This document shows, in pieces, positions 1 through 64,000 of a stretch of 64,000 nucleotides of DNA (the first letter of the stretch is position 1; every line of letters starts with the position of its first letter). The stretch covers positions 38,501 through 102,500 of the forward strand of contig JBAYWG010000001.1 of NCBI GenBank assembly GCA_041674225.1, read 5' to 3'. A program made the translations under genes and the position numbers. The notes beneath the pieces were generated by a model. The model was given only the letters and a program-made list of their open reading frames with translations, searched no databases and was not told where the DNA came from. The stretch comes from Minisyncoccota bacterium. GTDB taxonomy: Bacteria > Patescibacteriota > Minisyncoccia > Phycocordibacterales > JAACPR01.

Positions 1-223
1 TCAAACAAAAAAAATTGATCCTGCTCCTTCGATTATTTTAGTTGGTAAAAAATACTGGAAAGGTTTGGATAAATTTATAAAGAAAACAGTGCTTAAAGAG
101 CAAATGATAAGTCCTGAAGATTTAAATTTGTACACAATCACCGACGATGAAGAGGAAATAATTAACTTAATCAAAAAATCTCCAGCAAGAGAAGCTACAA
201 TACTGGCTTCAACAGATAACTAG
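1..223 (+). CDS. 3' end of a LOG-family (TIGR00730-like) Rossmann-fold protein; its 5' end lies upstream of the window.
   Basis: The frame is open from position 2 and stops at TAG 221-223. It translates ...ILVGKKYWKGLDKFIKKTVLKEQMISPEDLNLYTITDDEEEIINLIKKSPAREATILASTDN, which resembles the C-terminal region of LOG-family proteins (a VGxxYWxxLxxF-type motif). Confidence 0.45.
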   Translation, partial: QTKKIDPAPSIILVGKKYWKGLDKFIKKTVLKEQMISPEDLNLYTITDDEEEIINLIKKSPAREATILASTDN

Positions 224-325
224 ATTACGAAGAAATATACAGCCACAATTACAGCAATAACGATAGCAAGTGTGATTTCTAATTTATTATTTTTCATATT
301 TTGATTATATTACAGTAAGTAAAAA

Positions 326-859
326 CTACAAACTCGCCATGTTCACAGACTGAGCATTTTGACTTACTGCTTTTTCAATATTTTCTCGAACATTTGCAGG
401 GTTTTCGACACCTCTGATGATAAACTGTTTACTTGTACCCGCATTTTGAATACTCACATCTCCAAAATTTAAAAAAGTTTGAAACATTCCGCGCACTTCT
501 GAATTGATATCTTGAATTCTATTTAATCTGGTTGTGGTTATTTCTCTATGAAAAACACCAAGCTGCTCTACATCAATTAGATTTTTATTTGTCACAATCC
601 ACACATCCAAGTAATAATCCGTCCAAATAACAAAAGCTATCACCCACAAAACCAAAAGCCATATACTATAAAGAAATAAAAATAAAACAGTTATGTTTTT
701 TTCACTTTCAATCACAACAGGCAAAGCTGAAAAAATTGAGTAAATAAACACAGGTAAAAGTGCAGCAGCGCAAATAAAAATTGCAGGCCCCATCATTGTG
801 AACCAGTGTTTCCTCACTTCAAAAATTATGTATTCATCTTTTTCTAAATTTATTGCCAT
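326..859 (-). CDS. Membrane protein with two N-terminal TM helices and a C-terminal bacterial PH-like (YdbT/bPH_2-type) domain
   Basis: The 177-aa ORF has two hydrophobic helices, then DVWIVTNKNLIDVEQ...TTTRLNRIQDI...FGDVSI, the typical bPH_2 pattern. Confidence 0.5.
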   Translation of the reverse strand: MAINLEKDEYIIFEVRKHWFTMMGPAIFICAAALLPVFIYSIFSALPVVIESEKNITVLFLFLYSIWLLVLWVIAFVIWTDYYLDVWIVTNKNLIDVEQLGVFHREITTTRLNRIQDINSEVRGMFQTFLNFGDVSIQNAGTSKQFIIRGVENPANVRENIEKAVSQNAQSVNMASL

Positions 860-862
860 GGT

Positions 863-1099
863 TTATAGGAAATCATAAGATCCAATTAAAAGTATCGCAA
901 TCACGATAAAAGTAATAGCCCCAATAAAATACAGACTCTTAGCAAAGATACGATTGTTCCCTTTTATTCCGTAATAATTCCAATGATGCACAAGCACCCA
1001 ACTAAATAAAGAAAATAAAACCAAGGCAACAAGCAAAATTCCCCACAAAATCTCAATTGGAACATTCAAGGGAATCGTAGTAAGTGCGCCTTTTTCCAT
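863..1099 (-). CDS. Small two-TM membrane protein, hypothetical
   Basis: The 78-aa ORF is mostly hydrophobic and sits 3 nt upstream of the PH-domain gene on the same strand, as a likely operon partner. Confidence 0.4.
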   Translation of the reverse strand: MEKGALTTIPLNVPIEILWGILLVALVLFSLFSWVLVHHWNYYGIKGNNRIFAKSLYFIGAITFIVIAILLIGSYDFL

Positions 1100-1156
1100 A
1101 AATAAATTATAACACCTTTTAATTCTAGAAATAAAAAATTCTGATACAATATCTTT

Positions 1157-2392
1157 ATGTCAAAAAAAATAGGTACTGAGAGCTATAAAGGCGTAAGAGA
1201 TTTTTTTCCTCAAGAACAATTTATACAAGATTATATTTTTTTCGTTTGGGAATCTACTTTAGAAAGTTTTGGATATGAAAAATATCACGCATCTATTCTA
1301 GAGCCGACAGAATTGTATATCGCAAAATCTGGTGAAGAAATAGTTAATGACCAAACATACAATTTTAAAGACCGCGGAGATCGAGATGTTACTCTGCGCC
1401 CAGAAATGACTCCAACGGTTGCGAGAATGATTGCAGGAAAACGCCGAGAATTATCTTTCCCAGTGAGATGGTTTTCAATTCCAAATCTTTTTAGATACGA
1501 AAGACCACAAAGAGGACGGCTCCGAGAACACTGGCAATTGAATGCTGATATTTTTGGTATTGAAAACATTGAGGCAGAAGCAGAAATGATTCAAATCGCT
1601 TACAAAATTTTGCGAAACTTTGGATTAAATGATTCTCAATTTGAAATTCGAATAAATGATATTTCTCATTTAGCACAAACCCTAAAAGATGCGGGTCTTT
1701 CTGAAATTCAAATTCATCAGTACAAAAAACTTTTGGACAAAAAAGATAAGATTGATAATTTTGACGAGCAAGTGAGAAATCTTTTTGGACGACCATTTTA
1801 TCCTGATATCAAAGAAAGTGAATCTGTTGAAGCTCTTTTGGATAAAGTTCGCAATCGTGGAATTTCAAATATAAGTTTTTCACCCAACCTTGTGCGTGGA
1901 TTCGATTATTACAATGGAATTGTTTTCGAAGTTTTTAGCACCGACCCAGAAAACAATCGTTCAATTTTTGGTGGTGGAAGATACGATAATTTGACTTCTA
2001 TTTTTGGAGAAGAATCTGTGCCGGCTGTTGGTTTTGGAATGGGAGATGTCACAACTCGCGATGTTTTAGAAACATACGGTCTTCTACCCAACTATGAATT
2101 CCCTGCTATTTTGAGCATTTGTCCTCTAAACGACGCTTTTTATAATTATTCTTCTGAGCTAGCACAAGATCTTCGAGACTCTGGTATTTCAGTTATCGTT
2201 GATTATTCTGGAAAAAAGATTGGTGATCAAATTACCAAAGCTATCAAAAAAGGTGTGCAATTTATAATCTGTATTGGAGAAGAAGAAATAAATAGAAAGA
2301 AATTTACAATCAAAATTGTGAACAAAAACAAAGAAAAAACTGTGAGCCTAAATAAAATAACAAAATTTGTCGAAAAGAACATCTCACGATAA
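1157..2392 (+). CDS. hisS: Histidyl-tRNA synthetase
   Basis: The 411-aa ORF has class II aaRS motifs (motif 2, FRYERPQRGRLREHWQ), GGGRYDNL, and a C-terminal anticodon-binding domain. Confidence 0.9.
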   Translation: MSKKIGTESYKGVRDFFPQEQFIQDYIFFVWESTLESFGYEKYHASILEPTELYIAKSGEEIVNDQTYNFKDRGDRDVTLRPEMTPTVARMIAGKRRELSFPVRWFSIPNLFRYERPQRGRLREHWQLNADIFGIENIEAEAEMIQIAYKILRNFGLNDSQFEIRINDISHLAQTLKDAGLSEIQIHQYKKLLDKKDKIDNFDEQVRNLFGRPFYPDIKESESVEALLDKVRNRGISNISFSPNLVRGFDYYNGIVFEVFSTDPENNRSIFGGGRYDNLTSIFGEESVPAVGFGMGDVTTRDVLETYGLLPNYEFPAILSICPLNDAFYNYSSELAQDLRDSGISVIVDYSGKKIGDQITKAIKKGVQFIICIGEEEINRKKFTIKIVNKNKEKTVSLNKITKFVEKNISR

Positions 2393-2404
2393 TATGTACC
2401 CTTC

Positions 2405-2989
2405 ATGCGCAAGATTACATTCGATATAGAAACGATAAATACATTCCAAGAAGCCAACTCAACTTTTGCAAAAGATTTAGATTTAGCGGTGGTGTGTATT
2501 CATGATTCTGAAACAGATCAGTACACTCATTATTTTAAAGAAACTTTACACGAGCTTTGGCCGATTATAGAAAAAGCAGATCTGCTTATCGGATTCAACT
2601 CAAATCATTTTGATATTCCACTTTTAGATAAATATTATGCCGGTAATCTTTTTGATATTAAAAGTTTAGATTTGTTGGAAAAAATTCACGCTTCGCTTGG
2701 ACGAAGAATTAAATTGGATGATGTCGCACAAGCAACTCTTGGACAAAAGAAAAGTGGAAATGGTTTGGAATCAATTGTGTGGTGGAGAAATGGTGAAATC
2801 GATCGTGTCGTTGAATACTGCAAGCAAGATGTGAAAGTCACTCTCGATATCTACAACTACGCGATGAAATACGGAAAATTAAAATATCCAAAAAACAACG
2901 CCGGCAAAATGGAGATTGGTGAATTCCCACTTGATACAAGTGAATGGGAAACTAAGGGTGGAGTGCTTGCGCCGACGCTGGGGTTTTAA
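2405..2989 (+). CDS. DEDDy-type 3'-5' exonuclease (RNase H-like fold, PolB-exonuclease-like)
   Basis: Three exonuclease motifs are present: FDIET (Exo I), FNSNHFDIPLL (Exo II) and YCKQDVKVTLDIY (Exo III with Tyr). Confidence 0.55.
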   Translation: MRKITFDIETINTFQEANSTFAKDLDLAVVCIHDSETDQYTHYFKETLHELWPIIEKADLLIGFNSNHFDIPLLDKYYAGNLFDIKSLDLLEKIHASLGRRIKLDDVAQATLGQKKSGNGLESIVWWRNGEIDRVVEYCKQDVKVTLDIYNYAMKYGKLKYPKNNAGKMEIGEFPLDTSEWETKGGVLAPTLGF

Positions 2990-2993
2990 AATA

Positions 2994-3024
2994 AAAAGTG
3001 TTTGGTATCTGAATACCAAACACT
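2994..3024. terminator. Bidirectional stem-loop between convergent genes
   Basis: aaaagtgtttggtat-ctga-ataccaaacact forms a 12-bp perfect stem between the exonuclease gene (+) and the 93-aa gene (-). Confidence 0.5.
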
Positions 3025-3029
3025 AAGAA

Positions 3030-3311
3030 TTACTCAACCAACATCCAGTTGCGAACCCTTTCGATTTGAAAAGAAACACAATTAAATTCAGGATGTCTTT
3101 CTAACATTTCCAGAACTTCAACAGCACCTCTACAGTTGCCACCGTTACTGTATTCTCCACGTATGCACTCTTGGATGTAGGTTTCAACTATTAGTTTTTT
3201 GGTATCCTCCCAGCCTTGCACTGTATGTGTCTCTTGGGGAATAATCAACGTTGTTTCTTGACCTCTGACAGAGATAAACGCAAAAGGTTTTAATTCTTCT
3301 GTAATATTCAT
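3030..3311 (-). CDS. Hypothetical 93-aa protein
   Basis: An ORF with no recognisable motif that is convergent with the exonuclease gene. Confidence 0.35.
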   Translation of the reverse strand: MNITEELKPFAFISVRGQETTLIIPQETHTVQGWEDTKKLIVETYIQECIRGEYSNGGNCRGAVEVLEMLERHPEFNCVSFQIERVRNWMLVE

Positions 3312-3368
3312 ATTTTGTTTTAACTAATTCAAAACAAAACTATCATTTTAAAGAGAATAATCAACCCA

Positions 3369-4178
3369 TTAAACAAAAAACAAAACCGCAATCGCCAAAA
3401 CAAATCTATAGACAACAAACGCATTCATTGTGTGTTTCTTTAAAAATGTCACTAAAAAATGAATTGCTAAAATTCCCACAAAAAACGAAGCGAGTGAGCC
3501 AGCAAAAAGCTCGATTCCAATTGAATTCAAAACTCCGTTTGAACCTAAATCTAAAAGTTTTTTCAAACCAGCACCGAGCAACACAGGAAAAGCCAAAACA
3601 AAAGCAAACCGTGTGGCTTCTTCTCTTTTTAATCCTAAAAACAAACCTCCGGAAATTGTCATTCCAGACCTAGAAAATCCAGGAATCAAAGCGAGTGCTT
3701 GAAAAAATCCAACTCCAATTCCCCTCTTCACATTTAAATCTACATTCTTCTCTGCATATCTTTTGCTAAATCTTTCTGCAAAAAACATAATCAAACCTCC
3801 AACAATCAAACTCATTGCAACTAAAAATGAATTTCGAAAAAGTGTATCCATCGAATCTTCTAAAAATAATCCAATCACTACAGCAGGAATCGTTCCTAAA
3901 ATAACAGCTTTCAATAAAATTAATTCTTTTGGTTCAATATTTTTCCGCGCTACAAATTTAAAAAAGTTTTTCACTAAACCAAAAATATCTTTTCTGAAAT
4001 AAACAAGTACTGCCAAAGTTGTCGCCAATTGAAGCACTGCATCAAAAGCCAAGCTATAAGCCACATTCATACCCAAAATCTCCCTGGCAAGTATCAAATG
4101 CCCCGAAGATGACACCGGAATGAACTCTGTAGCCCCCTGAACTATGCCTAAAATCACTGAATTTACTATTTCCATCAT
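3369..4178 (-). CDS. uppP: Undecaprenyl-diphosphatase (BacA/UppP)
   Basis: The 269-aa polytopic membrane protein has GATEFIPVSSSGHL near the N-terminus and PGFSRSG in the second half, the UppP signature motifs. Confidence 0.85.
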   Translation of the reverse strand: MMEIVNSVILGIVQGATEFIPVSSSGHLILAREILGMNVAYSLAFDAVLQLATTLAVLVYFRKDIFGLVKNFFKFVARKNIEPKELILLKAVILGTIPAVVIGLFLEDSMDTLFRNSFLVAMSLIVGGLIMFFAERFSKRYAEKNVDLNVKRGIGVGFFQALALIPGFSRSGMTISGGLFLGLKREEATRFAFVLAFPVLLGAGLKKLLDLGSNGVLNSIGIELFAGSLASFFVGILAIHFLVTFLKKHTMNAFVVYRFVLAIAVLFFV

Positions 4179-4218
4179 GTTTTGCTATAATATCACTGTT
4201 TATCCTAACAAGTAAAAT

Positions 4219-4944
4219 ATGAACGAAAATAAACTTTTTGTACCAATTTCAATTTTAGTAGCGGGACTGATTATTGCAGGTGCGGTTTTCTTTACTCAAG
4301 ACAGTAGAGCACCAGGTGCACCAACAGACGAAGAGACACCAGTGCAAGTAGAAGTAAAACCAGTGACATCAGATGATCACATCATCGGTGACATGAATGC
4401 AGAAATAGTTATTGTTGAATATTCAGATTTCGAATGTCCATTCTGTGCAAACTTCCATAAAACAATGGATCAAATCATGACAGAGTACGGACCTACAGGA
4501 AAAGTTGCTTGGGTTTACCGACACTTTCCTTTAGATCAAATTCACAAAGAAGCTCGACCAGCAGCGGAAGCTTCTGAATGTGTAGCTAACTTAGGTGGAA
4601 ATGATGCATTCTGGAATTATTCAAAATTATTATTTGCAAATGCTCCAACATCACTTTCTACAGACAATCTTAAATCAAACGCGGTTTCATTGGGAATCGA
4701 CGAAGCAGCTTTCACATCATGTGTTGATGAAGGAAAATTCCGAGATCGAGTAGAAGATAATTACCAAAGTGGTATGGAACTAGCAAAAAATGACAGAAAT
4801 TTTGGAACTCCATATTCTGTAGTGATCACAAAGAAAGATGGTGCACAAATCACAATCCCAGGAGCTCAATCATATAGTGTTTTGAAACAACTTATTGATG
4901 CAGTTCTTGCAGAAAGTGCCCCAGCAGATCAAGCAACAAACTAA
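4219..4944 (+). CDS. DsbA-family thiol:disulfide oxidoreductase (membrane-anchored thioredoxin fold)
   Basis: An N-terminal TM helix is followed by a CPFC active-site motif in a thioredoxin-like context (EYSDFECPFCANFH). Confidence 0.75.
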   Translation: MNENKLFVPISILVAGLIIAGAVFFTQDSRAPGAPTDEETPVQVEVKPVTSDDHIIGDMNAEIVIVEYSDFECPFCANFHKTMDQIMTEYGPTGKVAWVYRHFPLDQIHKEARPAAEASECVANLGGNDAFWNYSKLLFANAPTSLSTDNLKSNAVSLGIDEAAFTSCVDEGKFRDRVEDNYQSGMELAKNDRNFGTPYSVVITKKDGAQITIPGAQSYSVLKQLIDAVLAESAPADQATN

Positions 4945-4951
4945 ATAGAAC

Positions 4952-7945
4952 TTAATCGTTCATAATCTTACGCAAAGCGCAGAATTCACATTCTGCGCTT
5001 TCGCATTTCTTGTCCCAAAAATCAAAATTATAAATTGATTCCAAAGTTTCTGACAAAATAACTTTTAGATTCTCAACATCTTCGAGAGTAATATCGAAAG
5101 CTTCTTTTTTATATTTACCACTGTTTTCATCTGCTTCCACGAAATCAATCACCCCAACATTCATTTGATATTTTGCGTCGTCATAAGAATCTAAAAGAAG
5201 TTTATAGAAAATTAATTGTCGAAAATAATCACCTGTTTCAGTTTTAGTCTCACCCATCAAAGCATTCCGAGATTTCGGTTTTGAAGTTTTGTAATCAACA
5301 ATGGTTACAGTCCCATTGTCATTGAACTCTATTTTGTCCAAATTACCCGTTAGAGTGATTTTATTTTCATTAAAGGGAAAATCTATGCCTGAGACATTAA
5401 ACTCTGTCAGAAGCTGTTGTGGCCACGAATTTTTATAGAAATCAAAATACCCACCAAGAGATTTTTTACCTTTTGCTTCCAATTCGGAGTGAGTTTTTGA
5501 ATCAATCTTTTGTTGTCTTAAATAATAAACAAATTTATCTAGCAGAAAATCTTTTGTTGGTTCTTCACCTTTAGAATATTTTTCGAAGAAGTCTTTCATT
5601 GCCGCATGAACAGATGTTCCGTATTGCTGATATTTTGAATATGCAAAGGGAATTCGGATTAAGTTTGTGAAAAAATATTTCCACGGACATGTTAGATAAT
5701 TGTTTAGAGCTGTGACAGAAAAACTTTGTGCCAAGAATTTTTCTTGTAGATAAGTTTTGTCATGCAAACTAGAGTTAGTTGGTTTTGAATCCAAAATATA
5801 GTGAGGTGTTTTATCTAAAGTTTTTTCAATTTCTAGAGTGTCGATTTTTTCAATCAAATTTTTATCAATCTCATCTATGAAAATACTTGGCATCAGTGAG
5901 CTGTTATCTGAATTTTTGTTTGAATACGAAATGGAAACGTGATCTTTTGCGCGAGTAATTGCAACATAAAAAAGTCGTCTTTCGTCTGCTTCACCAGCTT
6001 CGTCTTCGTCATTCAAAATTTCTGGCAATACAAAATATTCTTTCTTTGGCTTCCCTCCCCATCTTTTATTTGTAACACCAATAATAAATACTTTTTTAAA
6101 CTCTAATCCCTTAGATTTGTGAGCTGTCATAAGTTGAACACCTTTCACTCCACTTTTTTCAATAAAAGGAACCAAGACTTTATACTCTTCCAAAATATTT
6201 ATATGTTTCAAAAGATCTTTTGTTAATACAACTGATTCTGCATTATCAATTTTCTTTATTTCATTAAACAAAACATCCACGGCACTTAATCTCTCGAAAG
6301 AATTTTCTGATTGAAGAATATGTTTAAGCATTCCAGAATCTTTGAAGATCTTTTCTAAAACATTTCCAACATAATCTTGATAAGACATCCTAGACCATTC
6401 GCTTATCATTTGAGTTATATTTTGAAGCTTCTCAATTTCTTTTACACCCAACTCGTCCAAAATATTTTTATCTGTCAAAACATCAATTATCGGCAGATCT
6501 TTTCTATAAGCCCAATTCAAAACTTTATGCGTGTCCACAATATTTATTTCAAAATGCGCGAACAAAAGCATGTTTGAAAGAGATTGATTGTCTAATGGAT
6601 TATCAGCCACACGAAGCATTGTGATTAGTTTTTTCACCTCGGAGTTTTGAAGAAGGTTTCTGTCAGAACGCACAGTAAAAGGAATATCTGACTTTTCCAA
6701 ATATTTCAAAACGTCAAAAAGATCTGCGTTGTTTCTATAAAGCACCGCGATTTCATCTGGTTCTGTACCGCTTTTGATTTCTTCCTTAATTGATTCAAGT
6801 AAAAACTTAACTTCTGAATCCGTATTTTCAAATTCATATAAAGAAATATTTTTGTCCGTCTTATCTGTTCCACTAATTAGTCTTTGTCTCAAAGTCTGAT
6901 CCTCCACCACATTGTTCAGAATCATAGAATGAGAAGCATCCAAAATAGTCTGTGTAGATCGATAGTTTTTATCTAGGTTAATTAATTTTGTGTCTGTGTA
7001 TCTATCTTTAAAATACAAAAAGTTATTTAGAGAAGCACCTTGGAATCTAAAAATGGCCTGCTTTTCATCTCCAACGATAAAAATATTTGGAGATTCATGA
7101 AAACTTGAAAGCAATTCTAAAATTTTATTTTGTGCGTTGTTTGTATCTTGATGTTCGTCAGCTAAAAGATATTGATATTCTTCTTGAAGTGTCAGAAGTA
7201 ATCCTTCTTCTTTTTCCAAAGCCAAAACAACTTCTAGAATCATGTCGTCGAAATCGTATTTATGTGAATCAAATAAATTTTGTTGATATTTTTCATAAAA
7301 ATCTGCAAGCTCCAAACTTTTATCAAGCTTTTGAATTCGATTTTTACTCTTCACCATCAACTCTCCTTTTTTATTGTAGGAATCCGCATCAGCAATTAAA
7401 ATATCTTTTTCCTTTTGCAAAAAGTTTTTGTAATTTTCAGGAGAAAGACCTTCTTTTTTCAAATCTTTAATAATTGAAATAATTTTCCTTGCATAGTAAT
7501 AAGGATCTCCATACGGAGTCAGATGTTCCCATTTATTTTCATCAAGAATTTTTTCGATGATTTGATATTGATCTGTATTTGCGAGATTTTTCCCTCCAAT
7601 AATTTTTGGAAAATACTCTGGATAATTTTGAATTATTTCATTACAAAAACTATGAAAAGTGTGGATTTGAATTCTGTATCCCACATTACCCAAGAGTCCA
7701 ACCAGTTTTTTTCTCATAGCATAAACACCCGACTCTGTGAAAGTCAGTGCCAAAATATTTTCCGGTGCAGTGTCAGTTTTTAGAAGAATTTGAGCAATTC
7801 TTAAGCTCAAAATAGTTGTCTTTCCAGTTCCTGGCCCCGCTATCACCATCACAGGCCCTTCAATTGTGTCTACAGCAAGTTTTTGAGCTTCATTTAAAGC
7901 CTTGTATTGCTTATCAAATTCAGGGGATGTAATTTCTCTCGCCAT
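4952..7945 (-). CDS. UvrD/PcrA-type SF1 helicase fused to a C-terminal PD-(D/E)XK nuclease domain (AddA-like helicase-nuclease)
   Basis: The 997-aa ORF has Walker A AGPGTGKTT, helicase motifs (DEHQDTN, VGDEKQAIFRFQGA, YRS, TAHKSKGLEF) and a C-terminal nuclease-like region with a Cys cluster (CPWKYF...CESAECEFC). Confidence 0.8.
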   Translation of the reverse strand: MAREITSPEFDKQYKALNEAQKLAVDTIEGPVMVIAGPGTGKTTILSLRIAQILLKTDTAPENILALTFTESGVYAMRKKLVGLLGNVGYRIQIHTFHSFCNEIIQNYPEYFPKIIGGKNLANTDQYQIIEKILDENKWEHLTPYGDPYYYARKIISIIKDLKKEGLSPENYKNFLQKEKDILIADADSYNKKGELMVKSKNRIQKLDKSLELADFYEKYQQNLFDSHKYDFDDMILEVVLALEKEEGLLLTLQEEYQYLLADEHQDTNNAQNKILELLSSFHESPNIFIVGDEKQAIFRFQGASLNNFLYFKDRYTDTKLINLDKNYRSTQTILDASHSMILNNVVEDQTLRQRLISGTDKTDKNISLYEFENTDSEVKFLLESIKEEIKSGTEPDEIAVLYRNNADLFDVLKYLEKSDIPFTVRSDRNLLQNSEVKKLITMLRVADNPLDNQSLSNMLLFAHFEINIVDTHKVLNWAYRKDLPIIDVLTDKNILDELGVKEIEKLQNITQMISEWSRMSYQDYVGNVLEKIFKDSGMLKHILQSENSFERLSAVDVLFNEIKKIDNAESVVLTKDLLKHINILEEYKVLVPFIEKSGVKGVQLMTAHKSKGLEFKKVFIIGVTNKRWGGKPKKEYFVLPEILNDEDEAGEADERRLFYVAITRAKDHVSISYSNKNSDNSSLMPSIFIDEIDKNLIEKIDTLEIEKTLDKTPHYILDSKPTNSSLHDKTYLQEKFLAQSFSVTALNNYLTCPWKYFFTNLIRIPFAYSKYQQYGTSVHAAMKDFFEKYSKGEEPTKDFLLDKFVYYLRQQKIDSKTHSELEAKGKKSLGGYFDFYKNSWPQQLLTEFNVSGIDFPFNENKITLTGNLDKIEFNDNGTVTIVDYKTSKPKSRNALMGETKTETGDYFRQLIFYKLLLDSYDDAKYQMNVGVIDFVEADENSGKYKKEAFDITLEDVENLKVILSETLESIYNFDFWDKKCESAECEFCALRKIMND

Positions 7946-7994
7946 ATTTATAGACTTGCATTATAGCAACAAAAACGCCAAGACTTGAGACTTT

Positions 7995-9293
7995 TTAGTA
8001 GTTCTTCAAACGATTTGCCTTTGAGTGTTGTCGGATTTTTTCGTGAGCTTTTGCTTCGATTTGTCGGATTCTTTCACGAGTTACACCAAATTTCTTTCCT
8101 ACTTCTTCAAGAGTGTGTTGAATACCATCATTCAAACCATGCCGCATTTCCAAAATTCTTCTTTCTTTTTCAGAAAGGTCATTCAAAATTTCTTGCACTT
8201 GGTCTGTAAGAATTCTTCGAGAAGCTTCTTGGTCTGGAGACAAAATTTTATCATCCGCTAGAAAATCACCTAGAGAAGATTTATCATCTTCACCATCACC
8301 AATCGGGCTTTCCAAACTAATCGTGCTTTGATCAATTTTTTCAATTGTATAAATTTTATCTACTTCAACTCCCATTTCCACAGCAATTTCTTCTGGCATA
8401 GGATCTCTTCCTAGATCTTGGCTAAGTCGTCGATGAATTTGTTTGTATTTGGCAATCGTTTCAACCATGTGAACCGGTACACGAATTGTTCTAGATTGAT
8501 CAGCTAGCGCACGAGTGATAGCCTGTCTAATCCACCATGTAGCATAAGTAGAAAACTTGAATCCTTTTGATTGATCAAATTTATCTACAGCTTTAAACAA
8601 ACCTAAGTTACCTTCTTGAATTAAATCTAGAAGTGTTAGATCAGGACTTCTTCCTACATATTTTTTTGCAATAGAAACAACAAGTCTCAAGTTCGCTCGA
8701 GCTAAAAGTTTTCTGGCCTCATCATCACCAACTTCAATTCTTTTTGCTAATTCTTTTTCTTCGGCAGCTTGAATCAAAGGATATTGTCCAATCTCTTTTA
8801 GATAAATTTGGATTGAATCGTATTGTGAAGAAGATTGTTTTGAATAATTGTATTTACTCAATTCTGGATCAGGCTCTACGCTAAGTAATCCACCCCCTTC
8901 CAAAACATCAATTCCCATTTGAGTAAACTTTGCGTACATCTCATCCAAAAACAGAACATCAGTTTCAACAGTTGGAAACTCACGCAAAATTTCATCATAT
9001 GTAATATAACCTCGCTCTTTTCCTTTATGTACAAGTTTAGCTAATTTTTTATCTAGCTCTTGCCTTTGTTTTGAAACTTTTTTCTCAACAATTTTAACAA
9101 CCTTTTTTACAGGCTTCTTTTCAACTTTTTTTATAATTTTAGTAGTAGATGGCTTTTTTGTGTTCTTTTTGGCAACACTAACCGGTCGCTTCGTAATTTT
9201 ATTTTTAGCGACTGTCATTTTTTTAGTTTTTACAGGTTTTCCTGATTTATTTTTTATTGATTTTTGTACTTTTTTAATGTTCTTTTTTGCCAT
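7995..9293 (-). CDS. rpoD: RNA polymerase sigma-70 factor with a lysine-rich N-terminal extension
   Basis: Regions 2-4 are conserved ([32 protein letters not shown], region 4 [20 protein letters not shown]). The N-terminal ~75 aa are K-rich low-complexity sequence. Confidence 0.9.
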
Positions 9294-9327
9294 ACAAAAT
9301 GGTGCGTTAATACTACAATTTTTATTT

Positions 9328-11025
9328 CTATATGTCTATACCATCAATACTCAGCGATTCTATCTGTTTTGAAATTTCTTGCAACTCTTTCAGTAAATTG
9401 TCGTGAGATAATTTTTCATTTGAACTTTCAGAAATTTCTAACTCTTTTCTAATCTCAACTCTTCTAGATTCAAGTAATGTTTTTTTGATTCTGACTAACA
9501 ATTCTTTGATTGTTTGTTGTAAAACTTTTATATCAGAATATGCAGACTCAGTTGTAAAAATAATTGCATCAATATTTGGATTTCTTTCTGTAAGCTCGAT
9601 AGAATCTTTACCAATTATTTCTATAATTTTATTTTCCAACTTAAAAACATCTACATCTGGATTTGTTTTTGCTTTTTGCCAAAACAAAATTCCAAGAAGC
9701 TGATCCGTCATTGATTTTTTCTCTTCGCTTTTATTATCATCTTTTCTTTCTTCAATAGAGATAATGTTTTTTACCTCAGAAACTTCTCTCCACAAAACAT
9801 CAGATGAAAGATTAAATTTACGCGAAATTTTTTCAATAAAATGAGATTGCTCGATTGCGCTCTCCAATTTATTTACATAAGGAATCAATACTTTATGAAT
9901 TTCTATTGCCAAAGATCTTCTATCTAATTTCTTTGCATCAATTTGATCGATCAAACAATCAATAATGTGAGAGGCGTTTCTTATAGCCTTTTTCCACTCT
10001 TCAGGAGTATCTTTAACCAAATCTGCGGGATCTTTACCCAGTGGAAGCTTAGCAATTTTCACATCCATTCCTTTTGAAAGAGCGAGCTGCCAAACCTTTT
10101 CAGAGGCTCGAAATCCAGCACCATCTGCATCAAGTGCAATGACAATCCGTGAAGAAAGTCTTGCAAGTTGAGTGAGCTGATCATCAGTCATCGCCGTTCC
10201 AGAAGTCGCCACAGTATTTGTGTATCCCATTTGATGAGACATAATCGCATCAAACTGCCCTTCAACCAAAATACTAAAATTATTTTTTCTAATTGAAGTT
10301 TTGGCCAAATGCAATCCGTACAAAATATGTGACTTACTGAAAAAAGTTGTTTCAGGACTGTTCACATACTTCGCTTGTTTATCATCAGGAATCAAAATTC
10401 TTCCAGTGAACCCAACAACCTTTTCTGATGAATTAGAAATTGGAAACATTATCCTTCCTCTAAATCTGTCGTAGTATTTCCCCTTCTCACCCTTTTTAAT
10501 CAATCCAACTTGTTCTATGTCACGATCTTCAAAACCTAATGTTTTTAAATGATTGTGTAGATCAGACCAATTATTTTCGATGCTTCCTATTCTCCATTTT
10601 TCAATTGTCTCATCAGTCACTCCTCTATCTTTCAAATATTTTTTTGCGCTCTCATTTTTTGAAAGCATATCTTGAAAAAAACTAGTTGCAGAATCTAAAA
10701 CTTTAAATCCTTTATCTTTTTCAGATCGGTCTCCAAATTTTGTATTTGAAAGAGTTATACCAGCTCTATCGGCCAACATTTTCAAAGAAGCAACGAAATC
10801 AATTCCTTCAAAAGATTCTACAAATGAAAAAACATCCCCTTTTTTACCACACCCGAAACAATAGAATGTTCCTCTATCTGGTGAGATAAACAAAGAAGGA
10901 GTTTTTTCATTGTGAAAAGGGCAACAAGCCTTGAAATTTTTTCCAGACTTTTCAACCTTTATATAAGATCCGATCAAATCAACTATATCTGTTCGTTCTT
11001 TAATTTTTTCAACATCAGAATTCAT
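9328..11025 (-). CDS. dnaG: DNA primase
   Basis: A CHC2 zinc finger ([14 protein letters not shown]...YCFGCG) and a TOPRIM domain (EGQFDAI...LDADGAG) are present. Confidence 0.9.
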
Positions 11026-11049
11026 ACGGGTTTAATACTCCGTACTATA

Positions 11050-14000
11050 CTATCGTTCTCTTTCTTCTGCGAGTTTCGCTTCGATTTCAGTTTCAATAGC
11101 TTGAGCTTCGATATTTTTTTGACTACCAGTAAATCCTGTTCCAGCTGGGATCAATCGTCCGATAATCACGTTTTCTTTTAGACCTTCTAATCTATCTTCT
11201 GCACCCTTCACTGCTCCAGCAATCAAGATTCTTGGAGTGTGTTGGAATGAAGCAGCAGATAGGAAACTGTCTCTTGTAAGAGAAACTTCTGTGATTCCCA
11301 TGATCAATTGATTTACAACAGCTTTGTCATCAGTTAATTCATTTGCTTCTTCTACTGCAATGTACTCAGCCACTTCACCTTCTGAGAACTTAGTTCCTCC
11401 AGATGAAACGATTCGTACTCGTGAGAACATTTGTCGAATAATAATTTCGATGTGTTTTCGAGAAACAGCAGCTCCTTGTAGTTCGTAAATTTTATTTACT
11501 TGACTGATGATGTATTCTTGAGTTTTTTCTCTTCCAGCGAATTCAAACAACTCTTGCAAGTCGGCAGAACCATCTGTTAGGAATTGTCCTCTTTCAACAT
11601 GATCACCAGCTTTTACCAAAGGAGTTCGTACTGATGAGAAAGTATATTCAATTTCTTTCTTAGTACTTTTCTTTGCAGCACTTCCAGCGTCTGGAAGGAT
11701 GTGAATTACTTTTTCTTTTCCGTGATCTAGGATTTCGCTAATTGTTCCTGATACTCTAGCGATTACAGCAGGACTCTTTGGCTTTCGTCTTTCGAATACT
11801 TCTTCTACTCGAGGAAGACCGGCTGTAATATCTCCTCCAACTGAGGCTGTACCTCCGGCATGGAAAGTACGCATAGTTAGCTGTGTTCCAGGCTCTCCAA
11901 TCGCTTGCGCAGCCACAGTTCCAACAGCTTCTCCGATATCAACTAATTTGTCTTTTCCTAAATCTAGACCGTAACATTTTGAACAAACTCCGTGTTTTGA
12001 TTCACAAGTAAGTGGAGAAAATACTGAAACAATTTCTGGTGCATTCTTTTCAATTACCAAAGCATCCGCCTTCGTAATCAAATGACCTTTCTTGAATACA
12101 GTTTTTCCTTCAACATCTACTAAATCTTTTGCAAGAATTCGTCCTCGAACTTTTTTAGAAATTGGAACATCGATTCCTGAATCACTATCTCGTTTGATTT
12201 CAATTTGTTTGTTTGTTCCACAATCTGCTTCAGAAATAATTACGTCTTGAGCAACTGAGAATAGTTTTCGAGTTAAGTATCCGGCTTTCGCAGTGTTCAA
12301 AGCTGTATCGGCAAGACCTTTTCTAGAACCGTGAGTTGTTGTGAAGTATTCAATCGGAGTTAGTCCTTCTTTTGAAGAAGAAAGAACAGGGAACTCGATT
12401 GTCTCTCCTTTCGCGTTTTGAATAAGACCTTTCATACCTGACATTTGAGAAATTTGAGATAGAGAACCTCGAGCTCCAGATTTCCACATGTCATAAACAG
12501 ATCCATTTGTATCAAGAAGTTCTGGAATAATTTTTTCAACATCATTCTTTACTCCGTGCCAAATATCAACAATTTTTCTAAGTTTTTCTTCATTAGACAA
12601 AAGTCCTTCGTTGTATTGATCTAGAACAACTTTTACTTTATCTTGTCCGATTTTAATGATGTCCCACTTTCCTGCTGGAACTTTAATATCATCAATACCC
12701 CAAGTCACACCAGCAACTGTTGCGTGTTTAAATCCGAAAGCTTTTATGTCATCAAGAATTTCAACAACTTTAGCAGGACCGTATTTGATAATCATTTCAT
12801 CAATCATCGCACCAAGTTTTCCTTTATCAATTGGTTCGTTAATAAAAGGATAATCGTCTGGCAAGATTGCATTAAACATCAATCGTCCAACTGAAGTTTC
12901 GATCATTGAATCTTCGTAATCAGCAAGTTTACTATTTGGTTTTCCTCGAACTTTAATTTTTGCTCGCAGACTAACCTTTCCGTAATTGTTTGCAAGGATA
13001 GCCATGTTTGGACCAGCGAAAGTTTCTCCTTCACCCATTTGTCCATCCACAGATTTAGTCATCCAATAAACTCCAAGAATAATATCCAAGTTGTTTACAG
13101 CTAGAACTAATTCTCCACTACCTGGTTTCAAAATGTTTTTATCAGAAGCCATGATTTCTCGTGCTTCGTATTGAGCCACTTCAGAAAGCGGTACGTGAAC
13201 CGCCATTTGGTCTCCATCGAAATCGGCGTTGAAAGCTGTACATACAAGTGGATGCACTTGTAGCGCGTTACCTTCAATTAGAATCGGTTGGAAAGCTTGA
13301 ATACCTAATCGGTGAAGTGTAGGAGCTCGGTTTAAAAGAATATATTTTCCTTTAATCACTTCTTCCAAAACTTCCCAAACTTCTGGCACACCTTCGTCAA
13401 TCAATCTTCCTGCTCCTCTAATGTTGAAAGCAAGTTCTCGTGCAATCAATCCAGAGATAACAAAAGGTTTGAATAGTTCAAGTGCAAGGTGTTTTGGTAA
13501 TCCACATTGATTCAATTTCAAATCAGGACCAACCACAATCACAGAACGACCTGAATAATCTACTCGTTTTCCAAGAAGGTTATTTCGGAAAATTCCTCTC
13601 TTACTCTTCAAGTTGTCGGCGATAGATTTCAATGGTCGCTTTTGCGCTTGCATTGCTCCAGCATAAAGTTGGTTTCCGTGACGGATTGAGTTGTCGATCA
13701 AAGCATCTACAGCTTCTTGTAGAATTCTTTTTTCGTTTCGCAAAATAACATCCGGTGCGTGAATATCTAGAAGTTTTTTCAATCGATTGTTTCGGTTGAT
13801 AACTCTTCGGTAAAGATCGTTCACATCTGATGTAGCTTGTCGTCCACCTTCAAGAGCCACCATAGGTCGAAGCCCAGGAGGTATCACAGGAATTCGTGTT
13901 AGGAACATCCATTCGGGACGAATCTTTGCGTTGATCATGTTTTTGATAACACTAATTCGTTTATTCAATTTTTCTTTTGCAGGACCAGTTGCTGTAGTTT

Positions 14001-14754
14001 TTTCTTCTTGTAATGCAACTAGAAGTTTATCTAAATCGATTGAACGACAGATATCATAAACAGCTTCTGCTCCAATTTTTGCTTCGAACAAAGTTGAATA
14101 TCTCATTGAGTATTTATGAAATGCAACTTCATCTAGAACCATTCCAGCTCTCAAACTGTCGATATCTTTTTTAGTTTCAGTGTAAATGTTTTTGATTGCG
14201 TCTTTTGTCTTTTTATCTTGTGAAGATGCAGTTTTAGATTTGAATTCTGATTCTAATTCTTTCATGAATCTCTTTCTTTCTTCTTCATGAACTTCTGTAA
14301 TAAGATATCCGGCAAAGTAAACAACTTTTTCCAAATCTGCCATAGACATTCCAAGAACTAATCCAATTCTTGAAGGCATTGATCGCAAGAACCAAATGTG
14401 TGATACAGGTGTTGAAAGTTCGATATGTCCCATTCTTTCTCGTCGAACGATACTTCGAGTCAATTCAACTCCACATTTTTCACAAATAATTCCCTTGTAT
14501 CGGATTCCTTTGTATTTTCCACAGTAACATTCGTAGTCTTTATCTGGACCGAAGATTTTTTCGTCGAATAGACCATGCTTTTCAGAACGTTGAGTTCTGT
14601 AGTTCATTGTTTCTGGTTTTGTAACCTCTCCAAATGACCACTCTTTAATTCGCTCCGGTGAAGCTACCTTAAGTGTCATTTTTGTAAATACTTTTTGATT
14701 TCGTTTTTTATACATAAGCCTATTCGTTATTTTTATTATCTTCTTCATTTTCAA
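11050..14754 (-). CDS. rpoC: RNA polymerase beta' subunit (true start probably at the Met near 14679)
   Basis: Contains the NADFDGDQM catalytic motif, the zinc-binding Cys cluster and the trigger-loop region. The N-terminal 25 codons of the long ORF overlap the rpoB end and are probably not translated. Confidence 0.95.
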   Translation of the reverse strand: MKMKKIIKITNRLMYKKRNQKVFTKMTLKVASPERIKEWSFGEVTKPETMNYRTQRSEKHGLFDEKIFGPDKDYECYCGKYKGIRYKGIICEKCGVELTRSIVRRERMGHIELSTPVSHIWFLRSMPSRIGLVLGMSMADLEKVVYFAGYLITEVHEEERKRFMKELESEFKSKTASSQDKKTKDAIKNIYTETKKDIDSLRAGMVLDEVAFHKYSMRYSTLFEAKIGAEAVYDICRSIDLDKLLVALQEEKTTATGPAKEKLNKRISVIKNMINAKIRPEWMFLTRIPVIPPGLRPMVALEGGRQATSDVNDLYRRVINRNNRLKKLLDIHAPDVILRNEKRILQEAVDALIDNSIRHGNQLYAGAMQAQKRPLKSIADNLKSKRGIFRNNLLGKRVDYSGRSVIVVGPDLKLNQCGLPKHLALELFKPFVISGLIARELAFNIRGAGRLIDEGVPEVWEVLEEVIKGKYILLNRAPTLHRLGIQAFQPILIEGNALQVHPLVCTAFNADFDGDQMAVHVPLSEVAQYEAREIMASDKNILKPGSGELVLAVNNLDIILGVYWMTKSVDGQMGEGETFAGPNMAILANNYGKVSLRAKIKVRGKPNSKLADYEDSMIETSVGRLMFNAILPDDYPFINEPIDKGKLGAMIDEMIIKYGPAKVVEILDDIKAFGFKHATVAGVTWGIDDIKVPAGKWDIIKIGQDKVKVVLDQYNEGLLSNEEKLRKIVDIWHGVKNDVEKIIPELLDTNGSVYDMWKSGARGSLSQISQMSGMKGLIQNAKGETIEFPVLSSSKEGLTPIEYFTTTHGSRKGLADTALNTAKAGYLTRKLFSVAQDVIISEADCGTNKQIEIKRDSDSGIDVPISKKVRGRILAKDLVDVEGKTVFKKGHLITKADALVIEKNAPEIVSVFSPLTCESKHGVCSKCYGLDLGKDKLVDIGEAVGTVAAQAIGEPGTQLTMRTFHAGGTASVGGDITAGLPRVEEVFERRKPKSPAVIARVSGTISEILDHGKEKVIHILPDAGSAAKKSTKKEIEYTFSSVRTPLVKAGDHVERGQFLTDGSADLQELFEFAGREKTQEYIISQVNKIYELQGAAVSRKHIEIIIRQMFSRVRIVSSGGTKFSEGEVAEYIAVEEANELTDDKAVVNQLIMGITEVSLTRDSFLSAASFQHTPRILIAGAVKGAEDRLEGLKENVIIGRLIPAGTGFTGSQKNIEAQAIETEIEAKLAEERER

Positions 14755-17700
14755 ATTCAGAATGAAGCTCCGCGTCCAATGCTAGACCTCTCATGTTTGC
14801 CATAAGAACATTGAATGATGCAGGTGTTCCAACTTGTCTAATAGGTTGTCCTTTCACGATTGAATCGAAAGCTGCTGAACGACCTTGAATATCATCTGAC
14901 TTGTAAGTCAAAATTTCTCGAAGTGTATGTGCAGCTCCGTGTCCAAGTAGAGCCCAGACTTCCATTTCTCCAAATCTTTGTCCTCCGTTTTGTGAACGTC
15001 CTCCAAGTGGTTGTTGAGTAATAAGAGAGTACGGACCGATTGATCGCATGTGAATCTTGTCTTCCACCATGTGGTGAAGTTTCAAAATATACATATAACC
15101 AACAGCAATGTCTTGTTCGAATTGATTTCCTGTTCGTCCATCAAATAGAGTCATCTTTCCGTCAGCAGCTAATCCTGCGCTTACCAACTCGTCTTTGATT
15201 TCTTGATCAGTTGCACCGGCGAAAGCTGGAACAATGGCTTGGTATCCAAGTGAGTTTGCAGCCATTCCTAAATGTAATTCAAGAATTTGACCCAAGTTCA
15301 TACGACTCGGAACTCCAAGTGGAGTAAGAATAATATCTACAGGTACACCATCTTTGTCATATGGCATATCTTCTACAGGAAGAACCCTTGAAATAACACC
15401 CTTGTTTCCGTGTCGTCCTGCTAGTTTATCTCCAACAGAAATGTTTCTAAGTTGTGCAATTTCAATGTGAATTCTTTTAATAATTCCAGATTCTAGTCTG
15501 TCTCCTTTTTCTCGTGAAAAGATTTTGATTCCAATCACTCTACCTCTTTGGCCCGCCTCAACTCGTTTTGAAGTATCTTTCACATCTCGTGCTTTGTCTC
15601 CAAAAATAGATCGCAATAGTCTTTCTTCAGGAGTTAGTTGAGTCTCTCCTCTTGGTGTAATTTTTCCAACCAAAATATCTCCGGGTCGGATTTCTGCACC
15701 GATACGAATCACACCTTCTTCGTCTAGGTTTTTAAGTTTAGTTTCTGAAACGTTTGGAATATCAGGAGTAGTTACTTCTGGCCCAAGTTTTGTATCTCGA
15801 ACATTGATAACAACTTCTTCCATGTGAATTGAAGTCAAAGTACTATCTTTAACCAATCTTTCTGAAACGATAATCGCATCTTCGTAGTTGGCACCAGACC
15901 AAGAAAGGAAAGCAACTCGTAGGTTTTGTCCTAGAGCGATTTGTCCATTGTCTGATGATGATACATCGGCAAGCAAATCTCCTTTTTTAACTTTTTGTCC
16001 TGGTACAACAACTGGTCTTTGACTAAACGCGGTGAAGCTGTTTGTTCTTTGGAAACTAATCAAAGGAGTTTCAATCATTTTTCCTTTTGAAGTTTCAATA
16101 ACAATTTTCTTTGCATCAGCAACAGACACAACTCCATCTTCTTCAGCTCGTACAAGACGACTTGAATTTCTTAGAGCCAATTCTTCTGCACCAGTTCCAA
16201 CAAGTGGAGCGTCAGCACGCACACAAGGCACGGCTTGTTTTTGCATGTTTGATGCCATCAAAGCTCGACTGGCTTCATCGTGATTCAAGAAAGGAATCAT
16301 TGATGTCGCAATTGAGAAAGCTTGGTTTGTGGCAACGTCGATAAAGTTCACTTCTGATTTATTTACTACGCTTGGTCGTCCACCGATTCGCACATCCACA
16401 TTATCAATTGTAATGTTTCCGTTTTCATCAAAAGGAGTCGCTGCGTGAGTAATGTTGAAATGCTCTTCTTCAAGTGCGTTTAGGAAAACTACTTCTTTTG
16501 TAATTTTTCCTTTTTCAACTTTTACATAAGGAGTTTCGATCATTCCGAAATCGTTTGTTCTTGCGTAGTTTGTAAAACGCAAAATCAATCCAATGTTTGG
16601 ACCTTCAGGTGTTTGAATAGGACAAACACGACCGTAGTGTGAAGGATGTACATCTCGCACATCTAGACCAGCTCTTTCTTTTGTAAGTCCTCCGGGTCCA
16701 AGTGCTGAGATAGTTCTAAGGTGTTCAATTTCTTGCAAAAGGTTGTCTTGTTGCATGAATTGAGAAAGTTGGTTTGTTGAGAAGAATTCTTTAATTCTCG
16801 CTTGTAGAGGTCGAGGAGAAATAAAGTTTACAGGAAGTGTAGAGTCGGCATCAATTGTAGACATTCTGTTTTGAATGTTTCTTTTCATTTGCGCCATACC
16901 TGTTCGAATTTTTTGTTGTAGAAGTTCTCCAACAAATCTAACTCTTCTAGATCCTAAGTGATCGATATCATCTTCCACGGCACCGGGAGTATGATTCAAA
17001 TCAATAACATGATTGATAATAAGCACCATATCACTAAGTGAAATAGTTTTATTTTCTAGATCTTTCTTTCCAGTTGGAAGTCCAAATCTGTTATTAAATT
17101 TAAAACGACCAACTTTTGAAAAGTCATATCGCTCTTCATCCAAAATAGAGTTTACGAAATCTCGCGCGTTTTCGAGATTCACAAGGTCTCCATCTCGTAG
17201 TCTTTTGTATATATCTAGATATGCAGAATCTAAATCTTTGATATCGTCTTTCTTCAAAGTTTTTTCGATAGCTTCTTTTGTTCGAGGAAGTTTATCAAAC
17301 AATTTTACGATTTCTGCATCTGTTTTAGCACCCATCACTCGCAAGAATGAAGTTACTGGGAATTTTCGATTTTTATCAATTTTAATATAAACGATATCAT
17401 CTGCATCTGTTTCCAATTCAATCCAAGCTCCTCGTGCAGGAATAATTTTTGCACCAAAATATTTTCTTCCTCTCAGAAGATTTGTTGTAAAAATAACTCC
17501 GAAAGATCTCGCTAGTTGAGGAACAATTACTCTTTCGATTCCGTTAATAATAAAAGTTCCATGACGAGTCATGATTGGGAAATCTGCCATGAAAATTTCT
17601 TGTTCTTTTTCTGATGCTACATTTTTATTTGTAAGTTTTGCTCTTACTTTAAAAGGAGCCTCGTATGTAAGACGATTTTCTTTAGCAAATGCTTCTGTGT

Positions 17701-17980
17701 ATTTTGGAGATTCAAATTCGAATCCAACGAATTCTAAATCGAACTTTTTCTCTGAATAATCTCTAATTGGAGAAAACTCTTCGAAAACTTTTTTCACACC
17801 TTCTTTGAGAAGCCAATCAAAAGACTCTACTTGTCCTTCGAATAAGTCCGGCATCTCAATAAGAGGTTTTTTGTATTTTGAAAAGTGTTTTTTAGGACGT
17901 GAGCCTACTGTATCTAAATGATACGAATCTTTTTGTGCCATAAAACCGTGCCAGTTAATTTTAAAGTGTACATATAACAT
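14720..17980 (-). CDS. rpoB: RNA polymerase beta subunit (true start probably the MAQKDSY Met near 17942)
   Basis: Contains conserved rifampicin-cluster and catalytic regions (GPGGLTKERAG, NMQRQAVP-like NMQKQAVP, GEMEVWAL). Confidence 0.95.
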   Translation of the reverse strand: MLYVHFKINWHGFMAQKDSYHLDTVGSRPKKHFSKYKKPLIEMPDLFEGQVESFDWLLKEGVKKVFEEFSPIRDYSEKKFDLEFVGFEFESPKYTEAFAKENRLTYEAPFKVRAKLTNKNVASEKEQEIFMADFPIMTRHGTFIINGIERVIVPQLARSFGVIFTTNLLRGRKYFGAKIIPARGAWIELETDADDIVYIKIDKNRKFPVTSFLRVMGAKTDAEIVKLFDKLPRTKEAIEKTLKKDDIKDLDSAYLDIYKRLRDGDLVNLENARDFVNSILDEERYDFSKVGRFKFNNRFGLPTGKKDLENKTISLSDMVLIINHVIDLNHTPGAVEDDIDHLGSRRVRFVGELLQQKIRTGMAQMKRNIQNRMSTIDADSTLPVNFISPRPLQARIKEFFSTNQLSQFMQQDNLLQEIEHLRTISALGPGGLTKERAGLDVRDVHPSHYGRVCPIQTPEGPNIGLILRFTNYARTNDFGMIETPYVKVEKGKITKEVVFLNALEEEHFNITHAATPFDENGNITIDNVDVRIGGRPSVVNKSEVNFIDVATNQAFSIATSMIPFLNHDEASRALMASNMQKQAVPCVRADAPLVGTGAEELALRNSSRLVRAEEDGVVSVADAKKIVIETSKGKMIETPLISFQRTNSFTAFSQRPVVVPGQKVKKGDLLADVSSSDNGQIALGQNLRVAFLSWSGANYEDAIIVSERLVKDSTLTSIHMEEVVINVRDTKLGPEVTTPDIPNVSETKLKNLDEEGVIRIGAEIRPGDILVGKITPRGETQLTPEERLLRSIFGDKARDVKDTSKRVEAGQRGRVIGIKIFSREKGDRLESGIIKRIHIEIAQLRNISVGDKLAGRHGNKGVISRVLPVEDMPYDKDGVPVDIILTPLGVPSRMNLGQILELHLGMAANSLGYQAIVPAFAGATDQEIKDELVSAGLAADGKMTLFDGRTGNQFEQDIAVGYMYILKLHHMVEDKIHMRSIGPYSLITQQPLGGRSQNGGQRFGEMEVWALLGHGAAHTLREILTYKSDDIQGRSAAFDSIVKGQPIRQVGTPASFNVLMANMRGLALDAELHSEFENEEDNKNNE

Positions 17981-18196
17981 TTAAAACACACTAAAATAAA
18001 ACTTAGATAATCCGTAGTGCAAAAATAACCCACTTGAAAATGGGGTGCATTGAAATTACCTCTCTATCTAATTTATAGTGCTCAAAATGTTAGAAATTAT
18101 GTGAGCTTGTAATGAAATTTTAAAACGCGCGTTTCCTCTCTTTACTCAATCCGCAATATAGATACTACCTTATTATAAAATTTTGGTCAAGAAAAT

Positions 18197-18859
18197 CTAA
18201 AGATCTTGTGTGGAAGACCGTCTTTTTGAGCGATATTCGTCGATTGCCTTGTGGTTTCCAGATAGTAAAACTGGTGGAACCTTATATTTTTTGCCCTTAT
18301 ATTCAATAATTTCTGGCCTTGTGTACACATCGTGAGAAGCAACTCTCGCCTCTTCTCTTGAATCAAAATCTCCTAAAACTCCTTCAATTTGTCTCGAAAT
18401 TACATCTACTATAATCATAGCACCTAATTCTCCACCTGTTACAACATATGGACCCACAGAAATTTCTTCCATCTTGAACACCTTTTTAATCCTAGAATCT
18501 ATACCTTCATATCTTCCACAAATCAAAATTAGGTCTGTATTTTTTTTATTTTTAGAAACTTTAAAAGCTGTTTCTGTTGTGAATTGTTTTCCACCAGGAG
18601 ACAAAAAATAAATTTTTACATTTTCCTTTTTACCTTTCGCTTTTTCAATTGCTTTTATTATTGGCAAAGCTTCAATAACCATTCCGGGACCTCCGCCGTA
18701 TGGTTTTTGATCAATTCGCTTGTTTTTATCTTTTGTAAAATCGCGCGGATTGTAATATTTAATTTTTATTTTTTTCTCCTTAATTGCCCTACCAATAATT
18801 GAAGTAGAAAAATAAGATTCAAAACTTTCTGGAAAAAGAGTGATTATGTGAAAAATCAT
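18197..18859 (-). CDS. trmD: tRNA (guanine37-N1)-methyltransferase
   Basis: A 220-aa SPOUT fold with ITLFPE, GRYEGID and the GGELGAM motifs. Confidence 0.9.
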   Translation of the reverse strand: MIFHIITLFPESFESYFSTSIIGRAIKEKKIKIKYYNPRDFTKDKNKRIDQKPYGGGPGMVIEALPIIKAIEKAKGKKENVKIYFLSPGGKQFTTETAFKVSKNKKNTDLILICGRYEGIDSRIKKVFKMEEISVGPYVVTGGELGAMIIVDVISRQIEGVLGDFDSREEARVASHDVYTRPEIIEYKGKKYKVPPVLLSGNHKAIDEYRSKRRSSTQDL

Positions 18860-18861
18860 AT

Positions 18862-19176
18862 TTAGATTTTCAAATCGTCTATTGCTTCATCAATACTTCG
18901 GCTATCAAACTTTTTTGAAACCTCACCTCCATCCGGTTCTAAAACTTTAAAACTCACGTTAGCCTGGTTCTTTTTACCTACAATTTTCAAAAGCAAACGA
19001 ATTGCAACAGCGGTTTTTCCATCACGACCGATTACTTTACCCATATCTTCAGCATCTACAGTCAATTTCAATAAAACACCCATTGCATCCATTGATCTTG
19101 TTACTGTCACTTTCTCTGGTTTACTAACCATTGCCTTAACTACATATTCTAAAAATTGTTGATCTGTTTCTACCAT
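18862..19176 (-). CDS. KH-domain RNA-binding protein (YlqC/UPF0109-like)
   Basis: VIGRDGKTAVAIRLLL contains the GxxG KH motif. It lies between rpsP and trmD, the canonical position of the KH gene. Confidence 0.7.
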   Translation of the reverse strand: MVETDQQFLEYVVKAMVSKPEKVTVTRSMDAMGVLLKLTVDAEDMGKVIGRDGKTAVAIRLLLKIVGKKNQANVSFKVLEPDGGEVSKKFDSRSIDEAIDDLKI

Positions 19177-19258
19177 ATCTGTTGTTAGTATTAATTAAGC
19201 AATAATGAAATACTGCTGTATAAAATCGTGTCAAAGTTGTGAGCGACTGTCAATAAAG

Positions 19259-19774
19259 TTATTCTGCCTTTGCTTCTTCTACAACTTCTTCTGCTGGAGT
19301 TTCTATTTCTGCAGGTGCTTCTTCTACAACTGGAGATTCCTCTACTACTGGCGCTGATTCTTCTGAAACAACTTCCTCTGCAACAACTTCTTCAGCAGGA
19401 GCTTCGGCTACGGCTGGAGCTTCTTCTTTAACCTCTTCTACAGGAACTTCTTTTCGAATAGGAGTTTTTAGTGGTAGAACGTTGATTTTCTTTCCAGCAA
19501 TAACTTCGTGAGTAATAAGTAGGTTGTGAACAGTATCAGAAACTTGAGCTCCTTGAGCAATCCAGTGTTGAATTCGTTCTTTCTTTAATTGAGTGTCAGC
19601 ATTTCGTCGCGCATCATATGAACCCAATATTTCTAAGAATTTTCCACTCTTTGGACCGTTTTTTGAATCTGTTAAAACAACACGAAAAGTTGGCTCGTGT
19701 TTTCGCCCTGTTCTTTGTAATCTAATCTTTAACATAAGTGACAAAGAGAATATCAAACATTTGATTAAAGTCAA
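19259..19774 (-). CDS. rpsP: 30S ribosomal protein S16 with an Ala/Glu/Val-rich C-terminal extension (likely start at MLKIRL, about 19735)
   Basis: The MLKIRLQRTGRKHEPTFRVVLTD core matches S16. The C-terminal ~70 aa are an acidic low-complexity tail. Confidence 0.85.
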   Translation of the reverse strand: MTLIKCLIFSLSLMLKIRLQRTGRKHEPTFRVVLTDSKNGPKSGKFLEILGSYDARRNADTQLKKERIQHWIAQGAQVSDTVHNLLITHEVIAGKKINVLPLKTPIRKEVPVEEVKEEAPAVAEAPAEEVVAEEVVSEESAPVVEESPVVEEAPAEIETPAEEVVEEAKAE

Positions 19775-19802
19775 TGGTCGGGTTAGTATAATCTCAATTA
19801 AT

Positions 19803-21737
19803 ATGCAAAATAATCAAAAAACTATTGAAGCAACGATTGCTATCAGTAAGCCAAGAAAACTAGGTTTTATTAAGAATCCAAACACACAACAAGACGTAGC
19901 AATAAGACTTTCCGACATTAAACACGCCCTTCCGGGTGACACTGTTCGAGTTGAATTGAACGGTCAAAAGATCGAAGAAATGGAACAAGGTGTAGTTGTG
20001 GAAATCGTTAAAAGATTGAAGACAAAATTTGTTGGAACTGCTCAAAAAACAGGCGGCGATTGTTTTATAATTCCAGACAATCAGAAAGTTTATGTTTACC
20101 TTAATTTATCTCCTGAAGAAGCTATAAAAGTAGAGCACAATGACAAAGTTTATGTAGTTTTGGATTCTTGGGATGAAAAGGACGAACGACCTTTGGTAAA
20201 AGTTTTACAAGTGATTGGAAAAAAAGGAGTTCATGAAGTGGAAATTCGTTCAATTATTTTGGAAAAAGGTTTCGATGCAGAATTTCCTGAATCAGTTTTG
20301 CGAGACGCAGATGAACTAAAAAAAGAATGGTCACCTATTCCTGAATCTGAAATTTCAAAGCGTCGAGATATGCGAGGCACTCTTACAATGACTATCGACC
20401 CTATCGACGCCAAAGATTTTGACGATGCTATTTCATTCAAGATTTTAGACAGTGGAAATTACGAAATTGGTGTCCATATTGCCGATGTAGCACATTACGT
20501 GACTCCTGGAACGATTATCGATAAAGAAGCTTATGAGCGTCAATTTTCAGTGTATTTAGTGGATAGAACCATCCCAATGCTTCCTGAAGTTCTTTCAAAC
20601 GACCTTTGTAGTTTGAATCCAAACGAAGAGAAGCTTTCTTTCAGTGCTATTTTTGAAATTAATAAAAATGCTGAAATTGTAGATGAGTGGTTTGGAAGAA
20701 CTATTATTAAATCTGACAAAAGATTTACTTACGAAAATGCTCAAGAAACTCTCGACGCTGGTACTGGAGAATATTTTGAAGAATTAAATACTTTAAATAC
20801 GATCGCAAAAAAATTAGCTGAGAAAAAATTTGCCGCTGGTGCAATTCGTTTTACATCTGAAGAATTTAAATTTGAATTAGATGATAAAGGAGTTCCAATT
20901 GCGATTCATAAAAAACCTCATTTAGAAACTCATTCATTGGTAGAAGATTTTATGCTTTTGGCCAACAGACACGTTGCGAGATTTATTTTTGATCAATGTT
21001 CAAAAGGTGATGGTTCTTGCTCTCTAATGTACAGAGTTCACAACTTGCCTGACAAAGACAAAATTTCTGAGCTTTCTGTTTTCACAAAAGCACTTGGTTA
21101 TGTTTTGAATATAAACAAAGACGGAACTGTGACAGCAAAAGATTTGAATGCCCTTTTTGCACAAGTTGCAGGAAAAGCTGAAGAATCACTTATTACTTCT
21201 GCCGCTATTAAAACAATGGCGAAAGCTATCTACTCAACAGAAAACAGTGGGCACTTCGGTTTAGCTTTTGAATATTACACACACTTCACTTCGCCGATTC
21301 GTCGTTATCCCGATCTTGTGGTGCACAGAATTCTGGCAAAATTAATTGCAGGAGAATCTATTAGTGATGTAGATGCATTATTTTTTCAAAGAGTTGCAAA
21401 CCACGCTTCAGCACAGGAAGTTGCAGCACAAGAAGCAGAACGCGCTTCTATTAAATACAAACAAACAGAATTCATGATGAATCATGTCGGTGAAGAATTC
21501 GAAGGAATTATTTCTGGTGTTGCTCCTTTTGGAATGTTCGTAGTTTTAAATGAAACGGGAGCTGAAGGAATGATTCACATTTCGAAACTTGGTGAAGACT
21601 ATTGGAATCTAGATGAAAAGAAATACCGAATAGTTGGCGAAAAAACTGGAAAGTTTTTCACACTCGGAGATAAACTAAAAGTACGAATTGAAGCTGTGGA
21701 TTTGGATAATAGAAAGTTGGAGATGCGGTTGGTTTAG
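19803..21737 (+). CDS. rnr: RNase II/R family 3'-5' exoribonuclease (RNase R-like, with C-terminal S1 domain)
   Basis: The RNB catalytic region (DPIDAKDFDDAIS, ...SPIRRYPDLVVHR) is followed by an S1 domain. The ORF-track start at 19593 overlaps rpsP on the opposite strand, so the Met at 19803 (MQNNQK) was chosen. Confidence 0.8.
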   Translation: MQNNQKTIEATIAISKPRKLGFIKNPNTQQDVAIRLSDIKHALPGDTVRVELNGQKIEEMEQGVVVEIVKRLKTKFVGTAQKTGGDCFIIPDNQKVYVYLNLSPEEAIKVEHNDKVYVVLDSWDEKDERPLVKVLQVIGKKGVHEVEIRSIILEKGFDAEFPESVLRDADELKKEWSPIPESEISKRRDMRGTLTMTIDPIDAKDFDDAISFKILDSGNYEIGVHIADVAHYVTPGTIIDKEAYERQFSVYLVDRTIPMLPEVLSNDLCSLNPNEEKLSFSAIFEINKNAEIVDEWFGRTIIKSDKRFTYENAQETLDAGTGEYFEELNTLNTIAKKLAEKKFAAGAIRFTSEEFKFELDDKGVPIAIHKKPHLETHSLVEDFMLLANRHVARFIFDQCSKGDGSCSLMYRVHNLPDKDKISELSVFTKALGYVLNINKDGTVTAKDLNALFAQVAGKAEESLITSAAIKTMAKAIYSTENSGHFGLAFEYYTHFTSPIRRYPDLVVHRILAKLIAGESISDVDALFFQRVANHASAQEVAAQEAERASIKYKQTEFMMNHVGEEFEGIISGVAPFGMFVVLNETGAEGMIHISKLGEDYWNLDEKKYRIVGEKTGKFFTLGDKLKVRIEAVDLDNRKLEMRLV

Positions 21738-21746
21738 GAAAAAATA

Positions 21747-21780
21747 AAAGAAAAAAGAGCGGGACTTGAGGTCCCACTCT
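21747..21780. terminator. Hairpin plus U-tract terminator (copy A of a 34-bp repeat). It ends the minus-strand island operon and the plus-strand rnr gene.
   Basis: The stem is agagcgggac/gtcccactct. On the minus strand the hairpin is followed by TTTTTTCTTTTATTTTTT. Confidence 0.55.
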
Positions 21781-21815
21781 TTGTTAATATTCAAAGGTTC
21801 AATCCTAGGAAGAGT

Positions 21816-23435
21816 TTATTTCAACTCTTCCTCTATCTGACTAACCCACAACGATGGTTTGGAAGCATCCACTTTGACTGGCTTCGTTGTCGAAGAGTCT
21901 GTAACAAAAACCTCAATTGAAGATCCGGCTACAAAGCCTTCACCAACATTTGTCTTCGTTACAATGGTTGAAATCCAACAAAGCCTAGTCGTTCCGTTTA
22001 TCTTTCGAATATACGGCCTATGCTCAGCCACATCATTTGCACTCCAATCAACAGTGTTTGCCTTCTGTTTAATGAAGGTCGCTATTGACGACACGCCAGC
22101 AAGGTTTTCATTCCTTTCCGCGTGTTCATAGTAGTACAATTTTCCAACACCGTCAGCCGGAAAGAACACAGAGACGGACAATCCAGACTTATCACGACTT
22201 TCATCTTGATAAGGCTCCAATGCAAAGTAGTGATACAACTTCGACCTAGCATCCCCTTCGCCGAAGCTAAAGAATGTAGTGAAAGGTTGCTCATTTACAT
22301 CACCCGCTAGATCCGGAATGCGGATATCCCGGTAATGCGTTAGTGGGAAAGGAGCAAGGTATCCATAACGAAACCTGAAGCTGTTCGCAACGTGTCTCGA
22401 TACTTCGTACGGTACAAGATTCTGACCAGCAAGCCAGTCATAATTCTTGATATGCTCCGGACGAATCCAATCTCCTTCTCCAACAAACAATCTCTTAATG
22501 AATTTTAAAAATCCACCTTCTGATTGCTTGATGATTACAACCCCACCGAAATGAGGTCTTGGAAAAATAAATCCGTCCCACTTAGTCAACGTCACACACT
22601 GAACCATCTTTCCATCCGGTCCGGGGATGTACTTCATCGCACTGGGCTCATAGGAGAGAAACCTCCAGAAAGCAAAGCTCTGACGCGCCAAGTAAGACAC
22701 GTCTTTTGTGAAATACATCGTCTCACCTGAATCGAAGTTTACCTTGATCTGGTTTTCTCCACCGAACTCTAGCAACGAACTCTGCCCCGGAAGGCTAAAT
22801 ATCCTATCAACTTTTCCGAAGAATCGTTGATGTGGATAAGCTGGTTCTATGCCCACAGTCCAATGAGGATCACCATCACCCCACGAAACATAGTCCGGAA
22901 CTGGGGTGTGCAATGTATCAGCAATACGAGTATTAGTCGCAGTGTGAATCGAATTCAGTGGATGAATCCGCTCAAATCTCGTCTCTGGCAAAGCTTCCAA
23001 GGAAACTTTGTCCAAAGTTTTGAATTGAGCATACAGTGTGTGGTAATAGTGAGGCTTACTATTTGTTGCAATGACTGCAACTAAGCCTGCAATCACAATT
23101 CCACAGATGAGCAATGTTGGTATGTACCTACCTTTTTTAATTAGTAGGCGCATAACCAAGACAAGAATCACAAATCCCAATATTTCAGGGAGAAGAATTC
23201 TTACATTCACAACGAGAGGTTGAAAGTAGGGCTTGAAAACCCAGAATGTTGGCAAGCCAACGCTCAAGAGCACCAGGCTCTTAACTTTATTCCTCCACAT
23301 AACTGATGCGACCCACCGAAGCAAATGGAAAGGCACCCAAAGGATGCTTCCATATTCTTCCGATCGTCTTCTCCAACGACGACGAGGTTTTTCGACCTCA
23401 GCGTTGGTAGTTGCGGTAATTGTTTCTTCCATCAT
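21816..23435 (-). CDS. Hypothetical membrane-anchored protein (about three N-terminal TM helices plus a roughly 400-aa extracytoplasmic domain)
   Basis: The 539-aa ORF has hydrophobic segments between aa ~40 and 125 and shows higher GC and different codon usage than the neighbouring core genes. Its start overlaps the upstream gene's stop by 4 nt (ATGA). Confidence 0.5.
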   Translation of the reverse strand: MMEETITATTNAEVEKPRRRWRRRSEEYGSILWVPFHLLRWVASVMWRNKVKSLVLLSVGLPTFWVFKPYFQPLVVNVRILLPEILGFVILVLVMRLLIKKGRYIPTLLICGIVIAGLVAVIATNSKPHYYHTLYAQFKTLDKVSLEALPETRFERIHPLNSIHTATNTRIADTLHTPVPDYVSWGDGDPHWTVGIEPAYPHQRFFGKVDRIFSLPGQSSLLEFGGENQIKVNFDSGETMYFTKDVSYLARQSFAFWRFLSYEPSAMKYIPGPDGKMVQCVTLTKWDGFIFPRPHFGGVVIIKQSEGGFLKFIKRLFVGEGDWIRPEHIKNYDWLAGQNLVPYEVSRHVANSFRFRYGYLAPFPLTHYRDIRIPDLAGDVNEQPFTTFFSFGEGDARSKLYHYFALEPYQDESRDKSGLSVSVFFPADGVGKLYYYEHAERNENLAGVSSIATFIKQKANTVDWSANDVAEHRPYIRKINGTTRLCWISTIVTKTNVGEGFVAGSSIEVFVTDSSTTKPVKVDASKPSLWVSQIEEELK

Positions 23436-24079
23436 TTTCTGTTTGTGAATTTTTTGAGAATTTCCATGTCATCTTCTTCTGTGTTTTCGACGACAGGCTC
23501 TTTTTCTTGTTGAATTTGAGGTTCAGTTTCCTTTCCAAACCTTGATTTTCCAGTCACTTTTTTCACAAGTGAATTAGCAGCACCAATGACTTTATCAGTC
23601 ATTACATTTCTTGCTTCCTCAACATCTTGAAAAGCTTCTTTTGCGCCGAACATTAGCTCCTCTTGAAGCTCACCAGTTTTTACTGATTCATGAATCTCAT
23701 CGATCTTATCGATTGCCTTGTCACGACCTCTTTTGATCATGAAAGCAACCGGACCAAAGAGAATCCCCGCAAAAACTAGGATCGCATCCAAAATGGAACT
23801 GAATACCTCGACCACAGGATTTGTTCCCATAAACACCACCATAATGATGTTTGTGAGAGTCGAAATTAAAGCCGCCCAAGCGAACTTGACCGCCAGTTTT
23901 CGATTATAGAGAAACCCAAATTCCTCTTCTGGAGCGAGCTCATCTTTGTGAAAGAGATTGAATCTCTTTCTCTGAAATTTCACACCGTAGACTCTGTCAA
24001 CAATGTAACAGTTGAATCCGATGATGAAGTAAACGAGCAACGAGTAGATGATGTATGTTTTGATTGGAATGGTTTCCAT
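23432..24079 (-). CDS. Hypothetical membrane protein (2-3 TM helices) with an acidic C-terminal tail
   Basis: The 215-aa ORF has hydrophobic helices at aa ~8-30 and ~70-110 and is translationally coupled to the downstream gene. Confidence 0.5.
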   Translation of the reverse strand: METIPIKTYIIYSLLVYFIIGFNCYIVDRVYGVKFQRKRFNLFHKDELAPEEEFGFLYNRKLAVKFAWAALISTLTNIIMVVFMGTNPVVEVFSSILDAILVFAGILFGPVAFMIKRGRDKAIDKIDEIHESVKTGELQEELMFGAKEAFQDVEEARNVMTDKVIGAANSLVKKVTGKSRFGKETEPQIQQEKEPVVENTEEDDMEILKKFTNRK

Positions 24080-24096
24080 TTTCTATTTCCTTTCTC

Positions 24097-25374
24097 TTAG
24101 TTAGTCTTTTTTTGTGCCCTCTTCAGGCGGTTTTTTTCAACACATGCTATGGCGTGTTTTTTTCTTGTTTCACTCCACTGCAAGTATTGGTTGAAGAAGT
24201 ACGGCTTATTAAAGGCGTACGTCAATTCACACGGAGACCAAACCAAAGTGACCAAAAGACTCATCAATAAATTGTAGAGAATTGGATCTTCTTCTGATTT
24301 TACTACTGGTCTCAACAAACAAAGTTTCAATTCCTCAGGAATTTTCTCGACATCAATTTCTTCACCATCAACAATTTGATTGTAAAGTTTTTGTAGATCC
24401 CGATAAATCGAAGGAAGATCATCACTTAAAGTTTTTGCGTAAAAATCCTTCTTCGCATCTGTGATTGACGTGATATCAAAAGCTTCATTATTAGCCTCGT
24501 GACCACAAATCACATGTTCCAAGATAGTCTCACGAAGTCGAAGAAGAATTTGTGGCTTTTGTCTGAATACATCCAGACTGAATTCCAACAACCCTTCCTC
24601 TTTAAGTCGAACTAGGACTTCTTCTTTGTCATTAAGAAACATAACATCTCCACGGCCAATGTATTCGGCTTGCGGAGTTTCAAGAATCATTAATGATTTA
24701 GAATTTTTAAGGTTTCCACGAAAAATATAGACACCTCCAAAAGCTTTGATGTGGAAAGAAGAAACTTTCATGTAAGGAATATTCTCAATCACCAATGAAC
24801 GGTAACGAAGATCTCCAAACCCATTTCCACTCTCCTGCAGTTTTTGTCTCAAATCAGAATTCATCCAATTCAATCCTTGACGAATATCTTGGACGAGACA
24901 TCTTTGTGTACGTGCTGCATTCATCAGACTTCCAATCGTGTGAACTATCACGACAACACTGTTGATCATTAAAAGATCTTCCAGAGTCGTATATTGATCA
25001 AACCGTTGATCCATATCAATCCACATTGCAGTCTGAGAAGTCAGGTCTGCAATTTGTTGTGAAGCCGCTCCGAAAAAAGTCTGCATCAAATCCCGATCAA
25101 ACGAATGATGAGGATAATACACAGGTAGTCCTTTTTGCTCAGGTGTTACCACAATCGCATAAGGATTAGCATCACCATTTGAGAGATAATAATTATCTCC
25201 GAAGTCATCTGCTAATTCCGGAGACCAACCTCTACCATCAATGTGAATTTTTTCTCTTTCGGTAGGCTGTCTTCCGACTTCCATCAAACATTTGTTGTAT
25301 AGGCTGATCACGGCGGGACTTGAAATTTCAATTAATCCATTTCCAAACAATCCACTTTTTCTAAGTTGTTCCAT
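24097..25374 (-). CDS. Hypothetical soluble protein (425 aa)
   Basis: An uninterrupted ORF with no recognisable motif that lies 18 nt upstream of the two membrane protein genes on the same strand. Confidence 0.5.
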   Translation of the reverse strand: MEQLRKSGLFGNGLIEISSPAVISLYNKCLMEVGRQPTEREKIHIDGRGWSPELADDFGDNYYLSNGDANPYAIVVTPEQKGLPVYYPHHSFDRDLMQTFFGAASQQIADLTSQTAMWIDMDQRFDQYTTLEDLLMINSVVVIVHTIGSLMNAARTQRCLVQDIRQGLNWMNSDLRQKLQESGNGFGDLRYRSLVIENIPYMKVSSFHIKAFGGVYIFRGNLKNSKSLMILETPQAEYIGRGDVMFLNDKEEVLVRLKEEGLLEFSLDVFRQKPQILLRLRETILEHVICGHEANNEAFDITSITDAKKDFYAKTLSDDLPSIYRDLQKLYNQIVDGEEIDVEKIPEELKLCLLRPVVKSEEDPILYNLLMSLLVTLVWSPCELTYAFNKPYFFNQYLQWSETRKKHAIACVEKNRLKRAQKKTN

Positions 25375-25456
25375 TTTCTCTATTGTTTTTTGTTGTAAGT
25401 TATTGTCAAAGATTTCCGGCTGATTTTAACACGTTTTTAAAAAAAGTCAAAGAAAA

Positions 25457-25489
25457 AACGAGCTAAATCCCAGGGGGATTTAGCTCGTT
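25457..25489 (-). terminator. Intrinsic terminator after the AAA ATPase gene
   Basis: aacgagctaaatccc-aggg-ggatttagctcgtt forms a 12-bp perfect stem. On the minus strand it is followed by TTTTTTCTTTG. Confidence 0.55.
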
Positions 25490-25507
25490 AAAGAGCAAGC
25501 AAAAAAC

Positions 25508-27493
25508 TCAGTAGATAACATTTGGCGAAATGCCAAGATCTGCTGCACGTTTCTGCGCTGCAAGTCGATTAGAGCCTCTTTTCAGCATAGCCGAAATTTC
25601 ACGCTCATCCTCAACCGAACCAATACGGGCAGCATTAACCAGATACGTAATGGCTTCACGGTATATAACATCAGACAATTTCATGCCTTTGACATTATCA
25701 CTCATTAGACCACGCAGTACTTTCAACCTGTCCTCGAATGGTTTTTCAAAAAACAAAGAATGATCATCGAAGAACTCCTCTGGCATATCGAAATCCATCG
25801 CTCGAATATTGACCGCGCTTTGGATGTTTCGAAGGTCGCGAGAACTGAACATTGGTATCACCTTACGCACTTGCATATAGAGCTTTCCAAAAAATTCAGC
25901 TTCGCAAATTTCATGATCTTTCCGAATTTCTTCGAAAATTTCCAAAATCCTTGGATCAGCAATCTGAACTTCACCAGTCTCAATTTCATCCAGAGAAGCC
26001 AACTTGCGCTGACCGCTCATGAACTCGTAACGAGAGATTGGTTTGATGTCCACAAAATCAGGATTACTCTCAGCGAATTTACTCCACCAAAGATAATCTT
26101 GATCAACAAAGTCTTCGACAGACATTGCCCCATCGATAGGAAACTTACTTTGAACTCGCGACATAATCGCAGGATCAATAGTTTCTGGCAAATTGGTCAT
26201 CAAATCGATTGCCCAGTTACCATTGTTGATGGCATATGCACCTTCGGTGTAACGTAGAAATACTCCCATCAGGATTCTTTCACCCTCAGAAACATCATCT
26301 CCACTTCTATTCTTGAAGTAATTCTCTCCATCATCAATCGGACCGTAGATAACTTTGTCACTATCATGGAATCTTTGCATCCACTTTAGCATGTTGGTAG
26401 CACTTTCTCCTTGAAGGCCTGAGACAATGTTGTCCGGCATAGGATGAAATAGGAACGGAATACCACGTTTGTCACACAAGTCCTGCGCATAAGTTGCAGT
26501 AGCCGCAATGATCAAAGATTTTCCAGTTCCAGGATTACCATGACCTAAACAAATTGGAGTTAACCCTTTCATTACATGCCAAGGATTTTTCTTCAATTTG
26601 ACATCATAACAAGCCAATCTCATCGCTTTACGACGCGCAGCGTGTTTTGCGGCCACGTTTCCGACAATGTCGCCGAAATCCACTCGATTGAATTCACGTG
26701 ACACGACCACAACAACCGACTGCATCTCAAAACCATCAATAATAAACTCCTCATCCTCAAGCTTGTAGCTATTGTTTGTGAAGAAGTCCATATACTCCAT
26801 GGCTCCGAGCCTCTTGGACAATTCGTCCAAGACATTCTCGAAATACATCAGACTGAACTTGATAAAAGAAGTCGAATCGCGAACGATATTTCCCCTTTCA
26901 AGATACAGTCCGTAATAATACAGAATACAGTTGGTTGAAACAAAATTGTCAGTCAAATTTATTTCCGGAATCCCTCCGAAAGGCAAATCGATGACACTAG
27001 TTTTATCCGCCTTGTAACTACTCAACTTCCAACGAATGTAAGAAGCGGTAGCAAAAACTGAAGCGAATGTTCCCGTTTGTTTTTGAGAATTGAAAATTTT
27101 CATTTCACTCTCCAACAGCCGACTAGACGTATTCCGAAGAATAAGCTGATCAAGACCAGAAGCTTGGCAGTAGAGTTCGAAAACCCTCATACCAATCATG
27201 AATCCTGTACGAATACTATCCAAGACATAAACAGCGTCTACATCGAGAAGTGATTCGTCACCAAAGATTTTTGCGACAGAATCACGTATTTTCACAGAAT
27301 CTTTTCCCCCACCAAAATCAATCGACGAGGCTGGAAGCCATGTGCCGGGTTGAGCAGCGGTTGAAACCATTTTGTTGGCGGCATCCTTTTTGGGAGTCCA
27401 CTCAACAATCTTGAGCTTCGGATTGACTCGTTCCCTGTGTTCTTGATATTCCGATTTTTTTAGCGGAATGTGTGCTTTCGCGTTAGTTGACAT
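25508..27493 (-). CDS. AAA+ ATPase (classic AAA clade) with a roughly 300-aa uncharacterised N-terminal domain
   Basis: It has Walker A GHGNPGTGKS and an atypical Walker B region KVIYGPIDDGE. The second region of homology, MTNLPETIDPAIMSRV, matches the canonical ATNRPDxLDPALLR. Confidence 0.7.
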   Translation of the reverse strand: MSTNAKAHIPLKKSEYQEHRERVNPKLKIVEWTPKKDAANKMVSTAAQPGTWLPASSIDFGGGKDSVKIRDSVAKIFGDESLLDVDAVYVLDSIRTGFMIGMRVFELYCQASGLDQLILRNTSSRLLESEMKIFNSQKQTGTFASVFATASYIRWKLSSYKADKTSVIDLPFGGIPEINLTDNFVSTNCILYYYGLYLERGNIVRDSTSFIKFSLMYFENVLDELSKRLGAMEYMDFFTNNSYKLEDEEFIIDGFEMQSVVVVVSREFNRVDFGDIVGNVAAKHAARRKAMRLACYDVKLKKNPWHVMKGLTPICLGHGNPGTGKSLIIAATATYAQDLCDKRGIPFLFHPMPDNIVSGLQGESATNMLKWMQRFHDSDKVIYGPIDDGENYFKNRSGDDVSEGERILMGVFLRYTEGAYAINNGNWAIDLMTNLPETIDPAIMSRVQSKFPIDGAMSVEDFVDQDYLWWSKFAESNPDFVDIKPISRYEFMSGQRKLASLDEIETGEVQIADPRILEIFEEIRKDHEICEAEFFGKLYMQVRKVIPMFSSRDLRNIQSAVNIRAMDFDMPEEFFDDHSLFFEKPFEDRLKVLRGLMSDNVKGMKLSDVIYREAITYLVNAARIGSVEDEREISAMLKRGSNRLAAQKRAADLGISPNVIY

Positions 27494-28613
27494 TGAGTAC
27501 TCCTTTTTGTGTGTAGGTTATTGTTTGATGTTGTTTGTAAGGCGAAAAATATTCCGCCGTACGATTGATATTTTGCAGAACACGATGAGGAAGCATTAAT
27601 TTTCTCACAACACTCGTTGCTCGATTTTCATATGCAATCCGGTCATCATTTGGAATGAAGAAAACTTCACGAACTCTACCGCCCCTAGAAAACACTCCTG
27701 AGGTAACTTTACTACCCGTAGAAATTATTTTTTCCGAACGCAGTTCAAGAACGAAATCATTCTCGCCACCGTATTTCCTGAGTAATTCACAAAAATCAGC
27801 ACCACTTTCACTCACGCTTGTCAGCGGAGTAAACAGGGGTCCAATTTGAATCCTCTCCAAAAATTTTGGATGAATAGAATTTGAATGATCATCAATCTGA
27901 TGAATCAAAACTCCGATTTGCGGAACATGTTTACTTGAAAAGGAAACAGTATCCACAAATTGTTTCCAATCATCTCCACCATCCTCAAGGGGCTCACGGC
28001 TTGAATCCTGCTCAAATACCAAACTATGAAAGTAAGGCATATTGCAAATTTCTCCATAAACCGCCCAAGTAAAAATGTATCGACGATGTTCTTTGTCGTC
28101 GGAATCCAATCTTTCAAGACCTCCCATTGTAAAAGGTAGAAACATTCTACTCTCGTCCAAAAGATTCGCGTACTCACTTTTAGACAAATCTGAAAGAACT
28201 TCAGTTGTGTCAGCTCCTGTTGTAAGAAGCTTATCAACCAAAATATTTTTCAGCGTTTCCACACCTGCAACATTACGTGCAAGATCAACCTTTCGATTTA
28301 AATCATTTACAGTTTGGAAAATCGAAATTGCGTGTGGAAAACCAGATTCATTCAAATCCAGAGCCAATTCATGACTCGAATTAAAAGAATACTTGATCTT
28401 CAACAACACAATCGTGTAAAGCAGTCGATCAATCATGGGTTTTAAATCGCGCACAACATGATCCGTCGAGCTCCTCACACCTATCCACTCAAGAACTCGT
28501 CCAAGGACAACAGTCATGAGTATAAAGTATTTCGAGTATTCGTCTGGATTTTCGAGTTGCGCGAAATCTCCACACAATCTTTGTTCATCAATTGTTTTTA
28601 TTTCTCTATTCAA
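27483..28613 (-). CDS. Hypothetical protein (376 aa), translationally coupled to the AAA ATPase gene
   Basis: The ORF has no recognisable motif and overlaps the downstream AAA gene start by 11 nt. Confidence 0.5.
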   Translation of the reverse strand: MNREIKTIDEQRLCGDFAQLENPDEYSKYFILMTVVLGRVLEWIGVRSSTDHVVRDLKPMIDRLLYTIVLLKIKYSFNSSHELALDLNESGFPHAISIFQTVNDLNRKVDLARNVAGVETLKNILVDKLLTTGADTTEVLSDLSKSEYANLLDESRMFLPFTMGGLERLDSDDKEHRRYIFTWAVYGEICNMPYFHSLVFEQDSSREPLEDGGDDWKQFVDTVSFSSKHVPQIGVLIHQIDDHSNSIHPKFLERIQIGPLFTPLTSVSESGADFCELLRKYGGENDFVLELRSEKIISTGSKVTSGVFSRGGRVREVFFIPNDDRIAYENRATSVVRKLMLPHRVLQNINRTAEYFSPYKQHQTITYTQKGVLNVN

Positions 28614-28676
28614 TTTAACCTCCTTGTTTTATTGTTTTATTATTGTTATTTGATTTGAAAAATTTTTCACTAAAAA

Positions 28677-28706
28677 GGGGGCGCAGAGCGGATGCTCCAC
28701 ACCCCC
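28677..28706 (-). terminator. GC-rich hairpin plus T-rich tract downstream of the coiled-coil gene
   Basis: The structure is ggggg-cgca-gagc-ggat-gctc-caca-ccccc. On the minus strand it is followed by CTTTTTAGTGAAAAATTTTTC. Confidence 0.4.
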
Positions 28707-28759
28707 AGTTGAGATAAACCTGAAAGGTCTATTCAATCGTGAATTTACAGCATCAGTGG

Positions 28760-30118
28760 TTATACACCACCTTCGCCATATGACGTTTCAGAAGATGCAA
28801 AAGGATCGAGACCGTATTGGTCCTTGAAACTTAGCACCATTGCATTAATTAGGTCTCTCGTCCGAGCCGCATTTTGAGCGGAGACAATTTTAACCTCTTC
28901 CAGAGACTTACGACGGCCAGGCATCTGAGCCAGCATGTCTGTCATTGCAGCGTCAGCTGCGACAACCATACTAACCATTGCCTCACGGTTGTTTAGATCA
29001 ATCTGCGCTCCGACTTCATCAAGATTCTTCAAAGCCTCCTGATCACTCAGGAGTTTATGAGAGGCGAGCCGTGCCTTGAAGGTTACGGCTCGTTCTTCAC
29101 AGCCACTTTTCAGCTGGATGATGAAAGACTGCAGGTTGCCGACCAATCTCTGAATAGCTATCGTAATAAGGCGAAACTCTTCAGCGTATTCGGTTTTTGA
29201 ACTCGACAAGACAAATGCATTGTTTCTAGCAACGCGAGCCTCCTCAAGTTCTCTACCAATGTTGGCGATGACTTCTTCCTGTTCGGAATATTCAACGCTT
29301 CCTTTGGTGATATAACCGAGCTTGCTCTCTTCTTCCTGCATTTTGTGTTGGAGATCCGCAAGGATACCTTCACATTCAGTAAGGGCTTTTATAGCCATGT
29401 CTTTCGCCTTGAACACAGACTCCATCTGTTTCGTAGCCTCGACGAGCATCTCCTGTCCATTTGCACGCGATTGCTCGGTAATCTCAATAACTTGACGGGT
29501 ACGCGTAATGTAAGCGTCAAAAGAATCTTCCATTGAAGCTTCCTTAAGTCTTTGGCGCGCACGTCGTTTTGATTCAACCTTGGCTTCTTCGACTTGAGAC
29601 TTCGCATCTTCAATCTTGGGAACAAGGCTGGTGACAGCACGATCACGCATAAAGAACAGATTCGTCTTGTTTTTTGCAAGAATCATCTGCTCTTCAAGTT
29701 GTTTGAGATTGAACTCAGCTTCACTGACCAAAGCAATGTCTTCTGGGTTTTCTTTACCCAAAGAAGCATACCCTTCATTGATTTTTTGAAGAACGGTAGT
29801 CATCGCAAGCATTGCATCTGCAAGATCTTTCTCTTCTTGCGCAACGTTTGCACGTACACCGCCAAGTGTAGAGCTCAGAATCCTTTCCCTCATTTGGGTA
29901 AGTTCTTCTGGAGACATTCCTTTTTTGGTAGTAGCTTCGGAAATCTGTCTATCAGATTCCTGCATAATCTCGACGAGTTTTTGAGAACCCATCAAAATAC
30001 CACCCTCTTCACGTGCAGACACAACTTCCTCGACCCTTTCTTCGACTCGAGTGATGTTTTGTCGATCTTGACTGGATAATGCGTCAAAAACATTTATTGG
30101 TTTTCTTGTTTCTGTCAT
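28760..30118 (-). CDS. All-alpha coiled-coil protein (452 aa), tentatively TelA-like (toxic-anion-resistance family)
   Basis: It is highly charged with heptad-like E/K/Q/L/A content throughout. The N-terminal segment GILMGSQKLVEIMQESDRQIS resembles the conserved FGxxaQxxLxxFSDxxL motif recalled for TelA. It is a monocistronic unit with its own terminator. Confidence 0.4.
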   Translation of the reverse strand: MTETRKPINVFDALSSQDRQNITRVEERVEEVVSAREEGGILMGSQKLVEIMQESDRQISEATTKKGMSPEELTQMRERILSSTLGGVRANVAQEEKDLADAMLAMTTVLQKINEGYASLGKENPEDIALVSEAEFNLKQLEEQMILAKNKTNLFFMRDRAVTSLVPKIEDAKSQVEEAKVESKRRARQRLKEASMEDSFDAYITRTRQVIEITEQSRANGQEMLVEATKQMESVFKAKDMAIKALTECEGILADLQHKMQEEESKLGYITKGSVEYSEQEEVIANIGRELEEARVARNNAFVLSSSKTEYAEEFRLITIAIQRLVGNLQSFIIQLKSGCEERAVTFKARLASHKLLSDQEALKNLDEVGAQIDLNNREAMVSMVVAADAAMTDMLAQMPGRRKSLEEVKIVSAQNAARTRDLINAMVLSFKDQYGLDPFASSETSYGEGGV

Positions 30119-30219
30119 TTACTTCTTTTGTTTTTATTTTAACGAACCTCTCCGGGTAACATACCCCTCAATTCATTCAGCAAATTAGCATAATTTATCT
30201 ATAATGTCAACTATTTTAG

Positions 30220-30253
30220 AAAGAAAAAAGAGCGGGACTTGCAGTCCCGCTCT
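30220..30253. terminator. Hairpin plus U-tract terminator (copy B of the 34-bp repeat) downstream of the 154-aa gene
   Basis: aaagaaaaaagagcgggacttgcagtcccgctct differs from copy A at only 3 positions. On the minus strand the hairpin is followed by TTTTTTCTTTC. Confidence 0.55.
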
Positions 30254-30272
30254 CAATAGATTTTTGGTCGTT

Positions 30273-30737
30273 TTACTCGGCAGCAAAACGATAGTATGGA
30301 CTCTCAAATCTCCAAGCATAAAGCCCGTGCCAGTAGCAGACCACACTGTCGCCTTTTGCTCTGATGATAGGCACGAGTTCATTTCCGGCAATGTTTCTTA
30401 TCGCCGATTTCCAGCAGGCAACGAAGTTCTCCGGAAATCTTTCACTGAAAGTTTTAGGGGAAAGATCCATAAGTGCAAACCCGTCCTGTAAATTCAGCGT
30501 TCTCTCAATTTCGTCCGGAAGACTTTGAAATCTTTTCAAAATTTCTTTTCCAGAAAATATCAGCTCTCTTTGATCTGTTGTGAAGTATATGGGTTCCAAA
30601 TCAGAAACCTTATAACTCTCAGGTCCCGACTGTTGAAGTTCTGGGTAAAGAAACTCCTTGAAAGACAACAATGGTTTCTCGATTTTTGTTGGATCCAAAA
30701 ATTCACTACGATCAACTTTTATTTCTATAGGTTCCAT
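30273..30737 (-). CDS. Hypothetical 154-aa protein
   Basis: The ORF lies between smc and the island and is followed on the minus strand by hairpin copy B. Confidence 0.45.
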   Translation of the reverse strand: MEPIEIKVDRSEFLDPTKIEKPLLSFKEFLYPELQQSGPESYKVSDLEPIYFTTDQRELIFSGKEILKRFQSLPDEIERTLNLQDGFALMDLSPKTFSERFPENFVACWKSAIRNIAGNELVPIIRAKGDSVVCYWHGLYAWRFESPYYRFAAE

Positions 30738-30819
30738 TTCTACTATCTACTTTCTTTGTTCAATTGTTTTACAATACTTTCAAAAAGCAGACTACACTCC
30801 AAAATAAATAATGTCAAAA

Positions 30820-33057
30820 CTACTTCGCATACTGCACCCCCTCATCAAATTTAATTGAAAGCAATTCAGAAATTCCTTGCATCATCGTCACGCCATAAAT
30901 CACACTCGCACGAGACATTGTTTCTCTATTGTGAGTAATTAAAATAAGTTGAGATCTGTCAGAAAGTCTCTCAATCATATCCGCGTATTTCTTTGAGTTT
31001 GATTCATCAAGCGCCGCATCTGTTTCATCCAAAATAATAAATGGCGGGGGATTCACAGCAGACATCGCAAATATAAGTGCAATCGAAGTCAGTGCTCTTT
31101 CTCCTCCAGAAAGCATCATCAATCCTTTCACTTTTTTTCGAGGCAATGAAATATCAATATCAATTCCCTCTTCTTGATCCAAATCATCTGGCACGCCATT
31201 GTTATCAAAATCAATATCAGTGTCAGACTTTTTGCGTCGCACTTCAGGTCGAACCAATTTCAAAGCAGCATCTCCACCACCAAACATCAACGCAAAAAAC
31301 TTTTGAAATTCTTTGTTTATCAAATCAACACCTTCTTTAAATCTTTTTGTAATTTCTATATCTAATTCAGAAATTAATTGTTTCAAAGACACAGCAGAAT
31401 TTTCCAAATCTGTAATTTCTTTTATCAAAAATTCATCTCGTTCTGTCACTTCTTCGTACTCTTTCAAAACCTCATGAGAGATTCCTCCACCAAGTTCTTC
31501 GATGCGAATTTTCATTTTCTCCAGCTCTCTTCGCTTTTCATTTTGAACATCTCGATTCTTCTCGACACCTTCCACAATCACAGCAGCTTCATAATCTACG
31601 GCTTCTCTACCAACTAGAACCATCGCTTCTGTTAATTCTCTTTTGAAATCTTCCTCAACACGAATCAACGCAGATTCTTCCATATTAATTCGATTCAATT
31701 CACTCATCAGTTGCCCTTTTTTATTTTCGAATTCAAAAATCTTTCGCTCCACATCGAGCATTGTTGTCTTTGAAGACTCAATTTCGTTTCTCAAAGTCGA
31801 AATATTACCTTCTAAATGTTTTTCTTTTTCTTCTAGAGCTTGAGCTTTTTCTTGAGCGTCATTTTTTTTGTTTTCTAAGTTTTTAATATCTTGCAACAAA
31901 TTCAAATCGGTTTCTTGAGGCATTTTTCTTCTTTCTAAAATAAAATTTGAAAAGGCATCCTTAATTTTCACCAGAGCATTTTTTAAAATCGAAATATCAC
32001 CATTAGCGACATCATCAGAAATTTTATCTATTGTAATTTTTAGGCTTTCAATATCTTTTAAAGAAACACTCACATCTTGTTCTTCTTTCTTTTCTCGCTC
32101 AACAATCCGCTCCAAAGATTTCAACTCACCTTCGATTTGTCCAATCTCTCGAAGCGCATTATTTCTCTCTGTTCGAACATCTGAAAGCTGATTGTTTAAA
32201 TTAGAAAGCTCATCCGTACGAGTGTCGCTTTGTTTTGATTTATTTAATTCTGTTTTAAATTCTACTAAACCTTTTTCGATTGAGTCTAATTCATTTTTAG
32301 GCGCGATTTTAGCTTCTGAAATATATTTCCTAGTTGCATCAATATATTTTTTCTCAATCGCAAGATATGTTCTATACGCAATTCTTAACTGATCTTTCAA
32401 TTCCCTAGTTTGCTCAATTTTTTCAACTTGTTTTTTTAAATATTTAATATGCGGAGCGATTTCTTTTCTCAAAGATTGCACTTGTGCCACATTTTCTTCT
32501 GTCTTTTGCAATCGTCTTTCGCTTTCTACTTTTTTATATTGAAAAACTCGAAGTCCAAGCGCGTCTTCAAGCATTGCTCGACGATCTTTTGGTGTGGCAT
32601 TCAAAATTCTATCAGCTTCTCCTTGAGAAATAATATTGTGCCCAGACGCTCCAATATTTGCTCCAGCTAGAAGTTCTGAAATATCTTTCAAACGAACAGA
32701 AGTACCGTTTATAAAATAATCATTTATACCGTCACGATGCACAGCTCTTTCCAAAACCACTTCATCAAAATCCAAATCCAAACTCCGATCATTATTATCT
32801 AAAACAATTTTCACACTAGCTTTGTTTTGTCTTCCTAGTGCTGTAGTTCCATTGAAAATCAAATCTTCTCCACGCTTTCCTCGCATCGATTTAATAGATT
32901 GTTCTCCCAAAACAAAACGAAAAGCTTCTGCAACATTTGATTTTCCAGAACCGTTTGGCCCGACGATAGATGTAATTGAAGTATCGAAATCTAATCTGCT
33001 TTTCTTAGCAAAAGATTTAAATCCAGCGATTTCTAAAGCCTTTAATCTCATATCCAC
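30820..33057 (-). CDS. smc: Short SMC-family chromosome segregation ATPase (745 aa)
   Basis: It has an N-terminal Walker A (GPNGSGKSN), long coiled-coil arms and a C-terminal signature (LSGGERALTSIALIFA) with Walker B (ILDETDAALD). Confidence 0.8.
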   Translation of the reverse strand: MDMRLKALEIAGFKSFAKKSRLDFDTSITSIVGPNGSGKSNVAEAFRFVLGEQSIKSMRGKRGEDLIFNGTTALGRQNKASVKIVLDNNDRSLDLDFDEVVLERAVHRDGINDYFINGTSVRLKDISELLAGANIGASGHNIISQGEADRILNATPKDRRAMLEDALGLRVFQYKKVESERRLQKTEENVAQVQSLRKEIAPHIKYLKKQVEKIEQTRELKDQLRIAYRTYLAIEKKYIDATRKYISEAKIAPKNELDSIEKGLVEFKTELNKSKQSDTRTDELSNLNNQLSDVRTERNNALREIGQIEGELKSLERIVEREKKEEQDVSVSLKDIESLKITIDKISDDVANGDISILKNALVKIKDAFSNFILERRKMPQETDLNLLQDIKNLENKKNDAQEKAQALEEKEKHLEGNISTLRNEIESSKTTMLDVERKIFEFENKKGQLMSELNRINMEESALIRVEEDFKRELTEAMVLVGREAVDYEAAVIVEGVEKNRDVQNEKRRELEKMKIRIEELGGGISHEVLKEYEEVTERDEFLIKEITDLENSAVSLKQLISELDIEITKRFKEGVDLINKEFQKFFALMFGGGDAALKLVRPEVRRKKSDTDIDFDNNGVPDDLDQEEGIDIDISLPRKKVKGLMMLSGGERALTSIALIFAMSAVNPPPFIILDETDAALDESNSKKYADMIERLSDRSQLILITHNRETMSRASVIYGVTMMQGISELLSIKFDEGVQYAK

Positions 33058-33737
33058 TTTTTAATCTTTAATCCGTTTCTTGCAGATTCTTGCTCCGCAT
33101 CTTGTTTTGACTTTCCACCACCAGAAGCTACGTGTTCGTGTCCGATAAAAACCCCAACGGTAAATTGTTTGTCGTGATCTGGTCCAGTTTCTTCTAGTGT
33201 TTGATACGAAGGCGTCACACCTGTGTGCTCTTGTGCTTTTTCTTGAAACTTACTTTTTGCATCAACCCAAAGAGAGTCCTCAATAATTTTTTCTGTTCTC
33301 GGCAAAAGATTTTTTGAAATAAAAATTTTCACGGCTTCGTAACCTTGATCTAAATAAACTGCACCAATCACAGCTTCAAATGTGTTCGCCAAAATTGCTT
33401 GTCGAGCTCTTCCCATATCTTTTGCTTCTCCTTTTGATAATAATAATTCTTTATTAAATCCAAGTTCACTTGCAACTTCTGAAATTGTAATTGTATTTAC
33501 CAAGGCAGCACGAATCGCTGTCAATTCACCTTCGTTTCTATTTGGAAACTTTTCATATAAGAATTCTGTTGTGATCAATTCCAAAACTGCATCACCAAGA
33601 AATTCTAATCTTTCATTGTGTTTAAGTTTTGTTCCTCTATTTTCGTTTATATAAGAACGATGCGTAAAAGCTTGAATCAATAAATTTTTATCATCGAAAC
33701 TTACACCCACCAATCTTTCTTTGTTTTTTGATTCCAT
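33048..33737 (-). CDS. rnc: Ribonuclease III
   Basis: It has the RNase III signature ERLEFLGDAVLEL and a C-terminal dsRBD. Confidence 0.9.
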   Translation of the reverse strand: MESKNKERLVGVSFDDKNLLIQAFTHRSYINENRGTKLKHNERLEFLGDAVLELITTEFLYEKFPNRNEGELTAIRAALVNTITISEVASELGFNKELLLSKGEAKDMGRARQAILANTFEAVIGAVYLDQGYEAVKIFISKNLLPRTEKIIEDSLWVDAKSKFQEKAQEHTGVTPSYQTLEETGPDHDKQFTVGVFIGHEHVASGGGKSKQDAEQESARNGLKIKKWI

Positions 33738-33739
33738 AA

Positions 33740-34654
33740 CTATGCGTTTACTTTTTCTTGCATCAAAGTTGTTATTGATTGAGTTATTAGAGGCACGATG
33801 TCGTTGTAGAAATTTAAGTCAGCAACATCTTTCACTTTGAACCATTGAGCAGCGTCCAAACCACCTTTTCCTTCTGGAAGTTTAATATCTCCGTAATTTG
33901 ATTCTACTAAATAATATCGAACTTGTTTTCGGTGTTTTCCTTTTTCTGGATGATTCGCTACATATTCTGTTTCTCCCAAAAGAGATTTAACTTTAATTAA
34001 ATCAAGGTTCATTTCTTCCTTGATAACGCGTTTCAAACCTGCTTCATCGTCTTCACCTTCTTCTAATCCACCCTTAGACAAAGTCCAATGTCCAAAAACA
34101 TCGTGTACCAATCCAAAATAAATTTCTCCTTCACTTTCTGCATACACAACAGCTCCAACTTTTTCTTCAATTTTCATTTCTTCAAAAGGAATATCTCTTT
34201 TCTTTTTATTAGGAGCTTCGTCTTCTTTTCCAGGCTCACCAATTTCTTTATACACAGCACCCAAAACACCGTTGATAAATTTTCCTGAAGTCTCACCTCC
34301 AAAAGATTTCCCCAATTCAATAGCTTCGTTAATAGCAACCTTTGAAGGCACTTCTTGCCGATCTACGAACAAAAGCTCAAAAAGACCCATTCTTAAAATG
34401 TTTCTATCTAGTGTAGCTATTTTATCTAGCGGCCAATCCGGAGCTGCTTTTTCAATAATAGAATCAATTTCTTTTTTCTTTTCTAGAACTCCACGCAACA
34501 ACAACTGCATAAAAGAAACATCAGACACACCTGGAGCAAATTCTTCAACATTTCTAATTAGAATATCTTGAACGGTTTTATCGTTGTTTCCATTGAAATC
34601 CCATTCAAACAAAGTTTGAAGAACTATTGATCTTGCAAGGTGCCTGTTTGCCAT
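33740..34654 (-). CDS. nusB: NusB antitermination factor fused to a C-terminal NUDIX hydrolase domain
   Basis: The N-terminal ~140 aa are NusB-like (ARSIVLQTLFEWDF...). The C-terminal half carries a Nudix box, GGLEEGEDDEAGLKRVIKEEMNL (GX5EX7REUXEEXGU-like). Confidence 0.7.
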   Translation of the reverse strand: MANRHLARSIVLQTLFEWDFNGNNDKTVQDILIRNVEEFAPGVSDVSFMQLLLRGVLEKKKEIDSIIEKAAPDWPLDKIATLDRNILRMGLFELLFVDRQEVPSKVAINEAIELGKSFGGETSGKFINGVLGAVYKEIGEPGKEDEAPNKKKRDIPFEEMKIEEKVGAVVYAESEGEIYFGLVHDVFGHWTLSKGGLEEGEDDEAGLKRVIKEEMNLDLIKVKSLLGETEYVANHPEKGKHRKQVRYYLVESNYGDIKLPEGKGGLDAAQWFKVKDVADLNFYNDIVPLITQSITTLMQEKVNA

Positions 34655-34693
34655 ATTTTTTATTGTATCAAAGGTTCTGATTATTGTGAACTC

Positions 34694-34915
34694 TTATTGT
34701 GAACTCTTTTTCGCTGTAATCTTTTGAATTTTCTTTTCTTGTTTTTTTACAATGCTAGCAATCTTCACTCCTTTGTATGTACCTGTTGTAGCGCTCGCTC
34801 GGTGTCGCAAGTGTGGAACTTTAGATTCGTCCAAGCTAACAGCTGGCTTATCTAGCTTGTGATGTGCCCGACGGTTATTTCGGTGCCCTTTTGTATGTCT
34901 CATTCTTACTGTCAT
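34694..34915 (-). CDS. rpmF: 50S ribosomal protein L32
   Basis: MTVRMRHTKGHRNNRRAHHKL...HLRH... has the L32 signature. The start was trimmed to the MTVRM Met. Confidence 0.75.
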   Translation of the reverse strand: MTVRMRHTKGHRNNRRAHHKLDKPAVSLDESKVPHLRHRASATTGTYKGVKIASIVKKQEKKIQKITAKKSSQ

Positions 34916-35019
34916 AGTGGTGGAAATTATACACAAATATTAATTATTGGCAATATTTGATTTGGAAAGAGAAAATCCCCAGCACTGTTGGCCGGGGATT
35001 TTGATTTAGTTTTACTCGA

Positions 35020-35382
35020 CTAGATCGGGAGGTAGATAAATTTATCAGGATAAATCTCCTGAAAAGTAAGCACTTCACTGTGAATATCTGTTTGGTGACG
35101 GACATCCGAAAAAGACACTCTTATCCGAAGGTTTCGAGGAATCCCTTTGCATTTAAGATCTGAATAATTTACATACTCAATCCTGAGGTCTTCCTGATTA
35201 CCAATACGCCAAAGGTTTTCGACACGATCAGTTTTTTTAAGGTATTCGTCAACCCATGGATAATCATTTCTGAAAGTTTCCGGAATTTCACCATTTATGC
35301 CAACTTTTTTAAGGTGTGACACAAATCCGCTGATTGAAGGAATCAATTCTTCAAGTTGGTGTGTTTTTTGTTCTTCTTCCAT
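35020..35382 (-). CDS. Hypothetical 120-aa protein
   Basis: The ORF has no recognisable motif and a downstream hairpin (aaaatcccc...ggggatttt) with a T-tract on the minus strand. Confidence 0.4.
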   Translation of the reverse strand: MEEEQKTHQLEELIPSISGFVSHLKKVGINGEIPETFRNDYPWVDEYLKKTDRVENLWRIGNQEDLRIEYVNYSDLKCKGIPRNLRIRVSFSDVRHQTDIHSEVLTFQEIYPDKFIYLPI

Positions 35383-35474
35383 TTTTAACTTTCTATATTT
35401 GATTGTTGGTTTTTGAAATCACTAGAGAACTAAAGATTTATTGGATATTACAATATATTTCAAAAATGTCCATT

Positions 35475-36083
35475 TTAAATCCTTGTACAAAAAGATTTAC
35501 GGTGTTCGGAAGATTGTCCATGTTTTTTAATTGCTTGAACGTGAGCCTTTGTGCCATAGCCTTTGTTTTGGGTGAAATTGTATTTGGGGAACTTTTTATG
35601 GAGTTTCGTCATTAAGTTATCGCGGTAAACTTTTGCGAGAATGGATGCTAAAGAAATAATTTTTTCGGAGTCGTCACCGCGAATGATTGTTTTTTGGTTG
35701 GGGTATGTGGACGGCGCGCGGAGCGCGCCGTCCAATCTCACTTCAGAATTCCCACCATCAATTCCCTTTTTCTCTAAACTCTTCAAACCATCTGAAATAC
35801 ATTTCTTAATACATTTCGAAATTCCAATTTTATCAATCTCTTTTGCAGAACATTTTTTAATTTCAAAAAAAATCTCCGCTGTCTCCAAAACTTCATTAAA
35901 AATTTCTTCCCTATTTTTCGCTGTCATTTTCTTTGAATCTCTCAGCACGGAAAATTTTGCAAAAATTTTCCGTGCCTTTGCTTTCTCAATCGCCACCACA
36001 CCCACACACACAGGCCCCGCCAAAGGACCGCGCCCCACTTCATCAATTCCTATTAGATATTTGACTGAATTCTCTTTTTTCAT
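35475..36083 (-). CDS. rnhB: Ribonuclease HII
   Basis: IGIDEVGRGPLAGPV contains the RNase HII DEDD motif at its N-terminus. Confidence 0.85.
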   Translation of the reverse strand: MKKENSVKYLIGIDEVGRGPLAGPVCVGVVAIEKAKARKIFAKFSVLRDSKKMTAKNREEIFNEVLETAEIFFEIKKCSAKEIDKIGISKCIKKCISDGLKSLEKKGIDGGNSEVRLDGALRAPSTYPNQKTIIRGDDSEKIISLASILAKVYRDNLMTKLHKKFPKYNFTQNKGYGTKAHVQAIKKHGQSSEHRKSFCTRI

Positions 36084-36136
36084 TTGATAATTTTAACTCA
36101 GAAACAATTAAAAAACTTTTGCTATAATACCCCAAC

Positions 36137-39100
36137 ATGAGTCTAAAACCCTTCACACACCTACATACACACAGCCATTACAGCCTTCTTTCTGCTGTGC
36201 CAAAAATAAAAGAACTCATCTCAGCAGCCAAGAAAGACGGAATGAAAGCACTAGCTCTCACAGACAACGCCAACCTATACGGAGTAATCGAGTTTTATAA
36301 AAAATGTCTTGAAGAAGAAATTAAACCAATCATCGGAATCGATTTATACGTAGCAGCTCGAACAAGAAAAGATAAAGAAGGTCGTGTCGACAACAAAAGA
36401 ACTCGTCTTGTGGTTTTAGCAAAAAATTATCAAGGATACAAAAATTTAATTGAACTCATCACCGATGCCAGTGTCGTGGGTTATTACTACAAACCCCGAG
36501 TCGATCACGAATCACTTCAAACATGGTCATCAGATTTAATTTGTATCGTGCCGTCTTTCAACAGTGAACTAGTTAATGAATTAAAATTAAATGACGAAAC
36601 AAAAGCTAAAGAATTTTTAGACTTCTACAACACAACATATGGCGAAGAAAATGTTTATTTAGAAATTACACATCATCCTGAAATTGAAGGTCATCCAGAA
36701 CTAACACAAAAGATTGTTGATTTCGCAAAAAAATATAATGCCAAATTAGTCGCAGCACACGATGTGTATTATATGAATCCCGAAGATCGCGAAGCAAAGC
36801 AAACACTTCTTTCTGTGCAAGGAACTTTTGGTGGAGGAGGTCTTTATTCTCATGACGAAGACTTTTCTTTTATAAATACAAAAACAGCAAACAAATATTT
36901 TGCAGATTATCCTGAAGCACTAGAAAATAATCAAAAAATTGTTGATGAATGCAATGTAGAAATTGAACTTGGAAAATGGTACTTCCCCCGTTTGGAAATT
37001 CCAGAAGGTACCAACTACGATGATGAACTTAGGAAAAATGCATATGAAGGAATCACAAAAAGAAATCTAATCGAAACAGAAGAAATAAAAGAAAGAATTG
37101 AATATGAATTAAAAATTATTAAAGACAAAGGATATTCTCCATACTTTTTGGTGGTAAGCGATTTACTAAAATTTGCAAAAGAAAATGGAATTTTTGCCAA
37201 CACTAGAGGTTCCGCTGCGGGATCAATGGTCTCTTATCTTGTTGGAATTACAACTGTTAACCCGATTGATTATCAGCTTCCTTTTGAACGATTTCTAAAT
37301 CCAGAACGTCCTTCTGCACCCGATATCGATATGGACTTCGCCGACACAAGAAGAGATGAAGTTATTCAATATGCCAGAAGAAAGTACGGAAAAGACGCCG
37401 TCGCACAAATTGGAACATTCGGTACCATGCTTGCTCGTGGATCTGTTCGTGACGTTGCGAGAGCAATGAACTTTGAATATTCAAAAGGAGATGAAATTGC
37501 AAAATTAATTCCAATGGGTTCACAAGGTTTTCCAATGTCTATCGACAGAGCAATCAAAGAAACTCCTGAACTAAAAGAGCTATACAACAACGATGACGAC
37601 ACAAAAAGAATTATCGACATGGCAAAAAAAATCGAGGGTTGTGCTCGACACATTTCTGTTCATGCCGCTGGAGTTGTTATTGCTCCAACAAAATTAACTG
37701 ATTTCACACCTCTTCAACTCGACCCAAAAGATCCAGAAAAAACAATCACACAATTTGATATGCACGCCGTAGAAGATGCCGGGCTTCTAAAATTCGATTT
37801 TCTTGGATTAAAAAACTTAACAATCATGGCCAACACTGTAAAGCTGGCGAAAAAAATCTACGGAATTGAGATCGATATCGATACAGTTCCACTTGATGAT
37901 ACAAAAACGTACGAGATGCTTGCGCGCGGAGAAACAGCTGCGACATTCCAACTAAACGGAGATGGTATGACTCGTTTTCTAAAAGAGCTTCGACCGTCTG
38001 TGATGGATGATATCAACGCGATGGTGGCACTTTATCGTCCTGGTCCGATGGCTTTCATTCCAGATTATATTGAAAGAAAACACAATCCAGAAAAAGTTGA
38101 ATACTTCGATCCAAAACTCGAACCATTCCTAAACAGAACATACGGAATTTTGATTTACCAAGATGACGTTCTTTTGATTGCAGTGCATCTTGCCGGATAC
38201 TCTTGGGGAGAAGCAGATAAATTCCGAAAAGCGATTGGAAAAAAAATTCCAGAAGAAATGGCGAAGCAAAAAGAAAAGTTTATGAAAGGTTGTGTAGAGA
38301 TCGGAGGATTTTCTGAAGAAAACACAAAAAAACTTTGGGAAATGATTGAGACTTTTGCTGCTTACGGTTTCAACAAAGCTCACGCTGCCAGCTATGGACG
38401 TGTCGCATACCTAACATCATATTTGAAAGCCAACTACCCTATTTTGTACATGGCATCAGTTCTAGATGCAGATTCTGGAGACACAGATAAAATCGCAGAA
38501 ATGGTAGCGGAATGTAAAAGAATGGGAATTGAAGTTCTTCCTCCAAATATTAATGAAAGTTTTGAAGGATTCACTGTCGTAAAAAACAAAGATGGCATTG
38601 AAGAAATTCGTTTTGGACTTTCAACAATTAAAAACTTTGGAGAAGGAATCGCTCACTCGATTATTGAAGAAAGAAAATCTGGCGGAAAATTCACTTCACT
38701 AGAAAATTTCCTTACACGAATCACAGACAGAAATTTAAATAAAAAATCTCTTGAAGCCTTAATCAAAGCTGGAGCGATGCGAGAACTCGGAGATCGAAGT
38801 CAAATGTACGGAAACATTGAATCATTAATCGCATACAACAAAGAAATCGCGCGAGGCCCACAAAATCAAGATTCACTTTTTGGAGACACACTCGCAGCTA
38901 CACCTTTGCGACTAGAACATTCTGTAGAAATAACTTCTGCACAAAAACTCGCTTGGGAAAAAGAATTACTTGGACTTTATATTTCTGGTAATCCACTTGA
39001 ACCTTTCCGAGAAAAATTGGAAAAGCATGCGATAAAGATTTCTGACATAAAAGAAAAGCCACCAAAAGAAACCACGATGATCACAATCGGTGGAACACTT

Positions 39101-39319
39101 GAAGAAGTAAAAGTTATCAAAACAAAAAAAGGTGACGACATGGCATTTTTAAAAATTGCCGATTTTACAGACAGTATTGAAGCTGTGGTTTTCCCTAAAT
39201 TATTCGCAAGCCACAAACTAATACTGACTCAAGATGCTGTTTTGGTTTTGGAGGGCAAGGTTTCAATGAGAAATGATATTCCTAGCGTTATTATCGAAAA
39301 AGTAAAGCGTTTATGCTAG
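36137..39319 (+). CDS. dnaE: DNA polymerase III alpha subunit
   Basis: A PHP domain (HLHTHSHYSLL) is followed by polymerase core motifs (GFDMDF-like PDIDMDFAD) and a C-terminal OB fold. The protein is 1060 aa. Confidence 0.9.
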   Translation: MSLKPFTHLHTHSHYSLLSAVPKIKELISAAKKDGMKALALTDNANLYGVIEFYKKCLEEEIKPIIGIDLYVAARTRKDKEGRVDNKRTRLVVLAKNYQGYKNLIELITDASVVGYYYKPRVDHESLQTWSSDLICIVPSFNSELVNELKLNDETKAKEFLDFYNTTYGEENVYLEITHHPEIEGHPELTQKIVDFAKKYNAKLVAAHDVYYMNPEDREAKQTLLSVQGTFGGGGLYSHDEDFSFINTKTANKYFADYPEALENNQKIVDECNVEIELGKWYFPRLEIPEGTNYDDELRKNAYEGITKRNLIETEEIKERIEYELKIIKDKGYSPYFLVVSDLLKFAKENGIFANTRGSAAGSMVSYLVGITTVNPIDYQLPFERFLNPERPSAPDIDMDFADTRRDEVIQYARRKYGKDAVAQIGTFGTMLARGSVRDVARAMNFEYSKGDEIAKLIPMGSQGFPMSIDRAIKETPELKELYNNDDDTKRIIDMAKKIEGCARHISVHAAGVVIAPTKLTDFTPLQLDPKDPEKTITQFDMHAVEDAGLLKFDFLGLKNLTIMANTVKLAKKIYGIEIDIDTVPLDDTKTYEMLARGETAATFQLNGDGMTRFLKELRPSVMDDINAMVALYRPGPMAFIPDYIERKHNPEKVEYFDPKLEPFLNRTYGILIYQDDVLLIAVHLAGYSWGEADKFRKAIGKKIPEEMAKQKEKFMKGCVEIGGFSEENTKKLWEMIETFAAYGFNKAHAASYGRVAYLTSYLKANYPILYMASVLDADSGDTDKIAEMVAECKRMGIEVLPPNINESFEGFTVVKNKDGIEEIRFGLSTIKNFGEGIAHSIIEERKSGGKFTSLENFLTRITDRNLNKKSLEALIKAGAMRELGDRSQMYGNIESLIAYNKEIARGPQNQDSLFGDTLAATPLRLEHSVEITSAQKLAWEKELLGLYISGNPLEPFREKLEKHAIKISDIKEKPPKETTMITIGGTLEEVKVIKTKKGDDMAFLKIADFTDSIEAVVFPKLFASHKLILTQDAVLVLEGKVSMRNDIPSVIIEKVKRLC

Positions 39320-39329
39320 TATTCTCATT

Positions 39330-41087
39330 ATGAAAAAAGAACAAGATTTGATGCAAAACTTAATGAATGAGAGACATTCTCTTTCTCATCTTTTAGCAGC
39401 TGCCGTATTAGAAATTTATCCTGACGCGAAAGTCACATTGGGTCCACCGATTGATAATGGTTTTTATTATGACTTTCAATTCACATCTGCAGTTTCTAAT
39501 GATGATTTGCCAAAAATCCAAAAGAAAATGCTGGAGCTTTTGCCAAAATGGACAGAGTTCACAAGCCAAGAAGTTTCCGCAGATGAAGCTAGAGAAATTT
39601 TTGCTGGAAATGAATTCAAACTTGAACTTATAAATGATATTGAAAAAAGTGGAGAGAAAATAACTCTTTATACTTGCGGTGGTTTTACAGACTTGTGCAA
39701 AGGAGGTCACATCGAAAATTTATCTTCGATTGATAAAAAAAGTTTTGAATTAAATAAAGTCGCAGGTGCATATTGGCGAGGAGATGAAAATAATCCAATG
39801 CTAACAAGAATCTACGGTTTAGCTTTTGAAACAGCTCAAGATTTAGATGCTTACAAAAAACAACTTGAAGAAGCAGCTGCTCGAGATCATCGCAAGATTG
39901 GAAAAGAATTAGATTTATTTGTTTTTTCTAGTGTCGTTGGAAAAGGTCTTCCTATTTGGACAGAAAAAGGCGCAACAATGCGAAGAGTTTTAGAGAGATT
40001 TATTGTAGACGAAGAAATAAATAGAGGTTATAAGCATGTGTATACGCCAGACATAGCTAATATAGATTTATATAAAAAATCTGGACACTATCCGTACTAC
40101 AAAGATTCAATGTATGCTCCGATAAAAATTGATGATGATGAATACATGCTTAGACCGATGACATGTCCACATCACTACGAATTATACTTGAGTAAACCTA
40201 GAAGCTACCGGGAATTACCAATGCGTATTGCTGAGCTAGCAAAACTTTATCGATATGAACAATCAGGTGAGTTGTCGGGATTAATAAGAGTTCGGAGTTT
40301 CTGTTTGTCAGATGCACATATTATTTGTGCGAATCCAGAACAAGCTCAACAAGAAATTAGCAGTGCGTTGGACTTGATTGAATTTATGGCACACAAATTA
40401 GGTCTTGAATACAAAAAAGATTATTCATACAGATTATCTTTAGGAAACAGAGAAAATGAAGAGAAGTACTACAAAGACGATGCTGCATGGAATACAAGTG
40501 AAGAAATTCTTCGGCAAACTCTAATATCTAGAGGATCTGAATTTAGAGAAGCAGAAGATGAAGCTGCTTTCTATGGACCCAAAATTGATATCCAAATGAA
40601 AAATGTCTCAGGAAAAGAAGATACTGCTTTTACAGTGCAATATGATTTCGTGATGCCAAAAAGATTTGAGCTTGAATACACAGATTCAGATGGAAAAATT
40701 AAGGAGGCAATTGTGATTCACAGATCATCTGCGGGAGCTATTGAAAGAGTGTTAGCGTTTTTGATTGAAAGAACTGCTGGTAATTTCCCTCTTTGGATTT
40801 CTCCTACTCAAATAGAAATTATTACAATTAACGAATCTCAATTTGAATATGCACAAGAAGTTGCAAATAGATTAAAATCAGAAGGTTTTAGAGTTGGTTT
40901 TGATAAAAGTGATGAAGGATTTGGAAAGAAAGTTCGAAAAGCAAAAACAGAAAAGACTCCGTATTTTGTAATCATCGGAGATGCGGAAGTTGAATCAAAA
41001 ACCCTGACACTAGAATCTCGCGATGCTGGAAAAATAGGTTCAATTAGTTTGGAAGATTTAGTTGTTAAGCTGAAGGAGGAAAATTAG
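39330..41087 (+). CDS. thrS: Threonyl-tRNA synthetase (short form without the N-terminal TGS/editing domains)
   Basis: It has a class II catalytic core (FRYEQSGELSGLIRVRSF, CPHH zinc site) and a C-terminal anticodon-binding domain. The protein is 585 aa. Confidence 0.85.
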   Translation: MKKEQDLMQNLMNERHSLSHLLAAAVLEIYPDAKVTLGPPIDNGFYYDFQFTSAVSNDDLPKIQKKMLELLPKWTEFTSQEVSADEAREIFAGNEFKLELINDIEKSGEKITLYTCGGFTDLCKGGHIENLSSIDKKSFELNKVAGAYWRGDENNPMLTRIYGLAFETAQDLDAYKKQLEEAAARDHRKIGKELDLFVFSSVVGKGLPIWTEKGATMRRVLERFIVDEEINRGYKHVYTPDIANIDLYKKSGHYPYYKDSMYAPIKIDDDEYMLRPMTCPHHYELYLSKPRSYRELPMRIAELAKLYRYEQSGELSGLIRVRSFCLSDAHIICANPEQAQQEISSALDLIEFMAHKLGLEYKKDYSYRLSLGNRENEEKYYKDDAAWNTSEEILRQTLISRGSEFREAEDEAAFYGPKIDIQMKNVSGKEDTAFTVQYDFVMPKRFELEYTDSDGKIKEAIVIHRSSAGAIERVLAFLIERTAGNFPLWISPTQIEIITINESQFEYAQEVANRLKSEGFRVGFDKSDEGFGKKVRKAKTEKTPYFVIIGDAEVESKTLTLESRDAGKIGSISLEDLVVKLKEEN

Positions 41088-41114
41088 TTAGTGGAGGAAA
41101 TTAAAGAAAAACAA

Positions 41115-41145
41115 AAGAGCCGGCAGCGAAGCTGCCGGCTCTTTT
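41115..41145. terminator. Bidirectional intrinsic terminator
   Basis: aaagagccggcagc-gaa-gctgccggctcttt is flanked by T/A tracts and lies between thrS (+) and the YG-repeat gene (-). Confidence 0.55.
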
Positions 41146-41202
41146 GCATTATTAAGTTAGATTAGATTAAATTAGTTTAGTTCAAATTAGATTTATCTTT
41201 GA

Positions 41203-42567
41203 TTAAGCAATTTTATTTGCGTTCTTATTTTGTTCTTTAAAATCTGAGATTTTATTAGAAACAACTTTTAGAGATCTTTGTTTCTTGAAATATAGAGCTA
41301 TCGCTGTACTCCATACTGCGATTAGAGCAAAAATTCCAAGAGCTTTTGCAATATCACTTGCTCCTGTATAAGGAACTTGTGATAGAAAGATTGAATCCAA
41401 AGATGAAAGATTACCTGTTGGTGTACCTAAGTTTGTTCCAGTAGTTACTGTAACTCTTCGGTCATCATCATCATTATCATCGTCATCATCATCCTCGTCT
41501 TCTACACGAACATCAGGACATTCGTCAGTAGCTCGGTCGCCATTAGCGTCACGTACTTCTACTGAAACTTCGTATGTCCCTCTTCGGTTGTAACGAACTC
41601 TTTCTTCGTCATCATCTCCAGAGATATCACCTTTCCATTCAATTCGGTATGATGATCTTCCTCCATCGATTTCAACTTCATAAGTCACTGTGTCTCCTTC
41701 CTCGATTCGAGTATCAGAAACTCTACAGATAATATTTAGATCGTCATCATCGTCATCGTTTGACTGAACAATGTGAGTTGTTGTACTACAATTAACATTG
41801 TTTACACTGCTACTTGCGTTACCAACATTACTACAATGAGCATTAATAGAGTTATCTGTAATAATTACATCGTCATCACTGTAGTTTAGATTTAATCCAA
41901 GAGCGTTCATTCCACCACCTTGTGAACCTCCACCTCCACAACCTGATCCAGAACATCCTCCTCCATTAGAACCTCCACCACCTTGTGAACCTCCTCCATT
42001 ATAACCTCCACCGTTAGATCCTCCTCCAGTGTAACCACCGTTAGAACCTGATCCACCTCCTAGGTAAGAATCGATGTAACTATCTGCTACACCATATCCA
42101 CCATAGTCGTAACCAGCGTAGTCATATCCACCGTAATCGTAACCAGCGTAGTCATATCCACCATAGTCGTAACCAGCGTAGTCATATCCACCGTAGTCGT
42201 AACCAGCGTAGTCATATCCACCGTAATCGTATCCAGCGTAGTCATATCCACCGTAATCGTATCCAGCGTAGTCATATCCACCGTAGTCATAACCAGAGTA
42301 ATCGTATCCACCGTAGTCGTATCCACTGTAGTCATACCCACCGTAATCATAACCAGAGTAATCGTATCCACCGTAATCGTATCCACCGTAGTCGTATCCA
42401 CCGTAGTCGTATCCACTTGATCCATAATCATATCCTCCACCGTAGTCATACCCACCGTAGTCGTATTGAGCTGATGCGTTTTCAATATTGAAAACACCGA
42501 AAGCTGTAAATACTACAAAAAGTAATACGAAAGCGTTAATGATGTTTAATTGTTTTTTGATAATCAT
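41203..42567 (-). CDS. Secreted YDYGG-repeat / Gly-rich / Asp-rich surface protein with a C-terminal VPYTG motif, TM helix and basic tail (candidate sortase substrate)
   Basis: A signal peptide is followed by about 25 copies of (G/S/A)YDYGGYDY, then a GGSNGGG region. An Ig-like segment between poly-Asp runs comes next, and the C-terminus reads VPYTGAS...IFALIAVWSTAIALYF-KKQRSLK. Confidence 0.7.
   Translation of the reverse strand: MIIKKQLNIINAFVLLFVVFTAFGVFNIENASAQYDYGGYDYGGGYDYGSSGYDYGGYDYGGYDYGGYDYSGYDYGGYDYSGYDYGGYDYSGYDYGGYDYAGYDYGGYDYAGYDYGGYDYAGYDYGGYDYAGYDYGGYDYAGYDYGGYDYAGYDYGGYGVADSYIDSYLGGGSGSNGGYTGGGSNGGGYNGGGSQGGGGSNGGGCSGSGCGGGGSQGGGMNALGLNLNYSDDDVIITDNSINAHCSNVGNASSSVNNVNCSTTTHIVQSNDDDDDDLNIICRVSDTRIEEGDTVTYEVEIDGGRSSYRIEWKGDISGDDDEERVRYNRRGTYEVSVEVRDANGDRATDECPDVRVEDEDDDDDDNDDDDRRVTVTTGTNLGTPTGNLSSLDSIFLSQVPYTGASDIAKALGIFALIAVWSTAIALYFKKQRSLKVVSNKISDFKEQNKNANKIA
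42091..42470. repeat. Near-perfect 30-bp tandem DNA repeat encoding the YDYGGYDYxG array
   Basis: The unit gtcatatccaccgtaatcgtaaccagcgta is repeated about 12 times, with only occasional a/g and t/c changes. Confidence 0.8.
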
Positions 42568-42733
42568 GATAATTGTTTTATATAAGATAATTTGAACATT
42601 ACACTAAATTTGTAACGTATTTATATGATAACATTTTTATATACAAATGTCAATCCTTATCTTTACTTTAAATAAAAATGCCTCGCCGTCTGAATTAACA
42701 AACGACGAGGACATTGAGCAAGATTTTCACTTA

Positions 42734-43411
42734 CTATTCCGCAAGGATGTACGGCACAACGACCGTCTCATTCCTCGAAGTACTGAAGACACTGAAGGTC
42801 TTGATTTCCTTACCGCTCGCCAACCGACGAACGTCAGGGTTAGTCGAGGCCGATTCCCCATTTACAGGTCCTCGCGGACCGACGAAGGTTTTGATTTTTT
42901 CGCCAGTATCCGGGTGGGTCCCGTCTTCCAGTCTCCAGCCGACGTTGTCACCGATAGTGACAGGGGTACTCGATTGAGCACCACTACCCCTCACAACAGT
43001 CTTGCGAACCACATGGTAAGCACCAGTGGCAGAAGCCTCGAGTTTCTCACCCGGAAACAACTTGTTGCTGGTAATCGCCTTGAAGATCTTCGCGTCTGCA
43101 GGGTCTGGGTCATGCATCAACCCCAACATAAAGACTTCGCCTTCATGCGACCACCCAGCGAACGTGTCCACCGGTTCTCCAACCTTGGTGTACATGTCGC
43201 ACAAGCGGATGATCTGAGGCCAAGCGTTACAATCGGAGCCATAAGCCTCGACGAATTTTTGCCACAAATCCTGTTTCACCAAGCCAGGCTTGACGTCGAG
43301 GACAACCGAAGGATTCGCGTCAGGCATCTTAACGACACCTTGAGCCTGTGAATTACCGGTGATAAAAAATACCACCGCCGTCATGATGATTGCAATTGCT
43401 GCGTTTTTCAT
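42734..43411 (-). CDS. Secreted hypothetical protein (225 aa, signal peptide)
   Basis: The N-terminus MKNAAIAIIMTAVVFFITGNSQAQG is a clear Sec signal peptide. The region has higher GC, and a terminator hairpin sits downstream at about 42681-42712. The opposite-strand ORF at 42647-43351 is judged spurious. Confidence 0.5.
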   Translation of the reverse strand: MKNAAIAIIMTAVVFFITGNSQAQGVVKMPDANPSVVLDVKPGLVKQDLWQKFVEAYGSDCNAWPQIIRLCDMYTKVGEPVDTFAGWSHEGEVFMLGLMHDPDPADAKIFKAITSNKLFPGEKLEASATGAYHVVRKTVVRGSGAQSSTPVTIGDNVGWRLEDGTHPDTGEKIKTFVGPRGPVNGESASTNPDVRRLASGKEIKTFSVFSTSRNETVVVPYILAE

Positions 43412-43521
43412 AATAATCTTAATCTTGTTTTTGGTTTGTGAATGATTCTCTGATTCCCAAATAGCATAGCATATTATACGGATTTGTCAACAGTCACTAA
43501 ATACCCCATACATAAAGAAAA

Positions 43522-43554
43522 AACCGTAATCGCGCATTACACACGATTACGGTT
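43522..43554 (-). terminator. Intrinsic terminator after the FGEIRGG-repeat gene
   Basis: aaccgtaatcg-cgcattacaca-cgattacggtt forms an 11-bp stem. On the minus strand it is followed by TTTTTTCTTTATG. Confidence 0.5.
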
Positions 43555-43562
43555 AGTGATTT

Positions 43563-44600
43563 TTACCTCCTGATTCCAGACATCATTCCATGAATCATCT
43601 GCCCTAGGGAAGGATGATTCTGATGAGAGTCTCTTCCACCTCTTTCACGTTGAAAGTCTTGTAGACATCTCTCCCGATAGTCAGGACGATAAGGTCCTGT
43701 ACGATACATTGGTGACCGCACCGGTGATCGATTATTTGTTGTAAAGAAATTATTTCTTGGCGCCATATGATTCGCCATAAAGAAATTATTTCTCGGCTGC
43801 TCTCTGTAAGAAGTACGGGGATGTGTCGTTGTAAAACAATCATCTCTCGGTAACTCTCTGTAAGAAGTACGAGTAGGTATCACTTCCGCACGATAAATAG
43901 GTTGAGTCCGAACATGTTCTCTCACAACTGGTCGTTCACAAGTAACTTGAGGTTGTCCTATTTCTACACACCCAAGATTCAAGGATGACTCACAATTACC
44001 AACGGTATTTGTCACACCACGAATTTCTCCAAATGTTGTAGAAGCAGCACGACGATTGTCGTGAATGATTGCTGTTCTTCCACGGATTTCTCCGAAGGTT
44101 ACATCCACACTACGACTATCCTCATGAATCATCGTTTTGCCACCACGGATTTCTCCGAAGGAAACATCGACATTTCTGTGGTCTTCACAAATAACGGTTG
44201 CACCGCCACGGATTTCACCGAAGGTTACACTAACACTACGGCTATCATCTTCAATAATAGTCATACCACCGCGAATTTCTCCGAAATTCACAACTGAACT
44301 GCGTTCATCCCGAACAATCTTTATTCCACCATAAACTTCTCCAAAGGTCACGAGGTATTGCTCGGGCTCAGGAGGTTCATCTCCACCGCTCTTGTCCCAG
44401 GGTATACCTGGTGTAGGAACGGGTTTAATATACGGATCACCAAAAAGTGGTATTGGGGGGATTTCGTCGGACTTTTCCGCACCAGGAACTGGTGGAGGAA
44501 GAATGCGACCATCGTCATCAGGCTTTACATTTCCATCATCCGAACTGACATTCACCGACATCATACCAAGCGTGAAAAATATCAAGTAAGTAATTTTCAT
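43563..44600 (-). CDS. Secreted protein with six 22-aa tandem repeats (TFGEIRGGxTxIxEDxRSVxV) and a Pro/Arg/Tyr-rich C-terminal region
   Basis: A signal peptide and Pro-rich linker are followed by the repeat block, then a Cys-containing segment and an R/Y/P-rich tail (SYRELPR.../SYREQPR...). Confidence 0.55.
   Translation of the reverse strand: MKITYLIFFTLGMMSVNVSSDDGNVKPDDDGRILPPPVPGAEKSDEIPPIPLFGDPYIKPVPTPGIPWDKSGGDEPPEPEQYLVTFGEVYGGIKIVRDERSSVVNFGEIRGGMTIIEDDSRSVSVTFGEIRGGATVICEDHRNVDVSFGEIRGGKTMIHEDSRSVDVTFGEIRGRTAIIHDNRRAASTTFGEIRGVTNTVGNCESSLNLGCVEIGQPQVTCERPVVREHVRTQPIYRAEVIPTRTSYRELPRDDCFTTTHPRTSYREQPRNNFFMANHMAPRNNFFTTNNRSPVRSPMYRTGPYRPDYRERCLQDFQRERGGRDSHQNHPSLGQMIHGMMSGIRR
43990..44350. 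repeat. Imperfect ~66-bp tandem repeats (6 copies) encoding the FGEIRGG 22-aa units
   Basis: ccacggatttctccgaaggt..., ccgccacggatttcaccgaaggt... and ccaccgcgaatttctccgaaat... recur at about 66-bp spacing. Confidence 0.7.
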
Positions 44601-44694
44601 ATTTAAATAACTGGGTTGCGCTCGACGTTTTGTCGGGCTATTTCAAAATAAGAATACCATATTTAGCCAGCAGAGTCAAAACAAAAAAATCCGA

Positions 44695-45411
44695 TTACCC
44701 CTTAATCACAGCATCCACCACCCACCTATCACTCTTAGTTCCAAAAGAATTACATGTAGAAATTGTTAGTCTTCTTCCACTTCTACTCAAATCTATAAAA
44801 GCACTCTCGGCATCAGCTTGATACACCTTCTCAATAACATAAGTGTATTTTTGACCGTTCGCATATAAAATAATCTCATCACCTATTTTTGACTTCTCTA
44901 TTCCATTAAAAGTTTTGTAAGCTTGATTGATCACGACTGGCAAACCACTACTGTGTCCAAAAATAAAAATATTTCCTTTTTCAATAAAACCAGAGCCAGG
45001 ATAATACACAGCACCTTTTTGCAAAGCAGAATCCAAGACATCAATCATCGGACTTTGTGGTTGCAAAACGACAGAATCAATTCCAACTGAAGGAATTAAA
45101 ATTCGTGAAGGTTTAGATAATTGTGTCTCTGTTGGTGCCACTGCCAATTGCGAATTGTCTTCACTTCTCAAAATTCTTCCTTCTCGATCACGCACATAAC
45201 TCACCTCTTCTAGAGAATTCGGATCGCTAATAGAGGTATTTGTAGAATAATTTATTTTTTCTTTCTCTTCTTGCTTATTAGTAGTAGTAAATTCTTTTGG
45301 AATTAAATTTTTAGGAAGTAGCCCAAATAATGCAAAAACAAAAATAGAAACTAAAAAAATTCCAGCAGCTTGGGTCCAGAAAAGTGCGTTCTCGTTTTTT
45401 TTAAGACTCAT
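44695..45411 (-). CDS. Sortase-family transpeptidase
   Basis: An N-terminal TM anchor is followed by catalytic-region motifs: FIFGHSSG (His), TISTCNSFG (Cys in a TxxTC context) and a downstream Arg. Confidence 0.7.
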   Translation of the reverse strand: MSLKKNENALFWTQAAGIFLVSIFVFALFGLLPKNLIPKEFTTTNKQEEKEKINYSTNTSISDPNSLEEVSYVRDREGRILRSEDNSQLAVAPTETQLSKPSRILIPSVGIDSVVLQPQSPMIDVLDSALQKGAVYYPGSGFIEKGNIFIFGHSSGLPVVINQAYKTFNGIEKSKIGDEIILYANGQKYTYVIEKVYQADAESAFIDLSRSGRRLTISTCNSFGTKSDRWVVDAVIKG

Positions 45412-45518
45412 TGCTCATCATTATACTGATTTTTCGCAGTTTAGTAAAATTGTTTTTTTAACTTGCTTTAAGTGCTCAATGCAATTATTATAATCAAATC
45501 GTTAATTTAGCGATTTTT

Positions 45519-45604
45519 GCGTAGGTGGCAGAGCGGTCAAATGCAGCGGACTGTAAATCCGCCGACTTCGGTCTACGGGGGTTCGAATCCCTCTCTACGC
45601 ACCA
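45519..45604 (+). tRNA. tRNA-Tyr (anticodon GTA), with encoded CCA
   Basis: Cloverleaf by hand: acceptor gcgtagg/tctacgc, anticodon stem gcgga/tccgc, loop ctGTAaa, a long variable arm and the T-loop ttcgaat. Confidence 0.85.
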
Positions 45605-45643
45605 AAACAAAAACACTCTCATTTCTGAGAGTGTTTTTGTTTT
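45605..45643. terminator. Bidirectional terminator between tRNA-Tyr and clpB
   Basis: aaaacactctc-attt-ctgagagtgtttt has T-tracts on both strands. Confidence 0.5.
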
Positions 45644-48332
45644 ATCCAACTAAACTACTTTCATTAATCTCACTCTCCTTAAACATCTTCTGATGCTTCC
45701 CCTTTGAAATTCCAAAAGTAAATTCTTTTCCAGAAATTCCTACAGCAAGATTATCTCCTTCTCCCAATCCGCTAGCGATTATCAATTGCGCAGCAGGGTT
45801 CAAAATTTTTGTTTGAATTAATCGCTTCAAAGGTCGTGCACCATAATGTGGATCATATCCTTCTTCTGCCAAGAATTTCAAAACAGCAGGAGATGTCTTC
45901 ATCTTGATTCCCTTTTGTTCCAATCTTTGACTCACAATACCAATTTGAATTTCCACAATCTTCTTGATTGCTTCTTTGTCCAAAATATCAAATATGATTG
46001 TCTCATCTAGACGGTTCAAAAATTCTGGTCGGAAATGTTCTTTCAAAGCTTTCTCAACATTTGTTTTTGTTTCATCATATTGTTCGCTGTCTGTCGCACC
46101 ATCATTGAATCCAATTTTTTCCATTTTATCGATATATTCAGCACCAATATTTGAAGTCAAAATAATCACAGTGTTTTTAAAGTTCACAGTTCTTCCTTTT
46201 GCATCTGTTAAGTGACCGTTGTCCAAAACTTGTAGAAGAATATTGAAAACTTCAGGATGAGCTTTCTCAATTTCATCAAATAGAATTACAGCATATGGAC
46301 GATGTCGCACCATCTCTGTTAGGTTTCCACCTTCTTCGTGTCCAACATATCCAGGAGGTGAACCAATCAATTTTGAAACAGAATGTCTTTCCATGAATTC
46401 AGACATATCTACACGTATTAAAGCTTTTTCATCATCGAACAAATACTCAGCAAGAGTTTTCGTTAACTCAGTTTTTCCAACTCCAGTAGGTCCCAAGAAA
46501 ATAAATGAACCAATCGGGCGATTTGGATCAGAAATACCAGCTCGTGAACGACGAATAGTATCTGAAACTTTTTTCACCGCGTCGTTTTGCCCAATCAGTC
46601 TCTTCTTCAAATAACTTTCCATTCGTGAAAGTTTTTCTACTTCTTCTTCGAGCATTCTCTCTACAGGGATTCCTGTCCAACGAGAAACAACAGTAGCAAT
46701 ATCTTCTTCTGTAATTTCTTCTTTCAAAATTTGTCTTGATCTTTGAAGTTGTTGTAATCTTCTTTCTTCTGTTTTTAGATCTTTTTCAAATTGAGGAATT
46801 TCCGCATAACGAATTTCTGCGGCTCGAGATAAATCTGCACGAGTTTCAGCCACATCTGCTTCTGTTCGCAAACTTTCTAAATTTGATTTGATATTTTTAA
46901 TTGAAATAATTGTTTCTTTTTCGTTTTTCCATTTTAGCTCTAGCTCTGAAGTTGAAGCTTTTAGATCAGAAATTTTTGATTCAATTTCAGTCAGACGATC
47001 TGAGGTTTTTTTAGTTTTTTTAGTTTCCTTTTTTAGAGCCTCTCTTTCAATTTCAAGACGCATTATTTTTCTTCTAGCATCTTCAAGTTCTTCTGGCATA
47101 TTTTCTAAACTAATTTTCAAAGTAGAAGCAGCTTCATCTATCAAGTCCACGGCTTTATCTGGCAAAAATCTATCAGTGATATATCGAGACGAAAGTTCTA
47201 CAGCAGAAACGATAGCATCATCAGAAATTCTCACACCGTGATACAACTCGTACTTTTCTTTTATACCTCGCAAAATCGCCACAGCATCTTCTATGTTTGG
47301 CTCTGCTACATGCACAGGTTGAAACCGTCTTGTAAGAGCAGCGTCTTTTTCGATGTGTTTTTGATATTCTTTTATTGTTGTAGCTCCTATAGCTTTCAAT
47401 TCTCCACGAGCAAGAGCAGGCTTCAACATGTTTGAAGCATCCATTGAACCCTCCGCGGCACCAGCACCAGCAAGAGTGTGAATCTCGTCAATAAACAAAA
47501 TTATTTTTCCGTCAGCTTGTTTTATTTCTTTAACAATTTTTTTCAAACGATCTTCGAATTCTCCACGATATTTTGTACCAGCAATAAGAGAACCTAAATC
47601 AAGAGAAACCAATTCTTTATCTTTCAAAGATTCAGGAACATCACCTGAAGCAATCCTGTTTGCAAGACCTTCCACAATTGCAGTTTTTCCAACTCCGGCT
47701 TCTCCTATAAGAATAGGGTTGTTTTTTGTTCTTCGTGACAAGATTTGTATAACGCGATTTATTTCTCTATCTCTTCCAATCACAGGATCAAGACCTTTTT
47801 CTCGCGCTCTATCTGTTAGATTTACAGTAAATTTTTGGAGTGATTTTGTTGAAGCTTGTCCTGATTCGAAACCTTCGTCCGATGACTTCATTCCTTCTAG
47901 AACTCCGACAATCGTTACTCGATTTACTTTAAATTTTTCTAAAATATCTCGCGCTGAACATTTTGTATCTACGATTGATAACAGAAGATGCTCAACTGAA
48001 ACAAATTCCTCACCAAGATCTGCAGCAACCTTGATTGAATGATCAATAATTTGAGCCAAATCAGGAGAAAGATAAAGCTGATATGAAGGAGAAACAGTCT
48101 GAGAACTTTCCGGTGCTTCTATTTCATCCAAAAGTGAATCTGTTAGTAAAACAATATCAACTTTTAGTTTATCCAAAATAGAACTCACAATACTTTCTTC
48201 TTGTAAAATAAGTGCTGTCAGTAAATGAGAAGAACTCACGTGATTTTGCCCACGCTCCACAGCCAATTCGTGCGCATGACGAATCGCTTCTCTAGCTTTT
48301 GTATTAAAATTTTTGAATGGTGGTTGTTGCAT
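45642..48332 (-). CDS. clpB: ClpB-type AAA+ disaggregase (two AAA domains plus a long coiled-coil middle domain)
   Basis: It has a Clp_N domain, Walker [10 protein letters not shown] and GPTGVGKTE, a roughly 120-aa M-domain between the NBDs, and 896 aa in total. Confidence 0.9.
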
Positions 48333-48344
48333 ATTTTTTTGAAA

Positions 48345-49193
48345 TTAAATTCCCATTGATGACTTAATAGAATTTGATGAAATAAATGCTCCTCCGCTTG
48401 CTCCCATAATTCTAATTCCAACAATTTCACCTTTTAATGTCATTAGGATTGATCCTCTAATAATTGTGTCTGCTGAAATTGATGTGTTAATTAAATTAAT
48501 AGTTTGAGATGGTTGTTCTGTAGAAGAAATATTTTCTTCTGAAATTACTCCTGCACTAGATTCTAAACTTGTCACAATACCTGTCGACACTAGATTTCTG
48601 TCTACTCCTCCTAATGCAATGACAGACTGAGCTAGTTTAATATTTTGAGAGTTTCCAAATCCTGCAGCTGTAAAAGTTTTTCCTTCTTCAACACCTTTTG
48701 GCGTAAACACAATCGCACCATTTCTTGGTGGAGTGCTTAAATCAACTTCATAACTTCCTTCTGGATATTCTGCGTAAAACTTCTGACTCATTTCCAAGAC
48801 TGTTGATGAGGTCAAAATCTTTCCATCATTTGAAACGACTACCCCCAAACCTATAAAGAATTTTTCATTTGTTCTGTTTACTCCATAAATTCTCGCTAAA
48901 CTTTTTGCATTTTTTTCTACAGCTTCTACAGTTAGGTCTTCTTGATTTACGACCACAGTCTCTACAATTCTTTCAACAGGTCTAGGGTTATTTGTCGCAA
49001 CATTTGTCACAGACTCCACAACAGGATCCACAACTCTCTCGATTGTTCTCTCTACAACACGATTAATTGTTTGAGCTACAGGCTTAGGAGCTTGGTCTAA
49101 AAGCGAAACAGTAGTGATTCCAGTCGCAACCGAAGACACAAAACTAACTAGTAGACATAGCAGCACGATTTGTTGAGCGTTTAGGTCATTCAT
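48345..49193 (-). CDS. Membrane-anchored secreted protein with a trypsin-like (HtrA-like) beta-barrel signature whose catalytic residues appear unconserved
   Basis: An N-terminal TM helix is followed by GLGVVVSNDGKILTSSTVL (His position occupied by Ser) and GGAFISS instead of GDSGGP. This is a low-confidence call. Confidence 0.4.
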   Translation of the reverse strand: MNDLNAQQIVLLCLLVSFVSSVATGITTVSLLDQAPKPVAQTINRVVERTIERVVDPVVESVTNVATNNPRPVERIVETVVVNQEDLTVEAVEKNAKSLARIYGVNRTNEKFFIGLGVVVSNDGKILTSSTVLEMSQKFYAEYPEGSYEVDLSTPPRNGAIVFTPKGVEEGKTFTAAGFGNSQNIKLAQSVIALGGVDRNLVSTGIVTSLESSAGVISEENISSTEQPSQTINLINTSISADTIIRGSILMTLKGEIVGIRIMGASGGAFISSNSIKSSMGI

Positions 49194-49212
49194 ATGCTCT
49201 ATAATACTGATT

Positions 49213-50427
49213 TTATACCTTTAAATCAAGTTTAAGATTTTCTAAAACCTTAATTACTTTTTTTAATTTTCTTATGTCAGTATCTCTACCAAAAGAAAAA
49301 CGAATCGAGGAACTAGCGCAATCTTTTTTGCCAATTGATTCGATAACATAAGAATAAGAAGTGTCTCCTAAACTCTTGCAAGCCGTAGTTGAGCTAACAA
49401 AAATATTTTTTGCATCCAGTGCCAAAACCAGAAATTCAGCATTGCTTCCCGGAAAACAAATATTTACATTATTTGGAAGTCTTTCTTTTTCATCTCCATT
49501 CAATGTAGCCCCTGGAAATTTGGTTAAAATTTCTTTTATAAAAAAATCTCGGAGTTTTGTTAACCTTTTTGATTCTGATTCACGATTTTTTTGAGTTTCT
49601 TTAAATGCTTCGGCACAACCTACAATTCCAGCCGTGTTTTCTGTACCAGCTCTTAAACCACTTTCTTGTGAACCTCCAAAAATAATTGGTGAAATAGGTA
49701 CTGAGTTTCTTTTATACAAAACCCCAACACCTTTTGGGCCATAAAACTTTCCTGCATCAATAGTCATCAAATCTACACCAAGCTTTTCTACTTGAACCGA
49801 AAAATAATTTACCGCTTGAGATGCGTCTGTATGGAAAAAAGGAAATTGATCTTTTTCTCTGCCGAAAGACTTTTTAAGTTCTATAATTTCTTTTCCGATT
49901 TTTGAAATTGGAAGGATTGTACCGATTTCATTGTTTGCAAACATGATGGAAATTAAAACTGTGTTTGGTTTTATGGCGGCGCGCACCGTCTGTGGATGTA
50001 TAAGTCCGTTTTGCAATACAGATAAGATTGTGACATCGGCACCCTCACTCGCCAATGTGCGCGCCGCTTCCATCACAGCAGGATGTTCAATCTCAGTAAT
50101 AATTAAATGTGGCTTTTCTCCATTTAATTCATTTTTAAACTTCTCATCAAATAAAAATTTTCGTACAACTCCCAAAAGTGCCAAATTCACAGACTCTGTT
50201 CCACTTCCAACAAAATAAACATCTTGCGCTTTAACAGATAATCCACGCGCTATTATTTCCCTAGATTCTTTAATTGCATTTTTAGCTAAAACTCCACCTT
50301 TATGAATTGAGGAAGCATTAAAAAATACATCTCTAAAATACGGTTTCATTTTTTTCAAAACCTTACCCGACACCGGAGTTGTGGATGCATAATCCAAATA
50401 TATTTTGCTGTTATTAAAATTAAACAT
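49213..50427 (-). CDS. Cysteine desulfurase / class V aminotransferase (IscS/NifS-like)
   Basis: The 404-aa ORF has a PLP-fold pattern (SGTESVNLA, the HTDASQA Lys-region equivalent) and a C-terminal active-site Cys region (SSTTACKS). Confidence 0.8.
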   Translation of the reverse strand: MFNFNNSKIYLDYASTTPVSGKVLKKMKPYFRDVFFNASSIHKGGVLAKNAIKESREIIARGLSVKAQDVYFVGSGTESVNLALLGVVRKFLFDEKFKNELNGEKPHLIITEIEHPAVMEAARTLASEGADVTILSVLQNGLIHPQTVRAAIKPNTVLISIMFANNEIGTILPISKIGKEIIELKKSFGREKDQFPFFHTDASQAVNYFSVQVEKLGVDLMTIDAGKFYGPKGVGVLYKRNSVPISPIIFGGSQESGLRAGTENTAGIVGCAEAFKETQKNRESESKRLTKLRDFFIKEILTKFPGATLNGDEKERLPNNVNICFPGSNAEFLVLALDAKNIFVSSTTACKSLGDTSYSYVIESIGKKDCASSSIRFSFGRDTDIRKLKKVIKVLENLKLDLKV

Positions 50428-50456
50428 AAATTAAATACTCGTGCTAAAATTATCTC

Positions 50457-50939
50457 ATGTTCACTATACCGCAAGAAATAATTATCTACATCATTGCTGC
50501 AATACTAATTTTAGTAGCTGTTTTAATAATGTGGATCGTTAGACTTGAATTAAAGTTAAAAACATTAACACGAGGTCAAAATGGTTTTAACATTGAAAGC
50601 ACTTTAAAATCAATTGAATCTGATTTAAATAATTTATTTTTATTTAAAGAAGACATTGAAAAATACTTAAAGAAAGTTGAAATTCGATTGAGACGAAGCG
50701 TTCAAGGAGTTTCAATAATGAGCTTTAAAGCATTCCAAGGATTAGATTCTGGTGGACATCAAAGCTTCGCTTCAGCCTTTTTAGATGAAAATGGTAACGG
50801 ATTAATCATCTCAACTCTACACTCGCGAGACAGGGTAAATGTTTTTGCTAAAGAAATAAAGCAATTCGCATCAGCAGTCAGTTTAACAGAAGAAGAAATC
50901 ACAGCGTTGACACAAGCCAAAGAATCGTGCAAGTTGTAG
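50457..50939 (+). CDS. Hypothetical membrane-anchored protein (DUF4446-like)
   Basis: The 160-aa ORF has an N-terminal TM helix followed by a coiled segment. The DUF4446 resemblance is recalled, not computed. Confidence 0.4.
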   Translation: MFTIPQEIIIYIIAAILILVAVLIMWIVRLELKLKTLTRGQNGFNIESTLKSIESDLNNLFLFKEDIEKYLKKVEIRLRRSVQGVSIMSFKAFQGLDSGGHQSFASAFLDENGNGLIISTLHSRDRVNVFAKEIKQFASAVSLTEEEITALTQAKESCKL

Positions 50940-50957
50940 ATATAACTCAAAACCTAT

Positions 50958-52466
50958 ATGGAAACAGAAACTCAGAAAACGGCAAAAAGACCGCCAGTTG
51001 TGGCAATACTTGGACATATCGACCATGGTAAATCTACCCTGCTTGACTATATTCGAAAATCTAACGTAGTTGCAAAAGAGGCCGGAGGTATTACTCAACA
51101 TATCAGTACTTACGAAATAACTCACAAAGACGAGGAACACGGAGAACAAAAAATAACTTTTATTGACACCCCAGGTCACGAAGCATTCTGCGATGTGCGG
51201 TCTAGAGGAGCTGGAATTGCTGACATCGCGATTTTAATCGTGTCTGCAGAAGACGGTGTAATGCCACAAACAGTTGAAGCAATTAATTGCATCAAAAACG
51301 ACAATGTTCCTTTTATAGTAGCAATAAATAAAATGGACTCTCCTCGCGCAGACATCGATAGAACAAAATCTGCTTTAGTTGAAAACGAAGTTTATATCGA
51401 AGGATACGGTGGAGATATTCCTGTTGTGCCTATTTCAGCGAAGACTGGTGAAGGTGTCAATGAACTACTCTCAATGATTCTTTTAGTTGCAGAGATCGAA
51501 GAGCTGAAAATGGATGTCACAAAGAAAGCATCCGGAATTGTTGTAGAAGCAAACAAAGACGAAAAAAGAGGAATCAGTGCAACAGTGATAATCAAAGACG
51601 GTAGTTTAAAGATTGGAGATTTTGTCGCAGGACACACTTCAATGTCACCAGTGAGAAGCCTCGAAGACACTTCTGGAAATAAGTTCAAAGAAGTTCAAGC
51701 TTCATTGCCTATCGTGATTTATGGTTGGACCTCCCTACCCCCTGTTGGAAGTATAGTTGAAGCTTTTGAAACAAAAAAAGAAGCCGAGGATTATTGCAAA
51801 AATTGTTCTGCTCAAACAGTGGATGTGCCTCAAGAAAAAAATATTCAAAGTAAAGCAGACTTAGCTGTGATTCCAATTATCATTAAAACTGATGTTTCAG
51901 GAACGGGTGAAGCAATTAAATTTGAATTAAATAAAATTGAAACAGAAAGAGTAAAATTTCATATTCTAGAAAACACTACTGGAGTAATTGGTGAATCAGA
52001 TATGAAAAAAGCTCTTTCAGATGCACAAACAATTGTTGTAGGTATGGGAGTTGGTATCGATCCACGAGCAGAAGCTCTACGAGAGAGAAACGGTACAATT
52101 GTGATGACTTTTAAAATCATTTATGAATTAGTAGATTGGTTGAAAAAAGTTATCAATGAAAGAACTCCTAAAGTTATGGTGGAAGAAATTGTTGGCGATG
52201 TAAAAGTGTTAGCAATTTTTAATCAAACAAAGAAAAATCAAGTGCTTGGAGGAAAAGTAACTACTGGAGTAATCTCTTTGGGAAATACAGTAAACATTTT
52301 GAGACGAGGAGAAAAAATTGGTTCAGGAATAATTAAAGAACTTCAACAACAAAGAGTTGCAACAAAACAAGTTCAAGAAGGAAATGAATTTGGCACATCA
52401 ATCGCATCAGAAACAGAAATAGCACAAGGCGACACACTGGAAGTTATTACTAAAATTGAAAAATAA
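50958..52466 (+). CDS. infB: Translation initiation factor IF-2 (short form: G domain plus C-terminal domains only)
   Basis: It has G1 GHIDHGKST, G3 DTPGHEAF and G4 NKMD. The protein is 502 aa and is followed directly by rbfA. Confidence 0.9.
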   Translation: METETQKTAKRPPVVAILGHIDHGKSTLLDYIRKSNVVAKEAGGITQHISTYEITHKDEEHGEQKITFIDTPGHEAFCDVRSRGAGIADIAILIVSAEDGVMPQTVEAINCIKNDNVPFIVAINKMDSPRADIDRTKSALVENEVYIEGYGGDIPVVPISAKTGEGVNELLSMILLVAEIEELKMDVTKKASGIVVEANKDEKRGISATVIIKDGSLKIGDFVAGHTSMSPVRSLEDTSGNKFKEVQASLPIVIYGWTSLPPVGSIVEAFETKKEAEDYCKNCSAQTVDVPQEKNIQSKADLAVIPIIIKTDVSGTGEAIKFELNKIETERVKFHILENTTGVIGESDMKKALSDAQTIVVGMGVGIDPRAEALRERNGTIVMTFKIIYELVDWLKKVINERTPKVMVEEIVGDVKVLAIFNQTKKNQVLGGKVTTGVISLGNTVNILRRGEKIGSGIIKELQQQRVATKQVQEGNEFGTSIASETEIAQGDTLEVITKIEK

Positions 52467-52794
52467 TATGTCTGAACACCGACTAGAAAAAGTAAGCAAT
52501 ACAATAAAAGAGCTTTTAGGAGCTTTCATCGAGGAAAATTCAAATCGTCAATCGATGATTACCATCACAAACATCTTCCTTACAAGTGACTTTAAAAGAG
52601 TTACTATTTTTGTTACAGTATTCCCTGAACACAGCGAAAATGCTGGTTTAGATTTTTTGAAGCGTCAAAGAAGCGAAGCCAAAATGTATTTAAAGAAAAA
52701 GTCTCGTTTAGGCAGAATTCCCTTTATTGATTTTGAACTCGATAAAGGAGAGAAAGCTCGACAAAGATTGGACGAAATTTCAAAAGATTTGTAA
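52456..52794 (+). CDS. rbfA: Ribosome-binding factor A
   Basis: RLEKVSNTIKELLGAFIEE matches the RbfA N-terminus. The infB-rbfA order is canonical. Confidence 0.8.
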   Translation: MKNNMSEHRLEKVSNTIKELLGAFIEENSNRQSMITITNIFLTSDFKRVTIFVTVFPEHSENAGLDFLKRQRSEAKMYLKKKSRLGRIPFIDFELDKGEKARQRLDEISKDL

Positions 52795-52805
52795 TCTTAG
52801 ATTAA

Positions 52806-52877
52806 GGCGTGGTGGTGAAGAGGTAACACCGGAGTTTGCAAAACTTCTATGCGCAGGTTCGATTCCTGTCCACGCCT
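52806..52877 (+). tRNA. tRNA-Cys (anticodon GCA)
   Basis: Acceptor ggcgtgg/ccacgcc, anticodon stem ggagt/acttc and loop ttGCAaa; the molecule is 72 nt. Confidence 0.8.
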
Positions 52878-52899
52878 CAAGGTTGATTAACAACCGAAT

Positions 52900-52981
52900 G
52901 CCCGGATGGCGGAATTGGTAGACGCCCTCGACTTAAGATCGAGTATCGTAAGGTGTGTGGGTTCGAGTCCCGCTCCGGGCA
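52900..52981 (+). tRNA. tRNA-Leu (anticodon TAA)
   Basis: Acceptor gcccgga/tccgggc, anticodon stem ctcga/tcgag, loop ctTAAga, a long variable arm and the T-loop ttcgagt. Confidence 0.85.
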
Positions 52982-53004
52982 CAAGCTGATTTTTTCAGTG
53001 ATAT

Positions 53005-53077
53005 CCGCCTATAGCTCAGCTGGTAGAGCAGTCGCCTCTTAAGCGAACGGTCGTAGGTCCGAGTCCTACTAGGCGGA
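53005..53077 (+). tRNA. tRNA-Lys (anticodon CTT)
   Basis: Acceptor ccgccta/taggcgg, D-arm agctcagctggtagagc, anticodon stem tcgc/gcga with loop ctCTTaa, and T-arm gtagg-tccgagt-cctac. Confidence 0.8.
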
Positions 53078-53239
53078 CAAGCGAGCAAATAAGGAAGTGT
53101 GTTTTACATTTCCTTATTTGCGAGCGCGGACGCCTTGCACGAAGTTCAGGCGGACAAGCGAGCAAATAAGGAAGTGTGTTTTACATTTCCTTATTTGCGA
53201 GCGCGGACGCCTTGCACGAAGTTCAGGCGGACAAGCGAG
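53072..53239 (+). repeat. 77-bp direct tandem repeat (2.2 copies) that begins with the last 6 nt of tRNA-Lys; each unit contains a 15-bp palindromic hairpin
   Basis: Units start at 53072, 53149 and 53226. The third unit is truncated after ggcggacaagcgag. Each unit carries gcaaataaggaagtgt-gtttt-acatttccttatttgc. Confidence 0.85.
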
Positions 53240-53293
53240 TGAAATATGTACAAGCACTGGCGCATTTTATTTTAACTGATAAAATCGCTACAT

Positions 53294-53375
53294 GCCGAGA
53301 TGGCGAAATTGGTAGACGCACTTGCCTTAGGAGCAAGCGGGGTGACCCATGGAGGTTCGAGTCCTCTTCTCGGCA
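53294..53375 (+). tRNA. tRNA-Leu (anticodon TAG)
   Basis: Acceptor gccgaga/tctcggc, anticodon stem cttgc/gcaag, loop ctTAGga, a long variable arm and the T-loop ttcgagt. Confidence 0.85.
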
Positions 53376-53410
53376 CAAATATATACAAATTACATCCAAA
53401 TATTTTCAAA

Positions 53411-53446
53411 GCAAAAAGTGGCTCTGCAGAGCCACTTTTTGCTTTT
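53411..53446 (+). terminator. Intrinsic terminator after the tRNA cluster
   Basis: gcaaaaagtggctc-tgca-gagccactttttgc is followed by TTTT. Confidence 0.5.
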
Positions 53447-53482
53447 AACTCCCCTACTACCTTTTTATCTTATGATTGACTT

Positions 53483-54652
53483 TTGGTAAAAAATGTGCTA
53501 ATATATACACAAATTAAAACGTGCTCAATGTGTATTGAGCCGTGTGGCTCTTTCACAGGTCGAATGACCATGCGCGAAAAACTTACAGAAAAAATGATAT
53601 TCACTACATCTGAACAAGTTCGTGAACACTTGAAAAAAGTTTCACTAAAGCCAGAGTACTCTATTCTGGTTTTGATATCTATATCAGGAATCATTTCATG
53701 GGTAGCATCAATGGTGATCGCCTATTTTTATGAAATGTCCTTTTATGGAGTACTGCCAGGAACAATGTTCTTGGCAATAACCACAATGATCGTCTTCGTA
53801 CTTCTCCCTTTGGGAAAAATACAAATCAAGATGGGTCACAAAGGTATCCCAACTTTCTTGGACAAAAGGCGTTTCGAAGAAAGATATCCTAGAGCAGAGC
53901 TTTGCATACTTGAGGAAGGCACTCACTGGGGAATACCTGGTCTATGTGGAGCTATCAGTGTCAGTTTCGAAGAAGATTCAATTTCCATCGAGAAAGCGAT
54001 TGCAAAAGTACCGATCGATCCAGTACACAAAACTGGAAAATTCAAAACGGCTACTTTTGTTGATATTGAGTTTTCAGAAGGAAAGTTGCAATTCATGGTA
54101 TCTGATCCCTATGCATTTACCAACGTTGGAGCTGCTGGACTGAAGGAGGATTTAACTTCTGCAATAGGAGAAGCAATTCGAGACTTTGCCATAACGACAA
54201 CCACAAAGGCTGTTTATGAGGCGGGTGTAAACGGATTTATCCTTGATAACATCAAGCAGCGTAAGACAGATGGGGTTAGACTAGATACGGAACGATGGGG
54301 TATTCTGCCATTGGCAGCCTTTTTTCCTAAAATAGATCCAGAAAACCCGAAAGTTAAGGAAGCTCTCGAGGGACAGTATTTGGAAGCTTTGAATAAAATC
54401 AAAGAGGTTTCTGAAGCTCAAACTCTGGCAGAAATATTCAGAAAACTCAAAGGTGCTGCTAAAGGTGCATCGGATGAGTTTGTCATGAGTGTCGCAATAA
54501 GAATTGTGGAAGACCTGACTAAGATCGGACAAGATGTGTTTATTCACAACCACGGCTCGGCTGGAAACGGCTCAGTTGATGGAGCTTTGTTCGGAATTGG
54601 TGCAGCTGTACTTAACCAAAGCAATCAAAACAGAGGAGGAACTCCAACATGA
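53483..54652 (+). CDS. Membrane-anchored protein, possibly SPFH/band-7-like (real start probably the MTMREK Met near 53569)
   Basis: Two N-terminal TM helices are followed by a soluble domain. Its segment FMVSDPYAFTNVGAAGLKEDLTSAIGEAIRDFAITTTTKAVYEAG resembles the SPFH core. This is a tentative call. Confidence 0.4.
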   Translation: MVKNVLIYTQIKTCSMCIEPCGSFTGRMTMREKLTEKMIFTTSEQVREHLKKVSLKPEYSILVLISISGIISWVASMVIAYFYEMSFYGVLPGTMFLAITTMIVFVLLPLGKIQIKMGHKGIPTFLDKRRFEERYPRAELCILEEGTHWGIPGLCGAISVSFEEDSISIEKAIAKVPIDPVHKTGKFKTATFVDIEFSEGKLQFMVSDPYAFTNVGAAGLKEDLTSAIGEAIRDFAITTTTKAVYEAGVNGFILDNIKQRKTDGVRLDTERWGILPLAAFFPKIDPENPKVKEALEGQYLEALNKIKEVSEAQTLAEIFRKLKGAAKGASDEFVMSVAIRIVEDLTKIGQDVFIHNHGSAGNGSVDGALFGIGAAVLNQSNQNRGGTPT

Positions 54653-55152
54653 TTGAACCTGAAGTAATTAAAACAAAAGGAATATCTCTAAAAGGTATTA
54701 TCTATTTTGTCGTAGGAGTTGTGATAGTCTTCTTCATTCTTGCTTGGACTTCGTCCTGCAAGAAAGGGGTTGAAGCACCTAAGCCTCCTAAAAAAGTGCT
54801 CGGAGAGGTGAGAACTGAAACGTTCACACTTCTTCCGGGAAAATCCATCGTCTTCTCGACAGTGGATGAAAAAACGGGTTTGCTCTGCAACTACATTCCA
54901 ATCTGGGATACGTGGACAGAAAAGTCTGAGCTTCGCCACACCACCCACAAGCGGTTTGGTCAGGACGGTGTTGGTAGTCTGGACTTGGCGGGATATTTAT
55001 TCCCCAAAGACAGAAGTACCTTCATCAAAGGTGACTCCGATCCTATCAATGACACCATTCACTATGTGATGGTAGAGAACATAGGACCTGACACGGTAAC
55101 GTTTACCGTAAGGTTCATAGGATGGCGGTTACCCCCCATCAAACCACTGTAA
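54649..55152 (+). CDS. Hypothetical membrane-anchored protein with a beta-rich C-terminal domain
   Basis: Its start overlaps the upstream stop (ATGA). It has an N-terminal TM helix and a downstream terminator. Confidence 0.45.
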   Translation: MIEPEVIKTKGISLKGIIYFVVGVVIVFFILAWTSSCKKGVEAPKPPKKVLGEVRTETFTLLPGKSIVFSTVDEKTGLLCNYIPIWDTWTEKSELRHTTHKRFGQDGVGSLDLAGYLFPKDRSTFIKGDSDPINDTIHYVMVENIGPDTVTFTVRFIGWRLPPIKPL

Positions 55153-55174
55153 GTGCTTCGCGCACAATAACCAA

Positions 55175-55211
55175 AAGACCCGGATCGCTTGCGCGGCCCG
55201 GGTCTTTTTTT
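55175..55211 (+). terminator. Strong intrinsic terminator
   Basis: aagacccgg-atcgcttgcgcg-gcccgggtctt is followed by TTTTTTT. Confidence 0.6.
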
Positions 55212-55253
55212 CTTTATCTTTCTGTTAGTTTTACTAGTTTTTCAATCCGATTT

Positions 55254-55499
55254 TTAAGCTCCAAAAATAGATTTCTTAAAAGCTTCCAGGATTGCAACTG
55301 CCGACAACATAATAAATATTCCTACTAATCCCCACAACATATGCTTAGCACCTTCTTCTCTTTTTCCTGGTTCATCTGCTCCGCGTATGTATTGAGCGAT
55401 ACCCCAAACAAATATCAGAATAGCAAAACCAAACAATAATGTTATCGTCGGGTCTAAAATTACTTCGGCTATTTTTTTTACTAGTCCAGATGCATCCAT
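55254..55499 (-). CDS. Small two-TM protein, VirB2/TrbC-like pilin paralog 1
   Basis: The 81-aa ORF shows TM1 ...FGFAILIFVWGIAQY, a charged loop, then HMLWGLVGIFIMLSAV. This shared module is found in all six genes of the array. Confidence 0.5.
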   Translation of the reverse strand: MDASGLVKKIAEVILDPTITLLFGFAILIFVWGIAQYIRGADEPGKREEGAKHMLWGLVGIFIMLSAVAILEAFKKSIFGA

Positions 55500-55514
55500 T
55501 TTTCTAAACTTTTA

Positions 55515-55901
55515 TTATCCTTGAACTTTTGGAATAGCTGGAGCTGTAGGTGTGCTTGTATTTAATTCTAGAGAGTCTCTCAAGATATTTACAAGTCCCC
55601 ATACAGATACCATCACAAACAATGCAATGATTCCCCAAAGCATGAAAGTTCGTCCTTCAGCTTTTCCAGCATCACTTGAATTCAAAACGTATTTCAAAAC
55701 TCCCCATAGGAATACAAGTACTCCAAGTCCGATAACGATAGGAATCAAAGCTTGAACAATTCCTCCTAACATTCCGATAAGTTTTTTTATACCTTCATCC
55801 CCACCTCCTTGTTGTGGCAATTGTTGAGCCAAAGTGATTACAGGTAATGCAAATGCAAATGCAATTACAGAAAGTCCTTTTACACTACTAATTTTTTTCA
55901 T
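55515..55901 (-). CDS. Signal-peptide plus two-TM protein, pilin-like paralog 2
   Basis: The 128-aa ORF has a signal peptide followed by LIPIVIGLGVLVFLWGVLKY, an SSDAGK loop and FMLWGIIALFVMVSVWG. Confidence 0.5.
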   Translation of the reverse strand: MKKISSVKGLSVIAFAFALPVITLAQQLPQQGGGDEGIKKLIGMLGGIVQALIPIVIGLGVLVFLWGVLKYVLNSSDAGKAEGRTFMLWGIIALFVMVSVWGLVNILRDSLELNTSTPTAPAIPKVQG

Positions 55902-56008
55902 AATTAAATTATTATTTTTATTTACAATAAACCGGATATAACGGTATGAATAAATTATAGCACTTAAAAAACTAATAAAACTAATACCAGCGAGAGCTGT
56001 GGAATATT

Positions 56009-56308
56009 TTATTTTCCAGCGGCTTCGGCACTTTTAAACTGCGGTATATTTAATCCTGATTCATCCAACAAAGATTTTTGCAGAAGTAGAACCAGACCCC
56101 ACACCGCAATCAAAACAAATAGAGCAACTAGTCCATAAGTTATTGTTTGAACACTCTCCGTTCTTTTTGAAGCGTTATCACTATGTGTTAAATATTTCAC
56201 AATCCCAAACAAGAAAAAGAATAAGGCTACTGCAGCACCTAATCCTGTAAGGTTTTGTATTATTACTAAAATATTTTCTACAATTGTTGCGTATGATATG
56301 TCTTTCAT
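56009..56308 (-). CDS. Two-TM protein, pilin-like paralog 3
   Basis: The 99-aa ORF shows LFFFLFGIVKY, a HSDNASK loop and ITYGLVALFVLIAVWG. Confidence 0.5.
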   Translation of the reverse strand: MKDISYATIVENILVIIQNLTGLGAAVALFFFLFGIVKYLTHSDNASKRTESVQTITYGLVALFVLIAVWGLVLLLQKSLLDESGLNIPQFKSAEAAGK

Positions 56309-56312
56309 AAAA

Positions 56313-57377
56313 TTATTGTATAATTAAAGAGTCTATTGGTATATTCTGTTTACCGAGTGTTGGTTGCTGCTCTAAATTGATCCCGACAGTATCACCAATC
56401 ATTTTTGTAAATCCCCAAACACCAGCCAAAACTAATAGTAGTATAATTCCCCAGGTCATGTAAGCAACAGCTTCCCCTTTTTTCTTTGCATTTTCTGTAG
56501 TGGTGTATTTAAAGACTCCCCACAGAAACAGGAATATTCCAATTGTCACCAAAAGAGGTAGAGCAGTTTGGACTATATCCATTAATTTTATAATAGAAGT
56601 ATTTATACCAGCTCCACCGGCAGAATTAGTCTGTGTGGGCGGGTCAATTGTAGGTTTTGTCGTAAGATCTTCGACTGCTTCACCTGAGCTCCCTGGTTCA
56701 GCCGGATTTGTATCGCTGAAAATTGTTTGTTGCAAAATAACCACAAATCCCCAAACAAAAACCATCACCGTAATAGCGACGATTCCCCAAGTCATAAAAC
56801 TTCTCGCTAACTCTTTGTTTTTGGCATCCGTAGAAAATGCATAGCGCAAAACTCCAAAAAGAAACAACAGAACAGCAAGCAAAATTACAATCGGTATAAC
56901 ATCCGCAACAATATCTCCAACTATTTTCAATCTATCCAAAATTGGTGTACCCCCAGATAATCCAGAGCCCTCTGATTTTGGAATTTCTTTCAATCCAGCA
57001 ACTTCTTTTTCAGGAGCACGACTATTATCAGTCCCTCCTAAAAATGCATCTTGTAACAAAAACACAATTCCCCAAATAGAAACCATGACAAAAAGAGAAA
57101 TAATTCCCCAAGTCATAAATCCTATTGATTCCTTTTTACTTTTCGGATCAGGAGAAGAAAGATATTTCAAAATTCCCCACAGAAATACGAGTAAACCAAG
57201 ACCAATAACAATCGGGATCAACCTTTGTACAGCATCAGCAATAGTTTCCAAAATTTCTGTAGCTGTTTTACCAGAAGAACCACCTACCCCTGCATCAGCT
57301 GGATTTTGAGCAAATGAAATTAAAGGTAGTAGTAGTCCAGCGAGAGTAAAAATTGTTTTTTGAATAATTTTTATCAT
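56313..57377 (-). CDS. Triple tandem fusion of the pilin-like two-TM module (354 aa, signal peptide)
   Basis: The LIPIVIGL...FLWGILKY...SxDxKxK...FMTWGII...VWG unit occurs three times, separated by Gly/Pro/Ser-rich linkers. Confidence 0.55.
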   Translation of the reverse strand: MIKIIQKTIFTLAGLLLPLISFAQNPADAGVGGSSGKTATEILETIADAVQRLIPIVIGLGLLVFLWGILKYLSSPDPKSKKESIGFMTWGIISLFVMVSIWGIVFLLQDAFLGGTDNSRAPEKEVAGLKEIPKSEGSGLSGGTPILDRLKIVGDIVADVIPIVILLAVLLFLFGVLRYAFSTDAKNKELARSFMTWGIVAITVMVFVWGFVVILQQTIFSDTNPAEPGSSGEAVEDLTTKPTIDPPTQTNSAGGAGINTSIIKLMDIVQTALPLLVTIGIFLFLWGVFKYTTTENAKKKGEAVAYMTWGIILLLVLAGVWGFTKMIGDTVGINLEQQPTLGKQNIPIDSLIIQ

Positions 57378-57381
57378 TTTT

Positions 57382-57747
57382 TTATCCAGAAATTTGTTTT
57401 ACAGTATTGTCTATCACTCGACTCAAAACATGAGCTCCTAAAATAACCATACCTCCAACAATTACCCAGAAGAAAGTTTGTTTTGCTTTTTGCAATTCAC
57501 TTTCATTTCCTTGAGCTTTAACAAAAAGAAATCCAGCATAGATAAGAAAGAACACTGCGATAATTGCACCGAACTCTACAACCACTTTAAGAAACTTTTC
57601 CACCAACTGTTTTAGATCTGTCGATTTGATTGGATTCGGAAAATTGATTGTTTCTGCATGTGCAGATGAAAAAATTACAAAGTTCATGAATATTGAGGTA
57701 AATAACCCTGATGTAATGTATGTAATTTTTTTAATTTTATTTTTCAT
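57382..57747 (-). CDS. Signal-peptide plus two-TM protein, divergent pilin-like paralog 5
   Basis: The 121-aa ORF shows AIIAVFFLIYAGFLFV, a QGNESELQKAK loop and FFWVIVGGMVILGAHV. Confidence 0.45.
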   Translation of the reverse strand: MKNKIKKITYITSGLFTSIFMNFVIFSSAHAETINFPNPIKSTDLKQLVEKFLKVVVEFGAIIAVFFLIYAGFLFVKAQGNESELQKAKQTFFWVIVGGMVILGAHVLSRVIDNTVKQISG

Positions 57748-57755
57748 AAATGTAA

Positions 57756-58169
57756 TTAAAATCCTGTTGGTAAAAATGTTTTATCTACCTCTAATGTCTT
57801 TGTGATTGCCTGCACTATAAGCCAACCAGCAGAAGCTAGGAAAAATCCAATCACAACATTTTGCAAAATTCTATGTGCTGTTTGTATTTTACCAGTATCC
57901 CCAGCTGCTGTTAAATATAATCCACCTGCATACACAATAAATATTACAGATACAAGTACGGCAAGTTGCAAGGCGTAATCTTTGACTTTGTTAATCATTT
58001 CTTTAAAAGCATTCCAATCACAGCTTTTTACATCATTACAGTTTACCAAAGGATTATTTGCATTCACTTGAGTTCCGGAACCAGATTGAGCCGAAACCAC
58101 AAATGGCACAGTCATGATCAAAATCACCGCGAGAATAGTTAGATTTGAAATTAGTTTTGATTTAATCAT
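57756..58169 (-). CDS. Signal-peptide plus two-TM protein, divergent pilin-like paralog 6
   Basis: The 137-aa ORF shows LAVLVSVIFIVYAGGLYL, an AAGDTGK loop and ILQNVVIGFFLASAGW. Its stop overlaps the start of the SBP gene. Confidence 0.45.
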   Translation of the reverse strand: MIKSKLISNLTILAVILIMTVPFVVSAQSGSGTQVNANNPLVNCNDVKSCDWNAFKEMINKVKDYALQLAVLVSVIFIVYAGGLYLTAAGDTGKIQTAHRILQNVVIGFFLASAGWLIVQAITKTLEVDKTFLPTGF

Positions 58170-59473
58170 GGTTGTAATAAATTAATTTCTCCAGCTGCGC
58201 GAACCACAGCTTCTGAAGTTGTAAGCCTTCCAGAGACTACAGATTCTACAAGTCTTTGGAATATCTTATCAGTTTCTTCTGGATTAAAATCGTAAACATT
58301 TTTAGAAATCAAAGCAGAATCATGAAATGTTTGCATAAATGCATTCCCAGAACGAGTTGCCAGAAGATCTCTACGTACAGGAGGTAAGAAAAGAACATCT
58401 GAAATAAAAGCATTCACTTCAGGCTCTATCAAATGTCTGACCAATGCATAAGACCTCTCAACATTTGGTGAGCTTTTTGGAATTGCTAAGGCCAAAACTT
58501 TTCCATAAGTCGAACGAGTACCACTTCTTGATTGAGGCATTAGAGCAACATCAAAATTTAAGTTTGGATTTTTTTGTCGCACTGTCGCGAATTCACTCGC
58601 ATAACCAAAATACATAGCAACATCACCGGCAATAAAAGAATCCAGAGAATTTGGTAGAGACCTATTCCACGAATAGACAGTTCGCGAAGGATTGGCGAAT
58701 TGTGTATAAAAATTTACAGCAGACTGAGAAGGTGATGTAGCAAAATCAAAACTTTCATCCAAAACTACAGAGTAGGGCGGAGTTCCGGGGTCTGCAATTA
58801 GATTTCTCACAACAATCTTATTTCCAGCCTGCATCAAAAGAGTTGTTAGAATTTGTTTAGCGTGACTTATATTTCCATAATCTCCCATTGCCACAGCTGA
58901 TTTTTTAATAGTCAAATCTAAATCAGTCTCTACAAGTTGAGGAACAGTTGTTAGCATTTCATCCCAAAATTTTGGTGGTTGAGATAAACCTTTTTCAGTA
59001 AAGAAAGATCTGTTCCAATACATCACAATTGGGTCAATTAGAAACGGAAAGGCAAAAATTCCTCTTTCATCTTTAAAAATCTCTCCGGCTTCTACAAAAG
59101 AATCTTTGTACAACCTTTCTGGAAAAAATTCATAAGAGATTTGGAAAAGTTTTTTCTCGTGACGCACAACTTTATCGTCGGTAATCAAAACTAAATCAGG
59201 ACCAATACCTTCAGCTAAAGCTGTTGTGAAAACAGTATCAAATTGAGACGGTTCAATATAACGGTAATCTACAGTTTGCTCAATTTGTTTTTGACTTTTT
59301 AGATAATCTGAAACTAGAGTAAAATCAGCATCGGTAATAGTACCCCACACCACAACATTTCCAGCTTGTGCACTTGTGCTAGATTTTGAAAATGCAAAAA
59401 TAACAACCCCAATCACAATTACGATTCCTGAGACTACTAACAATATTGTTTGAAATGGTGAAAGGTTTTTCAT
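58166..59473 (-). CDS. ABC transporter extracellular solute-binding protein (family 1, sugar-type), orphan
   Basis: The 435-aa ORF has an N-terminal TM/lipo-anchor and an SBP_bac_1-like organisation. No permease or ATPase gene is nearby. Confidence 0.65.
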   Translation of the reverse strand: MKNLSPFQTILLVVSGIVIVIGVVIFAFSKSSTSAQAGNVVVWGTITDADFTLVSDYLKSQKQIEQTVDYRYIEPSQFDTVFTTALAEGIGPDLVLITDDKVVRHEKKLFQISYEFFPERLYKDSFVEAGEIFKDERGIFAFPFLIDPIVMYWNRSFFTEKGLSQPPKFWDEMLTTVPQLVETDLDLTIKKSAVAMGDYGNISHAKQILTTLLMQAGNKIVVRNLIADPGTPPYSVVLDESFDFATSPSQSAVNFYTQFANPSRTVYSWNRSLPNSLDSFIAGDVAMYFGYASEFATVRQKNPNLNFDVALMPQSRSGTRSTYGKVLALAIPKSSPNVERSYALVRHLIEPEVNAFISDVLFLPPVRRDLLATRSGNAFMQTFHDSALISKNVYDFNPEETDKIFQRLVESVVSGRLTTSEAVVRAAGEINLLQP

Positions 59474-59477
59474 ATTT

Positions 59478-60002
59478 TTATTTTATAAATATCATACCGT
59501 AATGATGGTCTCCTGCGCGAATTTCTCTTAGTAAAGAAAAACCAGCTTTCTCAAAAATTACCTTACCTTGTTCAGGTTTTATAATTCTAGAAGGGTGTGG
59601 ACCAAGTCCTCCAAAAGAATCAGACCAATCAATTAAAAGTGCTGTGCATTTTGGTTTTAAAATTCTGTAGGCTTCTTTTGCCACAGCCTCTTTATCATCT
59701 GTTTGAAAAAGAGTATTTGCAATCAAAACTCTATCGATAGAAGAATCTGCCAATCGTGTGCTATTTTCTTCATCAATATCTCCCCAAATAATTTCTACGT
59801 TTTCAATTCCCTTTTTAAAGGCTTCATTTTTTAATTTCAATAAAAGATCTTGTTGCACATCTACTGCAAAAACTTTACCGGTTTTTCCAACAAAATTTGC
59901 TAAAACCAGAGAATAGAAACCCGCTCCAGAACCCAGATCCACTACTTTCATTCCCGGATCAACAGCAAATTGTTCGATATTTTTTTCTGGTTGCGAAAAC
60001 AT
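59478..60002 (-). CDS. Class I SAM-dependent methyltransferase
   Basis: Motif I VVDLGSGAGFYS and post-I acidic residues are present in a 174-aa ORF. Confidence 0.75.
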   Translation of the reverse strand: MFSQPEKNIEQFAVDPGMKVVDLGSGAGFYSLVLANFVGKTGKVFAVDVQQDLLLKLKNEAFKKGIENVEIIWGDIDEENSTRLADSSIDRVLIANTLFQTDDKEAVAKEAYRILKPKCTALLIDWSDSFGGLGPHPSRIIKPEQGKVIFEKAGFSLLREIRAGDHHYGMIFIK

Positions 60003-60064
60003 TGTTGCCTTTATTATAGCAACTTAAAAACAAACAAAGTAAAGTTATATACAAATTTATAGAC

Positions 60065-62548
60065 TTAGAAACAAACAGATGAAGCAATAGAATCTCCTGG
60101 TCGCAATTTCATAATTTTTACACCTTGGGTTTGTCTTCCTAATGTTGGCACTTCATCAAGATTCACTCTCACTACTTGGCTTTTCTTTGAGATTGTTACA
60201 ATTTCTTCCAAATCATCTGTGATAACAGCTGCAGAAATTAGTTTTCCAATTTTTTCTGTAACTTTTGCGGTTTTGATTCCTGAACCTCCTCTTTTTTTAA
60301 CTTTATATTCTTTAAGTTCTGTTTGTTTTCCATAACCTTGTTCTGAAAATACTAATAGAGTTTTGGCTGTGCCTCCTTTATGAATTACATCAGTACCAAT
60401 AACATAATCTTTTGATTTCAGTGTTAGACATCTTACTCCTGTAGCTGTTCGTCCCATTTGTCTCACGTCAGACTCTTTAAATCGAATCGATTGACCTTCT
60501 GAAGACACCACAATCATTTCATCTCCCTTATCAACAAAAGTTGCATTCACCAAACGATCTCCTTTTCCTAGAGTTATAGCAATAATTCCGCTTCTTCGAA
60601 CATCATGGAAACTCTTTGCATCAACTTTTTTAGCCACACCGTCTCGCGTTATCATCATTACTGAAAGATTTTCACTGTTTTTCAATTCTTTCGGCATCGG
60701 AATCACAGATGTTACTTCTTCTTCTGGTGAAAGAGAAATAAAGTTCATTATAGATTTACCTTTTGTAGCACGACGCCCTTCTGGGATGTCATACATTTTG
60801 ATTTGATAAACTTTTCCAGCATCAGTAAAGAAAAGCAAGTCAGCGTGAGTTGTGGTGTGTAAAAACATTTTCACAAAATCCTCATCTTTTGTATCCAAAT
60901 CTACCACTCCTACACCTCCTCTTCTTTGTTGTTTATATTCGTTTGGATTTGTTCTTTTGATGTAACCACCCTTTGTTAGAACAAGAACAGAATCTTCATC
61001 TGGAATTAGATCTTCAGCAGAAACGTTCTTCACACCTCGTTTCATAACTTTAGTTTTTCTGTCATCACCATGCTTTTCGCCAATCTCTATCATTTCTTTT
61101 TTAATAAGATTTCGCATTCGTGTTTGAGAAGCTAGAAGTTCTTTCAAATCCTTAATCAAAGCTTGAATTGCTTTCAATTCATCTTCGACTTTTTGTCTTT
61201 CAAGACCGGCAAGTTTTTGCAACCGCATTTCCAAAATAGCTGTAGCCTGCAAATCAGAAAGCTTGAACTTTTTCATCAAATTTTCTTTCGCAGTTGGAGT
61301 GTCTTTTGAAGCGCGAATAGTTTTAATAACTTCATCAATATGATCAAGCGCAATTTTTAATCCAATCAAAATATGTTCTCGAGCTTCTGCTTTTGCTAAT
61401 TCAAATTTAGTACGACGAGTCACCACTTCATATCGGTGTTTTACATATTCTTCGAGCGCTGCCTTTAGAGAAAGCGTTTGAGGAGTACCTTCAACTATCG
61501 CAACCATGTTGAAGTGAAAAGTTTCTTCTAGTTGAGTGTGCTTATAAAGAAAATTTAAAATATTTTGAGGATGAGCAGAAGGTTTAACATCGATAACCAC
61601 GCGAACATCTTCTGTTGATTCATCACGAAGACCTTTGATTCCTTCGAGTTTTTTCTCGTGTACAAGCATTCCGATTTTTTCTACCAAATCAGATTTAGTT
61701 ACACGAAAAGGAATTGAAGTGATAATAATTTGGAACATTCCATTTTTTAATTCCACAATTTCGGCTTCACCTCGACAAAGAACACCTCCACGGCCGTTTG
61801 CATAAGCTGCATGAATATCTTTTTCATTAAAAATCATTCCTCCGGTAGGGAAATCTGGACCTTGAACAAAATCTAGCAGATCTTCTGTGGTTGCTTTTGG
61901 GTTTTCCAAAAGATGCACTGAAGCATTGATCAATTCACGAAGATTGTGCGGTGGAATATTACATGCCATTCCCACAGCGATTCCTAAAGTTCCGTTTAAA
62001 AGAAGGTTTGGAACAGATGTTGGTAAAACAACTGGTTCCTTTAATGTGTTTTCGTAGTTTGGACGGAAATCAACAGTGTCTTTGTCGATATCAGCAAGCA
62101 TCGGCAAAGCTAGTTTTGAAAGTTTGGCTTCTGTATAACGAGGTGCAGCAGCATTGTCTCCATCAAGAGAACCGAAGTTACCTTGTCCGATAACAAGTGG
62201 ATATCTAGTACTAAAAGGTTGTGCAAGTTTTACCATAGCTTCATAAACAGATGCGTCTCCATGAGGGTGATACTTTCCGAGCACTTCTCCGACAATGGCT
62301 GCAGACTTTCTAGTCTTAACGTTTGGAGTTAGTCCCATGTCGTACATCGCATAAAGAATTCTTCGATGTACAGGCTTTAATCCATCACGAGCATCAGGCA
62401 GAGCACGCATAGTGATAACAGACATCGCATAGTCCAAGTAGGATTTCTTCATTTCAGAAACAATAGAAACATCAAGAACCTGTCCAAATTTCTCTGGCTC
62501 TCGATTTGGATCGTCTACTGGTGCGTCTAATCTCTTTCTCGCTGACAT
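60065..62548 (-). CDS. gyrA: DNA gyrase subunit A
   Basis: The N-terminal region has the active-site Tyr context ([11 protein letters not shown]) and a QRDR-like segment ([11 protein letters not shown]). The C-terminal domain is a beta-pinwheel. Confidence 0.95.
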
Positions 62549-62568
62549 AATTGAAATTTATGATAACA

Positions 62569-62961
62569 CTATTCGATACTTGATTCAATTTCTAAAGTTG
62601 TTGTGGAGTTTAAGTCGTTTGTTCCTGCGGTTGTAGTCGACAAATTAGTAATTGTGGTTGTACCCCCTTCAACTTCAGGAAGTTCATAAATATCCCCTTC
62701 TTCAGAATCAAATTGTGACATCAACTCTCCAAAAATTGTTCTAATCTCACCTACTTGTTCTCCAATATTTGAAAGAGGTGTCACTTCATCTGCTCTTTTT
62801 ATTTCGGTTTCTTGTTTTACTTCTTTTTCATCTGACGTAGAAAAAACAACAGTAAGCCATGTCACAACAATTACAAAAGTTAAAACTAACGCAAAAACGA
62901 AACATATAACTAATTTCTGAGCATCACTTTTCTCTCTTAGTTTATCTAAAAAATCCCACAT
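62569..62961 (-). CDS. Hypothetical membrane-anchored protein with an acidic/Thr-rich C-terminus
   Basis: The 130-aa ORF has one TM helix and is located downstream of gyrA. Confidence 0.4.
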   Translation of the reverse strand: MWDFLDKLREKSDAQKLVICFVFALVLTFVIVVTWLTVVFSTSDEKEVKQETEIKRADEVTPLSNIGEQVGEIRTIFGELMSQFDSEEGDIYELPEVEGGTTTITNLSTTTAGTNDLNSTTTLEIESSIE

Positions 62962-62973
62962 TTTTTATTTTAT

Positions 62974-63708
62974 TTAATTTGAAGATTTCAAAACGACTAT
63001 TTCTCCTTTCTTTCCAACCAAATCTTTTGATTTCACTGTAAATTTTTCTATTGCCTTCACATCTTCTGAACCTCCTTCTTCTAAAAACTTTTTAAGTGCG
63101 TCTTTTTCCCCAATAGAACCAAAGTGAATTGGAATAATAACCTTTGGCTCTCTTTTTACAGCTAGTTTGTAAGCTTCTTGTGCATCCAAAACTCCTTCTC
63201 CTCCGATTGGAACAAATAAAATATCAATATCACCAAGCTCTTCCTTCACTTCATTTGAAACATCTGGCTCACCATGAGCTCCTAAAAACGCGATTTGCAT
63301 TTTATCAATTTCTAAAGCGTAAATAGTGTTAATTCTTTCTTTGCCGTCATAATTTGATTTTGAAAGAAAACCTTCTATAAACATTTCTCTAAACTCGTAC
63401 TCTCCTGCTCCTTTTATAACGAAAGGTTGTTTATCACCTCTTGCAACAGTTTCTGCACCATTCATGTCTGGGTGGTTTGTTGTGATCAAGCAAAGGTCTG
63501 CACCAAAGCTAGAGCTCTTTAATTTAGAATCTTTCGAAATAGGGTTAATAGCAACCGTTAAATCTCCGTGTGTAATTTTTACAAACTCTGCTCCTTCAAA
63601 TGTGATTATCATAAGTTCACAAAGTATAACAAAGTTTTTATAAAAATCGCAGTGTTGACTTGGAAAATTTCTAATGTTATTTTGATTTGGCTTGATTACA
63701 AGCTTCAA
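62974..63708 (-). CDS. MBL-fold metal-dependent hydrolase (real start possibly the MIITFEG Met at 63612)
   Basis: It shows the beta-lactamase-fold pattern: ...DLCLITTNHPDMNGAE (the HxHxDH-equivalent region), GAHGEPD and IPIHFG. Confidence 0.65.
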   Translation of the reverse strand: MKLVIKPNQNNIRNFPSQHCDFYKNFVILCELMIITFEGAEFVKITHGDLTVAINPISKDSKLKSSSFGADLCLITTNHPDMNGAETVARGDKQPFVIKGAGEYEFREMFIEGFLSKSNYDGKERINTIYALEIDKMQIAFLGAHGEPDVSNEVKEELGDIDILFVPIGGEGVLDAQEAYKLAVKREPKVIIPIHFGSIGEKDALKKFLEEGGSEDVKAIEKFTVKSKDLVGKKGEIVVLKSSN

Positions 63709-63801
63709 AGAGCGTTAACCCTGTATCACGACTAAGAAATATATAGTCCGCAACTAAGGATTGTATTGAGACACTGGCATACAGATCACTCGGAGAAAAT
63801 A

Positions 63802-64000
63802 ATTTAAAAATATGGATAAAGAAAATTTGATGGTGAAACTGACAGCTGATGCTGTGGTTCCTCCATCTGAAGGAGATTTAGTAGAAGGAAATGTTATTGC
63901 TTTAGATAAGTCTGCTGTTTATATTGACTTGCCTCCTTTTGGAACAGGTATCATTTATGGACGAGAATATATCGTTGCGCGTGACTTAGTACGAAAATTA
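63802..64000 (+). CDS. rpsA: 5' part of an S1 RNA-binding-domain protein (likely ribosomal protein S1), continuing beyond the window
   Basis: MDKENLMVKL...GDLVEGNVIALDKSAVYIDLPPFGTGIIYGRE matches the start of the first S1 domain. Confidence 0.45.

Follow-up and report, generated by a model that had tools for sequence, protein, structure and literature searches.

Between the stop codons of rnr and smc, the window (the whole 64-kb stretch of DNA that was analyzed, from a Paceibacterota (CPR) genome) carries a segment of about 9.1 kb with seven minus-strand genes (Table 1). The original prediction had counted six open reading frames between rnr and smc; this holds for the part bracketed by two hairpins, whose genes we call A to F, but the junction holds seven in all, the remaining one encoding a 154-aa protein. 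It had also recognized no housekeeping family among the six proteins, and this was confirmed; only C and D have Pfam matches.

Table 1. Coordinates of genes and features at the smc/rnr junction (positions in the window)
Feature	Position	Strand	Description
Whole insertion	21738..30819	.	From rnr stop to smc stop, seven genes
154-aa gene	30273..30737	-	In insertion, outside six-gene module
Hairpin copy 2	30220..30253	-	12-bp stem + T-run, -21.1 kcal/mol, z -5.1
A	28760..30118	-	452 aa, coiled-coil-type, conserved C-terminal YG[IL]D motif (alignment)
Terminator after A (predicted)	28677..28706	-	13-bp stem, -26.4 kcal/mol
B	27483..28613	-	376 aa from TTG start, soluble
C	25508..27493	-	661 aa, predicted classical-clade AAA+ ATPase
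Terminator after C (predicted)	25457..25489	-	15-bp stem, -23.3 kcal/mol, z -8.4
Promoter-like site upstream of D	25423..25450	-	TTGACT-16-TAAAAT with TG (consensus scan)
D	24097..25374	-	425 aa, DUF6638 (PF20343), soluble
E	23432..24079	-	215 aa, 3-TM, charged cytoplasmic loop + tail (hydropathy)
F	21816..23435	-	539 aa, basic N-terminus, 3 TM helices, ~400-aa beta-rich domain
Hairpin copy 1	21747..21780	-	12-bp stem + T-run, -18.9 kcal/mol, z -6.3

An insertion at the smc/rnr junction

The synteny comparison proposed with the original prediction was run on 80 contigs carrying a related SMC (48-57% identical), and the six-gene module was missing from the rnr/smc site in all 80. In about 49 of the roughly 60 informative contigs, smc and rnr are convergent and lie -8 to 3565 bp apart, and these empty sites fall within nusB-rnc-smc/rnr-trmD synteny. 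Nor did any of the 80 contigs contain a homologue of the 154-aa gene between smc and rnr. The segment is a genuine insertion into an otherwise conserved junction. In one relative, L004, all seven genes are likewise present at this site. Its flanking proteins are 83-88% identical to those of the window, against 42-69% for the module proteins and 49% for the 154-aa protein. Because L004 holds the same insertion, the acquisition predates the split from its lineage; it is old, not recent, and has been stably inherited. The 154-aa gene (GC3 0.394) occurs among the module loci only in L004-L006 and is lineage-specific, a part of the insertion and not of the six-gene module.

The segment resembles genomic and defense islands in several respects: it is inserted at a variable junction with an empty site in relatives, its composition deviates at GC3, its phylogeny is incongruent with that of its hosts, and it diverges faster than its flanks. 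It differs from them in being an old insertion without known defense genes inside. A Pfam search of the segment found no integrase or transposase domain, and the insertion shows neither a tRNA target nor direct-repeat or att borders accompanied by a mobility gene.

The clear compositional signal lies in third codon positions. Island genes have a mean GC3 of 0.386 (range 0.32-0.44), compared with 0.273 for the other genes and 0.23-0.24 for rpoB/rpoC, and GC3 of the module is likewise raised in two relatives. Overall GC had been put at 40-48% against 33% in rpoB; the direction stands at GC3, but the total contrast is smaller, with 38-45% in the island genes, 37.6% in rpoB and 37.0% in the whole window. 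The island is also not the sole outlier. Two further regions of the window, at 41.2-44.6 kb and 53.5-55.2 kb, match it in GC richness and likewise contain genes for proteins without a Pfam family above threshold.

Six proteins and their distribution

Protein C, which had been recognized as an AAA+ ATPase, matches PF00004 (E 8.5e-9, 36.4 bits against a cut-off of 21.2). It combines a single AAA domain with a family-specific N-domain of 265 aa and a C-terminal region of about 200 aa. Its profile finds Cdc48 (6e-8), Vps4 (4e-6), Rpt4 and AFG2 in the PDB through the AAA core only, while the N-domain and C-terminal region have no PDB match by profile search. Walker A GTGK, the pore-loop QG, Walker B DD, sensor-1 TN, the arginine R446 and SR...R are invariant. 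Together with the PF00004 match, both Walker motifs, sensor 1 and a second region of homology with arginine fingers identify C as a member of the classical AAA+ clade. As in the Cdc48/p97, Vps4 and Rpt unfoldases, Walker A reads GPGTGKS, a pore-loop-1 position precedes the invariant QG, sensor 1 is TN, and an SRH-like SRxQxRF carries conserved arginines; SSRDxRN stands in place of the classical lid motif SGADI. Unlike in these unfoldases, the similarity is restricted to about 130 core residues (E 1e-8 to 1e-5), there is one AAA domain flanked by regions without known relatives, and none of the partner proteins is related to known adaptors. The position of the catalytic Glu in Walker B is also an invariant Asp (DD, not DE), and hydrolysis by C could therefore be slow or regulatory.

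A had been described as a long coiled-coil protein, and its profile matches coiled coils only (keratin, ATP synthase b and designed coils). B overlaps C by 11 bp, with a median B-C gap of 1 bp across 82 loci, and has no Pfam or PDB match even with 33 homologues; it is no paralogue of D. The JGI gene call gives B a length of 344 aa. D matches PF20343 over its full length (residues 9-412, 108.3 bits against a cut-off of 27), its confident predicted model has no fold neighbor in the PDB, and DUF6638 is not mentioned in the literature.

The two proteins with N-terminal transmembrane segments that had been predicted are E and F, which overlap by 4 bp and whose topology follows from hydropathy and the positive-inside pattern. 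The large domain of F is predicted to face outward. It contains many invariant polar residues and resembles PepSY-like modules only. Its matches to PepSY proteins (YpeB, YpmB, FoxB) and VirB8/DotI-type periplasmic modules are confined to a single module, without a global fold match or a Pfam PepSY match, and F has a set of invariant polar residues of its own.

To place the module among bacteria, 87 loci were fetched via homologues of D and their genes were identified by phmmer, which found C and D in 84 loci each, B in 82, A in 78 and F in 77. The genes invariably lie on one strand, ordered A-B-C-D-(E)-F, and nearly all 87 loci are collinear. Most of the 77 loci having both D and F encode a small E-type multi-TM protein between them, whose predicted TM segments number two to four, three being commonest; in most loci this slot is an open reading frame of 170-230 aa with the same three hydrophobic segments as E. 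The 87 loci span Patescibacteria, Bacteroidota, Desulfobacterota, Bdellovibrionota, Deinococcota and Gammaproteobacteria, and D alone has at least 538 confirmed matches in species-representative genomes. The module, with its gene order intact, is found in several hundred species of at least six phyla and has no described counterpart. There are no recurrent neighbors, as 148 flanking proteins from 46 loci match 150 different Pfam families. In Trueperaceae and Desulfonema neither E nor F lies close to A-D, so the two membrane proteins need not be encoded in cis.

These data bear out the view of the six genes as a self-contained module. Horizontal acquisition, which had also been proposed, is upheld by the empty sites in relatives, the raised GC3, the gene tree and the lower identity to L004 of the module proteins than of the flanks. 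In a neighbor-joining tree without support values, CPR sequences fall into at least four clades mixed with other phyla, and the tree is thereby incongruent with the phyla.

A candidate remodeling machine and its alternatives

We propose, as a reading that is probable though far from certain, that the module is a new, mobile, membrane-anchored and ATP-driven AAA+ protein-remodeling machine carried as the cargo of an old insertion. What each subunit does, that they form a physical complex and that its output is directed to the envelope is what we infer from the gene cluster, the roles of A, B, D and E being guesses from architecture. C, by virtue of its clade membership, might form an ATPase ring; apart from the Glu to Asp exchange in Walker B, it keeps the ATP-binding, pore-loop, sensor-1 and arginine-finger residues. 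B, which appears to be translationally coupled to C, and D with its novel fold could be soluble adaptor or substrate-handling subunits. A, probably its own transcription unit upstream of a strong terminator, might be a coiled-coil scaffold or a polymer that is bound or remodeled by C. E, with its cytoplasmic loop and tail, and F, with its three-TM anchor, would tie the motor to the membrane. Finally, the outward-facing PepSY-like domain of F might carry the output of the motor to the cell surface or periplasm. A comparable arrangement is found in the mechanotransmission systems FtsEX and MacB, where a cytoplasmic ATPase is also encoded with a membrane protein having a conserved outward-facing domain. 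The likeness is an analogy only, as the ATPase of the module is AAA+ and not ABC, and there is no homology to FtsX or MacB. One distant F-like gene does directly precede, by 4 bp, a pair of genes for an ABC ATPase and an ABC-2 permease; other distant F-like proteins stand alone in CPR and in archaeal context.

Alternatively, the module might be a new system against phages or mobile elements, in which the AAA+ protein with A, B and D senses infection and E and F act as effectors through membrane disruption or abortive infection. We regard this as unlikely. Horizontal mobility, patchy phyletic spread and raised GC3 would all be expected of such a system, and the module proteins have diverged at about twice the rate of the flanking core proteins. 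There are also suggestive neighborhoods: A-D of Trueperaceae have MADS-like genes on one side and a type I-B cas operon on the other, the cluster of Electrothrix is broken up and has toxin-antitoxin, PDDEXK and Schlafen/AlbA genes on its flanks, and phage-like genes lie upstream in one Tenacibaculum strain. However, most of the 46 neighborhoods are housekeeping, and few of the 148 flanking proteins belong to defense families. Plasmids, phages and IMG/VR contigs did not yield the module, it is retained by many very small CPR genomes, and D occurs across many Tenacibaculum maritimum assemblies instead of varying between strains. The proteins contain no nuclease, NADase, protease or other recognizable effector domain, and all seven proteins of the insertion lack a match in PADLOC-DB 2.0 at E up to 0.1. 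The functions that had been floated for the cluster (membrane remodeling, stress response, defense or secretion) all stay candidates; association with the membrane is borne out, and membership of a known defense system is not. The faster divergence than the flanks and the occasional defense neighbors fit a conflict system as well.

A second possibility, which we consider distinctly improbable, is membrane remodeling of the ESCRT-III/Vps4 or PspA type, with A polymerizing on the membrane and C disassembling the polymer. Bacterial PspA/Snf7 proteins associated with AAA+ ATPases are known (PMC11237479), and C belongs to the same classical clade as Vps4. As in ESCRT-III/Vps4 and PspA/Vipp1, the genes for a coiled coil, a classical AAA+ ATPase and small membrane proteins lie side by side, and their products could plausibly act at a membrane; moreover, the coiled coil is separately transcribed, its conserved C-terminal peptide could dock on the ATPase, and E and F would supply two membrane partners. 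Against this, none of 32 homologues of A matches the PspA_IM30 or Snf7 Pfam families (E up to 0.01), which leaves A without sequence evidence of being an ESCRT-III or PspA protein, and it is about twice as long as these. C scores higher against Cdc48 than against Vps4, and the profile of its N-domain finds no MIT protein or other relative in the PDB. For four further conserved subunits ESCRT offers no counterpart, for B, D and F the PspA/Vipp1 systems offer none either, and PMC11237479 describes no context that corresponds to the six-gene cluster.

Paired hairpins and internal terminators

The two hairpins that bracket the six genes had been taken to delimit the island. Their description was accurate: the 34-mer occurs exactly twice in 64 kb, in copies differing at 3 of 34 positions where shuffles lead to an expectation of none, and both copies form strong minus-strand stem-loops. 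No other dispersed intergenic repeat of this kind occurs in the window. The delimiting role did not survive comparison, and both copies are intrinsic terminators of the ordinary kind. Each consists of a GC-rich stem-loop followed by the T-run TTTTTTCTTT, with a same-strand stop codon upstream. Copy 1 lies 35 nt past the stop of F and is its predicted intrinsic terminator, which may also act on the convergent plus-strand rnr; copy 2, 19 nt past the stop of the 154-aa gene upstream, is predicted to terminate that gene.

A reading of the pair as the termini of a mobile element with the six genes as cargo, whether as attachment sites or as a duplicated target site, is very improbable and already largely refuted. 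Two copies 8.5 kb apart with 31 of 34 identical positions and no other such repeat in the window would fit it, but the identity is limited exactly to the stem and T-run of two functional-looking terminators, copy 2 sits inside the insertion with the 154-aa gene beyond, and the segment has no integrase or transposase. L004, with the same insertion, has terminators unrelated to the 34-bp pair. The empty smc/rnr sites, at which a single copy might have been left, do not contain the hairpin, and none similar to it, allowing for 5 substitutions across the 23-nt core, was present in about 170 fetched loci. The relatedness of the other terminators was examined over 19-33.5 kb.

That the six genes are an ordinary, vertically inherited, lineage-specific hypothetical cluster whose composition reflects only expression level or amino-acid content is scarcely credible, for although a relative shares the site and other window genes without a Pfam family above threshold also have raised GC3, this reading stands contradicted: the genes are missing from the site in every one of the 80 more distant relatives, and the same six are spread over at least six phyla in a tree at odds with taxonomy.

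Returning to the module as a remodeling machine, its predicted internal terminators divide the genes into the three units that had been anticipated, A, B-C and D-E-F. L004 has a hairpin at the position equivalent to the terminator after C, a similar sequence at that of the terminator after A, and, at the same position upstream of D, an identical promoter-like motif.

The insertion between smc and rnr

The window carries a 9.1-kb insertion between smc and rnr, which includes the six minus-strand genes A–F described in the original prediction and a seventh, a 154-aa ORF that had not been counted there. D (the DUF6638 protein) and F match proteins of a Candidatus Paceibacterota (CPR/Patescibacteria) MAG, encoded on a 476-kb contig, with 100% identity. 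A scan of metagenome contigs with the window's SMC protein yielded 80 related contigs (SMC 48–57% identical), and the synteny comparison suggested at the outset bears out the insertion: none of the 80 has any module gene. Nor do the empty sites carry a hairpin copy. In approximately 49 of the approximately 60 contigs with enough downstream sequence, rnr lies convergent directly after smc, always within a conserved nusB-rnc-smc/rnr-trmD synteny and with gaps of -8 to 3565 bp (-8 to 5 bp in the three closest contigs). Given these counts, the ancestral state is one in which smc and rnr are convergent and adjacent. The proposed island is therefore a real insertion with empty sites in related contigs, but it is old, and its borders are not the hairpins. 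It presents a clean, dated case of gene-cluster insertion into a conserved CPR junction. The variable gaps across the related contigs (L088–L167), from an 8-bp overlap to 3.6 kb, accompany a junction that may be a recurrent insertion hot spot. The adjoining SMC protein is short for an SMC at 745 aa, a length shared by all 80 related contigs.

Features of the smc/rnr insertion and its margin in the window
Feature	Position	Strand	Size or stability
Insertion	21738-30819		9.1 kb
Hairpin copy 1	21747-21780	-	34 bp; -18.9 kcal/mol, z -6.3
F	21816-23435	-	539 aa
E	23432-24079	-	215 aa
D	24097-25374	-	425 aa
TG-extended promoter-like site (sequence scan)	upstream of D
Terminator after C	25489-25457	-	-23.3 kcal/mol
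C	25508-27493	-	661 aa
B	27483-28613	-	376 aa
Terminator after A	28706-28677	-	-26.4 kcal/mol
A	28760-30118	-	452 aa
Hairpin copy 2	30220-30253	-	34 bp; -21.1 kcal/mol, z -5.1
Seventh gene	30273-30737		154 aa
smc	30820-33057		745 aa

One relative, L004, shares the insertion site and all seven of its genes, so the insertion is older than the split between the two lineages. Its flanks are close to those of the window (SMC 83%, RNase III 88% and NusB-NUDIX 88% identical), and the inserted proteins all fall below them: E (42%), A (45%) and the 154-aa protein (49%) have diverged most, and B (65%), C (67%), D (68%) and F (69%) somewhat less. GC content at third codon positions (GC3) is also raised in L004 and in a third relative, where the module follows pyrG. 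Divergence beyond the flanks together with a GC3 that is still raised points to either fast evolution or in-place replacement by a related module. L004 additionally encodes a 194-aa paralogue of the 154-aa protein (13701-14285 of that locus, E 1.8e-4) between F and rnr; paralogues thus flank the module in L004, and the 194-aa copy is missing from the window.

Within the window (37.0% GC), the island deviates in composition as predicted, specifically at third codon positions, but the contrast is smaller than stated, with rpoB at 37.6% GC rather than 33%. GC3 ranges from 0.32 to 0.44 in the six module genes (mean 0.386) and is 0.394 in the 154-aa gene, compared to a mean of 0.273 elsewhere and 0.23–0.24 in rpoB/rpoC.

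Terminators and transcription units

The 34-bp repeat does occur exactly twice in the 64 kb, with 31 of 34 positions identical and no such pair expected by chance. On the minus strand, both copies consist of a GC-rich 12-bp stem followed by TTTTTTCTTT; two of the three differences lie in the loop and one at a stem G-U wobble, and the likeness stops exactly at the stem and T-run. Their supposed role in delimiting the island was not upheld: the right copy lies inside the insertion, the outer terminators of L004 are unrelated to those of the window and to each other, and no similar hairpin was found in any of approximately 170 fetched loci, empty smc/rnr sites included. The most fitting interpretation is a pair of intrinsic terminators, either of recent common local origin or homogenised. 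Because L004 has the 194-aa paralogue between F and rnr, we also considered the idea that copy 1 is a remnant of a lost paralogue of the 154-aa gene; the two copies share no DNA similarity past the 34 bp, nor do the terminators of L004 resemble one another significantly, and the idea was set aside as speculative.

The predicted organisation into three units, A, B-C and D-E-F, is borne out by strong minus-strand terminators after A and C and by the promoter-like site before D. In L004, the terminators after A and C and the promoter-like site ahead of D keep their places and, in part, their sequences. Within the units, B and C overlap by 11 bp and E and F by 4 bp.

Spread of the module

With each GTDB species represented by a single genome, a scan for D yielded at least 538 confirmed matches; those listed include Bacteroidota (Flavobacteriales, Chitinophagales), Desulfobacterota (cable bacteria, Desulfonema), many Patescibacteria classes, Bdellovibrionota, Trueperaceae and Gammaproteobacteria, and one F homologue is attributed to Verrucomicrobiales. 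Among 87 fetched loci, phmmer searches with the window proteins recovered F in 77, A in 78, B in 82 and C and D in 84 each; the gene order is always A-B-C-D-(E)-F, along a single strand. E is beyond the reach of phmmer in Flavobacteriia; a 170–230-aa ORF with the same three hydrophobic segments occupies the slot between D and F in most loci. B and C are separated by a median of 1 bp and A and B typically by ~80 bp, and the C-D gap tolerates inserted genes (NUDIX, hydrolase, toxin-antitoxin). No flanking family recurs: 148 neighbour proteins match 150 Pfam families that differ from locus to locus. In a neighbour-joining tree of concatenated B, C and D (no support values), CPR sequences are split into four or more clades, with those of other phyla in between. 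Collinearity, unrelated neighbours and a phylum-mixed tree together indicate that the module is a self-contained unit that moves between phyla. Plasmids and phages gave no tblastn match to F, and IMG/VR none to D.

CPR (Patescibacteria) genomes are ~1 Mb in size and have lost most non-essential functions. Many CPR classes nevertheless keep this 8.4-kb module, and the same set is found in cable bacteria, in predatory Bdellovibrionota and in marine Flavobacteriia, among them the fish-pathogenic Tenacibaculum maritimum. Since cultivable carriers exist, the module is directly testable.

Several loci depart from the basic arrangement. Extra genes interrupt the module in T. maritimum (L001/L002) and about ten other Flavobacteriaceae loci: the C-D gap holds a NUDIX hydrolase gene in 10–11 loci, and T. 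maritimum has a dienelactone-hydrolase/peptidase_S9-type hydrolase between B and C and a 212-aa unknown protein after C. In a Flavobacteriales MAG (L035, 6915-10001), B and C form a single 1028-aa ORF, which could be either a real fusion, supporting a B-C interaction, or a long-read assembly indel error. Trueperaceae (L047, L050) and Desulfonema magnum (L012) carry A-B-C-D without E and F nearby. In L047, MADS-like genes lie upstream of A-D and a type I-B cas operon follows directly; in L012, genes for a sigma-70 region-4 protein, FmdE, RecC and RecD2 lie downstream.

A putative membrane-anchored AAA+ machine

The family libraries matched only D (DUF6638, PF20343, 5.5e-31) and C (AAA, PF00004, 8.5e-9), such that Pfam lacks an entry for four of the six module families and lists a fifth only as a DUF. 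NCBIfam, PHROGs and PADLOC gave no match for the segment's proteins, scanning every member of the A, B and F homologue alignments found nothing consistent, and PDB profile searches with A, B, D, F and the N- and C-terminal regions of C (265 and ~200 aa) returned no meaningful match.

A profile of 33 C homologues matches Cdc48 (6e-8), AFG2, Vps4 (4e-6) and Rpt4, confined to the AAA core. Walker A (GxPGTGKS), Walker B (IDD), sensor 1 (TN) and an SRxQxRF motif with R446 are invariant, and the pore-loop-1 position precedes an invariant QG (consensus STFQGGS). Walker B (residues 387–390) reads I-D-D-x-E, with both Asp invariant in the 33 homologues and Asp at the position of the catalytic Glu; D-E is usual there. 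A matches coiled-coil-type entries only; its C-terminus has a conserved YG[IL]D, after which most Bacteroidota and certain other lineages carry an acidic tail, usually ending in D-L-L/M. B has no relatives beyond its own family, and the idea that B and D are paralogues was discarded (hhalign probability 0.1). The predicted structure of D is confident and has no neighbour among solved structures. E has three TM segments, a basic cytoplasmic loop and a charged tail. F is confidently predicted (pLDDT 90.3) to have a basic N-terminus, three TM helices and a ~400-aa beta-rich domain with many invariant polar residues in the family. Since the N-terminus and TM2-TM3 loop are K/R-rich in 49 homologues, the large domain would lie outside. 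Clustering at 50% identity gives 322 F clusters in a set of 1.84 billion representatives, a small family in which no member, distant or extended ones included, has a Pfam domain.

Distant F-like genes outside the module occur in heterogeneous contexts (L170 10001-14045; L173 8001-9728; L168 671-3136): one is separated by 4 bp from a downstream ABC ATPase/ABC-2 permease pair, another lies in an archaeal context (Nop5, fibrillarin), and an 821-aa form stands alone in CPR beside the S8-L6-L18-S5-SecY ribosomal operon.

The best-supported reading is a remodelling machine of the AAA+ type, anchored in the membrane. The conserved genes and gene order, the AAA+ motifs, the topology pattern and the absence of relatives are shown, and we infer a complex with divided subunit roles and an envelope-directed output. 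In it, C would be the motor, with B (translationally coupled to C) and D as soluble partners. A, expressed separately and probably at a higher level, would serve as a coiled-coil scaffold or substrate, and E and F would connect these components to the membrane and to a functional domain that faces outward. With slightly less than even confidence, we propose that the module represents a class of trans-membrane machine not recognised before, with a classical AAA+ motor working together with three new cytoplasmic proteins, one of them with a new fold, to power an outward-facing membrane protein that is itself novel. It would then be a distinct system of the envelope, surface or secretion type and no variant of those described, horizontally spread in at least six phyla and retained in minimal CPR genomes.

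The main rival is that the module is a new defence system. Fast divergence of its proteins and horizontal transfer would fit such a role, as would defence neighbours in Electrothrix and in Trueperaceae, where an A-D set lacking nearby E/F is bracketed by MADS-like and type I-B cas genes. However, PADLOC finds no match, a recognisable effector domain is absent, neighbourhoods are mostly housekeeping, and the module is found across many T. maritimum assemblies and kept in minimal genomes. An ESCRT-III/PspA-like reading has no sequence support from A, as none of 32 A homologues matches PspA or Snf7. If a conserved machine does couple a cytoplasmic AAA+ motor to an outward-facing domain, it would represent new bacterial envelope biology, or a new defence principle.

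No mention of DUF6638 or PF20343 was found in open-access text, and a survey of PspA/AAA+ contexts describes other contexts, not the A-F cluster (PMC11237479). Within the open-access literature, we could assign the module to no known kind of system.

Two other parts of the window, 41.2–44.6 kb and 53.5–55.2 kb, are equally GC-rich and encode proteins without an above-threshold Pfam family. The first holds two genes with internal repeats and no Pfam matches: one (41203-42567) has 15-nt units at ~41911-42482 that encode pentapeptide repeats, the other (43563-44600) has 63-nt units at 44017-44285 and 54-nt units at 43767-43874, and between them lies an ORF pair (42647-43411) with a GC3 of 0.60. 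Ahead of the second, in a four-tRNA cluster, a perfect 77-bp tandem duplication (53071-53224) starts inside the 3' end of tRNA-Lys (53005-53078). It is followed by two genes (53483-55152) with a GC3 of 0.35–0.48, one of which has a weak, sub-threshold Band_7/SPFH match. The duplication and these high-GC3 genes could be the integration scar of another acquired segment.

Follow-up and report, generated by a model that had tools for sequence, protein, structure and literature searches.

Genes and signals of the locus

The gene for the AAA ATPase lies on the reverse strand of the window, i.e. the whole stretch of DNA of 64 kb that was analysed, in a region with the locus tag series WC087_00280-00310. 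It is the third of six genes in a fixed order, which encode a 452-aa helical protein, a 376-aa protein, the AAA ATPase, a DUF6638 protein, a small protein with three transmembrane (TM) segments and a protein with three TM segments and a large outside domain. The terminator and promoter calls in the following list are consensus matches only.

30273..30737, (-) strand: 154-aa orphan ORF, GC3 0.39
30228..30254, (-) strand: second copy of the gene 6 hairpin, just upstream of gene 1
28760..30118, (-) strand: gene 1, 452-aa charged helical protein, MFA7193350.1 (ORF, alignment)
28677..28706, (-) strand: terminator-like hairpin between genes 1 and 2, 13 bp with 9 GC, T-run
27483..28613, (-) strand: gene 2, 376-aa protein (ORF, AF2 model)
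25508..27493, (-) strand: gene 3, 661-aa AAA ATPase (ORF list, Pfam, phmmer, Foldseek, hhalign)
25457..25489, (-) strand: terminator-like hairpin after the AAA gene, 15 bp and T-run
25450-25423 and 25409-25382, (-) strand: two promoter-like sites ahead of gene 4
24097..25374, (-) strand: gene 4, 425-aa DUF6638 protein, MFA7193347.1 (Pfam PF20343)
23432..24079, (-) strand: gene 5, 215-aa protein with three TM segments (TM prediction, alignment)
21816..23435, (-) strand: gene 6, 539-aa protein with three N-terminal TM segments (TM and topology prediction)
21754..21782, (-) strand: terminator hairpin after gene 6, one copy of a direct repeat of about 35 nt

The duplicated hairpin occurs in two copies only in the 64-kb window, with 0 expected by chance, and these copies exactly bracket the six conserved genes. 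GC3 ranges from 0.32 to 0.44 in the island and from 0.22 to 0.26 in its neighbours, which marks the cassette as foreign by composition in this Paceibacterota genome. The hairpin between genes 1 and 2 may be an attenuator that raises the expression of gene 1 above that of the downstream genes. Outside the conserved cassette, the 154-aa orphan ORF has a raised GC3 like the island and its own terminator copy behind it; a homologue of it was present in none of 82 loci.

Gene 2 ends with a TAA stop codon at 27485-27483, the AAA gene starts with ATG at 27493 and the motif AGGAG is located 7 nt upstream of this ATG. The overlap of both genes, ATGTCAACTAA, comprises 11 nt, and the two genes are coupled in translation. 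The long TTG start of gene 2 is supported, since the residues Y26, Y29 and F30, which are invariant in homologues, precede the start of the JGI gene call of only 344 aa (P0124).

The AAA protein and its Walker B motif

The 661-aa protein is 100% identical to MFA7193348.1 ('MAG: ATP-binding protein [Candidatus Paceibacterota bacterium]'). Its parts are as follows.

Residues 1-262 (26708..27493, (-) strand): N-domain, mostly helical bundle (AF2 secondary structure)
Residues 263-476 (26066..26707, (-) strand): AAA core (alignments, hhalign)
Residues 319-326 (nt 26516-26539, (-) strand): Walker A, GNPGTGKS, fits GxxGxGK[ST]
Residues 356-364: pore loop 1, SGLQGES in the window copy and STFQGGS in the family
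Residues 383-391 (nt 26321-26347, (-) strand): Walker B, PIDDGEN
T433-N434: sensor 1 of the AAA core
S445-R446..K450: second region of homology (SRH) of the AAA core
25511..26065, (-) strand: lid and C-terminal helices (AF2 model, alignment)

A reading of the sequence alone, made before this analysis (the sequence-only reading), had placed the protein in the classic clade of AAA ATPases and had quoted three motifs, all of which are present: GHGNPGTGKS at residues 317-326, KVIYGPIDDGE at residues 380-390 and MTNLPETIDPAIMSRV at residues 432-447. The Pfam model PF00004 matched residues 318-453 with E=8.5e-9 and 36.4 bits (gathering threshold 21.2), and it also matched distant relatives of the protein in Vibrio and Sinorhizobium. 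The family profile was aligned to human VPS4B by hhalign with 94.6% probability and E=6.5e-8, the aligned part being residues 263-454 only. Searching with the AF2 model (pLDDT 84.4), Foldseek retrieved p97/Cdc48 D1, Msp1, NVL, Rpt and AFG3L2 with E-values of about 1e-7 to 5e-7, a probability of 1.00 and 15-21% identity. Pfam, phmmer, Foldseek and hhalign agree that the 661-aa protein is a real, very divergent classic-clade AAA ATPase. It belongs to no well-known housekeeping AAA family: it has no NCBIfam match, and the family profile found no PDB sequence at E<=1e-5. A confident placement in such a family, which the sequence-only reading had named as its refutation, did not come about. It contains a single AAA domain, which is the sole ATPase domain of the cassette, and no TM segment was predicted in it.

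The N-terminal region, previously described as roughly 300 aa without a recognizable motif, consists in the AF2 model of a helical domain of about 262 aa followed by a linker; it was found only in this family, so that the lack of a known relative was borne out while the size was revised. A phmmer search of the N-domain against 1.84 billion representative proteins yielded 97 matches, 96 of them N-terminal and most in proteins of about 650 aa, the shorter ones probably being fragments. The exception is P0246 (486 aa), with the match at residues 211-431. Judged from these matches, the N-domain is exclusive to this AAA family. A weak phmmer match of the N-domain to the Gloeobacter phycobilisome linker Glr1262 (E=0.0016) did not recur in the profile search and was dismissed as chance. 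At the other end of the core, the lid carries an insertion (residues 477-531), and the invariant helix 'FSSRDLRNIQ' in the lid region contains R552 and N556, of which R552 is a candidate sensor-2 arginine according to an alignment by eye. The lid is followed by C-terminal helices of about 95 aa, including a long helix at residues 606-652 in the AF2 model.

Motif conservation was counted over 253 non-identical family members. K325, G322 and G324 of Walker A are present in all 253, as are the sensor-1 residue N434, the SRH residue R446 and R552 and N556 of the lid region. The Walker B residue D387 is conserved in 252 members and E390 in 243, while position 388 is Asp in 250 and Glu in three. Position 450 is Arg or Lys in 250/253, and of the two adjacent Vps4-type arginines of the SRH one is kept. 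The pore-loop-1 residue is Phe, Tyr or Trp in 241 members (95%); it is Leu in the window copy and in 8 others and Met in three, and these two residues recur at this position in other divergent subclades. Overall, the identity of the AAA proteins is about 40% across phyla, with many invariant residues.

Since PIDD was aligned to IDE of VPS4B by both phmmer and hhalign, the position of the catalytic Glu is occupied by Asp in 250 of the 253 members, which deviates from the canonical hhhhDE. Walker B had already been called atypical, and doubt had been raised whether ATP hydrolysis is retained. The atypical form holds, yet it is no defect of the window copy: Asp-Asp-x-Glu is the family signature, the other motifs are intact, and an alignment, as had been proposed, showed that the Walker B acids and the SRH arginine R446 are kept, whereas the catalytic Glu occurs in only three members. 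These three D-E members indicate that position 388 tolerates the catalytic residue.

In classic AAA proteins, an Asp in place of the catalytic Walker B Glu normally makes hydrolysis slow or abolishes it, and the NSF-D2 domain, which carries 'DDIE', binds ATP but does not turn it over. Following this precedent, the protein could be a nucleotide-gated scaffold, whose Asp-Asp Walker B binds ATP without turnover and which only organizes its partners. The substitution in 250/253 members and the missing pore-loop aromatic of the window copy are in line with such a scaffold. However, non-catalytic AAA domains usually lose the sensor-1 Asn, the SRH Arg, the lid Arg and the pore-loop aromatic, while here the first three are invariant and the fourth is present in 95%. 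Moreover, the domain is the sole ATPase of protein and cassette, and three members have D-E. A pure scaffold is therefore considered quite improbable, and the fact that sensor 1, the Arg finger and the pore loop are intact beside the Asp-Asp Walker B argues for a working and not a decayed ATPase. The window copy itself is an outlier, which departs from the family at 21 near-invariant columns and has an altered loop after Walker B, an altered SRH and Leu for the pore-loop aromatic; it may function differently or be under relaxed selection.

Partner proteins and distribution of the cassette

Over 82 loci, the six families were counted, in descending order, 81, 74, 74, 71, 66 and 65 times, on one strand and in one order, and besides these six no recurring flanking gene was detected. 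An AAA variant with only 19% N-domain identity retains all six genes. Gene 2 and the AAA gene, as well as the AAA gene and the DUF6638 gene, overlap or nearly adjoin in many loci. The sequence-only reading had reported the 11-nt overlap, now confirmed at 27493/27483, and had taken the 376-aa ORF for a dedicated partner of the AAA protein, in agreement with its synteny at 74-75 of the 82 loci. The coupling stands, but speaking of a pair understated the arrangement, which is a six-gene cassette; the helical protein and the membrane proteins, with which an association had also been proposed, both belong to it.

The 376-aa protein comprises a helical N-terminal domain and an alpha/beta C-terminal domain of long strands (AF2 model, pLDDT 86.2, pTM 0.85), for which Foldseek returned no match in the PDB (best E=0.41, TM<=0.18) or BFVD (best E 0.012, TM about 0.1). 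Its family gave 155 matches, all of them single-domain proteins of about 350-390 aa without fusions, and its gene usually overlaps the AAA start or ends within about 25 nt of it. The UniRef label 'DUF2971' on one homologue was not reproduced by Pfam. Gene 4 matched PF20343 over residues 9-412 of 425 with E=5.5e-31, and the label DUF6638 is also used by NCBI. It occupies the same position at 74-75/82 loci; the 1084 homologues of DUF6638 are all single-domain proteins of about 411-425 aa, and a profile search of the PDB with this family found no match. Rosetta-stone fusions of the 376-aa protein, DUF6638 or the AAA N-domain were not found, all being of single architecture. Paralogy of the AAA, 376-aa and DUF6638 families was considered and rejected, as hhalign showed them to be unrelated. 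For the five partner families and the AAA family, PDB sequence-profile searches gave nothing beyond coiled-coil noise, and no consistent family emerged when all sequences in the partner alignments were scanned with Pfam.

Homologues of gene 1 are found in the same position at 71-72/82 loci. Conservation is concentrated in the C-terminal half (SK.EYAEEF...LKS..EER...) and in the tail 'F..YG[IL]DP..SS..SY'; as the 452-aa protein has strongly conserved polar blocks, it may not be a mere polymerising coiled coil. It has no TM segment and no consistent match in Pfam, NCBIfam or PADLOC, and the PDB profile search with its family returned coiled-coil noise only (e.g. keratin). These results bear on the earlier suggestion of a Vps4/ESCRT-III-like or PspA-like system. 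As a statement of true bacterial homology, this suggestion could draw on VPS4B (SKD1) being one of the top-ranking sequence matches of the AAA core, on the helical partner and membrane proteins in the same operon and on the long C-terminal helix of the AAA protein. Against it, p97, Msp1 and Rpt fit the core as well as Vps4 does, and the N-domain of about 260 aa is family-exclusive and did not align to the MIT domain when compared with full-length VPS4B by hhalign, so that the MIT-like character that had been considered for it was not seen at the sequence level. None of 23 members of the 452-aa family matched the Pfam models Snf7 or PspA_IM30, and hhalign assigned the family a probability of 0.5% against E. 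coli PspA and of 0.7% against Snf7. Finally, published bacterial PspA/Snf7-AAA associations differ in architecture, and the architecture of the cassette is not among the PspA-AAA associations described (PMC11237479). Homology to Vps4/ESCRT-III or PspA thus appears largely refuted at the sequence level and is regarded as very improbable; a mode of action resembling that of Vps4 is conceivable, as a mechanistic analogy only.

The gene 5 family is present at 66/82 loci and the gene 6 family at 64-65/82. Gene 5 shows no consistent Pfam match and encodes, besides its TM segments, an acidic low-complexity linker and the conserved C-terminal motif D[WP]..h..[FY]..K (EILKKFTNRK in the window copy); by prediction it is a tether in the membrane whose tail lies in the cytoplasm. 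Terminal motifs behind disordered linkers are conserved in genes 1 and 5. Gene 6 contains a conserved Pro/Gly/Trp-rich domain of about 415-420 aa that is predicted to be extracytoplasmic, a topology consistent in 19 members by the positive-inside rule, and has no Pfam or PDB match.

The cassette is present in at least 550 species of at least seven phyla, which include Bacteroidota, Verrucomicrobiota, Desulfobacterota, Deinococcota, Patescibacteria and Proteobacteria, and among the carriers are marine Flavobacteriaceae, rhizobia, vibrios and ultra-small Patescibacteria. The 452-aa, 376-aa, AAA and DUF6638 genes form a four-gene cytoplasmic core, to which the two membrane proteins are added in most lineages. 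In the Proteobacteria Vibrio and Sinorhizobium this core is present, and in Sinorhizobium it is followed by DUF2333, a membrane protein with two TM segments that shows no homology to the gene 6 family; a membrane partner has therefore been recruited twice. The loci of Trueperaceae, Desulfonema and Vibrio lack adjacent membrane genes, so the membrane link is not universal.

With its membrane genes, the cassette might encode a motor for membrane-protein extraction or translocation of the Msp1/ATAD1 or Bcs1 type, in which the outside domain of gene 6 would be the business end. In this reading, which is rated as unlikely, the AAA protein would act on the membrane proteins of the cassette or their cargo by pulling, insertion or export. 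Msp1 is among the best structural matches (target-normalised TM-score of about 0.5), two membrane proteins are conserved, one of them with a predicted outside domain, and their place in Sinorhizobium is taken by a membrane protein without homology to them. However, Msp1 matches no better than p97, both being weak (E about 1e-7) and limited to the generic AAA core, the AAA protein has no TM segment, several lineages have the four-gene core without adjacent membrane genes, and neither a transporter domain nor a signal peptidase nor any component of a secretion system was found.

The distribution was also considered with regard to anti-phage defence or abortive infection, in which the AAA protein and its cofactors would sense infection and the two membrane proteins would damage the membrane. 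Defence systems often pair TM proteins with an ATPase, and the self-contained cassette with its variable neighbourhoods and patchy distribution across phyla, its foreign composition in this genome and a few flanking genes that match defence models (AriA/GajA-like, MADS, methyltransferases) fit this picture. Nevertheless, only a handful of 133 flanking proteins (35 loci) gave such matches, one of them being an ordinary DprA, and by this rough count the cassette is not located in defence islands; none of seven island proteins matched any model of PADLOC-DB 2.0.0 (systems described to 2023) at E<=0.1. Scans of these seven proteins against NCBIfam, PADLOC and PHROGs yielded nothing usable, with no NCBIfam model for any of them. 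Known effector domains such as nuclease, protease, TIR or Sir2 are missing, and relatives were absent from the phage collection, IMG/VR viral contigs and mobilisable plasmids that were searched. Furthermore, the conservation of the AAA protein is higher than is usual in defence genes, and synteny is stable over many Flavobacteriaceae genera with common flanking genes, which indicates vertical inheritance. A role in defence is accordingly held to be doubtful. Literature searches on DUF6638, PF20343 and DUF2333 turned up no account of the cassette, and DUF6638 is named in none of the searched papers; the cassette is described neither there nor in curated model sets (NCBIfam, PADLOC).

Proposed mechanism and comparison with known systems

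We favour, with a probability of about 0.5, the reading that the AAA protein is a membrane-tethered, substrate-threading remodeller working on the partners encoded in its own operon. The invariant Walker A Lys, sensor-1 Asn, SRH Arg and lid Arg, together with the pore-loop aromatic in 95% of the family, are read as those of an active remodeller; the proposed roles of the partners rest on synteny and sequence features. The AAA protein would form an active, substrate-threading ring, which is probably slow, with Asp388, possibly aided by the conserved Glu390, standing in for the catalytic Glu of other AAA proteins. The N-domain of the AAA protein would bind two translationally coupled cofactors, the 376-aa protein and DUF6638, in the way Cdc48 docks Ufd1-Npl4. 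The flexible tail and the conserved terminal motif of the 3-TM protein of gene 5 would hold the complex at the cytoplasmic face of the membrane. The most likely client would be an assembly of the 452-aa helical protein, whose conserved C-terminal tail would serve as the handle for the AAA protein, as Vps4 grips ESCRT-III tails.

Classic-clade AAA proteins power major remodelling processes such as membrane scission, vesicle fusion and protein extraction and degradation, and few bacterial members are known to have been characterised, among them FtsH, Mpa/ARC, Cpa, CbbX-like proteins and EccA. The present family is new and strongly conserved; it has an N-domain of its own, carries Asp for the catalytic Glu as a family-wide variant and is accompanied by five obligate partner genes. 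Tentatively, it may represent a new kind of bacterial membrane-associated remodelling machine of a Vps4/ESCRT-III- or NSF/SNARE-like kind, in which an AAA ring dismantles a helical assembly that is anchored beneath the membrane and linked to a large domain outside the cytoplasm, with partners without characterised relatives and with horizontal spread from Proteobacteria as far as Patescibacteria with their reduced genomes. The family raises the questions whether Asp can serve as catalytic base in the site of a classic AAA protein, which role is played by partners without a match in the PDB by sequence (DUF6638) or by Foldseek (376-aa protein), and for which membrane process bacteria as different as these require an AAA motor of their own. 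Since Sinorhizobium meliloti and Vibrio carry the core and are genetically tractable, experiments are feasible.

Among known systems, Cdc48/p97 with Ufd1-Npl4 and Msp1/ATAD1 have the same AAA core fold (best Foldseek matches), and Cdc48/p97 and Msp1 share Walker A, sensor 1, the SRH arginine and the Ser-x-aromatic-x-Gly pore-loop position with the cassette family. A separate N-domain is a further common trait, as are dedicated partner genes, which in the cassette are co-encoded and translationally coupled. In contrast to this group, the cassette protein has one AAA domain and a Walker B of D-D-x-E instead of D-E-x-D; its N-domain is found nowhere else, the AAA family has no PDB sequence match at E<=1e-5 and the cassette contains no ubiquitin-like system. 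Of the cofactor candidates, the model of the 376-aa protein has no Foldseek match and DUF6638 no PDB sequence match.

Vps4/ESCRT-III (archaeal CdvC/CdvB) and PspA/Vipp1 likewise combine a single-domain classic AAA protein with a helical protein that has a conserved C-terminal tail, and the likeness extends to membrane association and to the alignment of VPS4B to the AAA core. Unlike Vps4, the cassette AAA protein has no MIT domain and has Asp for the catalytic Glu, its helical partner of about 440 aa is unrelated in sequence to Snf7 or PspA, and three or four further conserved cassette proteins have no counterpart in ESCRT systems. Non-canonical acidic pairs in Walker B, similar to that of the cassette, are D-D in NSF-D2 and E-D in Bcs1. 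NSF-D2 is a second, structural domain beside an active D1, whereas the cassette protein has no ATPase domain other than the D-D one, in which sensor 1, the Arg finger and the pore loop have been kept; Bcs1 is membrane-anchored, whereas the cassette protein has no TM segment. Gene 4, finally, is a clear member of DUF6638 (PF20343), of which the Pfam entry is only a name, and the obligatory linkage of DUF6638 to the AAA family and the other cassette genes is shown here.

Identity, conservation and N-domain of the AAA protein

The AAA gene was recovered in the ORF listing of the window as a minus-strand ORF (25508-27493) with an ATG start, and its 661-aa product is identical to MFA7193348.1 (NCBI), encoded on a 476-kb contig of a Candidatus Paceibacterota MAG. 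All AAA motifs quoted in the sequence-only reading were found, and four methods pointed to an AAA domain. PF00004 matched residues 318-453 (Pfam; E=8.5e-9, 36.4 bits, threshold 21.2), phmmer gave weak matches to the PDB sequences of SKD1/VPS4B and Rpt4 (E about 3e-3), and human VPS4B, as a manually entered sequence, was aligned by hhalign to residues 263-454 of a 28-member AAA family alignment (94.6% probability, E=6.5e-8). The AF2 model (pLDDT 84.4) was matched by Foldseek to p97/Cdc48 D1, Msp1, NVL, Rpt subunits and AFG3L2 (E about 1e-7). With the family profile no PDB sequence was found at E<=1e-5, because the ATPase core is so divergent.

Motifs paired by hhalign (AAA family; VPS4B)
Walker A: GKPGTGKS; GPPGTGKS
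Pore loop: IVSTFQGGS; LVSKWLGES
Walker B: PIDDAEN; FIDEIDS
TN motif: TNLP; TNIP
SRH: AVLSRIQxR; AIRRRFEKR

The overlap with the upstream 376-aa ORF that had been noticed from the sequence was confirmed, this ORF ending 11 nt within the AAA gene (ATGTCAACTAA); AGGAG is located 7 nt ahead of the AAA ATG.

More than 1600 clustered, full-length homologues of about 650 aa were detected, about 40% identical between phyla. The counts below come from 253 non-identical members, distant proteobacterial ones among them, aligned to the family HMM.

Residue conservation in 253 AAA family members
Walker A Lys K325: 253/253
Walker B Asp D387: 252/253
Catalytic Glu position 388: Asp 250/253, Glu 3/253
Position 390: Glu 243/253, Asp 9/253
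Sensor-1 Asn N434: 253/253
SRH Arg R446: 253/253
Lid R552 and N556 ('SSRDLRNIQ'): 253/253
Pore-loop-1 residue: F/Y/W 241/253, Leu 9, Met 3

The unusual Walker B remarked on earlier is real, with Asp at the Glu position, and not peculiar to the window copy; as Asp occupies position 388 in 250 of 253 members, it is a family signature, D-D-x-[ED], and by these counts the rest of the catalytic and translocation apparatus appears to be complete. We infer an active motor, the usual Glu of which would be replaced by Asp388, perhaps together with Glu390; that the protein is a non-hydrolysing scaffold is considered improbable. By eye, 'FSSRDLRNI' aligns with the classic lid motif 'GFSGADI', which would place R552 at the sensor-2 position, normally Ala in classic-clade AAA proteins. 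Most features that mark the classic clade are present, the canonical Walker B D-E is absent, and the protein lies outside the Vps4, p97, Msp1, FtsH and CbbX families.

The window copy departs from the family at 21 near-invariant columns, the most of the 28 aligned sequences (next highest 12, most members 1-4, and only 4 in its nearest relative at 51% identity), with a concentration in residues 356-450.

Departures of the window AAA protein
Pore loop 1: T359G, G363E, E366T, R367N; Leu360 where Phe/Tyr is usual
Loop after Walker B: N392Y, E394K, R398G, G400D, V405E, E407I
SRH: Q438T, V443I, L444M, R450K

Pore-loop Leu or Met was also present in further divergent subclades. The deviation may represent adaptation, not decay; the outlier status weakens any mechanistic inference for this copy.

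The N-terminal domain, described as unknown in the sequence-only reading, was modelled by AF2 as a mainly helical bundle (residues 1-262) and is, as judged from a phmmer search of 1.84 billion representative proteins, exclusive to the AAA family. It was found in 97 clusters, and in all listed matches except one the match begins at the N-terminus; most of these proteins have about 650 aa, and the shorter ones are probably fragments. The exception, the 486-aa protein P0246, carries the domain at residues 211-431; either a fusion to the upstream gene or a frameshift in the gene call could account for this. As regards the MIT-like fold previously suggested for checking, hhalign against VPS4B gave no alignment of the N-domain to the Vps4 MIT domain. 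A weak phmmer match of residues 29-169 (window 26990-27410) to repeats in Glr1262, a phycobilisome linker of Gloeobacter (PDB 9k9w; whole-sequence E=0.0016, best-domain E=0.12), is probably due to chance, because the AAA family profile failed to reproduce it.

Organization and distribution of the six-gene cassette

The window genes were compared with 82 loci, two of which were reached via two homologues and 80 taken from a scan with one genome per GTDB species, in which relatives were encoded in at least 550 of 599 pattern matches. Exactly six families recur, on a single strand and in a single order, as found by phmmer with the window proteins and in agreement with unsupervised all-against-all ORF clustering.

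Cassette genes in the window and their occurrence
28760-30118, minus: gene 1, 452-aa helical protein, 71/82 loci
27483-28613, minus: gene 2, 376-aa protein, 74/82 loci
25508-27493, minus: gene 3, AAA, 81/82 loci
24097-25374, minus: gene 4, DUF6638, 74/82 loci
23432-24079, minus: gene 5, small 3-TM protein, 66/82 loci
21816-23435, minus: gene 6, 539-aa-type 3-TM protein, 65/82 loci

The AAA gene is in obligate synteny with its five partners, and no other gene was recurrent across the 82 loci beyond close relatives. According to the record titles, the hosts comprise Bacteroidota (many Flavobacteriaceae genera, including cultured Dokdonia, Maribacter, Ulvibacter, Aquimarina and Leptobacterium, as well as Chitinophagales and Saprospiraceae), Verrucomicrobiota, Desulfobacterota (Desulfonema magnum), Deinococcota (Trueperaceae), Gammaproteobacteria and, among Patescibacteria, Paceibacterota, Saccharibacteria and Moraniibacteriota. 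All six genes are kept in a variant with only 19% N-domain identity. In plasmid records, tblastn detected AAA homologues of 22-27% identity in Vibrio, Sinorhizobium, Rhizobium and Shinella, with genes 1-4 in the same order (HMM E from 1e-25 to 1e-109). Horizontal spread of the cassette is evident.

Membrane proteins accompany the cassette in most lineages; in the Trueperaceae, Desulfonema and Vibrio loci no membrane genes adjoin the core. Downstream of genes 1-4, S. meliloti carries a DUF2333 protein, composed of two TM segments at the N-terminus and an about 340-aa domain; it is non-homologous to gene 6, and a membrane partner was therefore attached independently. In the S. meliloti Ak57 record (L084, 11061-12806), an endonuclease-domain gene and an ISRm16 transposase split AAA from DUF6638; this 3.7-Mb record is labelled pSymB but is apparently the chromosome under a wrong plasmid label.

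No match of the five partner families was found in Pfam, NCBIfam, PADLOC or PDB sequences except Pfam DUF6638, which is named in no paper of the searched literature, and no relatedness among the cassette families was found. Gene 1 encodes a charged, helical protein without TM segment, in which polar blocks are strongly conserved and the C-terminal tail, F..YGIDP..SSFF.Y, is conserved as well. The gene 2 model (AF2; pLDDT 86.2, pTM 0.85) combines a helical N-half with an alpha/beta C-half with long strands and had no Foldseek match in the PDB (best E=0.41, TM<=0.18) or among viral models; all 155 detected homologues are single-domain. Its start was assigned to TTG at 28613; the JGI call (P0124, 344 aa) starts at Met33, and the longer form is better because P0124 leaves out Y26, Y29 and F30, which are invariant in homologues. 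Gene 4 (425 aa) is a clear DUF6638 member (Pfam), the 1084 detected homologues all being single-domain proteins of about 411-425 aa. Gene 5 (215 aa) has three TM segments, a linker of low complexity that is either acidic or rich in Pro, and a terminal motif conserved as DWRxGVxxFLxK or DPxxhhxRYTxK. Gene 6 combines three TM segments at its N-terminus with a conserved, about 415-aa domain, predicted to be extracellular by the positive-inside rule, consistently in 19 members. Two Chitinophagales/Saprospiraceae versions of 751 aa (L010, 13377-15632) and 696 aa (L029, 12505-14595) are much longer than the usual about 540 aa and may carry an extra domain.

The island in the window

GC3 was 0.32-0.44 in the six cassette genes and an upstream 154-aa orphan ORF, against 0.22-0.26 in neighbouring housekeeping genes such as trmD, rnr, smc, rnc and nusB; this island is compositionally foreign. 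A hairpin with T-tract of about 35 nt, AGAG[CT]GGGAC..CAAGTCCCGCTCTTTTTTCTTT, occurs in only two, near-identical copies in the 64-kb window, where 0 are expected by chance, and these flank exactly the six conserved genes; the pair may be the scar of an insertion or duplication, or a terminator used more than once.

Features of the island
30273-30737, minus: 154-aa orphan ORF, GC3 0.39
30228-30254, minus: hairpin copy, directly upstream of gene 1
28677-28706: terminator-like hairpin between genes 1 and 2 (consensus match only)
25457-25489: terminator-like hairpin after the AAA gene, then promoter-like sites (consensus matches only)
21754-21782, minus: hairpin copy, directly downstream of gene 6

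These consensus matches suggest three putative transcription units. The orphan ORF had no homologue in 82 related loci and no significant family match, and may have arrived with the cassette.

Elsewhere in the window, three ORFs without Pfam match (454, 225 and 345 aa; 41203-44600) lie beside a sortase gene (44695-45411). The middle one (42734-43411; GC 0.52, GC3 0.60 in a 36%-GC genome) is overlapped by an opposite-strand ORF (42647-43351). The three may encode surface proteins that depend on the sortase, or belong to another foreign insert. A plus-strand cluster of four tRNA genes (52806-53376; Cys, Leu-taa, Lys-ctt, Leu-tag) and a tRNA-Tyr gene apart from it (45519-45604, also plus) are unrelated to the cassette.

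Possible mode of action and comparison with known systems

The AAA protein is best described as a divergent classic AAA, its catalytic and pore elements apparently conserved except for the Asp-for-Glu change. It would form a ring-shaped threading remodeller, the unique N-domain of which may dock two coupled cofactors, and the tail of the 3-TM protein may tether the machine to the membrane. The client could be an assembly of the helical 452-aa protein, gripped by that protein's conserved tail. A role as extraction or translocation motor is unlikely.

The Vps4/ESCRT-III-like or PspA-like system proposed in the sequence-only reading is, as homology, very improbable: Pfam found neither Snf7 nor PspA_IM30 in 23 members of the 452-aa family, and hhalign probabilities were 0.5% with E. 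coli PspA and 0.7% with yeast Snf7 (manually entered sequences). Bacterial Vps4-like genes adjoin TPR/6TM proteins and PspA adjoins a two-AAA-domain protein (PSP survey, PMC11237479), and neither architecture matches the cassette.

An anti-phage defence system is unlikely in view of several results; the PADLOC test, without a match for any island protein, covered systems described up to 2023. Of 133 proteins encoded in the flanks of 35 loci, only a few matched a defence model, no relatives were found in 50,697 phage records or IMG/VR, and among plasmid records they occurred only on non-mobilisable megareplicons. Moreover, flanking genes common to several Flavobacteriaceae genera indicate vertical inheritance.

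For the cassette as a whole there is no described counterpart, and the chance that it represents a machine of a new kind is a real one. The cassette motor would work in the manner of classic-clade AAA unfoldases; the canonical D-E of that clade is absent here.

Follow-up and report, generated by a model that had tools for sequence, protein, structure and literature searches.

The gene at positions 41203..42567 (minus strand) of the window, a stretch of 64,000 nucleotides from an ultra-small bacterium of the Candidate Phyla Radiation (Candidatus Paceibacterota; CPR/Patescibacteria), encodes a PYTG-module surface protein (MOD) that is probably exported through the Sec pathway and used as the dedicated substrate of a sortase encoded upstream. 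The C-terminal module of MOD belongs to a large, unannotated and CPR-specific family, and the pair of MOD and sortase is a strong candidate for the means by which a fast-evolving protein is fixed to the envelope of these bacteria.

Architecture of the protein

The open reading frame is present exactly as the initial annotation gave it, and it is real rather than spurious, with syntenic orthologues in two further loci (L001 and L002). A look-up of the exact 454-residue sequence returned no database record, and matching assemblies were reached through the neighbouring sortase and ThrRS sequences instead. From the N-terminus to the C-terminus, MOD is composed of a Sec signal peptide, YDYxG repeats, a linker rich in Gly, a stretch rich in Asn and Ser, a PKD-like Ig domain and the C-terminal module.

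41203..42567, minus strand: complete MOD coding sequence, 454 residues (ORF list, orthologues, HMMER matches)
42469..42567, minus strand: Sec-type signal peptide, residues 1-33 (MIIKKQ…NASA/Q; sequence reading, AF2 helix)
41905..42090, minus strand: Gly-rich linker with a CSGSGCGG motif, residues 160-221 (sequence, AF2 disorder)
41761..41904, minus strand: Asn/Ser/Thr-rich conserved segment with two Cys, residues 222-269 (ALGLNLNYSDDD…; conservation in the close subfamily)

The signal peptide shows the MIIKKQ start, a hydrophobic core and a terminal ASA/Q, with an AF2 helix over residues 3-23, and its cleavage site is the one predicted by the AxA rule. A CSGSxCGG motif is seen again in close relatives, and the Asn/Ser/Thr-rich segment is modelled by AF2 with low confidence. 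The ectodomain is strongly acidic, with a net charge of about -57, and approximately 240 of its residues are predicted by AF2 to be disordered.

The C-terminal module

The end of MOD had been described in the initial annotation as VPYTGAS, 16 hydrophobic residues and KKQRSLK. The order of these parts stands, as the sequence reads ...SIFLSQVPYTG-ASDIAKA-LGIFALIAVWSTAIALYF-KKQRSLK-..., but the hydrophobic stretch is about 18 rather than 16 residues long, and 20 residues follow KKQRSLK.

41362..41394, minus strand: extended sorting motif SIFLSQVPYTG, residues 392-402 (family profile)
41362-41376, minus strand: pentapeptide VPYTG, residues 398-402
41287..41340, minus strand: transmembrane helix, residues 410-427 (LGIFALIAVWSTAIALYF), with a conserved W-S pair (hydropathy scan; AF2 helix 403-453)
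41266..41286, minus strand: basic cluster KKQRSLK, residues 428-434 (sequence; family K/R enrichment at +30 to +36)
41206..41265, minus strand: conserved helix of the cytoplasmic tail, residues 435-454 (VVSNKISDFKEQNKNANKIA), with the family motif S..I..FK..N (alignment; AF2 pLDDT about 80-89)

The tripartite layout of a sorting signal is present, with the motif, a 7-residue spacer, the hydrophobic helix and the basic cluster, and the family profile agrees with it. By analogy to LPXTG proteins, the scissile bond would lie between T401 and G402. Across the family, the module takes the form SV[YF]L[SN]Q[VIL]PxTG – TM(WS) – K/R cluster – S..I..FK..N. A HMMER scan of a representative library gave 796 matches at E<=1e-3, and the module ends proteins in at least 109 distinct clusters at 50% identity. 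Among 95 diverged relatives, the pentapeptide begins with V (69), I (21) or L (5). Its P, T and G are each found in 95 of 95, and x is Tyr in 86, with A, S, Q, H, R or V making up the rest. The regular expression used for selection demanded P and G and let T or S through, so that T could have varied and its invariance is a real finding. Upstream of the pentapeptide, conservation extends to L(-3) (94/94), V(-5) (87/94) and Q(-1) (87/95), while the helix carries the W of the W-S pair in 58 and the S in 75 of the 95 relatives. In the tail (alignment A1), F is invariant and K and N are conserved at 90% or more. At the level of sequence, the [VIL]-P-x-T-G pattern is the same as that of LPXTG conservation. 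The initial annotation had tied its sortase reading to the existence of other proteins with a PYTG-like signal, and hundreds carry one. A search of the 64-kb window for other PxTG, transmembrane and basic-tail combinations returned MOD plus one spurious 71-residue ORF only.

Existing models do not recover the module. The LPXTG-anchor HMMs (PF00746 Gram_pos_anchor and TIGR01167) gave no match, whether the query was the full protein (E<=0.1) or the 75-residue tail on its own (E<=10). The isolated module produced noise only against Pfam and NCBIfam (Prp, DUF4808 and DUF2306, E>0.02) and no match in a PDB profile search. A word-indexed search with an 85-residue tail likewise gave no match, and a full HMMER scan was needed to find the family. 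The module is not represented by any model in Pfam or NCBIfam. Literature searches on VPYTG, and on sortase together with CPR, Patescibacteria or Parcubacteria, yielded general statements only, with no description of this signal. The extended SV[YF]LSQ motif, the conserved post-membrane tail and the size and CPR-specificity of the family had all escaped the earlier reading.

In classical sorting signals, nothing conserved follows the basic cluster. In MOD, the 20 further residues with their S..I..FK..N motif make up a conserved cytoplasmic tail, which is unusual for a sorting signal and odd for a segment that would be discarded. Moreover, 35 of 192 module-bearing sequences (a count that includes redundant copies) have more than 65 residues after the membrane helix (66-346 overall and 228-337 in the loci examined), most of it conserved cytoplasmic sequence, and the cytoplasmic domains of this long-tail subfamily had no Pfam match. 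One member, L052, has almost no ectodomain and consists essentially of motif, membrane helix and cytoplasmic domain. These features, together with the conserved W-S pair, the invariant F of the tail and the failure of the LPXTG HMMs, would suit an uncleaved type I membrane protein, in which SV[YF]LSQVPYTG serves as a juxtamembrane structural element or docking site, the helix and tail anchor the protein permanently and link it to a cytoplasmic partner, and the adjacency to a sortase reflects inherited synteny or a non-catalytic partnership. We regard this as unlikely. Invariant P, T and G around a variable x are exactly what a sortase active site selects, and canonical short-tailed members exist: fifteen relatives end 35-45 residues after the Gly, and those with assessable upstream sequence adjoin a sortase, with the exception of L082. 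Nor does conservation of the tail exclude cleavage, because a cleaved C-peptide may itself have a function, as in the SGO_1180 sensing of Streptococcus gordonii (PMC11326707).

The neighbouring sortase

The sortase gene that had been placed 2 kb away is indeed there, on the same strand and 2,128 bp upstream of MOD.

44695..45411, minus strand: membrane-anchored sortase, 238 residues, presumed cognate enzyme (Pfam Sortase, E=6e-18)

His, Cys and Arg are conserved at 90% or more in 49 family sortases, and judged by these residues the enzyme is probably catalytically competent. In the PDB, it comes closest to SrtA of B. anthracis (2kw8, E=6e-5). Against the NCBIfam class models it scored 29 and 26 bits for SrtD/class D (cutoffs 140 and 165), 23 for class E (160) and 21 for class C (160), with no matches to the class A, B and F models; the enzyme has a sortase fold but falls in none of the defined classes A-F. 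PMC6744442 reports the sortase family fam000526 from over half of CPR.

Linkage between sortase and MOD genes is widespread. Among 42 assessable loci (non-redundant at 90%), a same-strand sortase lies within 2.5 kb of the MOD gene in 37. It is directly upstream at a gap of no more than 250 bp in 30 of them, several of which abut or overlap (gap about 0), 0.25-2.5 kb upstream in six, including this window, and 18 bp downstream in one. Taken with the invariant P, T and G and the variable x, this linkage bears out the reading of the C-terminus as a sortase signal. The loci follow a conserved chromosomal order, ClpB–tRNA-Tyr–sortase–substrate–ThrRS–DnaE, and in the MOD neighbourhood ThrRS and DnaE match the sortase in conservation; part of the linkage is therefore inherited synteny within one clade, as an uncleaved membrane protein would allow. 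Against that reading, the same-strand gaps of about 0-100 bp, some of them abutments or overlaps, point to co-expression, and the pair survives rearrangement: on one contig, the sortase has been kept beside one PYTG gene (L020), with a second PYTG gene (L025) kept beside ThrRS-DnaE.

The PKD-like domain

The segment between the poly-Asp runs of MOD, for which the initial annotation had proposed a structural prediction, is modelled as a PKD-like Ig domain, a feature that had been missed in that earlier reading.

41494..41739, minus strand: PKD-like Ig domain, residues 277-358 (Pfam, AF2, Foldseek)
41740-41760 and 41446-41493, minus strand: poly-Asp runs flanking the PKD-like domain

The Pfam PKD match of MOD itself is below the gathering cutoff (E=0.003, 18 bits versus 23.5), and precomputed PF00801/PF18911 matches are found in many MOD relatives. 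AF2 predicts a beta-sandwich of the PKD type over residues 272-360 at pLDDT >90, and the best Foldseek matches in the PDB are the PKD-like domains of the clostridial collagenases ColG and ColH (target-normalised TM-score 0.64-0.74). With 4aqo, 4tn9 and 2y72 the fold is the same, at TM-scores of 0.68-0.74 and an rmsd of 2.4-2.7 Å over 83-87 residues. The top match, 4aqo, is a calcium-bound form, and the domain in MOD is flanked by acidic residues. The MOD domain is, however, only ~19% identical to those of the collagenases, and it occurs as a single copy between long poly-Asp runs, in a surface protein that is not an enzyme. Other ectodomains of the family contain PKD, SpaA_2 and DUF11 domains, of the kind typically carried by sortase-anchored proteins, and these count toward the sortase reading.

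Class C sortases polymerise Gram-positive pili, and it is conceivable that MOD is a pilin-like subunit joined by its sortase into a covalent fibre rather than displayed as single molecules on the wall. The Ig-like (PKD) domain, the SpaA_2 domains of some relatives and the weak similarity of the sortase to classes C and D would fit such a subunit, as would the abundant filaments seen on CPR cells (PMC6744442; bioRxiv 10.64898/2026.03.03.709456). The mature ectodomain, however, contains a single Lys (K312), which is Asp or Ser in close orthologues, and MOD consequently has no conserved nucleophile or YPKN-like pilin motif. In addition, a single sortase and a single substrate are encoded at each locus examined, a second pilin and a housekeeping sortase being absent, and the ~240 disordered residues speak further against a fibre subunit. 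A sortase-assembled pilin was rejected on the Lys motif, and we consider it highly improbable.

The repeat array

The repeats occupy the N-terminal part of the mature protein.

42091..42465, minus strand: Tyr/Asp/Gly repeat region, residues 35-159, with 24 YDYxG pentapeptides and 39% Tyr (TRF, unit table, composition)
42112..42291, minus strand: six near-identical 30-bp units (YDYGGYDYAG), differing in copy number among assemblies (94% mean pairwise identity)
42087..42497, minus strand: out-of-frame ORF of 136 residues (MTTVD… repeats), on the same strand as MOD and wholly inside its coding sequence

TRF reports an array at 42093-42415 with a period of 30 bp, 10.8 copies, 88% matches and a score of 471, far above chance expectation. 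The underlying period is 15 nt, which gives rise to the 24 pentapeptides, and the whole region is predicted to be disordered (AF2 pLDDT <50). A tandem array of about 12 almost identical 30-bp units had been described. The array is real, but its count and uniformity were overstated: the mean pairwise identity among the ten full units is 88%, and only the six 3'-proximal YDYGGYDYAG units, which are 94% identical with 0-3 differences each, are near-identical. The ORF at 42087-42497 is, as had been supposed, an artefact of the repeat read out of frame.

Three observations support the variation in repeat length that the initial annotation had anticipated. One other assembly (L083) is 100% identical to the window over 12.7 kb, with zero other differences, and lacks 60 bp (two 30-bp units) in the six-unit block. 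The Logan assembly of SRR6484325 breaks inside the array, its contigs ending at 42256 and 42122 on either side of the same block. Finally, two near-identical relatives (P0166 and P0172) differ by a clean one-unit indel. Short-read collapse could also produce such differences between assemblies, and there is an appreciable chance, although we lean against it, that assembly created the near-identical part of the array, with its copy number and polymorphism artefactual and the rest of the biology unchanged; recent expansion and high slippage would then remain undemonstrated. A 60-bp difference without a single substitution over 12.7 kb is typical of repeat collapse in one population assembled twice, the breaks in the Logan contigs fall on both sides of that block, and the exact product has no record anywhere. 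Opposing this, the array is found in three independent assemblies, its units are told apart by differences from the consensus that are mostly synonymous (18 versus five non-synonymous), and the indel in P0166/P0172 is clean. Orthologues carry completely different repeat sequences, so that fast turnover of the region is real at longer timescales. Of 160 non-redundant family members, 43 have Tyr-rich repeats, unrelated in sequence.

Genomic surroundings

Several further features of the window surround the MOD gene.

42625..42653, minus strand: promoter-like TTGACA-17-(TG)TATCAT a short distance before the start codon of MOD (11/12 positions, the best in the region)
41111..41147, no strand assigned: GC-rich hairpin in the gap where the ThrRS and MOD genes converge, with A and T runs on either side (terminator scan; 17-pair stem, 10 GC pairs)
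42568..44694, minus strand: variable, higher-GC slot splitting the sortase-substrate pair (GC 0.44-0.52 versus 0.37 for the window)
42734-43411: ORF225, inside the variable slot and followed by a terminator-like hairpin
43563-44600: ORF345, inside the variable slot and followed by a terminator-like hairpin

The promoter-like site is only suggestive of a promoter belonging to MOD itself, since the total number of such sites is not above chance. The hairpin is a likely bidirectional terminator. Most family loci have no insert between sortase and substrate. When the ORFs inserted at this position were compared across loci, the two in the window matched nothing (ORF225 has no homologues besides itself), and the inserts of L002 and L005 formed the only related pair (E=4e-18). 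Peptidoglycan is expected in this CPR lineage, and no genes for its synthesis were seen in the annotated part of the window, where the annotation of ten other ORFs was uninformative.

A model for MOD and its sortase

In the reading that we favour, the signal peptide would be removed from MOD, and the protein would stay in the membrane by means of its C-terminal helix, the basic cluster and the conserved tail. The sortase would then recognise SxxLSQ-VPYTG just outside the membrane, cut between Thr401 and Gly402 and move the ectodomain onto an envelope amine, most likely that of a peptidoglycan precursor, leaving a C-peptide of ~50 residues (transmembrane helix and I..FK..N helix) in the membrane. 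DSIFLSQVPYTGASD is a candidate peptide substrate for the enzyme. The PKD-like Ig domain between the poly-Asp runs may act as a stalk, and the distal, disordered Tyr/Asp/Gly repeats would form a "head" that evolves very fast by gain, loss and replacement of units and is likely to be a contact or adhesion surface. Counting against this model are the 2.1 kb that interrupt the pair in the window, where MOD apparently has its own promoter, as well as the conserved tail, the LPXTG HMM misses, the near-absence of an ectodomain in L052, the ThrRS/DnaE synteny and the lack of peptidoglycan synthesis genes in the annotated part of the window.

A more speculative extension, to which we give little weight, is that the cut between T and G serves two ends at once. 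It would display the hypervariable Tyr/Asp-rich surface outside, and the remnant, made up of the W-S helix and the I..FK..N tail (or the cytoplasmic region of ~230-340 residues in sister subfamilies), would report on or regulate surface assembly from inside, with the pair forming an undescribed, core and CPR-specific envelope module. If true, the pair would amount to a built-in "display and signal" device of two parts, whose recognition sequence is unusually long and directed at a single substrate.

Comparison with known systems

MOD and its sortase have much in common with the LPXTG systems of Gram-positive bacteria (sortase classes A-F), including a signal peptide, a pentapeptide with invariant P, T and G, a transmembrane helix, a basic cluster, a nearby sortase-fold enzyme with a His/Cys/Arg triad, and Ig-like ectodomain modules (PKD, SpaA_2, DUF11). 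Unlike those systems, the MOD family has V or I rather than L at position 1 and almost always Tyr at x; its conservation runs six residues upstream (SV[YF]L[SN]Q), and its membrane helix bears a W-S pair. The basic cluster is followed by a helix of 17-20 residues with S..I..FK..N or by a cytoplasmic region of up to ~340 residues. Furthermore, PF00746 and TIGR01167 miss the module, the sortase falls far under every NCBIfam class cutoff (e.g., 29 versus 140 bits), and essentially one enzyme serves one adjacent substrate rather than many.

A one-to-one arrangement is also known from the marine proteobacterial sortase TIGR03784, which has a single adjacent LPXTG target and was described as a "dedicated system" (Haft & Varghese 2011, PMC3237569), and which likewise occurs outside Firmicutes and Actinobacteria. 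The window sortase, in contrast, gave no match to TIGR03784 at E<=0.1, no VIT or vWA match came up for MOD, and MOD differs from the TIGR03784/TIGR03788 systems in having PKD and Tyr-repeat domains instead of VIT/vWA, an extended motif, a conserved tail and a CPR/Paceibacterota host.

The SGO_1180 two-component system of Streptococcus gordonii, which senses the membrane remnant of an LPXTG signal (summarised in PMC11326707), offers a precedent for a functional remnant of transmembrane helix and tail, and a similar role could explain the conservation of the MOD tail. The tail motif of MOD is unrelated to it, and the likeness is by analogy alone, with no partner such as a sensor kinase identified.

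Finally, the Pam pili of CPR are assembled by donor-strand exchange with chaperone-usher-like factors (bioRxiv 10.64898/2026.03.03.709456) and share with MOD the character of a CPR-specific surface structure built of Ig-like folds. Membership of MOD in this system was rejected: NCBIfam NF058578 PamR matches its PKD/Ig-like region at 13 bits (E=0.033) against a cutoff of 300, Pam assembly does not involve a sortase, and no pam genes lie nearby.

Biological significance

The prevailing view of CPR/Patescibacteria is that they live attached to other cells, yet to our knowledge their surface proteins are almost entirely "hypothetical". What is new here is that Paceibacterota appear to pair one dedicated sortase with a substrate of its own, a variation on the theme of sortase and sorting signal. 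One odd repeat gene has become a member of a defined, widespread family with a presumed cognate adjacent sortase and a conserved chromosomal position, and its C-terminal module could become an HMM for annotation. A sortase with a recognition sequence of ~11 residues could also interest protein-ligation engineers. The conserved post-membrane tail raises the question, hardly explored for sorting signals, of whether the membrane remnant has a function of its own. For the bacteria themselves, the pair is a testable candidate for the decoration of the CPR envelope, with the repeat head a candidate fast-evolving contact surface.

Architecture of the PYTG-module protein

The ORF list places MOD, the PYTG-module surface protein of 454 aa, exactly at 41203–42567 (−), and its anatomy can be summarized by residue as follows.

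Segments of MOD
1–33: signal peptide, ending ASA/Q
35–159: Tyr/Asp/Gly repeats, 39% Tyr
160–221: Gly-rich linker with CSGSGCGG
222–269: Asn/Ser/Thr-rich segment
270–276: poly-Asp
277–358: PKD-like domain
359–374: second acidic run, DDDDDDNDDDD, then RRVTV
375–391: Thr/Gly/Asn/Ser-rich linker
392–402: SIFLSQVPYTG
403–409: spacer
410–427: hydrophobic helix
428–434: KKQRSLK basic cluster
435–454: tail, VVSNKISDFKEQNKNANKIA

The mature ectodomain consists of 23% Gly, 16% Tyr and 16% Asp, with a net charge of about −57 and a single Lys. Sequence comparison with Pfam detects the PKD domain at E=0.003, under the gathering score. The structural prediction proposed in the initial annotation for the segment between the poly-Asp runs was run with AlphaFold2 (38-sequence alignment), and it gives a PKD-like β-sandwich over residues 272–360 (pLDDT >90), with the ColG/ColH PKD-like domains as the best Foldseek matches in the PDB (target-normalised TM-score 0.64–0.74). 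Residues 27–271 are predicted to be disordered, and residues 403–453 to form a single unbroken helix (pLDDT about 80–89).

A recurrent element of MOD ectodomains is a C-x3-C motif with a Gly run after it (CSGSGCGGGG, CTQNCGGGG, CQSNCGGGG, etc.), lying at residues 205–214 in the window (about 41926–41955) and occurring also in the proteins of the retrieved loci L058, L062, L065, L067 and L075. It is found in both short-tail and long-tail subfamilies at varying distances from the PYTG motif, and the strict pattern C-x3-C-G-G is present in 12 of 160 family members.

A conserved C-terminal module, a putative sorting signal

A word-indexed search with the MOD tail alone found no relatives, and neither Pfam nor NCBIfam recognized that tail even at E≤10. 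With MOD residues 222–454 as query, HMMER was run exhaustively against 1.84 billion cluster representatives and recovered 796 proteins at E≤1e-3, 82 of them at E≤1e-30. The module is present in 109 of the best 150 relatives, and 95 of these, anchored on the motif, yield the consensus P-x-G-N-L-A-S-L-S-S-V-[YF]-L-[SN]-Q-[VIL]-P-Y-T-G-P-E-D-x-x-K, followed by a TM segment with W-S, a K/R cluster and S-x-[RK]-I-x-x-F-K-x-x-N. The P, T and G are each kept in 95/95 sequences and L(−3) in 94/94, together with V(−5) (87/94), Q(−1) (87/95) and Y (86/95); the tail has an invariant F, with K and N conserved in at least 90%. The pentapeptide opens with V, I or L, and its x is mostly Tyr, otherwise S, Q, H, R, A or V, which is the conservation pattern of LPXTG. 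The module profile has no match among PDB sequences, and every named relative is a "hypothetical protein" from Candidatus Pacebacteria or Parcubacteria.

Linkage to a sortase

The gene at 44695–45411 encodes a sortase (Pfam E=6e-18), for which the nearest solved structure is B. anthracis SrtA (2kw8, E=6e-5) and which scores far under the cutoff of all NCBIfam class models. The module pattern was scanned against metagenomes, where 80 loci matched, and an HMM trained on their sortases found one sortase in 46 of the 80, as well as in the window and in L001 and L002, two loci with close orthologues. His, Cys and Arg are kept in at least 90% of these enzymes. When loci were collapsed at 90% identity and required to have at least 1 kb of upstream sequence, 42 were assessable. 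A same-strand sortase lies directly upstream of MOD (gap ≤250 bp) in 30 of them, with a gap of about 0 or an overlap at the MOD start in several; it lies 0.25–2.5 kb upstream in six, including the window, and 18 bp downstream in one, while five contain no sortase within the available sequence.

The neighbourhood ClpB–sortase–MOD–ThrRS–DnaE–RNase HII is itself conserved (ThrRS in 46 loci, DnaE in 39), so the linkage partly reflects vertical inheritance of one locus in one clade. Three points speak against an origin through history alone: the tight, co-directional spacing; contig Ga0247836_1000029, where the locus is split, the sortase remaining with one PYTG gene (L020) and a second PYTG gene remaining with ThrRS–DnaE (L025); and a motif pattern of the kind that selection by a sortase active site would produce. 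Only one module gene is present per locus, and no other protein with PxTG, a TM segment and a basic tail was found in the 64-kb window.

Turnover of the repeat head

The basic repeat unit of MOD is 15 nt, encoding the pentapeptide YDYxG (n=24, residues 35–159), and these group into ten full 30-nt double units with a mean pairwise identity of 88%. The dozen or so almost identical units described in the initial annotation are an overstatement: part of this genuine array is near-perfect, but Tandem Repeats Finder gives 10.8 copies of a 30-bp unit at 42093–42415 (88% matches, score 471), and only the six 3′-proximal YDYGGYDYAG units (42112–42291) reach 94% identity, with 0–3 differences each; the four preceding units are 73–83% identical to their neighbours. 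Against the consensus, the units carry 18 synonymous and five non-synonymous differences. The ORF at 42087–42497, on the same strand within the MOD CDS, is an out-of-frame reading of the repeat, as had been proposed.

Close orthologues (L001, L002 and the proteins P0151, P0155–7, P0005, P0164–6 and P0172) have all domains in common apart from the repeat sequence, and by inspection ClpB and other flanking genes are closely similar too. Repeats among these orthologues include YDYGG, WGYSDYG, SNLGYSN, ASNYYTPSS, WAYDDYGYSNYSN and GYATDYADYGG, and distant members carry other Tyr/Asp/Gly/Ser/Asn repeats; a 60-residue window with at least 30% Tyr occurs in 43 of 160 non-redundant family members. The composition and position of the head are thus conserved while its sequence turns over, as one would expect if the head were an exposed and disordered contact region.

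Copy number differs between assemblies as well. A look-up of the identical sortase found L083, a 242,629-bp ENA contig that matches 12.7 kb of the window at 100% identity apart from a single gap of 60 bp, or two units, within the six-unit block, giving a MOD of 434 aa vs 454 aa. Two SRR6484325 Logan contigs, 100% identical, stop at 42256 and 42122, flanking the block. This would reflect either a heterogeneous population or a block that short-read assemblers cannot resolve. Between P0166 and P0172 there is a clean indel of one unit (29 aa), and the repeats are unstable at both the assembly and the family levels.

Tail forms and the question of cleavage

Counted by residues beyond the motif Gly, with redundant copies included, 15 sequences have the canonical short end (35–45 residues), 142, including MOD of the window, have an extra conserved helix (46–65), and 35 have longer tails (>65; up to 346, and 228–337 in the loci examined) that form conserved helical cytoplasmic domains without a Pfam match. 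All three forms have members directly after a sortase, and the protein of L052 is approximately a signal peptide, motif, TM segment and cytoplasmic domain only. The conservation of the tail needs explaining, since a sortase would discard that segment. The rival reading is that MOD is never cleaved; a precedent for a use of the discarded segment is the S. gordonii sortase C-peptide sensed by the SGO_1180 kinase, as summarised in PMC11326707.

The extensions of 230–340 residues (L058, L062, L063, L065–L068, L072–L079) have two conserved helical regions after the TM segment, ALISxDALKxI…EDGWLLLNKEK and FLxxxxxGDxxxxxxxLRxL…YRSR…LGxKLAxMR. Just upstream of the long-tail subfamily sortase lies a divergently transcribed gene for an N-terminally anchored protein of ~370 aa with Ig/CARDB-like C-terminal repeats, which could be a third component of this system variant.

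Genes for the ~370-aa protein
L048: 5728–6873 (−)
L052: 3060–4178 (−)
L065: 6611–7741 (−)
L067: 6355–7437 (−)

Neighbouring genes

A tRNA-Tyr(GTA) gene (45519–45604, +) lies between ClpB and the sortase, directly upstream of the Tyr-rich MOD operon, and a further 15 loci have tRNA-Tyr at this position, in one orientation or the other (L001, L002, L005, L015, L016, L018, L020, L028, L033, L036, L037, L041, L043, L044 and L050). MOD has at least 20% Tyr in a 60-aa window in 12 of the 16 tRNA-Tyr loci vs 5 of 24 without the tRNA, a comparison confounded by phylogeny.

In the window's sub-clade, a variable slot separates the sortase from its substrate.

Variable slots
Window: 42568–44694
L001: 4294–5279
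L002: 8425–9559
L005: 7674–8827
L015: 8390–9277
L028: 6091–7963

Slot ORFs are mostly unrelated, secreted or membrane proteins with GC 4–14 points above the locus average, and only L002 and L005 share homologous inserts. In the window, a terminator-like hairpin comes after each insert. The GC-rich one (ORF225, GC 0.52 vs 0.37) holds overlapping ORFs at 42647–43351 (+) and 42734–43411 (−), on which public gene calls conflict: the ENA contig has the plus-strand ORF (234 aa), and the Logan contig and NCBI have minus-strand ORF225 (225 aa, with a signal peptide). ORF225, recorded as a Candidatus Paceibacterota MAG protein and thereby identifying the lineage, matched only itself among 5.8 billion proteins. 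ORF345 (43563–44600, −), which public records give as 333 aa, combines a signal peptide with five or more repeats of about 20 residues (V.FGEIRGG..I..D.R) and then a Pro/Arg-rich tail; it has no match in Pfam or NCBIfam. Elsewhere, an unannotated gene run (21816–28613, −) includes an AAA ATPase (25508–27493) and a DUF6638 protein (24097–25374), and a separate protein at 56313–57377 (−) has a CPR-type T4SS_pilin domain (PF18895).

Proposed mechanism and relation to known systems

The data show the architecture of MOD, its family, the motif pattern, the gene linkage, the fold and the repeat instability; we infer that MOD is cleaved, attached to the wall and active in adhesion. Sec would export the protein, and the C-terminal helix and basic cluster would hold it in the membrane while the dedicated sortase binds the roughly 11-residue motif, cuts between T401 and G402, and passes the ectodomain to an envelope amine, presumably of a peptidoglycan precursor. 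The PKD domain between the poly-Asp runs would serve as an acidic stalk, possibly Ca2+-stabilised, with the Tyr/Asp/Gly head as the distal interaction surface. Without a conserved Lys, polymerisation into a pilus is unlikely.

The pair would work much like LPXTG/sortase systems. Unlike LPXTG signals, however, the module fails HMM recognition and does not end at the basic cluster, and the sortase falls outside the curated classes. One module gene per locus, with none elsewhere in the window, follows the logic of the "dedicated system" of Haft & Varghese (PMC3237569); the Gram-negative TIGR03784 system has this one-to-one logic in common but no homology. Sortases are common in CPR (PMC6744442), and CPR proteins bear "sortase motifs" (PMC5220378); our literature search found such general statements on CPR sortases only, and neither the PYTG signal nor the gene pair described. 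The MOD gene of the window is an ordinary member of an undescribed family.
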